This document shows positions 1-64,000 of a DNA stretch of 64,000 nt, piece after piece (positions within the stretch are counted from its first letter, which is position 1; each line of letters begins with the position of its first letter). The notes under the pieces are model-generated. The model was given only the letters and a program-made list of their open reading frames with translations, was not told the origin of the DNA and did no database searches. The DNA lies in assembly GCA_040954595.2 (NCBI GenBank), contig CM082582.2, forward strand, positions 3,208,303 to 3,272,302, given 5' to 3'. The stretch is from Balanoglossus misakiensis. Taxonomy: Eukaryota > Animalia > Hemichordata. The position numbers were made by a program, and so were the translations under genes.

Positions 1-3000
1 TGCACCAACATCTCCAATTTTATTATGACTAAGATCCAGGTGTATCAGCTCAGTCATTTTCCCCATCCCTTTACCTAAACTCTCTGCACCAACATCTCCA
101 ATGTTATTATGACTAAGATCCAGGTGTCTCAGCTCAGTCATATTCCCCATCCCTTTACTTAAACTCTCTACACCAACATCTCCTATGTTATTATGACTAA
201 GATCCAGGTGTCTCAGATCAGTCATATTCTCAATCCCTTTACTTAAACTCTCTGCACCAACATCTCCAATTTTATTATGACTAAGATCCAGGTGTATCAG
301 CTCAGTCATTTTCCCCATCCCTTTACCTAAACTCTCTGCACCAACATCTCCAATGTTATTATGACTAAGATCCAGGTGTCTCAGCTCAGTCATATTCCCC
401 ATCCCTAATTTACTTAAACTCTCTGCACCAACATCTCCTATGTTATTATGACTAAGATCCAGGTGTCTCAGCTCAGTCATATTCACCATCCCTTTACTTA
501 AACTCTCTGCACCAACATCTCCAATTTTATTATGACTAAGATCCAGGTGTCTCAGCTCAGTCATTTTCCCCATCCCTTTACCTAAACTCTCTGCACCAAC
601 ATCTCCAATGTTATTATGACTAAGATCCAGGTGTCTCAGCTCAGTCATATTCCCCATCCCTTTACTTAAACTCTCTGCACCAACATTTCCAATGTTATTA
701 TGACTAAGATCAAGGTGTCTCAGCCCAGTCATATTCCCCATCCCTTTACTTAAACTCTCTGCACCAACATCTCCAATGTTATTATGACTAAGATCCAGGT
801 GTATCATCCCAGTCATATTCTCCATCCCTCTACTTAAACTCTCTGCACCAACATCTCCAATGTTATTATGACTAAGATCCAGGTGTTCCAGCAAAGTCAT
901 ATTCTCCATCCCTTTACTTAAACTCTCTGCACCAACATCTCCAATTTTATTATGACTAAGATCCAGGTGTCTCAGCTCAATCATTTTCCCCATCCCTTTA
1001 CCTAAACTCTCTGCACCAACATCTCCAATTTTATTATGACTAAGATCCAGGTGTTCCAGCCAAGTCATATTCTCCATCCCTCTACTTAAACTCTCTGCAC
1101 CAACATCTCCAATGTTATTATGACTAAGATCCAGGTGTCTCAGCTCAGTCATTTTCCCCATCCCTTTACCTAAACTCTCTGCACCAACATCTCCAATTTT
1201 ATTATGACTAAGATCCAGGTGTCTCAGCTCAGTCATTTTCCCCATCCCTTTACCTAAACTCTCTGCACCAACATCTCCGATATTATTATGACTAAGATCC
1301 AGGTGTCTCAGCCAAGTCATTTTCCCCATCCCTTTACTTAAACTCTCTGCACCAACATCTCCGATATTATTATGACTAAGATCCAAGTATCTCAGCCAAG
1401 TCATTTTCCCCATCCCTTTACTTAAACTCTCTGTACCAACATCTCCGATATTATTATGACTAAGATCCAGGTGTCTCAGCCAAGTCATTTTCCCCATCCC
1501 TTTACTTAAACTCTCTGCACCAACATCTCCGATATTATTATGACTAAGATCCAAGTGTCTCAGCCAAGTCATTTTCCCCATCCCTTTACTTAAACTCTCT
1601 GCACCAAAATCTCCGATATTATTATGACTAAGATCCAAGTGTCTCAGCTCATACATATATTGCATGCGCATCCCTTTACTTAAACTCTCTGTACCAACAT
1701 CTCCGATATTATTATGACTAAGATCCAAGTGTCTCAGCTCATACATATATTGCATGCGCATCCCTTTACTTAAACTCTCTGTACCAACATCTCCGATATT
1801 ATTATGACTAAGATCCAAGTGTCTCAGCTCATACATATATTGCATTCGCATCCCTTTACTTAAACTCTCTGTACCAACATCTCCGATATTATTATGACTA
1901 AGATCCAGGTGTCTCAGCTCAGTCATATTCTCAATCCCTTTACTTAAACTCTCTGCACCAACATCTACGATATTATTATGACTAAGATCCAAGTGTCTCA
2001 GCCAAGTCATTTTCCCCATCCCTTTACTTAAACTCTCTGCACCAACATCTCTGATATTATTATGACTAAGATCCAAGTGTCTCAGCCAAGTCATTTTCCC
2101 CATCCCTTTACTTAAACTCTCAGCACCAACATCTCCAATGTTATTATGACTAAGATCCAAGTGTCTCAGCCAAGTCATTTTCCCCATCCCTTTACTTAAA
2201 CTCTCTGCACCAACATCTCCGATATTATTATGACTAAGATCCAGGTGTCTTAGCCAAGTCATATTCTCCATCCCTTTACTTAAACTCTCTGTACCAACAT
2301 CTCCGATATTATTATGACTAAGATCCTGGTGTCTCAGCTCAGTCATTTTCCCCATCCCTTTACCTAAACTCTCTGCGCCAACATCTCCAATGTCATTATG
2401 ACTAAGATCCAGGTGTCTCAGCTCAGACATATTCCCCATCCCTTTACTTAAATTCTCTGTACCAACATCTCCTATGTTATTATGACTAAGATCCAGGTGT
2501 CTCAGCTCAGTCATATTCTCCATCCCTTTACTTAAACTCTCTGCACCAACATCTCCAATTTTATTATGACTAAGATCCAGGTGTCTCAGCCCAGTCATTT
2601 TCCCCATCCCTTTACCTAAACTCTCTGCACCAACATCTCCAATGTTATTATGACTAAGATCCAGGTGTCTCAGCTCAGTCATATTCCCCATCCCTTTACT
2701 TAAACTCTCTGCACCAACAACTCCAATGTTATTATGACTAAGATCCAGGTGTCTCAGCTCAGTCATATTCCCCATCCCTCTACTTAATCTCTTTGCACCA
2801 ACATCTCCAATGTTATTATGACTAAGATCCAGGTGTCTCAGCTCAGTCATATTCCCCATCCCTTTACTTAAACTCTCTGCACCAACAACTCCAATGTTAT
2901 TATGACTAAGATCCAGGTGTTCCAGCAAAGTCATATTCTCCATCCCTTTACTTAAACTCTCTGCACCAACATCTCCAATTTTATTATGACTAAGATCCAG

Positions 3001-4150
3001 GTGTCTCAGCTCAATCATTTTCCCCATCCCTTTACCTAAACTCTCTGCACCAACATCTCCAATTTTATTATGACTAAGATCCAGGTGTCTCAGCTCAGTC
3101 ATATTCCCCATCCCTTTACTTAAACTCTCTGCACCAACATCTCCAATGTTATTATGACTAAGATCTAGGTATCTCAGCCCAGACATATTCTCCATCCCTC
3201 TACTTAAACTCTCTGCACCAACATCTCCAATGTTATTATGACTAAGATCCAGGTGTTCCAGCCAAGTCATATTCTCCATACCTTTACTTAAACTCTCTGC
3301 ACCAACATCTCCAATGTTATTATGACTAAGATCCAGGTGTATCAGCTCAGTCATTTTCCCCATCCCTTTACCTAAACTCTCTGCACCAACATCTCCAATG
3401 TTATTATGACTAAGATCTAGGTGTCTCAGCCCAGTCATATTCTCCATCCCTCTACTTAAACTCTCTGCACCAACATCTCCAATGTTATTATGACTAAGAT
3501 CCAGGTGTTCCAGCCAAGTCATATTCTCCATCCCTTTACTTAAACTCTCTGCACCAACATCTCCAATGTTATTATGACTAAAATCCAGGTGTATCAGCTC
3601 AGTCATTTTCCCCATCCCTTTACCTAAACTCTCTGCACCAACATCTTCAATGTTATTATGACTAAGATCCAGGTGTATCAGCTCAGTCATTTTCCCCATC
3701 CCTTTACCTAAACTCTCTGCACCAACATCTCCTATGTTATTATGACTAAGATCCAGGTGTCTCAGCTCAGTCATATTCTCCATCCCTTTACTTAAACTCT
3801 CTGCACCAACATCTCCAATGTTATTATGACTAAGATCCACGTGTCTTAGCCCAGTCATATTCCCCATCCCTTTACTTAAACTCTCTGCACCAACATCTCC
3901 AATGTTATTATGACTAAGATCCACGTGTCCCAGCCCAGTCATATTCCCCATCCCTTTACTGAAACTCTCTGCACCAACATTTCCAATGTTATTATGACTA
4001 AGATCCAGGTGCATCAGCCAAGTCATATTCTCCATCCCTCTACTTAAACTCTCTGCACCAACATCTCCAATGTTATTATGACTAAGATCTAGGTGTCTCA
4101 GCCTAGTCATATTCTCCATCCCTTTACTTAAACTCTCTGCACCAACATCC
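1..4150 (-). repeat. Coding 84-bp minisatellite (~49 units) encoding 28-aa ribonuclease-inhibitor-type LRRs
   Basis: Unit tgcaccaacatctccaat[g/t]ttattatgactaagatccaggtgtctcagctcagtcatattccccatccctttacttaaactctc. Its reverse complement reads ESLSKGMGNMTELRHLDLSHNNIGDVGA. Three 90-bp variants at ~1600-1870 and one 87-bp variant at ~405 all keep the frame. Confidence 0.95.
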
Positions 4151-7100
4151 CCAAAATGACAACCACTAAGTTTCAGAGTTTGTATAAATGAAAGAATACT
4201 TAATCCTTTACAGAAGTCTTCAAATTCAGCCTGACTCCACTGCTTACTTACTTCCAGATTTCTACACTCTTTGACAACTTTGTTTATGAATATTAATTTA
4301 TCTAGAGTGAGACTGTCATCATCTAAATTGACATCATGAAAGTATATCTGCAGTGCCTGGGGAATGTGTGGTAGGATGTACTTTAGGCCTCTGATTTCAT
4401 TGCCAGCAACATTGACAATTTGTATTTGATTCTGTGGCACAATGTTCAACAAACCAACTATTCCTCTCAAACTGATACCTGTGTTACTAAAATTAACATC
4501 AGTGAGATATTTCAGTATATGCAGTTTCCCACCCATGTACTTTATGCCATCATCTCCTATGTTATTTGAACTGACGTCTAAATGTCTCAGAAACAACAGA
4601 TGCTCAAAACTATCAGCAACAACTTTAGAATTATCAGAAGTAAAACCAGACTCTGTAATAACTAAATGTTTTAAGTTCTTGAAGAAAAACAAATTTAAAC
4701 ATAGCAAGTTGGTAATTTCAGGAGATAAACTTGAAACATGTATTTGTTCTACAGAGTTTCCTTTCTTCTGCAAATTGAAAATGTCACCCACAGTTTTGAA
4801 GTGACACTTCACATGGGATTTGAAATCTCCAACCTGGTTTGCAATCTGTTCACACTCTAACAACCTTTCAAGACTTTCTTCCACCCCATTATTCTCCAAC
4901 AGAACATTGAATTCATCAACCAATGGTAACAATGCCATACACCCAAGGGAACCTAACTTGTTGTTTGAGACATCTAGATCCTTCAGAAATGGAAAAGATT
5001 TGACAGCTCTCAAAAGTACATCAATAAAGGTGTATTCTAAATCATTATGTGGCAACTCCAACTGTCTTACTTTTAATGAAATCTTTTCATTTACCATCCT
5101 TTCAAAAACCTTTGTGATAAACACATTATTAAATCCAGTGAAATGGAGTGATTTCAACAGAGGCAGTGATCCCAATGCTTTGACAAGTGCCTGAATTGTT
5201 TCATGACCAACATCCTGAAAGTTGTCATCAACCGCTTCAATAGTCACACTTCTCAGACTGACCTCACTATGACCTCTGACAGATTTATGTGAGTGAGCCA
5301 TTAAGAGTTGATGGAATGTGATATATCTAGTGACCACAGTCAACTCAGTTGAGTTTTTCACTTGAAATTTGACAGTTGATGATGGATTTTCAATCATTAC
5401 ATTCAGGTGTTTGTTGAACTCCTCTGAAAGGTATGCCCTTTCCTTATCACTTGTCAAATTGATTTTCTGAACAATAGTTGTGTTCTTTAAAATAAATGAT
5501 ACTTCACCTAAACTTTGCAGAGAGACTCTATTTAAATCAACGGCTGACAGATCTAATGGCTGTCGTTTTAACAAATGCTCAATAATTACTGTAAACTTTT
5601 CTGGACATTTTGTTTCATGAAGGCAACCAGCAAGTAGTGCAAAATAGTCATACCTTACTGGATATGACTTTCTTAAACATTTTGAGAGTACTTTGAAGAA
5701 AAATGTATCCTTGTTCTTACCCACAAAAGATCTAAAACGCAAAGCAAGTGGTACTCTGAAGGAAAGTGTTGTTTTATCCTTCATCATACTTGACAAAAAA
5801 TACAGAGCAATAGGCATGGACATCAAAATGGTCTGAATTCTATTCTGTTCCAAGAATAAATTTTTGTTATTCTTCAAATACACAGCAACTGCATAAAAGT
5901 ATATATACCGGCTCAAGAAGTGATAATTATGTTTCTTTTTACCCCTTTGAAAACTATAGTACTCGTATCTTACTCGACTTTTTCTTACCAAATTAAAGAA
6001 ATACTTCTCTTCATGACTGCTGTCAAACCAATGGTCCACAATTGTGTCTTTTTGACTTTTAAGAAATTCTTGTTGCCCAATTTCACAAAGCCTGTTCTGC
6101 ACTACATGCCAGACATTCTCTATCTTAAGTTGATGTTCCCTACAGTACATCTCTACATGATGTTTAATTGCATATTCAGTTGCCTCTGTCAAAGTTGATG
6201 GTAAAGTGTAACAATTCTCATACCAGTAAGACACAAGAGAAGGAAAGAAAAATTCTTCTGATCTTAATTCACCCACAATTGGATGAAATCTGGACTGCTG
6301 TATCAAATACTTAGCTTGGCTGTTCTCTTCTACATGATCTAGTACATATCTCTCCCATTCATTGCATGCAACAGTTCTCACCCAGGTCTTCTCAGGGATG
6401 GTGTAGACAGCAGACATATCTGATAGAAACAAAAAAAATTGTCTACATGTAATTATGCTCAATATATTCAACAGACATAATACACACAAAGATGTTGTTT
6501 GGCCTGCACTCTTAATTAAGTGTCATTCAGTGACATAACTACATGTAGTTAAGAACATTGTCAACAGTAGAAGGTCAGTGAAATCTTGATCAATTTTATC
6601 CATTTCAGCAGTAGTCAATGAAAATGAAATTCAGTGAGCACAGAAAATGTATGTCTGCCTTGAGGCAGCTTAGATACATTGCTGTCCTCAAGGCAGATTG
6701 GTAGATATACATTATGCAATGCTGTATATAAGCATATATGAATATGTGAAAAGTATGAATGATGCATTATCAAATTGTGCAGACTTAAATACTCACCATG
6801 AAGTATGTGTTTGACAGTCTCATACTCGGATTCAACGATCTTCATTCTGATTCTGACAACACATCCAGCTTTCTCTGCTAGGGATATCATCTCCGATGTT
6901 ATTAGGATACCACTCAGCATTTCATCAACTTCTCCAGCTTTGTATTTCTGCCAGAAATAATCAATGTCTTCCTCCGAAAGGAAGCTTAGTAAGAACCACA
7001 AAGAGCTTTGCACAACTCCATCAAGTCTTGCTTTGTACTTTTCAAAGGCTTCATCTAACTGTTCTATTAGATCTGGGTCATCTCTGTCCATGATTTTCTT

Positions 7101-9777
7101 TATCTGACGTTCATACATTGCTGTTATTTGATTTAATAAAATTTCCTTCTCCTTGATCTTAATCTCTGCTTCCCTGTCTTTCTGTTTCAGTTCAAATTTC
7201 AAGTTTATTATCTTTTGTTTAGCTTCATGCTCAATCCTTTTCTGTTCTGTTTCATGGTCCATCTTTTTCTGTTCCGTTTCAAGCTCCATCTTTTTCTGTT
7301 CCGTTTCAAGCTCCTTTTTCTTGTATTCTGTTTCCACTCTCATCTTTTCCATCTCCATCTTCATCTTTTTTTCTTCAAATTCCAGATTTACTTCACAATG
7401 AACAGCTATGGGTTGAATAAACAATGAAACAGAAATAATTGTCAGCTGGATGATGACTTTTGCTGCCAGACTTTTATGCTACAAGTGAAATGATCAAGAT
7501 ATAAACCACTGATCAAATTATATTTTATCTCCCAAATGAGTAATAGAATTTCATCCTACATCAAGTGCCACTGTGGTTTAATATCAAAACATGCAACTGA
7601 CCACATCCCTAAGCCATCCGTCATCTTTGATATTTGGGACAGGATTAGATAAAATGTCTGCTGGGTAAATGTCCAGGGGGTGACTGTCCTAGAAACTTGA
7701 GTGTTCAGGATATATTATTGATAGATGATGGGAAAGGAAGATTCTGTGAAATCATGAAAGAGTACAAGACAGGAAACATAACTTACTTGGCATCAATGGC
7801 CTTTTCCGTTGTATCAACTTTGATTTGTGAGTTTCACTTGTTGGTTTCTCATCTGAAACAACAGGAGATGCTGGACTGCCTGTAAGAGAAACGATTCAAT
7901 TTTTAAAATGACAGCAGTTCATGGTGAAAAAGAGTGTGTATTTTTAACACTACTGGTCCAATCAAAGAAAGCAATCAAACTGTACTTACCAAGGTTTTGT
8001 GGCTGGGGTGAGAGTGACTGGGAAGAACAGGCATATTCAAAACCTCTTACACCTTCATCAGTTAAAGGACTCCTTACATTATGGGTTGGTGATTTGGGAC
8101 TTACCGTGATCACTAGAGAATAGAAAAATAAAGTTTAATGACTGACAGTTGCATTTAAAATCTTATAACGAGATTACCAGTAATAAAAATATGAAGTGTT
8201 AAAAATTACATATTGCAGGGGACAAAGGCCAGTTTTCATTTCTGTATTTCATGAACATTTGTTTCTGTAATTAGTTTAATCTTTAGGAGCCTGCAACTTA
8301 TAAAATAAATTGTACTTACTCGGGTTTTCTTGTTTGGGTGAGAGTGACTGGGAAGGCTGGCCATCTTCAAAAGTTGCAAAACCTTCACGAGTTGAGGGAG
8401 TCTTTCCATTCTGAACTGGTGATTGAGGTGTTGGAACTGGAAGAAAGAAGCCAAAAATCAATGACTAAAATTCGTAATCTCACGTCTTGTAATAAAACGA
8501 ATGAGATTATGAAAATTTACACTATTGGAAGGAAACTAACACATTTTGTTTTGGGATTGTGTGTGGAAAAGGAAATACTTACTTTGTGCAGGCTGTGTAC
8601 TTGGGACCTCTTTGAAACAAGCTCTGAACTTTTCATGACTGTCAGAAATCTCTGTGTGACTGAGATACATATTCTTCAAACATGTCGCCGTGGGTATTGC
8701 ATGTGTTGCTCTCAACATCTTATTGATCTGTTTTGATAAACACCCATCAACAGAAGGATCATACATGAAGTACTTAGCTTCATGGCCTAGATATGTGTTC
8801 ATGAAAGCTGCTAAGGCAGTTCGTTCCGGAACTAACACAGGTAGTCCTGCAGCAATGGATCGTAATCCCTCCATCCTGAATGGCTCATCAGGTGGTATAA
8901 TACAGACATTACTCTGACGTAAATCTCTGTAAATATCATCTTGAGAGCCGTATGAGGGATAAATGTTTGGTTTTATGTGCAGACAATTTAAGTTGCGTGT
9001 AAGAAGAGTATTTGTGTTAGCAACATCAGCTTCCGGGGGAGTACGTACACACCACAATGGAACCGTCACGTGCATAGAGTTGAATGTACCAGCTGTTTTT
9101 CCAACTTCAGCTGCCAGTGTTTTATATCGTGGGGATTCCACGGCTGTATCAGATATCACAGTCAGGATTTGTTTCAAGGCACTTGTTTTTTCTATTTGAT
9201 CCACATTAACATCAAAGTATTCTTTCTCTGGTCTCGGAAGATACAATTCATGTCTTACAGGAACTTCAGTTGTTTGGTAGAATTTCTTGTAATGTTCAAA
9301 GACATCTGGTCCAACAGAGAAAACTGCAGATGCCTCCTCAGCAAATTTGATGTTATTGTCTTGTACTTCAACTGATGGGATGGTGTGATTGATGAGGATA
9401 ATCTTAGCATCTTTGAAATATCGTTTCCTCAAAACATTTGCAACCAGGAGCTTTGCTGAAGGCTTGACATGTTCCACAATGAATTCCACATTTTGTAACT
9501 CTGTGAGGGTTGTAAAGTAGGCCTCTGGTACAAGAATCCATTTTGGAACTGGCTCATCTTTTCCAAAGACATCCTCGAGTTCGTCTCTCAAACTTGGAAG
9601 TATCAACTCAACTCCACAATCAGCTGCATCTCTCCTTTCTTCGTCACTTGCCTCCAAAACAACACAGCATGTTTTATGTTGTCTGTCTTCGGCTACACTG
9701 CTGGCAAGTTGACAGTTGAGGGCAGATACAGTGTCCTTAACACGATTCCACTTTTCAGCCAAGAATACGGTAGTCAT
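1..9777 (-). CDS. Giant NLR-like protein: GT4 glycosyltransferase-like + coiled coil + TRADD-N-like + NLR helical domains + >50 RI-like LRRs (3' end beyond window)
   Basis: Hand-spliced exons 9777-8583, 8436-8320, 8112-7990, 7879-7787, 7405-6797 and 6419-<1, all GT/AG and all phase 1. This gives 8556 nt = 2852 codons; I found no stop when reading the frame. Motifs: TTVFLAEKW...DEPFRMEGLRSIAAGLPVLV (GT-B); SSLWFLLSFLSEEDIDYFWQKYKAGEVDEMLSGILIT (TRADD-N-like); YHFLSRYIYFYAVAVYL, ALYFLSSMM and GCLHE (winged-helix/HD2-like); LRHLDLSHNNIGDVGAESLSKGM repeats. Confidence 0.85.
6797..7405 (-). CDS. Exon encoding heptad coiled coil plus TRADD-N-like domain
   Basis: 21-bp tandem repeats at ~7230-7340 encode (ETEQKKM/ELETEQK)n. 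They are followed by a SSLWF...FWQKYKAGEVDEMLSGILIT...RMKIVESEYE segment that resembles the TRADD-like_N family as I recall it. Confidence 0.7.
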
Positions 9778-9791
9778 TTTGGTGATTTGAC
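8583..9791 (-). CDS. Exon encoding GT4 (GT-B fold) glycosyltransferase-like domain of the GT4-conflict type
   Basis: Acceptor ttccag at 9792, ATG at 9777, donor gtaagt at 8582. Motifs VFLAEKW, CVVLEASDEERRDAADCGVELILP, IILINHTIP, AVFSVGP and CIIPPDEPFRMEGLRSIAAGLPVLVP are typical of GT domains fused to invertebrate NLR-type and repeat proteins. Confidence 0.8.
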
Positions 9792-10317
9792 CTGGAAAGT
9801 AAGAAAATCTCTTAAGGTAGGAACAAAAACAGACAGCAAGACAATACATCAAAATTTGCATATTCATAAAAAAATTAAAACATTATGACCAACCCTATGC
9901 TATTTCATTATGGTTACAGAGAACTGTATTCGACACTTGGATGAAAGCACTGCATGTATTCTGTTGATGAAACTTTATGGCCACACCCTTTATAAAGTTC
10001 GTGATTGCATTAACTTTTTTCTAAATATATAAAAGTTCAGAAACTTCCGTCATCTGTGCGACTACAATAAATTTTTAGACTGACAGATTCAGTCGAGTGC
10101 CTTTGACTAGGTCAGGTGAGAGACCCCCCCCCCCCCGCACACACACACGAGTTTTTCATTACAAAATTTATTTGTAAATATTTTACCACAATGCTAGAAA
10201 TTTCAAAATTCTGTTTGCGCGTAATTCGCCTAGTTCAACCATGGAGGCGGTACCTCTTGCTTTCAACTTCCCAAAACCACCGTTTAAACGCGGGTTTCGT
10301 TTGGAGTAATTACTCAC

Positions 10318-10645
10318 ATGACTCAGAGGCGATTATTATAAATCATTTTCTGGACCGCGTCCGTACGTGTTGTACCAGTCGAATTTTCTTTGAAGTGTAC
10401 CGACTTTGAACACAAAAATCTAATACTTCGAAATTTCATTGCGACGTCTGCTTATCGCATCAATTTTCTAGAACACACTATAATACGAATTATGATACCA
10501 ATTTTCCTCAAACGAAACGTGTGTTGTCAAAAACGAAAATTTAATACGAGGAAATAGCGAGGCTTTTGTGACCCCAAATGACCTCTTTCCACCTGTTTGC
10601 CTGTTGCAAAGAAGATTTACCGGCTTAGTTTTCGGAAATTCCTCA
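10318..10645 (-). promoter_or_regulatory. Putative non-coding first exon and promoter of the NLR-like gene
   Basis: Minus-strand donor gtgagta at 10317-10311, AP-1 heptamer TGACTCA at 10319-10325, kB-like GGAAATTCC at 10634-10642, and local CpG enrichment. Confidence 0.3.
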
Positions 10646-11529
10646 AGATTTTGACTGAACACATTCCTTGACCACTTACTTACACAACATGTCCAGATAT
10701 AATAAAGAATAAACCAGAATATACACTTACTTGCATTTGTAAAGTGGACGAAAAACAACCAACTTCAGATAAGCGACATATATGGTCAAAGGATACTACC
10801 AGCTTACGCCCTCTACGGTCTTGAACCTAACGACACTCCCCTTAGCTTGGAATTTATATGAGATCGACTACGTCAACAAAGCATCTCTACAGAAATATCC
10901 AACGTACTGCGCCAGTTTTTGAAAGAAAACTACATTTAATTGTGCGTCGGCTTTCTCATGTTTGAAAATCTGAAACCAAGGGCGATGATTTAGAACGAGA
11001 AAGAACATATACCGGTACTTTTACACCGTTTCGTGCTCATATGTCAAGTATGAATCATTTTATCTATCCATCTTGATATGCATCTCATTTCTTTTTTGCT
11101 TGTTGCTTATCTGTCTGTCTGTCCGTCCGTCTATCTATATGTCTGTCTATCGATTCATCTGGCAGGAACAAATTATGAGAGTTAATAATTTTGGAAAAAT
11201 GACAAGTTGACTATGGCATCAAAAAGGGCTAAAATTAACTTTATTGCCTATCCAAGTAAAACACGTGTTTTTATATATGTACATAGTTAACATGATTAAA
11301 CAGTAACATCACCTATTGACTAGTCAATCCATACGCATTTTCATTAATGTTCATGTCTGTTGCAAGTCATACCCATTCATTAATGTATCAAAATGAGAAA
11401 ATAGACTGGATTGAGAACACAATAGTACCTCCTGGCAGACTTTGTTTGCTAGCTTTAACCTTGAGTGCATGCTGGTTGGGCCCGACCACCAACCAGGGTA
11501 CGAGGGCAGAACCCTGAATGAATGTTAGT

Positions 11530-14308
11530 CTATTGGGAATTTTTGTGTGACGTTCTATGTCTCCACAATGCAGTGTCGCTGTTCAGACACTGTCCACAAA
11601 TCTCGCACTTGAACGGGTTTTTCTCCAGGTGGATCTTCAGGTGGCGTGTGTAGCTTTTCTTCCAAGTGAACGTCTTCTCACAGTGCTCGCATTGTATCAG
11701 GGATTCCTTTTCCTTGGAGCCGTCTTTCTCCTGCACTTCATGACCTTGACACTGACCTTTGTGATCCTTCACCTCGAAGCGCCTGAGGAACGCGAGTCCG
11801 CAGACCTCGCACTTGAAGTTGCGTTCCCCATGCACGGCCATGTGTTCGCGGAGGTTCCCGGGGGTCAGGAAGCGCTTGCCGCATCTCTCGCAGCTGAACG
11901 GCCGTACGTTGGAGTGTTTTCTGAGATGGTACCGGTACACACTCTTAGACGAGAATTCCTCACCACATTTCCCGCACCTGAAGGGTTTCGCTCCTGTGTG
12001 CACCCGCTGGTGTTCAACCAAATAATACTTATGCTTGAATTTCTTATCACAGTATTCACACGAGTACGGTTTATCGTCAAAATATTTCTTCGTGTGATCC
12101 AGCAAGCGACTGCGAGTGATGAAGTTCTTCTTGCAGATATCGCACTGATAACGCGAGCTGTCTAAGTGTTCATAACTGTGAACTTTAAGCGACTGTTTAT
12201 TCTTGTAGGATTTTCCACAATCGCTGCAGACAAAGGTCGCTTCATTTGAAGGCTGTTTATGAGTGTCTGGCAAAGCGATATTTTCATCACAGTGATGACT
12301 GTTTGTCTGTTGTTGTTGTTTGCGGTGTGTGTTAATGTGACGATACAATGACGTACGAAGCATCGTCTTCCCGCATATTTCGCAGGAAACTCGTTGACGC
12401 TTTGCGTTCTTCGGAGTCTCGGGGATGCTGACGTCATCGCTTGAGCCTGAGCAACTGTTGGCAAAGTCGCTGTCTTTTTCGTTCACTGTGACGTCATCAT
12501 CCTCATCTATCTCGCTGTAACTGTGCAAAGCTATGCGTCTCCTCTTGGCCAACCTGGGTGACTGACCAGACGAGAGATTGGAATCGTCACACTCTCTGTT
12601 ACTATTTAGGCAGCCATATTCTTCAGGAGCACTGGGTGTCTGTCTGTCGCCATTACGATTTTCTACAGCATCCTGGGTACTCTCATCCACCTGTTTTCCA
12701 TTCCTCTGATTGACATCACCATGTAAACCATCACTATGGTGACGCTCGTCATGATCTTGGTCGCACAAAGCGTCGCCTTCTTGTATCCTCGTTGCGCGCC
12801 TTGTTGACAAGTCGAGTGGGAACCTCTCGCCAGAGATCCCATCCTCAGTCTGCGCATGCGCGTAAACTGACTGGCCAATCAACGGCTGATGTGAATCGCC
12901 ATCAGTGTAGCCGTCACCTAGTTCTTCCTTTACTCTGGTCTCATCCACACGCAGAGGTCCATTCGAAGAAACATCACACGCAACCCCATCCGCCATTTCT
13001 GCGGGTGTCTGTTCACAGTGATACCTGGTTGATCTGACGTCACTTCCTCTTGCTTCCCCTAGAAAGTCTCCATCGTCTACAATAAGTCCATTTCCAATGT
13101 TGCAAGCATTTTCAATTGCACTTTTTGCATCCAATGCACAGTCCGTACTATTTAACCGATACGAGGCAGCACCGACACTTTCTTGGGAGTAGCAAGCGTC
13201 ATCTACGTCACAATAGGACACCCGTCTTTCGCCAGACTCCCCACTGATAAAATCTCTTGAATTTGCATTTCCTTCATAAGACAAGAAATCTTCCTCCGTT
13301 AGCTCCAACTTCACTCTGGGTGCATCTTTCCCTGGTTTGTCGATTGGCTCAATGCATATATCTGGTTCACTACATGTACCACAAGAGTTTTCAGTCATCT
13401 GTGAGATTTGGTCCCTAACGCAGAAATTAATGACATCATCTTCTCCGGGAATATGGTATTCCTGTATGAAGTAATCGTCACTCTCCGGGGTGCTACACAC
13501 GGGCTCTTCCGTGACGTCACCACTTCCAGCGTCGCAAGTGTCGCCATAGTTACCACAGCGCTCGTCTGCAGTGACGTCAACAGTATTAACAGTCACAACC
13601 CCACGTGGTGCATAAATAGCATCAGTGCCCTCCCCACAGTCAGTAACGCCACCAGTACTGTGATGACCATGGCCAGAATCTAAATAAACACCTTCAGTTT
13701 TGATGCAATTGTCCCATAACCGAACTTCAGAGGGCGCAGCTGTCTTTACTGAGCCAGTATCGATGTTAACACTTTCGGCTTGGACGCAAGCGTTTATATT
13801 TGAGCCTGATCCACATTCAGAAATTTCAAACACATTTTCAAAATCTGGTTCTTCTTTTATTCTTATGTTGTTGGGAACATCCCTACAGTTTCCGACAGAT
13901 TCGCTGACTTGTGTGCTGGTCTCGTCAGATTCATCCTCGATGTCTTCATTCAAATCGCACGCCTTCAGTTTCATTGCGACCATTCCAGTCTGGCAGAGGA
14001 AATTTAAAATGTTGGTCCATTCTGTCGAAAGAAAATATTAAATTGTGAAAACTTTATACTTTTTATGGGTTGTTGTGTTTTATTTACACAAAAATGACAC
14101 AATGAGAATCGGAATGAGGTTTCCTTGCACTAACTATGCCATCACTCAGATAAATTACATTTTCAAGTAAGACGAGAGTGCACACCTTTCGCTGAAGTCC
14201 TGTTCTCGTCCAGTCTTGACAGAACTTCCTTACTCGCCCGGTGGAAACATCTCCCGATATGTTTGATGAACTCGGTATCTGTTGCTTCCTGCCAAATCAG
14301 ATCGCAAT
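11530..14308 (-). CDS. C2H2 zinc-finger protein (~9 fingers) with acidic N-terminal region and PLDLS CtBP-binding motif; 5' exon not located
   Basis: 817-aa ORF with CxxC...HxxxH fingers and HTGAKPF/HSNVRPF linkers. The large exon starts at acceptor 14022; an in-phase upstream exon lies at 14308-14186 (DCDLIWQEATD...). PLDLS is at 12819-12805. Confidence 0.9.
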
Positions 14309-14597
14309 CTGATAAATAGATCAAAACAAATTGTTTAACTATTTTCAATCAACTTATGTACTAGTATTTCCTTGTTATACACACAGGTGTCCAATACTGG
14401 TATATTATAAATATATAGTTTTATATAGTATATTGTCCCTTTGTCGCACGCAGCCCTAGGACAGTCGCTAGTGGTGTTGTATATACGCTGGACAATGATA
14501 GGTGTACATGTATATATGCCATCTCGGCTAACTGTCCGTCTAATTGTCTGTCCATTGTTATATTACGGGTCTCTCATCATACCAGCGCTATTCAATC

Positions 14598-15094
14598 AAT
14601 TTTGGTGTCTTTCTGGTCAGACTTTAATATGTCTAGTTTGTAAATGACCAATGGCTTATAGCATGGTACACACCCATGGGAGAACTTTGGTCCAAGACAA
14701 ACACGGATGTTAAGCAGAGTTACGTAATCTTCAACGAACCTTTACTAAAAACAAATACGATCTTATTTGCACAACAATGTAACAGCATAGAATATTGTGG
14801 TTCGTATAGCGTCATTTACGATATACGTGCAAACACAGCAAGTCCAATTTTGATGTCTTTCTGGTCAGACTTTAATATGTCTAGTTTGTAAATGACCAAT
14901 GGCTTATAGCATGGTACACACCCATGGGAGAACTTTGGTCCAAGACAAACACGGATGTTAAGCAGAGTTACGTAATCTTCAACGAACCTTTACTAAAAAC
15001 AAATACGATCTTATTTGCACAACAATGTAACAGCATAGAATATTGTGGTTCGTATAGCGTCATTTACGATATACGTGCAAACACAGCAAGTCCA
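14598..15094. repeat. Near-perfect 248-bp tandem duplication
   Basis: Identical ORF starts at 14676 and 14924 (offset 248); the sequence is repeated almost base for base. Confidence 0.95.
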
Positions 15095-16714
15095 GGGCTT
15101 CGACGAGAGTATTTTACTGCGCTCTTAAATTGTCGTCTTTTTCAACAGTGGTATAGTGTAATGCACGTGGACATACGAAAATAACTTCCCTCCTTAGAAT
15201 GGACCGCTCGTCAATACAAATCAGTGGGCCTATTACAATCGTCATAATACTAGTACATAAATTAATCTAACAGACGCCACTATTGGAGTATTCAGTACTT
15301 CAATACTAGTATATACCCTTTTATGCAATACAGGCACATAGTTACTATACCAGTCGAGTAGACAAATGAAGGCCAACATTCAAGTATCATCCATTCTCGC
15401 CCCACCAGACTACGGATTTCTTTCGTTTCACTATCGAAATCACGTACTCTGGTTAAAATGGAGTACCGCGCTGGTATTTGAACATATTGGTAATGCATAT
15501 TCATGAGATGACATCATTATAATCTGGCCAATCAAAGCCCGTCTCTCAAGGAGAGCTGGGACTCACTCAAACTCAGAGCACTGCCACTGAGATGTAACAA
15601 GAGATGCGTGAATGGGATGTAACAAGCAATCTGATTGGTTGTTGGATGTACTATGAAAGCGTCTAGACCAAATACTGAATACATGGCCGTATTATACCAC
15701 GGCCTTTTTGCGGGGAGCAGAGCGCTGCCGTAAAAGGGCCGTGGTTTGCGACGATGCGTAGGAGATACTTTAATAAATTTAGAAAATATTTAGCAGGCTA
15801 TATTGACCGCTCGCCAAGCGTTATAGAGTATTGTCCAAGTGTTTACGACTGAGTAAAGGTCGAGATTTGGTTGTTAGGTCTTTCATTACTCAGCGGCAGT
15901 ACTACCACTACCAGTTTGTAGTACAGTGACCTAGACCGCAATGTTTGTATTTTAATAAGATTTCGCCGGTTCTCAAATAGACTCATGACAGTACTACCAC
16001 CGTAGAGTATCCGCATTAGAAGTATATGATAACAAGTGCCGTGATCATTATTTTGGAGAAACATTCAGCGAACCGATCAATTGTCGTCTGGACCTAACGT
16101 TCTCGTTTCCGCTATGGACCCTGTCTGTTAAAGCGAATAGGCAATTCCCAGAATACAGTTCTCGGAACACCAGAATGGCAGGTATGTCTGAGTACACACA
16201 ATAATCGTCGGTATGGCGCCTCAGATCATACATGAGGTAAGATAACTAAAATCTGTTTTGGTTCTGCAGAAACGAAAATTGTTTGTATTATACGACTGTC
16301 ACAACTATATCATGCAGTATACCGTCAAAAGAAAACTTAAATTTCATCTTTTTTATATGGAACTTGGCACTGATGTTTTGAAGTATACGGTCACAAATTT
16401 TCAGTGGGTGGCTCACTGGTTAAATTTGCATGGGCGATCGGATACCTTTAAGACCCCGAGCCAATAGGTCGGGTGATTAACATAAGCTTATCTTTTTGTC
16501 AAATTCAAGATTTACTTTCAATATCTATTTGCACTGTCTTTGATTGTACGCACGATTTTATGCTAAATTTCTTACCTGTACAGTCACCTTTGTATTCATA
16601 TAATTTCGTCATTTTATCACCAGAATTGGAAACCCGACATTGAACAAAAAGAAGCAGTGTTTTGGTAAAACCAACAGATTTTGGACAGTAGAGGCTTAAT
16701 ACCGATTTGAAACG

Positions 16715-22719
<6,005 letters not shown>

Positions 22720-23715
22720 ATATAAATTGTCTGAAAGAAAGGAAACATATCAGATGACTTTTTACACTTACACTTAAAAGTACAATTCTATATCACTATG
22801 CATAACCTTTAATAGACAAAACCATTCTTATCGGTGTATTTTTGTATCTTTACTACCATGCGTGTACCACGACGAAATTACGAGGAATGATTTATTGCTC
22901 CCATAGTTATGATAACTAATTTTCAATTTCTTGTCAGGATGTCATTTTACTGAAATGTATAATAGACACTATAGGTAGACACGTGAGAAAATATTGAATG
23001 ATTTATTCAGATGGAACCATACTTTCGAATTAACATACCAGAAAGTACAAAGGAAAGAGTGTGCTAATGAATCAGTGTCATGTCATTCAAATTGGAATAT
23101 CCCACAATGGCTACTCATGTGGTGACTAGATTTCATCTCAGCTGTAATGTTTGCATATGGTTCTGCACGCGTTTGTGAAAACCATTATACTGCACAAAAA
23201 CAAAACCATAAAGTCTTCTTCTTTGAAAACTTCCATGTACTTCTCGTCTTAAAGATTCTGACATCTACAGGCACTACACCAAACAGACTTTTGATGTAGA
23301 TGTTTTCCCTAGCAAATATGTGTTCATAAGCCTAGAAGATGACGCAAAGTCCACATCTTCTATGCTCAACTGGTGGCGTTCATTCAGTGTTCATACCGAT
23401 CCAAGTATATCAGGTCTCATTACTGCCAATACTACACCAGCTATGGCGTTCCTATGGATAAAAACAGGAGCATTATTCAGTGTATGGCAGACAGCGAGTC
23501 TGAGGGGTGCAGTGGCGTAAGGGCGTATCACCGATGGTATTAATCCGCACAACGCTCTTTTTATCGTGTGTTTCTGAATCACTCAGTCACTGGGTGTAAA
23601 TCACACGAATACCATCTGTCCCTGTCTGGCTGTCTGCCTCTCTGCCCCAGTGTGTATGTGTGTCCCCCATTCAAGGGATCTCTCTTCACGAGAGACTTTG
23701 ATTTGGCAAACTTAC

Positions 23716-26700
23716 ACGGACACTATCTCCAAAGAGTTTCAACTTGTCCCTGATGCCTTGAAAGTTAGGACGAAGGCTTGGTTTTTTGTACCAACACGAC
23801 ATCATCAACTCATACCTGTGACCAAATAAATAAATATATAAATAATTCGAAGAGACCTACGTTTCCTACTGTACCATGATATCGTCATATATGTAGGTGG
23901 GTCATTAAAGGTGACCTTTGACCAAGCCAACCACGTGACTAATAAATTTAAGTTTGAGGGGTAGATACCATTTGTAACAATATTGACTGTAGGCTGTACT
24001 TAAGCTTACATTTCATCTCCACAATTGTCTGGCTTTGTCAATCTGAACCCCCGCTTTATTTTCATCACTAATTCCGTTTGATCAATACCTTCGTACGGAT
24101 CCTTCCCTGTGACAAAGAAATGAAAATGAAATATGCAGCTAGATTAACTGTCGTGATTGGAATATAGTGTTCCAAATTCACATTTAAAGCTACATAAAAT
24201 GGGGACTTCCATTAAATGCCACTTGTCCTATCACTACTATTTAATACTTTGACGTAAATAATTAGCCAGATCTAGACTCACAGTACCTAATGTTAACATT
24301 TCCCACAAAACCACACCATACGACCAGATATCCGTCTTCGTATTGAACATACGATGGGTCAGTGTCTCCAGAGCAAGCCATTGGTAGGGAGGATCTGTCT
24401 AAAAATCATATAAAAACATCTTCAAACTCGACAAAAGTACACAGTTAGTCGTACTTCTGAACAAATATACTGTTACTTACTCACTAAACAAGGACCTGAG
24501 TGACTTACCCTTTGAACGCGATTAAACACCTTAGCGTCATCGACAACTAAATTGGTATAGCTGAGATTCGAAATCTTGCACAGTCTTCCGTGGCAGACCA
24601 AAACATGTTTTGCAGCTAGATACCGGTACACAATCTACAAAAAGTGGAAATTGTGTAACAAACTTGATTTTTTATGTATGAGAAATTAGTTTTCCTATAT
24701 TAAAGTTAAGCTTTTGAAAACAATCTGGTTAGATTTTGATTTAAGTCTCACTTGGATTTTTCTGAGCCTATACTGTCATCACCAACGTGGCCAATCTGAG
24801 AGAATTACTACCCTGACTCAAAAACAGTGCACCTACTTCAAACATATTTTCATTTATAGGACGTTTAGTAGAGTCAAATTTCACGACATTTGTCGGAGAA
24901 CAAATAACTGTTTTATATTTGAACATTTTATAGTATACCCAAAACCTTGCATCGCTATGCGGATTCTGACACTTTGGGCCAATCAGGCACTTTCATTACT
25001 ACGCCCAATCACACTTAGAGTTCACCCTTTCAATGTAGCAATTTGTGCTTGTTATTACGTCCGCCTCATGTTCCTTTGCAACTTTGGAAATTTTCCCATC
25101 AGTTGGGTTCTAGCGGTTAAGTAGTTAACATCGCCTATTACAGCAATAAACGTGCCTTTTGCACTTTACGTTGGTCGTCCGTGTCAGACATCATTTAAGG
25201 AACCTTGTTCATCTAAAATACCGCAACAACATTGTCACTCGTTATTTCTTAAGTTTCTTTAAGTATCTTTGAAACTTGTACAATGGCAATATTCAACTCT
25301 TGGTATTGTATCTAGTTCCGATTTCGCGATTACTATTGTTTGGTTACCTTTAATGAGGCGAGGTAGCTCATTCCATTTGCTATGTCAGTTGCAAAAGATA
25401 ACATTAACTTATTTGCTTCCACGGAACCGGTTGGGGCGAATGTGTCTATGTTGTCTGTTATGAATGTTTTCAGGTTACCGTATGGCGAGTATTCTGTGAT
25501 CAAATAGGGAGGGTCTGAAAAAATAAATCATGTGTAATGGTGTTAGTGTTTTGGCTATTAGGATAAAATATAAAAACTGGTCCAAGCTAATTGAGACCTT
25601 ACAGAGAAGTGACGTTATATTGTCACCCATTGTCTTGCTCTCGACAATAGCGCAAGACAATGTTCAGTAGTAACAATGTTAAGTGTGTAGATTATGAATT
25701 TATCATGATTTTACACAAATGCTTGTTAACAAGATACAATATTGACAGAGTGAGCTTACCTATTTCTGTGCAGCATCCAAGAAATGTGATGATGTTGTCA
25801 TGTGGTTGCATTGTTTTCATAAGCTCAATCTCCTTGCGTATGCTATATCCATAGTAAAGAGAATCTCCCATATCTGGAAACCAACAGGGAGAATGATTCA
25901 GGCAGCTGTCATTTTATCCCTTTCACCACCATGGTTCAGTCGAAATCCATTGTTTTCTGTGGTAAGATGAACCTCCAAAGAGGGAACTGGGGTGAACTGG
26001 TTAAGCTTGCTGGTGTTTTAGATGATTAATGGCCTTGTCTGTCATTTTCTGTGGTTAATAATACCATTACTTTTCTAACCGATGAGAGTGATGAATACAA
26101 AAACAACCATAGCTACACATTACCACCTACCTATTGGCACTTTGATGGCCAAGTCTGTGTAGCCACCGTCTCCATCGATAAACAACGTTCTTCCTTTCAG
26201 TATTTGGTAGAATTTTCCAATGAATATGGTGTCGGTGATATGAATCGTATTGCGTGGAACTTCATAGGCGTCCCTCGTTGCTGTAAGCGAATCAACAACA
26301 GTTTCTGCTTCGGGATCCGAAAATTTAACACGTTTTACTGCTTCCTGTAAAATGAATTGTTATACTTGTCAATAATTCCTATAAAGTCGTACAAGTGCTT
26401 GTATAGTCTAAATAAGTATATATCTCTTATAAGTTAAAACGGAAACAAGCGTCCAAAAATCTCTATAGTTACAGCTGTGGACAATAAATTATGTACAAAA
26501 GTGACCCAACATTTTACACCACAAAGTTTCTTGTCCAAAAACGGGAGTACAAGAATACAACAAGGTCATACAGGGGTCATGGCTGTGACCTATTTATGTG
26601 TTTGTTTGATGATATGTCATTTCGCAAATACTCACTCTGATGTGAAATATGTCCGTGCTAGCTGCTTCATCATAACTATCATCATCGTCATCATCTAAGC

Positions 26701-27850
26701 TAGTACTGTCTCCGCCTGAACAATCAGTTTCCCTTTCTTCACGATACACATAGCTAACACGTATCTCCTCGGCGCATGTGGCTTCCCCACCGACCACCCC
26801 TTCATATCGAGTAGACTCGGCCCGCTGACGTCCTGTACTCAATAAGATATGCAATATAATTAATACAGTGCATATGACCCAACTGCATAAAAAATTCTTT
26901 GTGGCATTTACGATGAGCGATGCCCACTCCCCACCAGACAAAACGATATGACACAGAAATAAGAATATTGAACCCAGGAACTTAAGCCTCAATGCCATGG
27001 CTTTATTTATCCGGTAAACAATGCTTAAGTAACATTAATGTGATCATCAACTATTAAAACAGGTTACATGGGATTAGTTTCATGAACTAAAGTAAATGAA
27101 CTCACGTCGGGAGTGTTTTCTTTTCACCACAGCAACGATTACACAAATCAGTATGATTACAAGTAGACCACCTATGATTGCATAGATGATTGTGTCATAT
27201 TTATACTCTCCTCCGCCCACTGAAAAATAATACATATGCACATATATTGGATTATTACAGCAACTCTTAATACTCCTTTAGCTGTAATGTCATTATCTTA
27301 TGATGTATCGCCTGTCATTTCAAGTTCAACTCCCAAAAACAAAATGCAATGGAATGTCTGGAATTTAGTTCTTAACATAGAACGTGTGTCAGCATTTAAA
27401 TAATTGTAATAGGCACCGATGAGGATAGTGGACATATACCATGTCATATGGATTAAACCAAGAGTGTAGTTGTAACACATGTCGACCAAAATGGTGAGAA
27501 ATGTCAAAACGTATATCAGCCTTTCATATAAATTACAAAAAGCCCATCATATTTCAAGTCAATGTATCCGAGTTCTTCGGCCAATCGTCCCTCATCAACC
27601 GCCACCCTCTATGCAGTCGTACGAGGTTACTTGATTTGCACTGTTAGGTTAATAATTAACCACTGATATTGCATTTTACATCTGAGTTCAGATATATATC
27701 ACTGCATGAAACGTCCTCACCTGTCAAGTTGTAGTCCAATGTTGCAGTCCAATTTTCTGTAATTTGGGCGTTATGTACTGTGGTGTCCACGGTAGACGAA
27801 GCATAATCTACCGTGGTTTCTATGAAAAAGGTTGTGTTGTTCTCCCACAT
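23716..27850 (-). CDS. Receptor tyrosine pseudokinase B (intact stalk-TM-kinase exons, decayed ectodomain)
   Basis: Exons 27850-27661, 27219-27106 (TM), 26832-26636 (YDEAAST), 26344-26131, 25873-25760, 25514-25348, 24634-24509 (IVYRYLAAKHVLV...KISNLSY), 24398-24287 (TDIWSYGVVLWEM), 24106-24010 and 23815-23716. The last exon is unresolved. Confidence 0.8.
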
Positions 27851-28875
27851 GGCTACCAGGTGTGTGCGGGATTGTACCGTTCTGATGTACTATACCCCCG
27901 CGTCAGACATGGCTCAAATATTGGGTGACCATACAACGGTTGCGTTTGTCTCTGTAGACTTTCTCTCACCGACTTCACTGTCGAGCCCAGTGGAGACCAG
28001 CTGTGAACCCCCGAAAGACCACACCAAAACAGTACTGTAGTTTCTTGCTCTACGAAGGGAAAGGGTGTATGATAGTCCAACTGGGGTTCAATCACAGCTG
28101 CGACGGATATGCATTTCCGGTGTTCCTGGTACCGTAGGCGTACTACGAAGGTGTACTACACGTGCGTCCCTCTATGACGTCATTCCTAACATACAAGCGG
28201 CATTAATGATGCACGAACGATAAAATAAATTGAAATTATATTTTAATTGTGGATTTTGGACTCTCCTTTCTAAGTACTTGTACTGCACAAGACCAGATAA
28301 TACAGTAAATATTTATTGTTTAAAATTTATTAACAGTTAGCCAAAGGGTCATTCAGATGTGTCACGATATCTGATTTGTTAACTTTTAACAGCCGCCTTG
28401 CGTGCCATCGTCGATGACCCAGTATCATTTAGAAACAAGTGCCTGCATATGTACAGAACATATTGTACTTTTGTTTAAAGTCAGTATTGGGAATTTGTTT
28501 CATTAAGGCGTTTCTGAATGGCACAGTATTGACAAGAAATACGTGGGACGTTTTGCTTTTAGAGTGGCTCAGTAGGTGTAATTGTTCTGGTAAGTGTAAT
28601 TGTTCTGGGAGGTGTTATTGTTCTAGTAGGTGACATCACATGGTTTTAGTAGGTGACATTGTTTTCGATACAAAAACGATATTACCTCAGCTGAATTGTA
28701 ATTACCAATTTCCATCATTGTCGTAGCATTTTCGATGACGTCATGAAACCATGAATGATATCCCATTAAGACTGCCATCTACGACAGAATTTATGCACAG
28801 TTAAACGATTTAGACATTTTAAACTCACCTATGAAATGAACTGGTGCCATTAACGTGGGGAACACACTCATTCGC
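27851..28875 (-). pseudogene. Disrupted Ig-like and mucin-like ectodomain exons of pseudokinase B
   Basis: VLFWCGLSGVHSW is followed by a frameshift and then PNI*AMSDAGV*YIR, with TAG at 27892-27890 in the Ig DxGxY motif. 18-bp repeats at 28570-28660 read TRTITPPRTITLTRTITPT. Confidence 0.5.
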
Positions 28876-28923
28876 TGGCCCAGAGACCGAAGTTATTATA
28901 GCCTATAAATAATATAATATTTA

Positions 28924-29460
28924 AGCAATAACCCCCGCCGCAGGCGGGTATACACGAGATTTTGGTACAATTCGAGACATATAGCACGAGCCGTTAGGCG
29001 AGTGCTATATGGAGCGAATTGTACCCAAATCGAGTGTATACCCGACTGAGGCGGGGGTTATTGCTATTATATTATATCAACAGTTGTTTTTGTGGCAAAT
29101 CAGTGTCATTTTCTTACCGAAACGGCGTCAGAAAGAGAAATTACGATCGTGAACCAACATGGCGACGGTGAATGTAAACACGTGCGGCCCGGGATCGAGC
29201 ATTAAACATAAAGCAGACGCCAAAAAGTGACAAAAGTGCAAAATATTCAGAGCAGAGCAGTTCCAAAATAAAACATCCGTCAATTCAAGTGTTTTATGTT
29301 ATTCATTGTGTTTAATCCCGTGCGACCGTGGTTTAACCGCACATTTTCCCTGCTGCATGTTAGTTCAGGGGCCCGTTTTACCACTGCCAGCAGTGGTAAA
29401 ACAGTATTTTACCATAGCTCTCGTCCAATCAGTATTGCGGACGGTAGCATGATATAATAT
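28924..29460. mobile_element. Palindrome-headed non-autonomous element
   Basis: Imperfect ~140-bp hairpin at 28924-29065 (agcaataacccccgcc...ggcgggggttattgct) with centre cgagccgttaggcgag, followed by a CpG-rich tail. Confidence 0.6.
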
Positions 29461-30936
29461 AATCTCTTTTTTTATAAAAATTAAATTCCAACATTTTGTC
29501 TAAATCATGCAATTCGCGAAATTGTCAATACAGGTTCATATAATTCAGATTTATACGATATGTCTGAATAGTTTTTACTTTATAAATGACAAAACAGTTA
29601 GAAATTGTGTTGTTTGTTGTATAATAAATCATGAAGGTGGGCCCTCAGTCTGCAATGTCTGCTTGCCGGGGGCTATGAATAACAAATATTTCCTTTTGTG
29701 GTGCAACTTTATTTACAAAAGATATACATTTAGAAAAAAATAAACATCAAACTATGTATTCTTCCACAAACTTTGTTATGCATGTGAAAAGGAAAAAAAA
29801 TATTTGAGGGGCACATAAATGAATTTATTTCAGGTGGTAAAGCACTAATTGGCTGTGACTACATTTTCTTTTGAGGATACCGATGTGATAAGCTGACATT
29901 TGACACTGGTAGGTATTTCATTTCAGAAGATAAAGTATGATTAAATATTCAACCGACCTGTGAACACGCGGTACTCTGTTTGTAACAGAAATGTTTGGCA
30001 TGTATCCAAGGCAAGTCATAATCAGCCTGAGAATACAATGGCGCCATGATACAATTTCTATCGACAGCATTCTACTAAGGCCGAGGAGACGCCAATAAAA
30101 ATGAACAAGCAATAAACGATAAAAGTCATAAACATTCTTTTGAAAACATCGAAACTCAACCACCCCTCTCTCTCTCTGTGAGATGATTATTTTTTGTCTT
30201 CCTGCAATAAATTCAGTTATTGTTTCTGGGAGAAGTATTCTTGTACATTATCAGTTTCTATAGAAGTAACATTGTCTGCCGTGAGTCAATAACTTAAAGA
30301 AAATAAGCTTGAAAACGTAGGGTGCCAAGGAAGTCAGTGTGATTCTGCGGCCATTTTGGGAGTGAGTATTGTAAAGAATACGCACAACGGGGACTGTGTA
30401 CAGAAATGTTGAACATTTGTCGGTGTTCTTTAAAGCAATTAGTTTAATTTCCGAAAAGGGCAAAATACTTCTTCCGATCGTGCTTGTTGACAACGATAAA
30501 CCCACCACAGAGTAATGTCCGTCAAAGCATGACAACCGCGCTATGGCGGCCTTCAATCCACCCACGATCAAAGGCCAATCCCTATTGGTGGACACGCCAT
30601 AAATGTAAAGTATTGTCAGTTGAACGACACACCGGGGTCAAAGGTACCTCTCTTGATCGTAGTGTTTCGTCACTACTCAAGTCGCTGCAACCGATGGGCG
30701 TGTACCCTGTGCCGAAACCCGGTGATAGTAAAACAGTGATTTGAATTCTGTGAAAAACACAATTTTCTGAAACAAGAATAAACTAAAAATAAGAATAATA
30801 TATATGCATATATTGGAAATAATATTGAGGAATCGTATTACTCGTGTGGTCCGTGATGCATAGTACGATAACAATAAGAGGGAATACCCGATGGGTTGGG
30901 TTTTTTTAGCAGTTTTGGTGTATGAAGTAATATTTA

Positions 30937-31077
30937 GAGAATAATGAACGCCCCAAAGACCCATAATGGACGAAAGCACACATTGTGCGTCATAATATAC
31001 GAGGCGAAGCCGAGTATGTTATGGAGCACAATGTGTGCTTGAGTCCATTATGGGTCTTTGGGGCGTTCATTATTCTC
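30937..31077. repeat. 141-bp hairpin with cgaggcgaagccgag centre
   Basis: gagaataatgaacgccccaaagacccataatggac ... gtccattatgggtctttggggcgttcattattctc. Confidence 0.9.
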
Positions 31078-31590
31078 ATTATTTTATAGTTTTGTCAATG
31101 CCAGTGAATTTGCAGACTTCAAAAAGTATAGGTGCGAACAATTCAGACTCGGACACGGAGATCGAGAACAGAGCAATGGCGTACGCGTAAACAAAAGGTC
31201 ACCTGATCGCGGTGTGTCAGTGTACTGTACATTTCTAGTATCATATTCAAACATCAGGAAATAAATAATGGAGGTTTATTTACGCATGTGAAAATTCATT
31301 TAAGGGTTCTGCTGAAATATATCTGAAAAAGTTTCGATTTTTGTGTAATCTTGGGGAGGACTCGGGGAATATTTGAATTCGTTTGCGTTCTCAGGAAAGT
31401 TCACGTATACGGGCCCTCGGAAGGTTGCAATACATAAACAAACTCGCCCTCGATCGACCCTCCGTACCGCGTAGACAACATGACAGTGACACTTGCGGCA
31501 TATTTTTTTACGTATAGCTTCGTTGACATGACTGCTTGGTACATGGTATGGTGAACGAATGTCAAATCCAGCATCATGGAGAGGTTTGCT

Positions 31591-34500
31591 TTATGTGCGT
31601 GAGCGAGCCATGTTGACTGCGCGTGATTCAAGAGCAGACGACATGTGCTGCAGCCGTAGGAAGAAAAAATAAACAAAACGCCAGTCGAGGACAGATTTGG
31701 AAATTAATAAATATCGCCGTATTTATTCTGTGTACGTTTGCATTTCTTTTTTTAGCCCTTAAAATGTTCGCATTGTTTGAAATCCTCCGTTATTCAGTCG
31801 GAAATTGTACACGTCCACTGGTTCTTGGGCGCGTCGCGCGTCCATCGAATAACACGATACATTATCAGTAATAATGTATAGCTATGACGTCACAAAATCA
31901 CTGGTATTGATAAAGCTATAATATAATGGTATATAATCGCACTAAATAATGAAACACAATACTGTCGATATAAAATAGGGCATAGGTCACTGGCTGAGCT
32001 TGCGTGGATATTTCTCGCCAAATGTATTCATATCGTAACAACGTACTTGTACGATGCAATGTAACATGACTTAGAAGGGGTGGTTGCGTTTTAAAACTTA
32101 CTTCTGTCTTGTCCCTGAGCTGTTTAGCTGACTCCAGTAAATTTGAGAAGATCGGTCTGTCATTGGGATCCTTTCTCCAACAAGAAAGCATCAGATCATA
32201 CCTAAACAAAAGATCAAGTGTGTAACAACACATCCATCCTGCATACTGTAACAATAAATCCAATTTGTTTGCAATCCTGATGTAACTATTTAATAAATTT
32301 ACCAAAAATGACATTTTGTCAAATTAATTAATATTATGTTTTATCACACACGAAACTGTGTAACACCTTCAATATAAGTGTTGCGCGTCCGAAACCTATT
32401 CGAGGAAATTGTTCAATGTGGAAATTTCCACTGGCAATGTAAAACTATTTGTTCATTTGATTGACTATAGCTTTCCTGGAAGATGCGTGTTCGCCCAAAT
32501 TAATATTTAAATTGCTTTGCTGTTCCACTTACATCTCATCGCCACAGTGTTCTGGTTTGGGCAGCCTGTAACCGCGTTCGAGCCTCATAATAACTTCCTT
32601 TCGTTCAAGTCCTTCGAAAGGTCTATGAGCTGAAATGAAGAAGAATGTTGATTTTCCAAACACTCCCTCTGGGAAAGGAGAGTACCATATGAATGTCCAA
32701 TTCTACCTCATCCATGTTGTCTGTCTCGTCCCTGTCCCTGTCTGTCTATGTGTCTATCTAAATATCTATCTGTCTGCCATTTTTATCAGAGTATGGTTCC
32801 CTCTGTTTCTGTCTGAATCTTTTTTGTCTCTGTTCCTATATGCCAATCTGTCACTCTTTTCCTGTCTGTCCTTCTCATCCATAATATCTGTGTGATTGCA
32901 TTTCACAGCACTCTTGGAGGGCTCAATTTAGTTAGAAAAAAACGAATATAATTACCTAAGGTGACTATTTCCCAAAGCATAACACCGAAGGACCACACAT
33001 CTGTCTTTACATCGAATGTCCATTTTGTGAGTGTTTCCAGTGCTAACCATTGGAATGGAAGTTCATCCTGTTAGGAGAAAACTAACCGATCAGAATAAAT
33101 CACTTTAAATTAAGTTATGAAAATGAAAATCAATAATCAATGATTTAATCAATGGGAGTACCTTCTTTGCTAAGTCTTGTAATCTTCCTTCGTAGGTAAC
33201 GTCACTTGTGTAGGTGAAGTTAGAAATTTTGCACGTTCTCCCTGTAAATACCAATATGTGTTTTGCAGCAAGGAACCTGTGTATGATCTGTGAAATAAAC
33301 CAAGTGTTGCATTGTCTATAGTGAATAAAAAACTATCACCTATAATTAATCTAAACCAAAAACGCAAATCAGGACAATTACTGTTTGGCCAATGTGTGGT
33401 GGTACAGTGACAACAGCATAGACATTGGAGAACTTTGATACTAGGAGCAAAAATATTGTTCAGGTGGTCAGATGTTTGAATCGCCTATGCAAGCAGCGCT
33501 CACTGCGTACACTGATTGCTATCTTACCCCCAATGACGAAAGGTGCTCCATGCCACTAGCAATGTCGGCAGCAAATGAAAGTAATTGTCTTTGGGAATCC
33601 ACACTCTCATCTGATAATATCTCTGGGCTATTTTCGATCAGGTATTTTCGCAGATTTCCATGTTCTGCGTAGTCAGTCATGTAGAACGGTGGGTCTGAAA
33701 TAAACGTTTGTATTCATAGACATGTATATTGGCACATCTAATTATGGTATGCTCTGCTGAAACATCCAACACGGCATACTACATACGTGAATTCGTTTCT
33801 TTGTTTGCGATATACACTCTTGTATATTCATCATATACACTAGAGACTTGCAATGACTTGTTTGTCTGCATTTTGTCGATTAAGAAATCAATACACATGC
33901 GGACAGATTATTTCTACCAATGGCTCACTGACCACAGTTAATAATTGCTATAAACGTCCTTTCCTACACACTGACCTTTACCCCAACCCTCCTCGACCAA
34001 GAAAGGTGACCCAGACACAGTCTGATGTCAGCTAATCCTCTATGATTTACAAGGAGCATTTGATGTTGAAACTACGAGTAGGTGTTCCCAAATAATTTTA
34101 CTTTCAAAACCTTGAATAAATATCAATCTTATCAACGTAGAAGTGTAAAGGCGATCTAACATAAATATCCATTCCATGTGTATTTTACCAACCAAAATAT
34201 CGTGTGGAGAACACGTAACGTACAGGCGAGTGATGCAAATGAAGAAAGAACGATGGAAACAACTTACCGTGTTCTGTAGAATATGCTAAAAGGCTAACAA
34301 CATTGGTGTGTAGTGGTATGGATTTCATAAGCTCCACTTCTCTCTCCAGAGCTGATGTATCTGTTGTCTCACCTTTGAAAATTATAATACACATGTGAAT
34401 TAATTGCACTATCAAGTAAAAACCATCAATACCAATCTAAACATTGGCTCCTGAACGATAAACTACATGAAAAACGATCCCACTACATTTGTGAATTCAG

Positions 34501-37500
34501 ACCATTGACATAACTTATGCTTATTTTTTGTCAGTAATTGCAGAAATTATCGTCCATTATCCAAATAGTGACCAAATTTACCTGGTATGATTTTGACGAC
34601 AACTTGAACAGTCTGTGGAGAGTCGAGCGAGTGAACGATTCTGGCTTCTGCTCTGAACACTTGACTGAACGCCCCACTGTAAATTGTATCTACCACAGAA
34701 ACAATGTATTCGTCCATTCTCAGCTCTCTTTGTATAACCGGTGCTTTCGATTCAGGTTTAAGTGCTACATTTCTTCGGGCAGATTGTCTCCGAGGGAGAA
34801 AATTCTGGAATGTAAATGCAAATCTGGTATATTAGTAAGGAAAATATTTCTGATGTATACCTTGAATTAGAACAATATACTGATGATTTAACTTGGTATG
34901 ATTTGATTTGATTTGTACGATTTTGTTAAGTATCATTAATCGTTAGGTCAATTTTTATCACTTGGGTCACAATTACATTTCAAAACTATGCAATCTTTTG
35001 TCAATAATGTAGAAATAATACTGACACTCATCACTGAGATTTGTCTGGCGAGGTCTTTGAATGTGGGTCGTTCTCGAGGCTTTTGTCGCCAGCATGACAG
35101 GATCAGGTTGTATCTGTAGGTGTAGGGCACATATACAAAACAGATTACATGTACATGCCAACACAGACCACAGCGGGCTGCAAACATGAAAGTTATAGAT
35201 GGCGGAGTACGTTCCTATGTGCATTTTCCCCACCTGTCTTATCATTAGCTAATCCAGAATAAAAGCTATCGCATTTCCCATTAAGCACCTGCTAACGACT
35301 TAATCTGTGTGCCCCATCCACGGATTAAATTGATAAAGTAAACATCGGTCAGCGAGAACTGACCGATGTTTATTTTATCCACTTAATCCGTGGATGGGGC
35401 ACACAGATTAAGTCGTTAGCAGGTGCTTAATGGGAAATTCGATAGCTTGTATTCTGGATTAGCAACTGATAAGGCGGGTGGGGGTAACACAGAAAAATAA
35501 CAAGCACAGAGACTGTTCAGTAAGTACTGTTTATTGGGGAAAATGCGGATCAGAACTCCGCCATTTATAACTTTCATGTTTGCAGTCCCCTGTGCACAGA
35601 CTGGCACTGAAGCAGCCTCTTTGTAGGATAATACCTGTCAGAGACAGTGTAACGACAAAATGGCGGTACAGTCTGTCTGTCTGCCTGCCTGCCAGTTTGC
35701 CTGTCTGTCTGCCTGCTTCTTGGTTTTCCTGTCTGTCTGTCTGTTTGTCTGTCTGTCAGTTTGCCTGTATTTGCCTGTCTGTATATCTGTGTCTGCCTAC
35801 CTGCCTCGTCGACTTGCATGCCTACTTGACGGCCTACCTACATGACAATACACCACGACACCACGAATGTTCAGACTTCAATTCAATAGTCAACTCACAT
35901 GTCGTCTGCACCATGATCTGGTTTGAGTAACCGGTAACCCCTCTTCAGCTTCATCAGTACGTCATTCAGTGCATCCTCAGAGTAGGGCAGGCGACCTGCA
36001 TGTCAAGAAATTAATTTTATTGACAGATACAATTGTTTCCACTATATTTCTACATACACATGGACGAGTTAACAGTCCTCAGAATGTCTTACCAAGGGTG
36101 AACACTTCCCACAATACAACACCGAACGACCATACGTCAGTTAACTGGTCAAAGTTCAGCTGGGTCAATGACTCGAGTGCCATCCATCGGTACGTAAGAT
36201 CATGCTAAAAAAAAGAGAAAAACAATATTTATACAGCATTTGTTTGGATAAGTTCTGTTTATTCGTAACAATATCGAACACAAAGTCTTTCTGAATGTAA
36301 CTAGGCATCATATAATCAGGCTTGAAGGTGTCAATTGTGTGATTTAAATAACATTAGTGCTACCTGCTTCGTGAGTCTGAAGAACTGTCTGTCCCCGATA
36401 ACATCGGACGAATAGGTGAAGTTCGATATTTTACAAGTCATTCTGTCGCAAATTAAAATGTGATTTGCCGCCAGATACCTGTGTATTACCTGTTGAAAGA
36501 AATCATTGCAGTTTTGGGAATGTGTATTTTTTGTATTGTATTATTTGACAGAGCTATCACAGTGTACATTTAATTTGTTAGTTTTAATAAGACGTTTATA
36601 TGTTTAAGTATCATGAGTGAGTTTTCACTCCCCATTTCAATGTTTTACATTAATTATAACTGTAAACTATTGAGAACAGGGAAAGTGAAACAAATATCTA
36701 TTCAATACCTAAATTCCTCTGCCATACCCTGCCCTCTTATGATCAAAACAAATACACTTACATTATTGGAAGACAGATATTCCATTCCTTTTGCAATATC
36801 CAAGCTAAATGCCAAAAGCCTCTGCCTCGTTAAGTTAGCACCTAATGAGAGTATTACGTCGTGGTGTGTATGCATAAAATTCCTCAGGTTACCGTATTGT
36901 GGTTGCTCTGTTAAAAGGTATTGTGGATCTGAAACAGAAGTTCAACACTTTCAATGTGATATAGCTGTTGGTTGAGTAGAAGATTTTCAACTCATTGCAA
37001 TTGGATGCTAGGCAAGTAGCGTTGTGTGATACTAGACTAGTTTTGAACAAACATTGTAACCTCTACATTGTAATTGCTGAATAGCTACAGTTCATAAAAG
37101 AAAACTTGCTTAAATTCTATATAGTCTCGGAATTCATATATACAAGTTTTGGGTTCGGTATCATAACTCTGTGTATTTGTTTGACAATTTAACGGGGAGA
37201 TCTCAACCGACCGTCACGATCCGAAACTATTGTCCGAGGTCGTGCTAAAACTGTATCCAGAAGTTTCGATAGATATTGTAAATGATTAGGCCCTATTGTG
37301 ATAACCTAGTGATTCGTGTGTCCATAATCAACTCAGGCTTACAGAACCGTATTTGATCTTTATAAGTAACACAGAAGATCTGTCTCTCTATCTCACGCCC
37401 ATTTCTCATGCGTTATAAATCTGATAAATTTTAACCAACAAAGGGGGCATTTTACCGGGAATGTGATACCAATAGTCCTACTCACCAACTTTTGTACAGC

Positions 37501-39315
37501 ACCCCAGGAGACTGTTAACGTTTGTGTGTAAATCGAGAGACTTCATGAGTTCGATTTCTCTCCTCAAACATAGCGCTGATTCCTCAGTGTCTGCAATAAT
37601 GTGAGAAAACTTTCAGATGTGTTCACCATCTTGTTTTCACAAAATTTGTATTCTCAATTTTAATAGTGAATATGAAAGTTGCGTTGAGCAAAATTCTTAT
37701 TATCCAGGCGCATGACACATTATACATAATTGATGCTTTTAGTTTGTTCCCAAGCTCTCTGTCTTTATATGTTTCACATGGAATTTGATGCACATTATCC
37801 TATGAAAATGTACACTACCTGTTGGTGACTTGATAAAAACATTGGTTGACCCCTCCTTGCCTCCAATGAACCAAGCTTCGCCTCTATGTATCTGGTAGAT
37901 GTCACCAACAAAGACACGTTCTGTAATGTGCAGTCTGTCCCTCTCGACCTCAAAAACCCGCTGTCCTGGGTACAAGTATTCCCCCTCAGCCAGATCGTCG
38001 ATGTCCGGTTCCACGTATGGACCCTCAGATACACTCGCCTGCCGATGTTCACATGGATTTAAGAATTATCAGTGTGATAGGATGGGTTGAAAAGTAATAA
38101 ATTCGAATTGTGGCGTCTCTAAGATTATTAAAACCACTACAGGGAACAAAAGCTACTAAGCTATTGTAAATGTAAGGCAATTGGTACTGGTTTCTTGCTA
38201 AAAACATTGATAGAAAGCTTGGCAAGATTGCATCCCTACAATATACGGACTCAACGTTGGCAAGCTACACTTCTTTCTGCATAATAATGAAGAAATAAAA
38301 TTACCATTGTGTGAAATAAATCAGTAGATGCAGCCTCATCGTATTCATGTATGCTTTCACTTTCTGCAGCAATACTTCCCCTGTCTCTCTCATCTCTCAC
38401 AACGGTTGGTATCTGCTCGTATGAATGTAATATTTGTTCTGGTTCATCTGAAAAAGAACAATATGTTGGAATGTAGTTTGGAAAATGTAATATTCCTATA
38501 AGGATGCACTTTGTGTTTAAATAGAAAGTAGAATATTAATTCACCTATTTCAGTCGATTCTTTTGTTCCTGCTTGTGAGGCATCATCTGCAATAAAACCG
38601 ACATATACCGGTAAAATAAGAAAAAAAAAACAATAATAACAATTAAAAGCAACAACAACAACAGCAACAACAACAAAGTGGAATTCAAATTTCTCTTACC
38701 TTGAGGAATAGCTGAACGAAAGCTGCGAAACCGCCTGTAAACTGTACGGAACATTAAGAAGAGATAACATTAGAGCATTATATCATTTTTAGTAATACAC
38801 ACACATACACACACACTTTCTGTATGTATGTGTGTGAATATATGTATGTGTGTGTATGTATTTATGTATATTGCACCACACGTTGCCAAGATCAATGCCA
38901 AAGATACACATACCATTTCATCTGAAAGTCCTTCAGTTGATACTCTAGTGGTTTTATTATGCACCATAGCCTTGTAATTTATGCAAATGAGGAAAAGTTA
39001 ATTTGAAACAACTTCTTTGAAAAAGGTTCAAAATATCAAAATTCATTTTTTGAAAAAAATTCATGATGTATAACCCATGTAAAATATTCAAAAAGGTCAA
39101 AAATATCAAAATTGAAAAAAATCGAACATTGGTCATTTTTATGTTATAAATTCAGAAAGTCGAGAATTGGTCATCCAGATACTAACCTCTGTGCATCCCA
39201 TGTGATTTATACAAAGTAATCACAATGATTACAACCAGTACAGTTATTACGACGGTGGCCATTACAATTACAATGGTTTCATACATCACCGGCTGGTTGT
39301 TTTCCGGGTTCCAAC
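31591..39315 (-). CDS. Receptor tyrosine pseudokinase C with two tandem kinase-fold domains; ectodomain exon(s) upstream unresolved
   Basis: TM exon 39315-39187, then 38711-38700, 38586-38545 and 38447-38305. Kinase 1: 38038-37819, 37590-37486, 36928-36762, 36489-36364 (VIHRYLAANHILI...ISNFTYS), 36204-36093, 35995-35899, 35113-35026. Kinase 2 in frame: 34804-34582, 34372-34268, 33694-33528, 33287-33162 (IIHRFLAAKHILV...ISNFTYT), 33067-32956, 32629-32533, 32201-32102. Likely last exon 31647-31591. Confidence 0.85.
35169..35594. mobile_element. Foldback-type MITE with 7-bp TSD and internal ~215-bp hairpin
   Basis: TIRs cacagcgggctgcaaacatgaaagttata / tataactttcatgtttgcagtcccctgtg; direct repeat cacagac at 35162-35168 and 35595-35601; near-perfect internal palindrome at ~35248-35463. 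Confidence 0.85.
35671..35805. repeat. Degenerate (CTGT/CTGC)n microsatellite
   Basis: gtctgtctgtctgcctgcct run; it explains several spurious ORFs. Confidence 0.9.
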
Positions 39316-40966
39316 CTATAGGAGGCAATTTAAACATGGTTCACAAGATCAAAATCAAAACTCTTGTGCAATTGCAGGTTGACTTGAACATAACAAGTAC
39401 ACCATTCTACATTGAATGTATATTACAGTGATTTATTAGCATTCATTGTTATAAAATACTTACTGATGTTTTCTGTGCTCCGATTAGGAAACTTAGTCGA
39501 TCCAAGCATTGTGTAATTCATGTCCCCTCTGCTGCTGATCAGAGACATTCTTATGCAAAGTAACCGTTACGATAAACTCGGCTTGAAGCAACTTTATGTG
39601 TTGATGAGATGCAGCATGTTCACCGACCAAAGCCTCTGTCTTTTCTGCTGTTCGGTAAACATGGAAATCTGTCCAATACTACTTGAAACACCACCTTACC
39701 AGGTCAGCCAACTGACTTATTCAAAATAAGTGTGGTATTTTTGTAACGCCGCAGATGTATGAATATCCAGGTACGCCTATGCGATTCGTATTTTCCAAGA
39801 ACCACCTGTCAGAAAAACCATACTGTAATGTCGTTCTCGTGCAGGGACTTCCCAGGGCAGTACCAGAGTCTGCGCTAAGCCCAGTATTACAATGATTCGT
39901 GATACCTCGATTGCCCATAGAAACCCAACATATAAACAATATGGTGTATACACAGAATATGTTTCACACCATAGCGATGGTACCCACTGTACACAATTGT
40001 GACTGCACTTTGCCAGATTATCGCCGTCTGATATTACCGGACATGTTTGTTTGTTCGAAGAAAAAGAGCCAAACAACTCCCCATTGCCATATTAGTCACC
40101 AGTTTCTGGAAGTGGTAACTGTCAATGGTTAACCAACCCGGGTCACACTAGGTTTACCTTTCACCCCACAAGAGGTCACATCACAGATGCACGACCAGTT
40201 AAGTGGTCTTGTGGTCAAGTTGATGAAATTGGCCGCATAGGTTATACAATACTTGTATAATGTGTCAAAACAACAAATACAATATGTAATAACTATTTGT
40301 TATTTGGACAAAAAATCCACCGAGCACGAATTATCTCTCTGTCACGTGCAGAAAATATACTAGAGCAGTCGGATCACCCAAACGACCAAATGTCACACCG
40401 CAGATGTCGTGAGCTTTTTCGAAACTTCGTTATACAAACTATTTCTGGGTACACGGAAACGCATCTCTAAATAAGGTATGAATCAACCATGTTTATGTAT
40501 TCTGAACGGACTTGTCACTACTCTCGAACGACCCTATTTCCCCCTCCATGTCCCTAAAATTTCCACCACTAGCTTTTCGAGGGGTGGACTACGTCATGAA
40601 AACCTCTTTCGAGCCAAACGAAAACACAAGCCCACAGAACTAGGTTATGAGTCAGTCCCAATTGTGCACCTTGGGTGGACTTGTTACTACTCTCAAAGGA
40701 TCTTATTTCCTTGTACCGTGTTCCAAAAGTTCCCATCACTCCCAATTGTTCCATGGTTTAAGTACATATACGTCACACAAAATAATTACTAGAGGTACGA
40801 AAACATATCCATACAGATTAGATGAGTCAAAATAACTGTGATTATATATCCTTGGCCGTGAATCACAATTATATGACCAGTTGCGAAGACAAATACAAAA
40901 CGATACAAGTATACATAGGCAATGAACAAAAATAGCAGAACAAAGTAAAATCCATAAAAATATATG

Positions 40967-41061
40967 GTAGACTAGACTAGACTAGACTCTAGTCTAATCT
41001 AGTCTTGTTTAGTTTAGTTTAGTTTAGTCTAGTCTAGTCTAGTTTAGTTTAGTCTTGTCTA
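40967..41061. repeat. Pentanucleotide microsatellite (TAGAC)n/(TAGTY)n, partly self-complementary
   Basis: agactagactagactagactctagtcta...tttagtttagtctagtctagtct. Confidence 0.85.
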
Positions 41062-41183
41062 TTTTACTGAAAGTAAATAAATATGTAAATGAAATAATTG
41101 AAATATTAATAATAAACCGTGGTCAATCCAACGCAATATTGAGAAAGATGAACGCAAATATTCTATGATATAATTTGTTACAG

Positions 41184-43809
41184 TTTGGGCATCGGATGTA
41201 TCACCAACAATGTCCCCAGATATCAAGTCCACTGCCCCAATCTCATCGACTAGGGTAAAGACTAGTAGTTATAATACAACTACCGTTAGTGTACCAATCA
41301 ACGACGCAGGAAACGACACAACAACAGTTTATCTAACAACTGAAGAGATAATCGGTGAATATTCTTCAAAGACAAGGCAAAACGTCGACCCCAACGCTAC
41401 AGCGTTTAACAATGGAACAAGTTTAGTGGGCTCGAACACCAATTCTGAGATTTCAACCCAACCCACCTCAACCCTCTTGGAAATGAGTAAGCATACAATT
41501 TTCAAAGAGATTAACACAACGTGATAAAGCTCAGCAATGTGAATTTGAATAACACGTTATTAATATGTGTTAATACTCACTATTCCGAGCCTAAAAACAA
41601 ACTAGGTATTAATTTCGAAGCTATCAGAACAGACAGAGTAAAGACAGAGGGACAGACATACAGACAGACAGAAAGACAGATGACCTTTTTGACACAGATA
41701 TAAATGGGATATATTTATGGTTCTCCACTTATATAACATCACTCGTGTCTGTATTTTTGTTTATCTCTTTCTTTTGAAAAATGGCATTTGGCAGTTCTAG
41801 TTATTGTTCTCTTAGTTCAATCTTTAAAAATGTATTGCAGATGGCAACGTGTCTACAGCAACAGGTCCATCATTAGCACATATAACCGGTCCTCTTCGTG
41901 GTGGTCACGTGGTAGTAATATCCATTATGCTAATATTCATAATTGTACTGCTAGTGATTGCAATAATATTGTCATTTCTCATCGCAAAAAACTGCAAGGC
42001 AAGAAGTGAGTACCATGTTGTCATTTGTATATAGTTTGTCAATATTTTTAATACCTAGTTAGGGCAAATTCATGTAAAACTGGCGCAGTATATTTCACAA
42101 AGATCGTCTCATCAGAAATTGGTCAATTGACGAAAGTGCCAAACTTGGTGCGTTTTCCCATTAAATAAGATTTTACTATATTTCAGTATAAATTGATTAA
42201 CAGTAGTAATTGCTAAGTACGTATTTGATAAAAGGAAACATTTAATCAGGGTCTATTTTCCCCCACAGGGAACAAACGCCAACAGGAAATGTGAGTATTT
42301 AAGATTATATGCTTTAGATATTTGTGTTTATTTCATTTCATACCAAAAGGATCCATTTGCTGAAACTGCTTGTAATGTTTCTATCTCCTTTTTTCGCATT
42401 GAATCTAGATACAACACACGTGTAGAAGCTCACGATGCAGGTCAGTTTGGGGAAAGTTTGTTTTTCATTTTCACCATTGATGGATGATGACAGTGTACTA
42501 TGAGTCAAAAATCAGTGCTGTCAAATAGGCAGGTCAACTAACTGTTAAATTACTTCCTGTGTCAGGGATACCCTTGACAACCCTTGCAGAAGGATTGCCA
42601 AGACGAACTCGCCGAATGAATGAATATGTGGACATAGAATCTCTTCTACACTCTACCCGAAAGAAAACGAGAAAACGTCATGCAAGCAAAGGTGAGCCTG
42701 AGGGGGGGGGGGAGAGAGAGAGAGAGAGAGAGAGAGAACAGACAGGCACATAGAGACAGTAGGAGAGAGCCAGAGGGAGCCAGAGGGAGAGACAGAGACA
42801 AGGGAAGAGAGGGAGGAACATAGAGATAGTGCTTGGTGACCTGCTCTACCGGAAATGACGTAAATGAACATACATGTATTTATTCCAGCGGAGAATGGCA
42901 GATCAGTGGTTTATGACAATACAATGTATGAAAATATCCCACCTGCTGACGAAGACAAGGAAATAGACGTGGCGGCATTTTACCAAAATATGGGAGGTAT
43001 AAAACAATATGTGTACTCTAGATGTTTGTCCTTGTGTCCTTGGTTACTCGTTCTTGTGGGTGTTGGAAGTGATCCAAAATATGCAATTCAACATAATGTG
43101 ATAGTTTTTATTGTTCGAGATTAGTTTCACTCATGGATAGAAACTGTTGCTTTAATATTTACAAGGGTTTGAAATATTTATGTAACACAATGGGCCATTA
43201 AATATTGGAATACGTCCTGGAAGCATTAACCAAACATAAGTTCATCATTGAGCATATGATGCGAAGAATAGTCATATGTTATACTTGAAATACATGATGG
43301 AATTATTGTCAGGTATTATGTTCTTACTTGTAATTTGCTTGTCTCCACATATTATTTTTTTCTTTCCCTTCATAGGTTATATTCTATTACACGATTATTC
43401 TGGAAGTGATACTTCACAGGATTACAGAAATTGTGGAGAGCTGGTGGATTTAGAAGTGAACGATAAAAACCCTGAATCGAACACCAGCAGTCACTGCACA
43501 TTAAGCTGTGAACCCATTTATGGAAATTTGCCTCTTCAGAGAGAGGTCACATCACAGTACGAAGGGCATTATAACTTACTCCAAGAACCGAATTGTAGTG
43601 GCGTTATTAAACAGACATGCAATAGCGATAATGACAGAAGTCCATCTTATGAGAGCGCACCCCTTTTGCCCTGTCGCTGTCAGGGTGGTGGCGTATATGG
43701 CGATTGCGTCTCCCCAGAACAGTCAAAGAAGAGAAGAGTCTCTAAAGATTCCACGACAGATACTGGTGATGTAAAGATACACATTTATGAAAACCTACCG
43801 CTTATATAA
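41184..43809 (+). CDS. Single-pass transmembrane adaptor-like protein: Ser/Thr-rich stalk, TM, tyrosine-motif-rich tail
   Basis: Exons 41184-41486, 41841-42005 (VVVISIMLIFIIVLLVIAIILSFLIA), 42269-42290, 42409-42440, 42566-42691, 42889-42996 and 43376-43809 splice in phase. The tail has YVDI, YDNT, YENI, YQNM, YRNC, YGNL and YENL. The start is uncertain (ATG 41210 or an unfound exon). Confidence 0.8.
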
Positions 43810-45834
43810 AACAGTTTCCTGTCGGACAGCCAACGTCAGTTTACAGGAAATAACCATGCAGATGGACACGGTGTTGCATGATGATGTTATTTTCGGAGAC
43901 TTTCAAAATTCTATACTGCAGTCTACTCATGCGTGGTTAACATTGAAATCAGTCAAACTTGGGGAATGAATTTCTCATTTCACGTTAGCTTTTCTGTGTT
44001 GATGTTTTCTGCTAAATAATTCATAAAAGTGTGAGAACAACAAATACAATGTCATCTTTTTCTCTGCGTGTGGATGGTTTATTCAACTATATTCGCCATT
44101 GTAGGTAATTAATCAGATACGAAATTTGTTTGTCGGTTTTATGTGTGTCCCTCCCCATTCTGTCTTCATGAGCCTACCGAAATATCTCAACACATTGGAA
44201 TGTTCTTAGTTTCGATGCTTGTTGGACTATGGTGCCTATTTTGAGTTGGCTGTCCCATCGATGATTTATTAAGTTGATAACCACTGCAGGCCCCTTTGAA
44301 ATTTCTCTTTGGGGGAAAGGTTGAGTGGGAGTTATTTACAGCTACTATACCATGAACACCTGTTGCAACAAGCAGGGCCCGTGACTAGACTTCATTCACA
44401 TGTACTAAAACAAAGCTTATCAATGTGAACATGCCTCGTTTTCCTTTTTATCATGCTTCCTTATCACCAGAAAAAAATGTAGGCCAACAACACTTAACCT
44501 TGTCTTCTGGACCCTGGGTTTAACTTGGGAATTTCATTGGATAATGGCACAACTGATCACAGCGTATACAATTGCATGGCTATTTCAGACGTTGTGTTTA
44601 TTCTCGACGTATTTGTCTCACCAGAACAAAATGGACTGAGTTACAGGTTGATCAAAGAACCCCTGTGATTTGAGATAAGCTTGTGCTTAATATATGACCC
44701 AGGCTGACTGCTGCTGACATGACAAAAAGTACCACAAGGTATCAGATCATCACTACAGCAGTGCAAATACAGAAGCCCATCAGTCATGATACCAAGCTGC
44801 GTTTGTGCAGGGTCATCACCGGTTATATTTTGTAATCAGCAAACAGAAATATTGTGTTGAAAATGATATATGCCACCATTTATTTTTATTAGGGCCAGCG
44901 TTTGCTGAGTTCATACTATGCCAATATGTCGGTTGCCTGCTCGAGACCTCGAGTAAAAAAAATACTGACGAGTCTTTTTGCCTCCCGTTTGGAAAGTTGT
45001 TGTCATTACGTTTCTATACCCACGAAAACGCCAATTATTCCTTTTTTTATTCCTGCCAACTGATTTCCCAATGACAAGATTATCCTGTTACTCATTTGCA
45101 TGTAAATTGTATTCTACCCCATTAAATTGGCGTTAGGTGTCAGCTTCTATGCATATGCGACAAGAGTTTACTTGTTATAAAGTAATCGGAGTTTGTGCAT
45201 TAAAGGCCAGGCTTTCAGCTTGATCACTGTTGCAATGTTTCTTCTTGGTGGCGACATTTCGTCGACAGACAAACTGAAACTAATTAATTATTTACGTATA
45301 CGACGCATTCCTTTTTATCATGTATTGGAATCTATAACAAGAAATGATCTGGTAGGGGAGTGGCTATAGTCATGTCTGGCCGCGTCCATTTTTAAATGAC
45401 GCAGACAAATTGTGGCTGATCTCTGAATGCGCGTAACTGGGAATACCCATGACCGTCCCAGTATTAGACGATACACCATGGACTGTCTCAACGCTTTGCC
45501 GACAAGAGGACCTGCGAACAATCTGCACAAATTGCCTTTGTCAGGTAGGTCTGCAGGAAAACTGAACACAGTGTATATATAAACATAATTGGCTTGTCAA
45601 CGACGATCACAATACCCAAAACATTGTTTCATCTCGAAAACCAGTTTTCAATTATAACCACTTGTATCTGCGTCATGTAGGTAACAACTGACAACGCCAG
45701 CGAGAAAGAGAATCACAGATGTGAACGCTGAATAGTAGCACATATAAGAAGACACTCTATTGCAAGAGAACGCTCGAGCCAACCGTGTGGTAGGGAAAGC
45801 CAATTTATCGATATACGTCGGTAAGTAGATATAG

Positions 45835-46398
45835 CAGGAATGGTGGTCGGATGCAAGTACAAATGAGAAAACAAACTATTACAGAAATTTCAAAACAGAT
45901 TTAAAACTCGAACTGTATATTTCATGTATTGATTTTTTTCAAGTATCGCCGAGCCTTGGCAAGATTTAGATGTGGAAGCCTTCGACTAGAAATTGAAACT
46001 GGGCGTCACAGACAAATAGACAAGGTGTTGAGGATCTGTAAATTTTGTCAGAAAGATATAGAAGATGAATATCATTTTCTGTTAGTATGCCCTTTCTGGG
46101 ATTTTTTGAGGAAAAAGTACCTGCCATGTGAATTTTACAGGTCACCTTCCCTATACTCTTTAAAAACTTTAATGGAGACAAAAGATGTAAATCAAATCAA
46201 GAATTTAGCTTTATTTATCTTTCATGCGTTCAGAGTTAAAGAAGCAGAGTGAGCGTTAGAATTGGTTGGTTGTTTGTTTGTTCTTCTTTCCTCATGACAT
46301 GTTATTATAATTCAGTCTTAGGACGGTGTCACTTGAACGACTTCAAGATTCTGTATTCATATAAGGGGCCGGAGGCCTACATTATGCAAAATAATTTT
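45835..46398 (+). mobile_element. 5'-truncated non-LTR retrotransposon 3' fragment (CR1/L2 group)
   Basis: LARFRCGSLRLEIETGRH...RICKFCQKDIEDEYHFLLVCP is the typical C-terminal Cys/His region of LINE ORF2; a short 3' UTR follows. Confidence 0.8.
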
Positions 46399-46399
46399 T

Positions 46400-47886
46400 A
46401 CGGGCCCAAGCCAAGCCAGGCTTGGGCCCGTATTGGTTTCGTTGGGGTTTTTCAGTCTTTCTTTCTTTCCTTCTTTATTCTTGGTTCCATTTTTCGGCCA
46501 CCTAAATCTTAAAAACTGCAGCACCACCCAGGCTGAAACTTGGTAGGCAGATAGGGGCCAATGAGTAGATGTGCAGTGGCTCGTGAATATTTAATTAGTC
46601 ACGTGACCTGGCGGCCATATTGGATTTTCTGAAAAAATGCAAATCTCAGATCTCAGAAACTACAAGTCAGATTGACTTCAAATTTGGTGTTCAGCTAGTA
46701 TACTTTATGCCCATCATTTTTGTAATTTGATATTATGCTGTCAATGTTGCAGTTTTTTTGCTACAGTTGTTTTTCTGAAATCTGGTCAAAATTTCAAAAA
46801 TCTTCTTCTCCAGAACCGGCGATAACCGAGTCACGCCGTTTGGGGTATGTGGTCACCTAACTGATGTCTATCAAGTTTGCTAAGATCATTGTGATTGGTC
46901 GAAGATTATGGCGGCCATATTGGATTTTCGAAAAACCATAGTAAAACATCAAAAATCTTCTTCTCCAGAATGGGCGATAACCGAGTCACAATATTTGGTG
47001 TGTGTGGTCATTAAACCGATGTCTATCAAGTTTGCGAAGGGGAATGTGATTGGTGGAAGATTATGGCGGCCATATTGGATTTTGTGAAAAACGATTAAAA
47101 AGTAAAAATTCCCTTTCTAGCCTAAACATTGATAGCACAGAAATTCTTTTTATGGATATGAATCATCAAATGAGAAGAATAAGCTATAAATATTTTGGTA
47201 ATTTTGGCAATGACCTTTGACCTACTTTTGACGCATCATTTTTCTGCATATCTAATTCCAGGCTAACCAATAGGGCTATAAGTTTGGTTTTTGATGTATG
47301 TTGATTTGTATGTGATCAAAAAATTTTGCTACTTTTCATGACCCCTTTGACCTCTGCTGACCTCATTAAATATGCACATACCTAATTAATGATGAACCAA
47401 TAGACCTAGAGGTTTTGTTTTTGTTATACATGGACCAGTATGGGGTCAAAATATTTTGCACAAATGTTGGGTGACCTCGGGTGACCTTTGACCTACTTTT
47501 GCATATCTTGACATCCACAGCAGATACAGCCTTGTCGTTGGGAGGTATGGGGCTATACTGAAAAGCCAAAATTTTGGGTCACCTGTGACACCTGCTTAAC
47601 TCATTATTTATGTGCATACCTAATTCCGGGTTAACCAAAAGGGCTAGAGGTCTGGGTTTTTTTGGACATGGACCACTATGGGTCAAAATATTCTGCCCAA
47701 ATTGTGGGTGACCCCTGGGTGACCTTTGACCTACTTAACACTATATCAGCACCAAACATAGATATAACCTTGATATTTCATGGGATAAAACACAGCATTA
47801 TGTTTCTACTCATTAATTATGTGCATATCTAATAATCAGATCAGATAATAGAGCTTGGGCCCGGACAATGCTGCTTGCAGCTTTAA
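46400..47886 (+). mobile_element. Non-autonomous Helentron/HINE (DINE-1-like) element, copy 1
   Basis: 5' cgggcccaagc with adjacent inverted copy gcttgggcccg, a (CTTT)n tract, internal tandem repeats (atggcggccatattggatttt), and 3' gcttgggcccg followed by hairpin gctgc-tt-gcagc. Flanks are T-rich. Confidence 0.7.
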
Positions 47887-48055
47887 TTTATTATTATTAT
47901 TATTATAGATATAGTTGAAAATAATTTTTAAAAAAATAAATAGATAAATAAATAATAAATCTAATATTAAATTTTGGAGGGATTTTTAGACATTTTAAAA
48001 AGTCGATACATGTCTGAAACTCCAAACAAGTCAAGTATGGCGTTGTATCCACAAT

Positions 48056-48627
48056 AGAGAGGTTTAGTTACACGTAAATACGCGTGTACGTCTGACGGCA
48101 GGCAGTGGCGTTCGCGTATGCGTAGCGACGCGTGAATTTTGCGGTTTAGTTGTCCATTTTGAATAACAAAACTATTTAAAAACAATAGAAAATTCAAATA
48201 TTTTTAACTTCAATAAATTTTGTGTGTGATGAATATTCTCTAAGATCACCACCCTTGCAATAAGTTTCTTGATTGCAGTAGAAATATAGTTTAGTGAAGT
48301 TTTCACTGAAAATTTAGCATGGGAATAATTTTTTGTGTTCATGTTTTGAAAACACCAAATACCGCCGGTTTTAGCACATATGGCAGAATTTTTTTCAGAT
48401 AATATGGATGCTGGCTACATCACAAACGCACTTTAGAGATAAATCGCTCAAATTAAAGAGAGAATTTCGAGAAATTCCGAAAAATATTACACGTAATCAT
48501 GATTATGCGTAGAAGCGTCGCTTGCCGTTCCGAACGTCTGCTCTACACGTACGCGACGTCTGCTTATCACGTGACAACGACGCTACGCGTACTGATCGAA
48601 CGTATTTACGTGTAACTAAACCTCTCT
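48056..48627. mobile_element. MITE with ~27-bp TIRs
   Basis: agagaggtttagttacacgtaaatacg ... cgtatttacgtgtaactaaacctctct, flanked by AT on both sides. Confidence 0.85.
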
Positions 48628-49292
48628 ATTTATGGGCTGAAATAGGGGTTAGGGGTCAAGTAGCAGTCCCTGTTTAGTCAGTGTGGAGAGTGTGTATTTG
48701 TTGAGCGTAATCCACTGTGCTTAGTATTCGGGACCGTGAACACGTTTTAGTTTTCACGCGGATGGCAATTACTGTTTTCCATAACCTGTTGGATTATACC
48801 ACATGTTGGATTCCGCTAGCATGTCTTGCCGTTACTGTGTTACTTGGGTGGAAAGGGGGATTAAATCGACCAGTGTGAGATGTAAGGTAAGACTGCAAAG
48901 GTATTTATTCCGATCACCTAAACTGATCAGAAATCACTTCTACATCCTACTTGTACTATTGCATATAATTTTCTCCTAGTAATGAGTAACGTTATCTTAC
49001 ATCGTTTGTGAACACATTCACAGTCTTTAGGTGAACGGCATCCCGTTGGCAACAACAACGGGTTCAACTTAAACACAAAGTGTAAATTATTTTTCATGGG
49101 CTTAGGCAAGATTGCTTCCTGTTGTTTGTCATCATCGAAAATAGATTACTTTTTTAATTTAAAAGTTAAAACAGAAAAAATACCAGTTTGGCTGATAATA
49201 TACCGAGTGTTCATTTGAATGCATGAACTGGGACGTTTAATACCACGCTGTTATTTCGCGCCGTTTCAGTCACATGGCAGGGACTCAATGGA

Positions 49293-49456
49293 GACTTAAA
49301 TTAAACATTAATATGTATGTTTACTATTCCGTTAAAGAATAACATATTCATTAAACCATCGACTGATAACACTGGACTTAAATTAAACATTAATATGTAT
49401 GTTTACTATTCCGTTAAAGAATAACATATTCATTAAACCATCGACTGATAACACTG
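49293..49456. repeat. Perfect 82-bp tandem duplication
   Basis: gacttaaattaaacattaatatg...gactgataacactg occurs twice in tandem. Confidence 0.95.
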
Positions 49457-51183
49457 AGAGTGTAACAGTTAAACCAAAGCAGTAGGTAAAATAAGTTAAA
49501 ACAAATTTCTACAATAGAAGGAGTGTTGTCCCATACTTCGTTATTTCGTCACTGTCTACAGCTTCCCTTTGCTCTGATTGATAATGCTAAAAATCACCAA
49601 ACTACACTCTAATGACTACAATGAAATGACATGGGTGATACGAAATTCTAGCACAGCTGGCACATTTGTTGACTGATCAAATTTTCATAGGCAATCTTTG
49701 AAAAATTCATCCAGATGACGTTCTTTGCAACGATTCACTTCGCTTCTGAAGAAGTCGACTCTGGTCAGGTTTTTAAATCAAAAACATGTGACAGCCATAG
49801 AAAGTGAAATTCACAGTTCCCTCAACTGTCCTCGTACCCCAAATTGAGATTAAGTCATACACATAATGCCACAACTCAGTACATGTATAGTACAGTAAAT
49901 GCCGGATCTGGAGAATGAGTGTTTTATCTAAAAAAAAATAAAAAATTATAGGGCGGTCGAATTCACATCACCGCTAGCAATTTTATTGATTAATTTTGAA
50001 GGGCGAGGAACATGCAACATACGCAGGTAGAAGTCGATTGACCCAAAAGTGATTGAGAAGAAATTAGGTGTTCAGAGATTCAAATGTAGCCACCAGGCCA
50101 CGTGACTGAACAAACATCCTACGGTCAGGTGCACACATTTCATGGGACCTGACCACCATGCCAACATTGAAAAGACTTCACGCAGGTGTTTTCAATGACA
50201 AAAAAAGACGCCAAAGAAGAAGAAGGAAAGTCGATTTAAGTTTTCATGAGATATTTATTGCTAAAAAATACAAATTAAAATAATGTTTACAGCGAAACCT
50301 GTCTGTTAGGGACACCTGTTAAGAAGGTATCTTTAAAAGACAGGTAAAATTCTATTCAATTTGTATCATTTGTGTTGACAGACATGTCCTTAATAGAGAG
50401 GTGTCCGTAATGAATGGTTTCACTGAACTTTTGAACTTCTTGCCCAATCCTTTGGTGTACGAGCTTTAGCTGGAGATTCTTATCAATTTCTACTTCTATT
50501 CCCATGCATATTTACATTGGCAGTGTGGTTTGCTGGGAAAGCATAAGGCAGGACATACTGTACTAGCTGGCAGTGATGTAGCACTAAAACAGTCTCTAAA
50601 GCAACATCTAAACATTGGCAAATTATACAATTTTTCTCGCACAACCGCGACGGCAGTGTTGGTAGCTGTGGGATCCTTGGAAGAATGACATTACTGCTTT
50701 TGAAATGACCCATCTGTTTCCAGGCTGAAAGGCTGTAACAAAAATAGTGCATTATTATGATAGAAGCATAATCTGTTGGGTTTCTGTGATGCCTATTGTA
50801 CGCCATTAGGCGCCACAAATCTTGCTCTTGATTTTTATTATGTGTACATTTCAATTACATTTAAAGAACAAAGTTGTCATATATACCAAACGTGCATTCG
50901 GCACGGTATCATAGATATCTCATCCTCATTTTAACCCCAGGAGGGTCTTCAATGCTGTCTGACATGTTTTCAATTTCAAGGCAAATTAACAAACTCACAT
51001 TTGAAATTCTGAGAATGCACCTTTGAGTAATGGTTCGCATGCTCTTCGCTAATAATATTTAGTTGTAAATATGGATTATTTGAGCAAAAAAGATTTCATT
51101 TGTTGGTAATGTATTCAGATTATGTTTGCAAACTAGTATAATGGATAATAGGGTGGATAGAACTCATCCCTTTACGTACCTTC

Positions 51184-54100
51184 CTACACAGTTGTGTCCT
51201 CGTGTTGAGCTTGGTCACCATTATCTGTGAAACACACCACAACATAGCATTTAAATACTGGCTCCATAGCACCCAATCTGATATAAATATCACTATTATT
51301 TTTTAACACATCTGAAATTTATATTATTTGTTTATTCCCAACGCCCTAAGGGTACTCGACTTTACGTTAACAACATTGGAATAGGCCACAATGTAAGAGT
51401 TAGAAAGAAGACAAATTTCAAAAACAATTCTAACTATCTTGCTGTGTATAACATATACAAGGAAGTAAATAAACAGCCAATTATCCCCACCTTCTGTAGT
51501 TTGAGATCTAGCAACCGCATCATATGAGAGTGACCTTTTCCTTGCGATAATGATACCAGTGATGATGGCGAAGGAGGTGACACTGAACACTGCAAAAGTC
51601 GAGCCGATAATTACACCAATATTAGCTGCACTAGTATCCGTAATGGTGTAATCTTGAACTGAAGAAAACCAATTTATTAATGTAAAATGTGTAACCAGAC
51701 TAAAGTTTTCACTTATGCTAATGTAATAAAACAAAAGAAATGTTATACCATTGACAATAATTGGAACTTGATCAGTCGACCGATTTTCCATAAGTTCACT
51801 TAACCTAATAAGACTTGGCTGTCGATTATATGGGCCATTTCTAACCATGGGAGAGGTTGACATACCTGAGGACGTGTTCAAACAGACTTGGGTGGCGTCA
51901 AACTTGGTTCCACTTAGTAATTTTGGCTGAATGACACTGCACGTCAAATTGGTCACATCCTGATCATCACAGTTACTTGTATTATAGTTGTAAATGCTTC
52001 TGCTGTCTGCCGTTCCATTACTGTATGTAGTCAGTACTTCTCCTTCATCAGGGATCACCGACACATTCAAAATCCACTCAAATTTAGCTGGCGGTTTGCC
52101 CCTTTTGGCTACACATGTGTAGTTCCCATCTTCCGATATTTTAACGCTTGCGACATGAACTAATATAAGAAGATAAGTTGGTTAAATGCTAGTTGTAGGC
52201 GTATGATCGTTACCATTATCTGTTCCTTTAAATGCGACATGTAATATGCATTTCTTTGTTACTGTATTCACACACAAAAACAAACAAATAAACAAACAAA
52301 CAACTAAACTAGAATTTTTCCTGACTCTATATTTCAACTGTTTTACGTTTTTTATTCAATTCGATATCTTCACATGAATATGGAAAATTCCTAGCATGTA
52401 CAATTTCAGAAATACAATTTATGTTATCTTTTGATTTATACTATATTTTCATTTTTACTGAATGATGTATGTCTATCAAGAACAGCATTTACAAATATAA
52501 TTTTTGAATTTAGACTCAGTTATCAAAATATAGACTTTACCGTTGTATACAAAATTTTCATTCGCCCTATATTATCTGATTTCTTGATTTTTCCCATTTT
52601 TTATTTGCTTCCTACTCTTCTAATGTGTATATTGCACTCAGGCTGTTAATGACTTACCTATGATCTCTAGATAATTGTTCTTGTTTTGTGGAATTACGTC
52701 TATTTGAGTGCATTGCCAAGTACCTTCGTGTTTGTCTACGTCAACACTATGGATATACAAGTTGTAAAATTCAGCTGTTCTGTCTACATGGCAACATTCA
52801 CTGTATACCGTCTCCCCTTCAGCAATATGATTAAAGTCACCATCTATGGTAATGTAGTTCCACTGTGGAGGCGCAGAACCTGCACTGTTGAGTTTGCACT
52901 CAAACACGACGCTTTCACCTTGCACTGCTTGTCTACGATTGGATAAAATATCAACATTTACCTCTCCTGCAAAATGAAACAATAAACATACCAGACGAAT
53001 GCAGTTCAGAGATATTTAAGAGATAACATACGATCCAGCTCACCATTTAAACATCTAATAGAAGATAATATTAAGTAAAAATCCATATTGCCCTATTTTT
53101 AGAAAACACAGTCGAGCAAGAGCAGAAATTTTCAACTTGATGAAAAATTTAGCTGTGGTCGACGTTTATCGCAAATTACATCCTTATGAGTACAGGTATA
53201 CCTGGAGACGTGGCAATTCTGCGTCACGCTTGGATTATTTTCTAGTTTCCAGAAATTTAGAAAGAAATATAAAGGACTGCAAAATCACCCCTTCAGTTAA
53301 TACTGACCACAGTGCCGTTACTCTAACATACAATTATGAGCAGCATGCTGATCGGGGCCCAGGGTTTTGGAAACTGAATTTAAGTCTCTTACAAGATGAA
53401 AAGTACACGGAAATGATTAAAGATCTAATACATGAGAATGTTAATCGGTCAGACGCAGGGTCGGTACAAAATACTTGGGAATATTTAAAATACAAAATAA
53501 AAGATAGGTCTATAAATTATTCAAAGCATAAAAAGAGAGAGAACAAAATACTTGAAGAGAACTTATGGAAGTCACTTTGTGAATTAGAAAAAAGTCTACA
53601 CAATGATTTGAATGACGATGCTGTCCTTGAATATGAAAAGGTTAAATTAAAATTAGAACAGTTGTGGGAAAATGAAGTGAAAGGGGTTATGGTAAGATCA
53701 AGAATCAAATGGTATTCCGAAGGTGAGAAGAGCTCCAATTTTTTTTTTAAATTTAGAGAAGCGAAACCATGACAAAAAGTTAATTTCAGCTTTAAAGTCT
53801 GATAATGACGTGTCCATAACGGCTAACAAAGAGATACTCAAAGAAATCAAGAGCTACTATGAACATCTGTATACCTCACGTAGCCCCACCTTTGATGCGG
53901 AAATGGTTGATTTGTTCTTTAACGATTCGGGTGTCAAAAAATTGTCTGATGAAAAGAGCAATTCTCTTGAAGGCCTTTTCACAAATTCTGAAGTTCTTGA
54001 AGTACTGAAGTCAGCACCCAAGAATAAAACTCCTGGGAGTGATGGACTACCAGCCGAATTTTATATTGCTTTTTGGGAAGACATTGGGGATATTTTGGTT

Positions 54101-57100
54101 GGGGTCCTAAATGAAGCATTCCGTATAGGAGAAATGACATCCACACAGAAACAGGCTGTTATCACCCTTTTACCGAAACCCGGAAAAGATCAGAATTATA
54201 TAAAAAACTGAAGACCAGTCTCGCTTTTGAATTCTGACTATAAGACAGCAGCTAAATGTATAGCCAAGCGTTTGGAAAAGGTTTTACTAACAATAATTCA
54301 TGAAAATCAAACGGCTTTCATCAAAGGTCGTAAGATTACAGATAACATCCGTCTTATTTCTGATATCATCCATTATTTTAATATCAAGAATAGGAAAGGA
54401 ATTCTCCTTTTCCTAGATTATGAGAAAGCTTTTGATTCTTTGGAATGGGCGCTGATTGACAAAGCTCTCGATCTTTACAATTTTGGTCCTAATTTGAAAA
54501 AATGGGTTAAACTTTTCTATAACAATATAACAAGCTGTGTATTAAATAATGGTTACTCCACAGGCTGGTTTAAGGTCTCAAGAGGAGTAAGACAAGGATG
54601 CCCCTTGTCAACCGCACTTTTTGTAATTGCAATTGAGTTGTTAGCTACTGCAGTACGTAAAGATAAAAATATTTCTGGTTTACTTCTCCCTGACGGGAGT
54701 GAAGAACGCATCTCACAGTTTGCAGATGACACCACTTTTTTATTACATAACAGACAATCACTTAAAAATGTCATTCATCTAGTTGAAAAATTTAAGTATT
54801 GTTCAGGTTTGAGTATGAATTGTGATAAAACAGAAATGATGCTTCTTGGAAAATATAGGTCAGAGTCCTTTGATGACTGTGGTATCAGGCCAACAAACGC
54901 TCCCATCAAACTCCTAGGGGTTTACTTAGGTTACAATAAAAACGACATAGAGGATTTAAACTTCAATCAGAAGCTTCGAAAAATGAAGAATAATTTAAAT
55001 GTTTGGAATTCTCGAAACCTCACTTTGAGAGGGAAAGTTCTGTTGGCAAGATATCACGGAGCCTCAAAGTTAACTTATATGATGAGCGCCGTTTCCGTTC
55101 CAAAGATTGTTTTAACGTATGCAAATAAATATCCTTTTGACTTTATTTGGAATGGAAAGCCCCATAAGATAAAACGTAACACTTTGATTGGTAATCTTGA
55201 TAAGGGCGGCCTGGGAATGGTCGATTGTGAACTGCTTGACAAAGCTCTTAAATTGTCACTGCTTGCACGTTTAAAAAACTGTAATCATCAATGGACGAAG
55301 ATTCCAATGTACTACTTTGGGAAAATTGGAGGATTAGATCTTTTATCACAGTGTAACTTTGACATTAATTCTTTGCCTGTTACTATACCTCAATCCTAGA
55401 TGATAGTAGTCATAACGAAACCATCTGGAATAATAACATTTTAATTGATAATTATTCTGTACTTTTTAAAGATTGGTATGACAAGGGTGTTATGTATATA
55501 TCAGATCTATGTGAAAACGGTAAATACCTCTCCTGGGACAAGTTTTCAACAAAATATGACATTGACAAGAGTCAGTTTCTCAAATATCATAGCCTCATCC
55601 ACGCTATTCCAGAAACCTTCAAAAAAATTTATGGAACCAGACATGCATCTGTAAATGACCAAGACTGCCCGCTGGGTGATGGGTCAGTCAAAACGATTTA
55701 TGAAAAATTAGTTAGAAGCAAATTTGTACCTCCCAGAAGTCAAGCCTACATTGAAAGGTTGTATAATATTTCCCCTGATTGGAAAATCATTTGGAGCAGG
55801 ATTAAAAATACAACAATAGAAGAGAAAATGCGTAATTTTCAGTACAAAATTTTGCACAGGATAATTGCGACTAATAAGTTTCTACATATTAGAAAACTAC
55901 GCCCTAATGATCTATGCGATCACTGCAAGAATACCGAAACAATGGAGCACTTATTCTGGGAATGTACAAAAGCTAACAATTTTTGGAAAAAATTTGAGTT
56001 ATTTTGGTCAAACAATTCGAAGCATACACTCCAGTTGAATTGCCAGACAGTAGTTCTTGGCTCAGATTTGTACAATTCAAAAGATTCTATTCTTTTTAAT
56101 CACCTTTTATTATTGGGAAAATACTTTATCTATACAGCCAGATTTAATTCCCACCCTTTGAACTTTCGTTTATTTTTGGATAAAATTAAAGAAGTCAGCT
56201 GTGTTGAAGGTAAACTTGCAAAATATAGAAAAACTGTAAATCAGTATGAAACAAAATGGGCAGTACTTTTGCATTGTGAGTTGTAACAAATCTTACTTTT
56301 TCTATCTTTGTAAGCGTTAATCTTTATTTACCTCGCTTGTTGTTTTGTGTTTTTGTGTTGTTTTTGTTGTCATTTGTTTCCTATAAAAATTAATAAAAAA
56401 AAAAGAGTAAAAATCCATATTGCCCTATTTTTAGAAAACACTGCATGAAGAACTTGAATGAATGAATGAATGAATGAATGAATGAATGAATGAATGAATG
56501 AATGAATGAATGAATGAATGAATGAATGAATGAATGAATGAATGAATGAATGAATGAATGAATGAATGAATGAATGGTCGAATGAATGAATAGATGGTCG
56601 AATGAATGAATGAATGAATGAATGAATGAATGGATCAATCAATCAATCAATCAATCAATGACAAAAACATTTATATGGCGCCAATATCCAGATAACTGTT
56701 CAGTGGCGCCCGATGGTTGTTCACACTGTAGGCTGTTTTGAACAAGTAAGTCTTCAGTTTCCCCTTAAAATAGTCTAGACTGGTAACTAGACGAATGTCA
56801 TCAGGTAGTGAGTTCCAGAGCTTTGGAGCAGCATAAGAAAATGCACCTCCTCCATGGTTGACTTGTTTGTAATGTGTTATTGTCAGAAGATTCTTTCCCC
56901 GAGACCTTAAACTGCGTGAAGGGGTATATCGATTAACAATGTCAGCAATGTACTCCGGGGTAAGGCCATGAATGGCCGTATATGTAAGAAGCAAGATCTT
57001 GTAATCAATCCTGGCACAAACTGGTAGCCAATGCAGAGAGATGAGAGCGGGAGTGACATGTTCAAACTTCTTCGGTCTGGTGATGATTCTTGCTGCTGTA

Positions 57101-57740
57101 TATTGCGAGCGCTGAAGTAGCTTTATTGCTGATTGAGGAAGACCAAACAGTAACGAATTGCAGTAATCAAGTTTGGTTGAAAGAACTGCATGAATTAAAG
57201 TACAACAATCCTTAAAAGACAGGTACTGACATTGATCCGATGCGTCGAAGATGAAAATAGATGGACTTGCGGGTATTCTTGATGTGCTGGCTATACATAT
57301 GGATACTATCAAAGACAACTCCCAGATTTCGTGCTGTTGTTACTGGAGTGATAGATGTAGAGCCGATATTGACGGATGGAATAGGATCAGGTAGACGACT
57401 AAATTTTGAGCGAATAACAAGGACTTCGGTTTTGTTGTCATTTAGTTGTAGTTTATTCAGCGTCATCCATGCCTTTATGTCACGGATACAGATCTCCAGA
57501 GAATGAACGGCAGAGGTTGAATCTTGATGGAAAAAGGCGAGGTATAGCTGGTTATCATCAGCGTGGATGGATGGATGGATGGATGGATGGATGGATGGAT
57601 GGATGGATGGATGGATGGATGGATGGATGGATGGATGAAGATATAATTTGAATAAGCTTGTGCATAAGAGTGTATAACTCACCTTGACAATAAAACATAC
57701 CAAAACATATATAGATGATCAGGTAAACCATTAGTTTCAT
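51184..57740 (-). CDS. Two-Ig-domain (V-like + C2-like) single-pass receptor, tail truncated by a stop
   Basis: Exons 57740-57683 ([19 protein letters not shown]), 52966-52658 (VVFECKL..PQW..LYIHSV..HEGTWQC), 52159-51866 ([23 protein letters not shown]), 51658-51491 (TM, RKR) and 51224-51180 with TAG at 51186-51184. All are phase 1. Confidence 0.8.
53110..56405 (+). mobile_element. 5'-truncated Tx1/L1-like LINE (endonuclease C-terminus, RT, zf-RVT), disrupted, with poly(A) and 36-bp TSD
   Basis: [62 protein letters not shown]. Frameshift at the T run ~53740, stop at 54209, break at ~55399. AATAAA and A tract at ~56392-56404. Direct repeat at 53074-53109 = 56406-56441. Confidence 0.95.
56456..56660. 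repeat. (GAAT)n/(CAAT)n microsatellite
   Basis: Long gaatgaat run; it lies at the 3' end of the adjacent minus-strand LINE. Confidence 0.95.
56671..57563 (-). mobile_element. 5'-truncated CR1/L2-type LINE fragment
   Basis: [61 protein letters not shown] and [14 protein letters not shown], with a frameshift near 57220-57310. Confidence 0.92.
57564..57637. repeat. (GGAT)n microsatellite
   Basis: Pure ggat run abutting the 5' truncation point of the LINE. Confidence 0.95.
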
Positions 57741-58703
57741 AGTTGCATGGTAAACGACTATACGCTTACCATTTCACCAATAGCTTAAGCTGAAAACAAT
57801 GGAGTACGAATTTTATAAATAAAAGTCACGTATTGTCAGAAAATCACTTTTCTGTATTAAGATCAGGATGCTTTTGCGTTTTGAATTGCATTTTCTCCAA
57901 TATGTGTAATTGATAACTGCACTTAGGCACTCATTGTTCAGAAATTTGGGCAACCATAACTTGTTCCAACACAACATAGTAAAGCCAGAAAATGTAGGTT
58001 ACAGCCAATAGACACACTCCTCAAAACTACCGAACTGACACAAAAATAATAGTAAGTGAACTCACATTAATGCCCCAGTCCTCGTAATCATGTTACTGAC
58101 AAATTCAAATATTGCCTCCAGTTATTCAATTCAGTTAATTTAATCATTAACAGTTTCAACTGGCGAACAAGAACTACTTATACCATATGTGTTCGGACAT
58201 GACTTGAGTGACCTGCTGACGTGGTCGCGGACAACGTAGTCAACTGAATGTTGAAACTCCTCGATGCCAACCAAAGTTTCACAACCAAGATGTTAGTGCT
58301 GGGTGTAGGCTATTGTTACGATATATATAGGTTGGGATTTTTAATCAAAAGAGAATTATCATTTTAATACATTGAGATCCAGACAGTAATAGTATGTTCT
58401 GGTCAAGGGTGTTAAAATTAATATGTATATGTGCGCTGACTCCTCATTTCGTAGTCACCATAGTCATTTACAGTTTGTTTTGATTTGGTCACATTTTTTA
58501 CAATTATATTACTTCTGTGGTCGATGACGTAATCGATCCATCATTCAAATGGTTCATCCGTGTTATACGCGTTTGGCCCTATGCTAAAGACCAGCCGTTT
58601 GACCCAATTTGTACAGGGCAGCTGCATGCTCACTAGGCCCCTATCTGCAAATATTGGGATAAGTATTATGCAAGTGTTGGCTAGGGGCTAGCATGTACTG
58701 TCG

Positions 58704-60990
58704 CAGTGTTTCATCTAGGAATCTACAGTAGGGGGGCCTATTCCCCCCTCTACAGGAATTTTTAGGGGTATTTTAATTTATTTATTTCTTTTTTTTGGGG
58801 GGGGGGGGAATTACTGAAACATACAATCACATCTTTACATTAACATATTTAGCTTTTAATCTTGCAATCATGTCACTTGTGTGTTAACTGTTTACATACA
58901 AACACGCATTACTGGCACTGTGCAAAGCTGAGTGGGTCTTTTATCAACGAGGTCATCAAATGTCAGGTCATAAGACCATAAACAACGATGAAATACTAGT
59001 GGTGAGAACACGCGGATTAGTCTGTCAATATACAAGGGCTTTCTCACGTGAAATGATTAGGGTGCCCTTTTCGGGATTATAAAAGTTGGCAAACATTTCT
59101 TATCAGCGACTCAAATAGTTTTGCATTCACATGTGTATAAAAGGGACGGGATCACCGCACTCAATGCGTCCACAGCAGAGTGGCTAAAGGTCACAATGGC
59201 GGATTCAGTGATGTGTTTACTGTATATGTAGCTCTGGACTTATACCCAAACAGCGTATACCGTAATCTATCCTTCGGGTTCGACCAGGAAAAAATAATTA
59301 TTCTTTACAAAAAGATGAAACAATGGGGGTAAAAATGAGTCAAAGTGCCAGAAGGACCCCCTCGGACATTTATGCAAATTAGGTTCAAATAGGCTTCATG
59401 GTGCGATTGAAAATCAAGGACACATTTCGCCACTTGTCCCATTTGTTGTTCCACATCAAATAAATGGAAGATCCGAGAAAATCCACACTTTTCCAGTTTT
59501 TGTACAGTCATCCTATAAGTATAAGCGCTTCTACGGTACCGCCTGTGAGTCTTACAGCTTTGAAACCAGTGCGTAATATACTAGTAGCATGACTCCATGC
59601 TAGTAGTAAAAGCATACCGGGATGTGGGATGTGGGAACGCTTTGAGTTGGTCCCTTGGGACAAAGACGTTTTTAATTTATTCACGCACAGGGATGTATTT
59701 TTAGCCAGACAATGGCAAGACCTAGTTGCCTAGCAATTATCACCATGAACTTTGCTACAAGTTTCACTACCACTTCCACTGGGCGTCTCAATTTTTTCAG
59801 CAGAGCCCCAGCTGCAGTAAGTTCCGACTACCTCAAGGCTTTGCCTGTAGGTTTTGGGGCTCCTCATTTTACTGATGACCATCAGCAACAAGGCAAATTG
59901 ACCATTGACTAAGCAAGGTGCTAAACATCGCTCTTTTCAGAGGGGTAATTTTACATGCAAGCTCATTAGAAACTGCCACTTGTATCCCCTCAAACCGCGT
60001 CGGCAGAGTGCGTTTAGATCGGCGTTTAGTGCGGTGTTTCTGTTCACACGTGATTTGAATCGCTGTTTAGTGCGGTGCCCCGACCCAGGTCCCACCCCTC
60101 AACACCGTCACAAAAAAAGAGCGGCACAGGGCCGCTCTCACCTTTTCACACGTGGCACTTACAAATTAACGCCGCCCTAGCACCGCCGCTGGGGCGGCGT
60201 TGACGGCACGTGAGAAAGGGGTATGAGTCTGTCCGTTGACAAAAAACGGCATCATTTTGGGAATATTTTGCGTGATTTGCTACTCGAAATCAGTAAGTTG
60301 TTGGCCTTCAACCATGATGGTTGTCATCAGTCGATTCAACGCGTTTTCTTCGATTCTGTTTCGGAGGCACGTTTTGATGGTGTTCTGTGCAGAGAACCCT
60401 CGCTCGTAAATAGCTGTGTTTACTAGCTCTGCGTGGCAGGGCTGTGTTGTTACGGCGAGCCCTGGTGGAGGGCTCGCCGTAACAACACAGCCCTGCCACG
60501 CAGAGCTACTGTGTTTACCAGCAACGTGACGGCTATGCGTGCCAGTTTAACGAGATTCGGTACTATTTCTCGGCGTTTATCAATGATTATTTTCCAGAGG
60601 AGAATTAGGTTGTCGCGAGGGTACGCCTGTTCCAGCACTAGTTTCTTGACGATCGCCCATTCGCGTCGCGTGTCTTCGGCATCGACAATGGGTTCGGTTA
60701 TTTTCTCCTGATCATCACGTTTACAATTCCTGTACTGCTCAACTAGTGGCGGTCCATGTTGTTACCCCGCTTCGCGGTCGTCGTCTTGGTTGGACTCGGA
60801 GGCCACAATGTCAGTTGCCATGCCAGCACTAGCTGATAACAGGTCAAATGCCGGGGTCAAATGCACTGAAGTGTGACGCGACGTCTGTATGATTTGATAC
60901 CATACACGCGCTAGCGTTTAGCCAAGGTCAGCTGATTGGCGGCGCGCAACACATCAAAGTGCGCAAATCGCGCAGCCTAGATGAAACACT
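58704..60990 (-). mobile_element. Decayed hAT-superfamily DNA transposon with hATC dimerisation-domain remnant
   Basis: TIRs cagtgtttcatctagg (58704) and cctagatgaaacact (~60976-60990). The minus strand reads PNLVKLARIAVTLLVNTA[insert]IYERGFSAQNTIKTCLRNRIEENALNRLM at ~60560-60320. Confidence 0.75.
60424..60508. mobile_element. 85-bp perfect hairpin insertion with 10-bp TSD
   Basis: 40-bp perfect stem and 5-nt loop (ggtgg); ctgtgtttac at 60414-60423 and 60509-60518. Confidence 0.9.
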
Positions 60991-61870
60991 AACTCATGGT
61001 GAGAAAAGCGTAGTTTGGCTAAACCACACCAGCAATTTAATAACAGACGGTTTTGTGCTGTTACTTATCTACTACTAACACGTTTGAAGAATCACGGCTT
61101 CACTTGTACTGACTCTAGTAAGCTGTGAATCGCTGGAAAGACTTCACATGAGTCGCAGGCTGGTCTAGTTGCAATGCCTGTTGTGGCTTGATTTTAATGG
61201 CAGCGCGTTTGCAAAGCCTTTAACACATTCATAATTTTGGCATTCTCAGTCAGTGTATCCAGCTTAACAACAGACACCCTTTTTTGCAATCAAATGAACA
61301 TACAACCGGTGATACGGGGTTGTACATTTGTGTGCCCACCAAGCTCAATGTATTGAATATTTCATGTTACATTGGCACGGAGTGCAAATGAAAGAACGTC
61401 ACAGTAACATGGAATGGTTGACGTGTACTGTCTGAGGCCACTGAGGAAGTTCCGTGGGACTGTCAGAAAGGGTGTGTCATGTCAAATGTTCGTGAATTTT
61501 CTCCTATGGTCTGGTCAAATTCCTTGATTATTACCCGACATGCATTGTATTTCACCGTATGGAGGAATTATGTATTATAGGCTGATAAAAATTTAAATAC
61601 CACTGATTTTATCCCCAAATAGAGATCATTTATTCAGTGAACACAGTATCCGTGCGCCATCGCAGATGATGTAAACATAACAAATACTGCAGTCCACGCC
61701 ATAGAAATTGTAAGGCTATATTCCTACTGTACAATACATTATTTTATTGAACAGAAATTATTATAAATACCTTAAATCATTTATAAGTATACTTACCTTG
61801 ATCTAACAAAATTTTCATAGTCCAAACCTTTCTAACAACGCCTAGAATACATCCGAACCTAATTATAATA

Positions 61871-63140
61871 TTAAAGCTGCAAGCAGCATCGTCGGGCCCA
61901 AGCGCTGATCTGGAATTATATATGCACATTATGATTGAGAAGAAACATAATGCTCTATCGCATGTTTTATCTCATGAAATAACAAGGACATATGCATTTT
62001 GGTGCTGATATAGTGTAAAGTAGTTCAAAGGCCACATGTGGTCACCCAAAATTTGGGAAATAAATTTTGACCCCATACTAGCTTGTCCATGTCCAACAAA
62101 AACCACAACTCTAGCTCAATTTGTTCACCTGTACTTAGGTATGCGCATATTTAATGAGATCAGCAGGTGTCACTGAGGTCGCCCAAAATTATGACAAAGA
62201 ATTTTGATCCCATACTGGTCCATGCCCAACAAAAAGCAAAACTCTATCTCTATTGGTTCGGCTGAAATTGGCTAGGCACATAATTAATGAGGTCAGCAGA
62301 GGTCACTGGGGTCCTGAAAAGTAGCAAAATAATTTGATCATACACTAATCCACACGCATCAAAAACCAAACGTCTAGCCCCTAGGTTAGCCTGGAAATAG
62401 ATATGCAGAAGTAATGATGTGTGAAAAGTAGGTCAAAGGTCATGTGAAAAATTGCCAACAAATTTGCAACATATTCTAGTCATATGACAACTCAAATCCA
62501 TAAAAAGAATTTGTGTGCTATTATACTAGAAAAAGCAAATTTCTCTTTTCATCGCTTTTTACAAAATCCAATATGGCCGCCATAATCTTTAACCAATCAC
62601 AACGCTCTTCACAAACTTGACAGACATCAGTTCAGTGACTATACTCCCTGAATCTTGCGACTCAGTTATCGACTCCCAATTCTGGAGTAGAAGATTTTTG
62701 AAATTTTTCTATGGTTTTTCGAAAATCCAATATGGCCGCCATAATCTTTGACCAATAACAATGATCTTCGCAAACTTGATAGACATCAGTTAGGTGACCA
62801 CATACCCCAAACCCAGTGACTCGGTTATCGCCGGTTCTGGAGAAGAAGATTTTTGAAATTTTAACCAGATTTCAGAAAAAAAATTGTAGCAAAAAAAAAA
62901 TGCAACTTTGACAGCATAATGTCAAATTACAAAAATGATGGTCAGAAGGTAGTCTACCTGCACGCCAAATTTGAAGTCGATCTGACTTGTAGTTTCTGAG
63001 ATCTGAGATTTGCATTTTTTCAGAAAATCCAATATGGCCGCCATGTCACGTGACTAATTAAAAATTCACAGGTTCAATGCCCGACTACTCATTGACCTTG
63101 ACCACCATAGCAAGTTTGAGAAGTGTACCTGCAGTTTCTG
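61871..63140 (-). mobile_element. Helentron/HINE-like element, copy 2 (inverted relative to 46400-47886, 5' end degraded)
   Basis: Begins ttaaagctgcaagcagc...cgggcccaagc and matches the reverse complement of copy 1, including the aaaatccaatatggccgccat repeats. Confidence 0.75.
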
Positions 63141-64000
63141 AGATCTGTGATTACTACGTTGTCGAGTGTCCAGAAATTTACGGTCGGAAACAGAAATTAC
63201 AAGTAGGAGTGTCTCCAACATGAAGAAAAATCCAGCGAGCTTAGCTTTTAAAAAAGAACTGACATTTAGTTCCTTACTCGCTGTGACAAATCCAAAAACC
63301 GACATGAATTTTGTACAAAAATTTACTCAGAAAAAAACAACAACACTTGAATTTACCAGTCACGCACTGCAAATTGCAGGGCGATGCCTATGAAACTGAC
63401 CAAATTTGACAGATTGTAGTTGCTAAAATGGTGCTGGTGCAATATTTGAACATATGCAGCGCACAGCAGTACCTCCCAGATGACTTTCTCTGAACAATAA
63501 ACCTCAATTGAATGATGAGAAATCACAATTTATCAATGACTTTCAGTCCGCCGACTGATGACCCCAAAATGTTATATGACCTTTTGAATACGCCAACCAG
63601 TGGGTGTCATTTAGCGCACGTTATATGCTAAATAGCGTTGCCGTGGTAACGTAAACAACATGCGTCAATCTCCCGCCAAGAACGGCAAGGCTTCACACTT
63701 TTGCTCCAAGTTTATACGTTACATCCAAGTCTGTTGTAAACAAATATCTGAATATTTTATAATTTATATATAAGGTCGTGTCAGTTATGCGTATATCTAC
63801 CCACCCATTGATCAACGATACTGTCATCAGGCTTGAACGTCATGAAAAGGGGCGTTGATATCCTCGTGTCAGAGACTGACCCATGAGATTAGGGTACACA
63901 CACGGGCTCCAGTGGGGTAATTTCTTACGGAAGTCAGAGCAAGTAAATATGCGTGTTTGTTCCAGATGCGTCTTTTTCACTGTTGGAGTCTTATTTTGGC

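What the first reader, a model, noticed from the sequence alone, without database searches (positions are those of the whole stretch)
1..4150. An 84-bp satellite that is an open reading frame: ~49 homogenised LRRs in one exon
Seen: the unit length is a multiple of 3, I found no stop on the minus strand, and every length variant keeps the frame (+3 nt at ~405 giving SKLGM; +6 nt three times at ~1600-1870 giving GMRMQYMYE). This points to selection on the protein despite DNA-level concerted evolution. Known: RI-type horseshoes of ~15-16 repeats already span most of a circle. Inference: this array would need to form a multi-turn superhelical solenoid, and a coding VNTR could produce allelic or somatic variation in repeat number and order in an immune sensor.
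Basis: partly seen in the sequence, partly recalled or inferred. Interest (0 to 1): 0.85.

Follow-up and report, generated by a model that had tools for sequence, protein, structure and literature searches.

The report
ATPase-less NLR with giant LRR array
The 84-base array is a real, stop-free reading frame of at least 49 near-identical leucine-rich repeats at the end of a likely acorn-worm gene that is predicted to keep the back half of an NLR immune receptor but has no ATP-binding domain, so it likely binds its targets and signals without the ATP switch that NLRs normally use.

Summary
The array is real: 49 units of 84 bp (1-4154), one stop-free minus-strand frame, running off the window. 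It ends exon 6 of a six-exon gene (2,852 codons, no stop): GT4 domain with a degenerate EX7E motif, TRADD-N, then a region whose model matches NLRP3, NOD2 and NLRC4 from the first residue of HD1 (Z up to 15.8), then about 55 LRRs. Only 26 residues separate TRADD-N from HD1, so the nucleotide-binding domain is absent. The gap is 21-36 residues in 20 of 23 acorn-worm and amphioxus relatives; none has a Walker A there. GT4-TRADD-N-LRR proteins are published (PMC8195603); I did not find the NBD-less NLR remnant described. Four length variants all keep the frame. Multi-turn LRRs (NLRC5 model) and homogenised sensor repeats (fungal NLRs) have precedents. Expression, allelic or somatic variation and function are untested.

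The parts
1..4154 (-). Array of at least 49 homogenised 28-residue RI-like LRRs (84-bp unit), open at the window edge
   Evidence: Pfam LRR_6 E 8.6e-65 on ten units
1657..1926 (-). Three adjacent 90-nt units (+6, one event copied twice)
   Evidence: the same variant is in contigs of runs X1 and X2 (table 5c)
394..480 (-). One 87-nt unit (+3)
4155..5070 (-). Seven older, diverged LRR-like motifs ahead of the array
   Evidence: motif scan of the gene model, residues 1163-1468; LRR_6 E 5.4e-13
5464..6363 (-). Predicted HD1 - winged helix - HD2 of a NACHT module, without the preceding nucleotide-binding domain
   Evidence: model pLDDT 83, pTM 0.82; aligned to NLRP3 from residue 374, NOD2 from 428, NLRC4-complex chain from 301, NLRP1 from 483; NLRP3 HD1 = 373-434 (PMC9505260)
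1..6419 (-). Coding exon 6 (acceptor AG at 6421-6420, phase 1), holding HD1-WHD-HD2 and all LRRs; 3' end outside the window
   Evidence: junction HILH-D-MSAV matches relatives
6420..6796 (-). Intron 5, 377 nt, GT-AG; too short to hide an NBD (longest stop-free stretch 60 codons)
6797..7405 (-). Coding exon 5: predicted TRADD-N domain (core 6819-7076) with a coiled coil inserted after its first strand
   Evidence: own profile E 7.7e-36; the model of relative P0007 aligns to TRADD-N 1f2h, Z 6.7, residues 81-227; Pfam TRADD-like_N hits only relatives P0028 (E 0.0006) and P0069, not the window exon
7787..8436 (-). Coding exons 2-4 (8320-8436, 7990-8112, 7787-7879), Pro/Ser/Thr-rich linker, all phase 1
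8583..9777 (-). Coding exon 1 from the likely ATG: GT4-conflict glycosyltransferase-fold domain; EX7E-equivalent motif at 8860-8886 reads E-PFRMEGL-R
   Evidence: PF20706 E 1e-24; motif lines; relatives start at the same M

Best explanation
The array encodes the LRR end of a GT4-TRADD-N-HD1-WHD-HD2-LRR protein that has no nucleotide-binding domain, and the protein likely works as an ATP-independent intracellular immune sensor whose binding surface is likely lengthened and reshuffled by unequal crossing-over and conversion among the 84-bp units. Shown: intact six-exon frame, domain order, 26-residue gap between TRADD-N and HD1, no Walker A, same design in acorn-worm and amphioxus gene models, recombination signal among units. 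Predicted from models: identity of HD1-WHD-HD2 and TRADD-N. Inferred: without an NBD there is no ADP/ATP switch and no NBD-built wheel, so HD1-WHD-HD2 remains as a rigid base and N-cap for the solenoid; about 55 LRRs would need roughly two to three turns; ligand binding on the LRRs (most variation lies at the descending-loop and strand-entry positions 27, 28, 2, 3, 5, picked after seeing the data) would be relayed through TRADD-N to death-fold adaptors, as family members carry DED, CARD-TIR or Death domains at the N-terminus; the GT4 domain is likely a non-catalytic binding or scaffold module.
For: Gene model: five GT-AG phase-1 introns, 2,852 codons, 0 stops, collinear with P0070 (45% over 1,425 columns) and P0005, P0001, P0002. 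Structure: 10 of the top 11 VIA rows are named NLR entries and one is a cytoplasmic-lattice chain (Z 7.9-15.8, five above 13; next unrelated row 6.2), all starting at model residue 16-19; Foldseek best hit NOD2 E 8.7e-4. In the spliced relative P0007, TRADD-N ends at 227 and the NLR match starts at 246. Sequence control: the HD profile hits true NACHT proteins just behind their NBD (P0027 from residue 167, Pfam NACHT 1-174; P0061 from 267, NACHT 96-252). 20 of 23 proteins with both domains have a 21-36 residue gap, the other 3 (one amphioxus gene) have a Death domain in it, 0 of 23 have a Walker A there. No Pfam NACHT in 20 of 20 closest relatives scanned or in P0001, P0002. Quick tree: 24 NBD-less rows against 8 NBD-bearing rows, SH-aLRT 98. 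Recombination. GT4 second Glu replaced in 6 of 6 sequences (R, W, D, Q, Q, W); role of EX7E from PMC8760489.
Against: No ligand, partner or immune role was tested. dN/dS among units is about 1; clustering of replacements on particular codons is marginal (P 0.05-0.08; top two codons P 0.20) and common replacements are not significantly rarer at core positions (Fisher P 0.30), so diversifying selection is not shown. Concave-face positions 8, 10, 11 are invariant, unlike a classic hypervariable LRR surface. Most relatives have unhomogenised LRRs (longest run 1-4 units in 15 of 17; 6 and 12 in two Glandiceps proteins), so the giant array is not needed by the family. Tree outgroups are few, long-branched, and include no acorn-worm or amphioxus NACHT; the careful search did not finish. 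All relatives are computed gene models. The relative importance of the two Glu residues varies among GT4 enzymes, so GT4 inactivity is not proven.
Confidence: 0.5

Rival explanations
1. The gene is a functional family member but the array length is a near-neutral by-product: once a few LRR units became near-identical, unequal crossing-over inflated them and selection only keeps the frame and the hydrophobic core.
For: dN/dS about 1; single-copy core changes such as L7Q, G15R, G15E, G15V are tolerated; invariant concave positions include silent sites; relatives mostly lack the array; many 85-95% contig variants suggest redundant paralogues; relaxed selection on new repeat copies is general (PMC5120217 abstract). 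Compatible with the NBD-less anatomy.
Against: 31 replacement against 3 silent steps outside the nine core positions, and codons 3 and 5 carry 6 and 5 different codons with no silent change; a further codon-5 variant appears in contigs (linked changes at 4096 and 4098).
Confidence: 0.3
2. The protein is a trans-acting brake or decoy for complete NLRs: its HD2 and LRRs would clamp or cap the NBD of NBD-bearing NLRs, or it would absorb pathogen inhibitors aimed at them.
For: It keeps exactly the parts that restrain the NBD in autoinhibited NLRs (recalled for NLRC4; the fold match is) and lacks the active part; complete TRADD-N+STAND+wHTH proteins are listed for Saccoglossus, Branchiostoma, Acanthaster and corals (PMC8195603 supplement 4).
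Against: A brake on host proteins would be expected to be conserved, not multi-copy with a recombining LRR array; N-terminal DED, CARD-TIR and Death domains in relatives look like outputs of their own.
Confidence: 0.12
3. The GT4 domain is an active effector enzyme that is switched on directly when the LRRs bind a target, as proposed for GT4 conflict domains.
For: GT4-conflict match E 1e-24; the first Glu of the motif is kept in 6 of 6; proposal in PMC8195603 passages.
Against: Second Glu lost in 6 of 6 and the motif's third position is R or S in 5 of 6; many relatives have no GT4 at all.
Confidence: 0.08
4. The array length or order is an assembly artefact, or the copy is a young pseudogene.
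For: The array runs off the window, so its end and stop codon are unseen; the only runs found come from one sample and may be the assembly's source; no read spanning the array could be examined.
Against: Longest exact internal repeats are 200 and 154 bp, 38 of 44 units are distinct, the window-specific +6 variant is in contigs of both runs laid, and all six exons are intact.
Confidence: 0.08

Closest known systems
GT4 + TRADD-N (DEDD2 clade) + LRR proteins of cephalochordates, hemichordates and cnidarians (Kaur et al. 2021, PMC8195603; passages, section 11 and searches of supplement 4 seen)
   Same: Same outer architecture and same animal groups; lineage-specific expansion; proposed immune role.
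   Different: The paper lists either STAND+wHTH+helical-region+LRRs or TRADD-N+LRRs / +helical-region+LRRs; 'DEDD2+wHTH' has 0 hits in the supplement searched and 'HD1' 0 in the text. The HD1-WHD-HD2 remnant without NBD and the homogenised array were not found described there.
NACHT-type NLRs (NLRP3, NOD2, NLRC4, NAIP, NLRP1)
   Same: Predicted HD1-WHD-HD2 fold followed by RI-like 28-residue LRRs; N-terminal adaptor or effector domains.
   Different: No NBD, no Walker A, so no nucleotide switch; identity to solved NLRs only 8-15%.
Human NLRC5 LRR domain (homology model, PMC3848420, passages seen)
   Same: Very long RI-like LRR domain, modelled with 43 repeats as two full circles.
   Different: NLRC5 has an NBD and diverged repeats (longest near-identical run 1 in bird NLRC5 P0057); the paper speaks of separate LRR-coding exons; here at least 49 near-identical repeats lie in one exon.
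Fungal NLRs with high internal repeat conservation (Podospora het-d/het-e/het-r; Dyrka et al. 2014, PMC4986451, passages seen)
   Same: Sensor repeats under concerted evolution, shuffled within and between genes.
   Different: Those are WD, ANK or TPR repeats (no LRRs found in fungi), keep the NOD, and show length polymorphism and positive selection at defined sites; here neither polymorphism nor positive selection is shown.
Unnamed NACHT-LRR proteins with long homogenised LRR arrays (P0020, P0061)
   Same: 31-42 LRR motifs, many at least 80% identical to another; a run of 21 in P0061.
   Different: They keep the NACHT; runs are shorter than the 48 here.

Membership tests
NLR (NACHT-LRR) | Nucleotide-binding domain with Walker A and B (PF05729) | tested here: not met
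   No [AG]xxxxGK[ST] in the 2,852-aa model or in six frames of 4150-10000; no NACHT hit; 26-residue gap and 377-nt intron
NLR (NACHT-LRR) | HD1 - winged helix - HD2 | tested here: met
   Predicted model aligns to NLRP3 374-783 (Z 15.8, rmsd 4.7, 263 aligned) and NOD2 428-779 (Z 14.1, rmsd 4.5, 267 aligned); profile hits true NACHTs behind the NBD
NLR (NACHT-LRR) | C-terminal RI-like LRRs | tested here: met
   consensus as in PMC4598782
NLR (NACHT-LRR) | Nucleotide-dependent oligomerisation | not testable with these tools
   Inferred absent from the missing NBD
GT4-TRADD-N-LRR proteins (Kaur 2021) | GT4-conflict domain before TRADD-N | tested here: met
   PF20706 E 1e-24, above cut-off
GT4-TRADD-N-LRR proteins (Kaur 2021) | TRADD-N domain | tested here: met
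   Relative's model aligns to 1f2h at Z 6.7, rmsd 4.2, 110 aligned, a middling score; own profile links the window exon to P0028 and P0069, which have Pfam TRADD-like_N hits; no direct Pfam hit on the window exon
GT4-TRADD-N-LRR proteins (Kaur 2021) | Placement in the DEDD2 clade of TRADD-N | not tested
   No TRADD-N tree built; relative P0075 is the gene listed there as DEDD2 clade (LOC109479656)
Active GT4 glycosyltransferase | EX7E motif | tested here: not met
   Second Glu is R in the window and W, D, Q, Q, W in five relatives; register set by eye against a recalled consensus; motif role from PMC8760489
NLRs with hypervariable homogenised repeats (fungal HiC type) | High internal identity with recombination among repeats | tested here: met
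   92% nt identity; 35 of 55 site pairs incompatible, some of which may be recurrent mutation
NLRs with hypervariable homogenised repeats (fungal HiC type) | Positive selection at defined repeat positions | tested here: inconclusive
   Non-core dN/dS 1.2-1.6 on pooled dS; overdispersion P 0.05-0.08
NLRs with hypervariable homogenised repeats (fungal HiC type) | Repeat-number polymorphism between alleles | not testable with these tools
   One sample, contigs only

The most novel reading that the evidence does not exclude
An old, unrecognised class of NLR-derived receptors, shared by acorn worms and amphioxus, has dropped the nucleotide-binding domain cleanly at the HD1 border, put TRADD-N in its place, and in some lineages uses a coding satellite of 50 or more LRRs as a recombining, multi-turn binding surface whose length and order differ between alleles or cells: an animal, LRR-based, ATP-free counterpart of the hypervariable fungal NLRs.
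Probability: 0.3. Interest if true: 0.82.

Novelty: new variant of a known kind. Interest (0 to 1): 0.62.

Why it matters
NLRs are defined by their nucleotide switch. A multi-gene family in two deuterostome phyla that keeps HD1-WHD-HD2-LRR but not the NBD would show that the regulatory-sensor half can be used alone, and such genes are missed by NLR censuses that count NACHT hits. This member also offers a natural test of how far an RI-like solenoid can extend (at least 49 uniform repeats, four times the longest run among 17 relatives) and of whether coding satellites diversify immune sensors in animals as they do in fungi.

Tried and rejected
No whole genome is held, so the end of the array, paralogue count and NBD-bearing NLRs of the same animal could not be examined. 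No RNA holder listed. Sequence searches of PDB with the HD region and GT4 region gave nothing useful; the full-length profile only returned LRR proteins. Pfam found nothing on the HD region or exon 5. The Atlas gave weak leads only (first hit 0.91, unnamed; NACHT-associated bacterial clusters at 0.88-0.90). The 'longer' profile search returned only P0001; no NBD-bearing close relative was found, which is weak evidence given their limits. Absence of stops as evidence of selection was rejected. The single 'stop' allele and the codon-5 silent change are artefacts of scoring multi-hit codons against a majority unit; mis-scored one silent change and had two exon ends off by one base; one search corrects both and its figures are the ones used, except the four-gamete, neighbour, exact-repeat and GT4-motif results, which come and are unaffected. 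The dN/dS of 3-5 for 'edge' codons was rejected as circular. Summed contig depth over the unit is about 100-fold above the flank but the tool states this is no copy number, so it is not counted. P0075, listed as STAND in the supplement, has no HD hit and is no ancestral-state control. Literature searches that found no description of an NBD-less HD1-WHD-HD2-LRR family or of this array: (open-access library only; 12 of 13 supplements of PMC8195603 not searched and file 4 is marked as cut, so an annotation there may have been missed).
Full report
Observation. The array is at 1-4154, period 84, 49.2 copies. One of six frames is free of stops, on the minus strand, and belongs to an open frame from 6522 to the window edge. 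There are 49 LRR units: 44 of 84 nt, one of 87, three of 90, one cut. The 44 regular units are 38 distinct sequences, on average 92% identical in DNA and 84% in protein. The count is a minimum because the frame runs off position 1 and no genome is held.

Is it real DNA? The longest exact internal repeats are 200 and 154 bp, so the array is a mosaic of variants, not a block copied by the assembler. Contigs of two runs of one sample, laid on one and a half units plus flank, contain the window's own +6 variant and further length variants: an 81-base unit in both runs and another 90-base unit in one; two other joints give 84 and 168 bases, and one has an unknown insert (tables 5 and 5c; lengths worked out by me from the joints). 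The table of insertions and deletions lists none inside the unit. None of the 11 substitution rows shown inside the unit makes a stop (one would alone, but has the same depth and contig count as a second change in the codon, giving Trp); 47 of 87 rows were not shown. These runs may be the assembly's source and are not independent. No read spanning the array was examined.

Selection on the array. With distinct alleles counted once there are 10 silent and 37 replacement steps, dN/dS 0.97-1.33 by transition bias; 0.8-1.3 stop alleles are expected, so none has P 0.27-0.45. Pairwise dN/dS is 0.96, bootstrap 0.39-4.7. Nine core positions, taken from the recalled RI-like consensus (also given in PMC4598782), hold 6 of the 37 replacement steps, fewer than their share (P 0.034), all in one or two copies; the contrast in common alleles is not significant (Fisher P 0.30). 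Clustering of replacements on codons is marginal (P 0.05-0.08). The three +6 units are one event, so the window has two independent indels; with the two from contigs, 4 of 4 keep the frame (about 1 in 81 if each had one chance in three). Recombination is indicated by 35 of 55 incompatible site pairs and by neighbours being more alike than shuffled order (P 0.0002). Verdict: frame and core are probably kept by selection, the rest is relaxed or mildly diversifying, in line with the general pattern in PMC5120217 (abstract seen). Variation is concentrated at positions 27, 28, 2, 3, 5, 13 and 23-24, while 8, 10, 11, 12 are invariant.

The gene. Six coding exons on the minus strand (9777-8583, 8436-8320, 8112-7990, 7879-7787, 7405-6797, 6419 onward), five GT-AG phase-1 introns, 2,852 codons without a stop, collinear with Ptychodera and Glandiceps models at 32-45% identity. 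Exon 1 is a GT4-conflict domain whose EX7E-equivalent has lost the second Glu in the window and in 5 of 5 relatives (motif role from passages of PMC8760489). Exon 5 is a predicted TRADD-N with an inserted coiled coil. Exon 6 holds the rest. Named homologues are from Ptychodera flava, Glandiceps talaboti, Saccoglossus and Branchiostoma species; the window gene groups with Ptychodera proteins, so the animal is likely an acorn worm. Of 1,048 contigs of run X1 laid on 4200-10500, 452 are under 95% alike, which suggests many close paralogues.

The missing ATPase. The first 340 residues of exon 6 have no Pfam or PDB sequence match, but their model (pLDDT 83) matches NLRs: NOD2 first by Foldseek (E 8.7e-4), and by VIA against 48,161 chains 10 named NLR entries and one cytoplasmic-lattice chain fill the top 11 rows (Z 7.9-15.8; next 6.2). 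The match starts at NLRP3 residue 374, and HD1 of NLRP3 is 373-434 (PMC9505260 passages). In the model of the spliced relative P0007, TRADD-N spans 81-227 and the NLR match begins at 246, with a low-confidence linker between. With two profiles built from 11 aligned sequences and run on the 75 proteins then stored, 23 had both domains: 20 have a gap of 21-36 residues (14 Ptychodera, 1 Glandiceps, 5 Branchiostoma), 3 isoforms of one amphioxus gene have 278-279 with a Death domain inside, and none has a Walker A there. The profile members match by construction; the gap does not depend on that. As a control the HD profile hits P0027 and P0061 just behind their Pfam NACHT domains. In the window the gap is 26 residues and the intron is 377 nt. 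A quick tree of 32 rows separates 24 NBD-less from 8 NBD-bearing rows (SH-aLRT 98); left out were five near-duplicates, two short hits (P0014, P0032) and P0039; the outgroups are long-branched and from other lineages, so a single loss before the acorn worm-amphioxus split is suggested, not shown. Deletion from a complete GT4-TRADD-N-STAND-LRR gene (listed for Acropora) and capture of the 3' part of an NLR exon by a TRADD-N gene are both open; two earlier unchecked notes on this genome describe the same front half with other tails, which would fit capture.

How exceptional is the array? Among 17 NBD-less relatives the longest run of near-identical units is 12 and 6 (Glandiceps, same repeat type) and 1-4 in the other 15; among 12 other LRR proteins picked for many repeats it is at most 21; here it is 48. 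Public models may be collapsed, so this overstates the gap. Published NLR LRRs have about 20 (NLRC4, pitch 32-34 A), 25 (NLRP1) and 31 (NLRX1) repeats per turn, the last two nearly flat (PMC4598782 section 8). About 55 motifs would make two to three turns and need an NLRC4-like pitch; this is arithmetic, not a model. A two-circle model exists for NLRC5 with 43 LRRs (PMC3848420 passages). Homogenised, shuffled sensor repeats are known from fungal NLRs, of WD, ANK and TPR type (PMC4986451 passages).

Mechanism. Most likely (0.5) an ATP-independent sensor: LRR solenoid on an HD1-WHD-HD2 base, output through TRADD-N, GT4 as a likely dead module, binding surface renewed by recombination. The anatomy is well supported; the sensor role is inferred from the family (PMC8195603) and untested. 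The main rival (0.3) accepts the anatomy but sees the array length as near-neutral inflation.

Novelty. The outer architecture is published. The NBD-less remnant was not found in seven literature searches or in four searches of one supplement; other supplements and subscription papers were not seen. It works like an NLR sensor half but fails the defining NBD test, so it is filed as a new variant of the GT4-TRADD-N-LRR kind, derived from NLRs. Interest 0.62.

Noticed in passing
window 7224-7348: A second in-frame coding repeat in the same gene: 27-bp unit, 4.6 copies, lengthening the coiled coil inserted in the TRADD-N exon.
   Followed up: no
window 6797-7405; P0007 residues 84-232: In the model the first TRADD-N strand precedes the coiled coil, so the coil is an insertion inside the domain.
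   Followed up: partly
window 4200-10500: Hundreds of contigs at 85-95% identity lie on the gene, suggesting a family of close paralogues in this genome.
   Followed up: partly
P0071 (Branchiostoma floridae, 903 aa): An older gene model that lacks the HD1-WHD-HD2 stretch present in newer relatives P0033 and P0063; it has the length and layout of a protein listed as CARD+TIR+TRADDN+LRRs in the supplement, which may explain why the remnant was overlooked.
   Followed up: partly
P0075 (Branchiostoma belcheri): Listed as TRADD-N+STAND in the supplement, but by eye its P-loop domain looks GTPase-like and it has no HD hit.
   Followed up: no
P0043, P0023 (Branchiostoma lanceolatum): NBD-less amphioxus proteins with Death domains and long higher-order LRR repeats interrupted by a recurring non-LRR insert.
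   Followed up: partly
window 11530-14037 (-): Single long ORF of a C2H2 zinc-finger gene directly upstream, same strand.
   Followed up: partly
window 53062-56286 (+) and 56671-57718 (-): Broken LINE-like retroelement pieces (endonuclease and reverse-transcriptase-like, by eye).
   Followed up: no
window 31916-32323, 51324-53015 (-) and 43252-43809 (+): Exon-like pieces resembling an Ig-domain receptor tyrosine kinase, and a tyrosine-motif-rich tail on the other strand (by eye).
   Followed up: no
window 14597-15094: Near-perfect 248-bp tandem duplication (99%).
   Followed up: no
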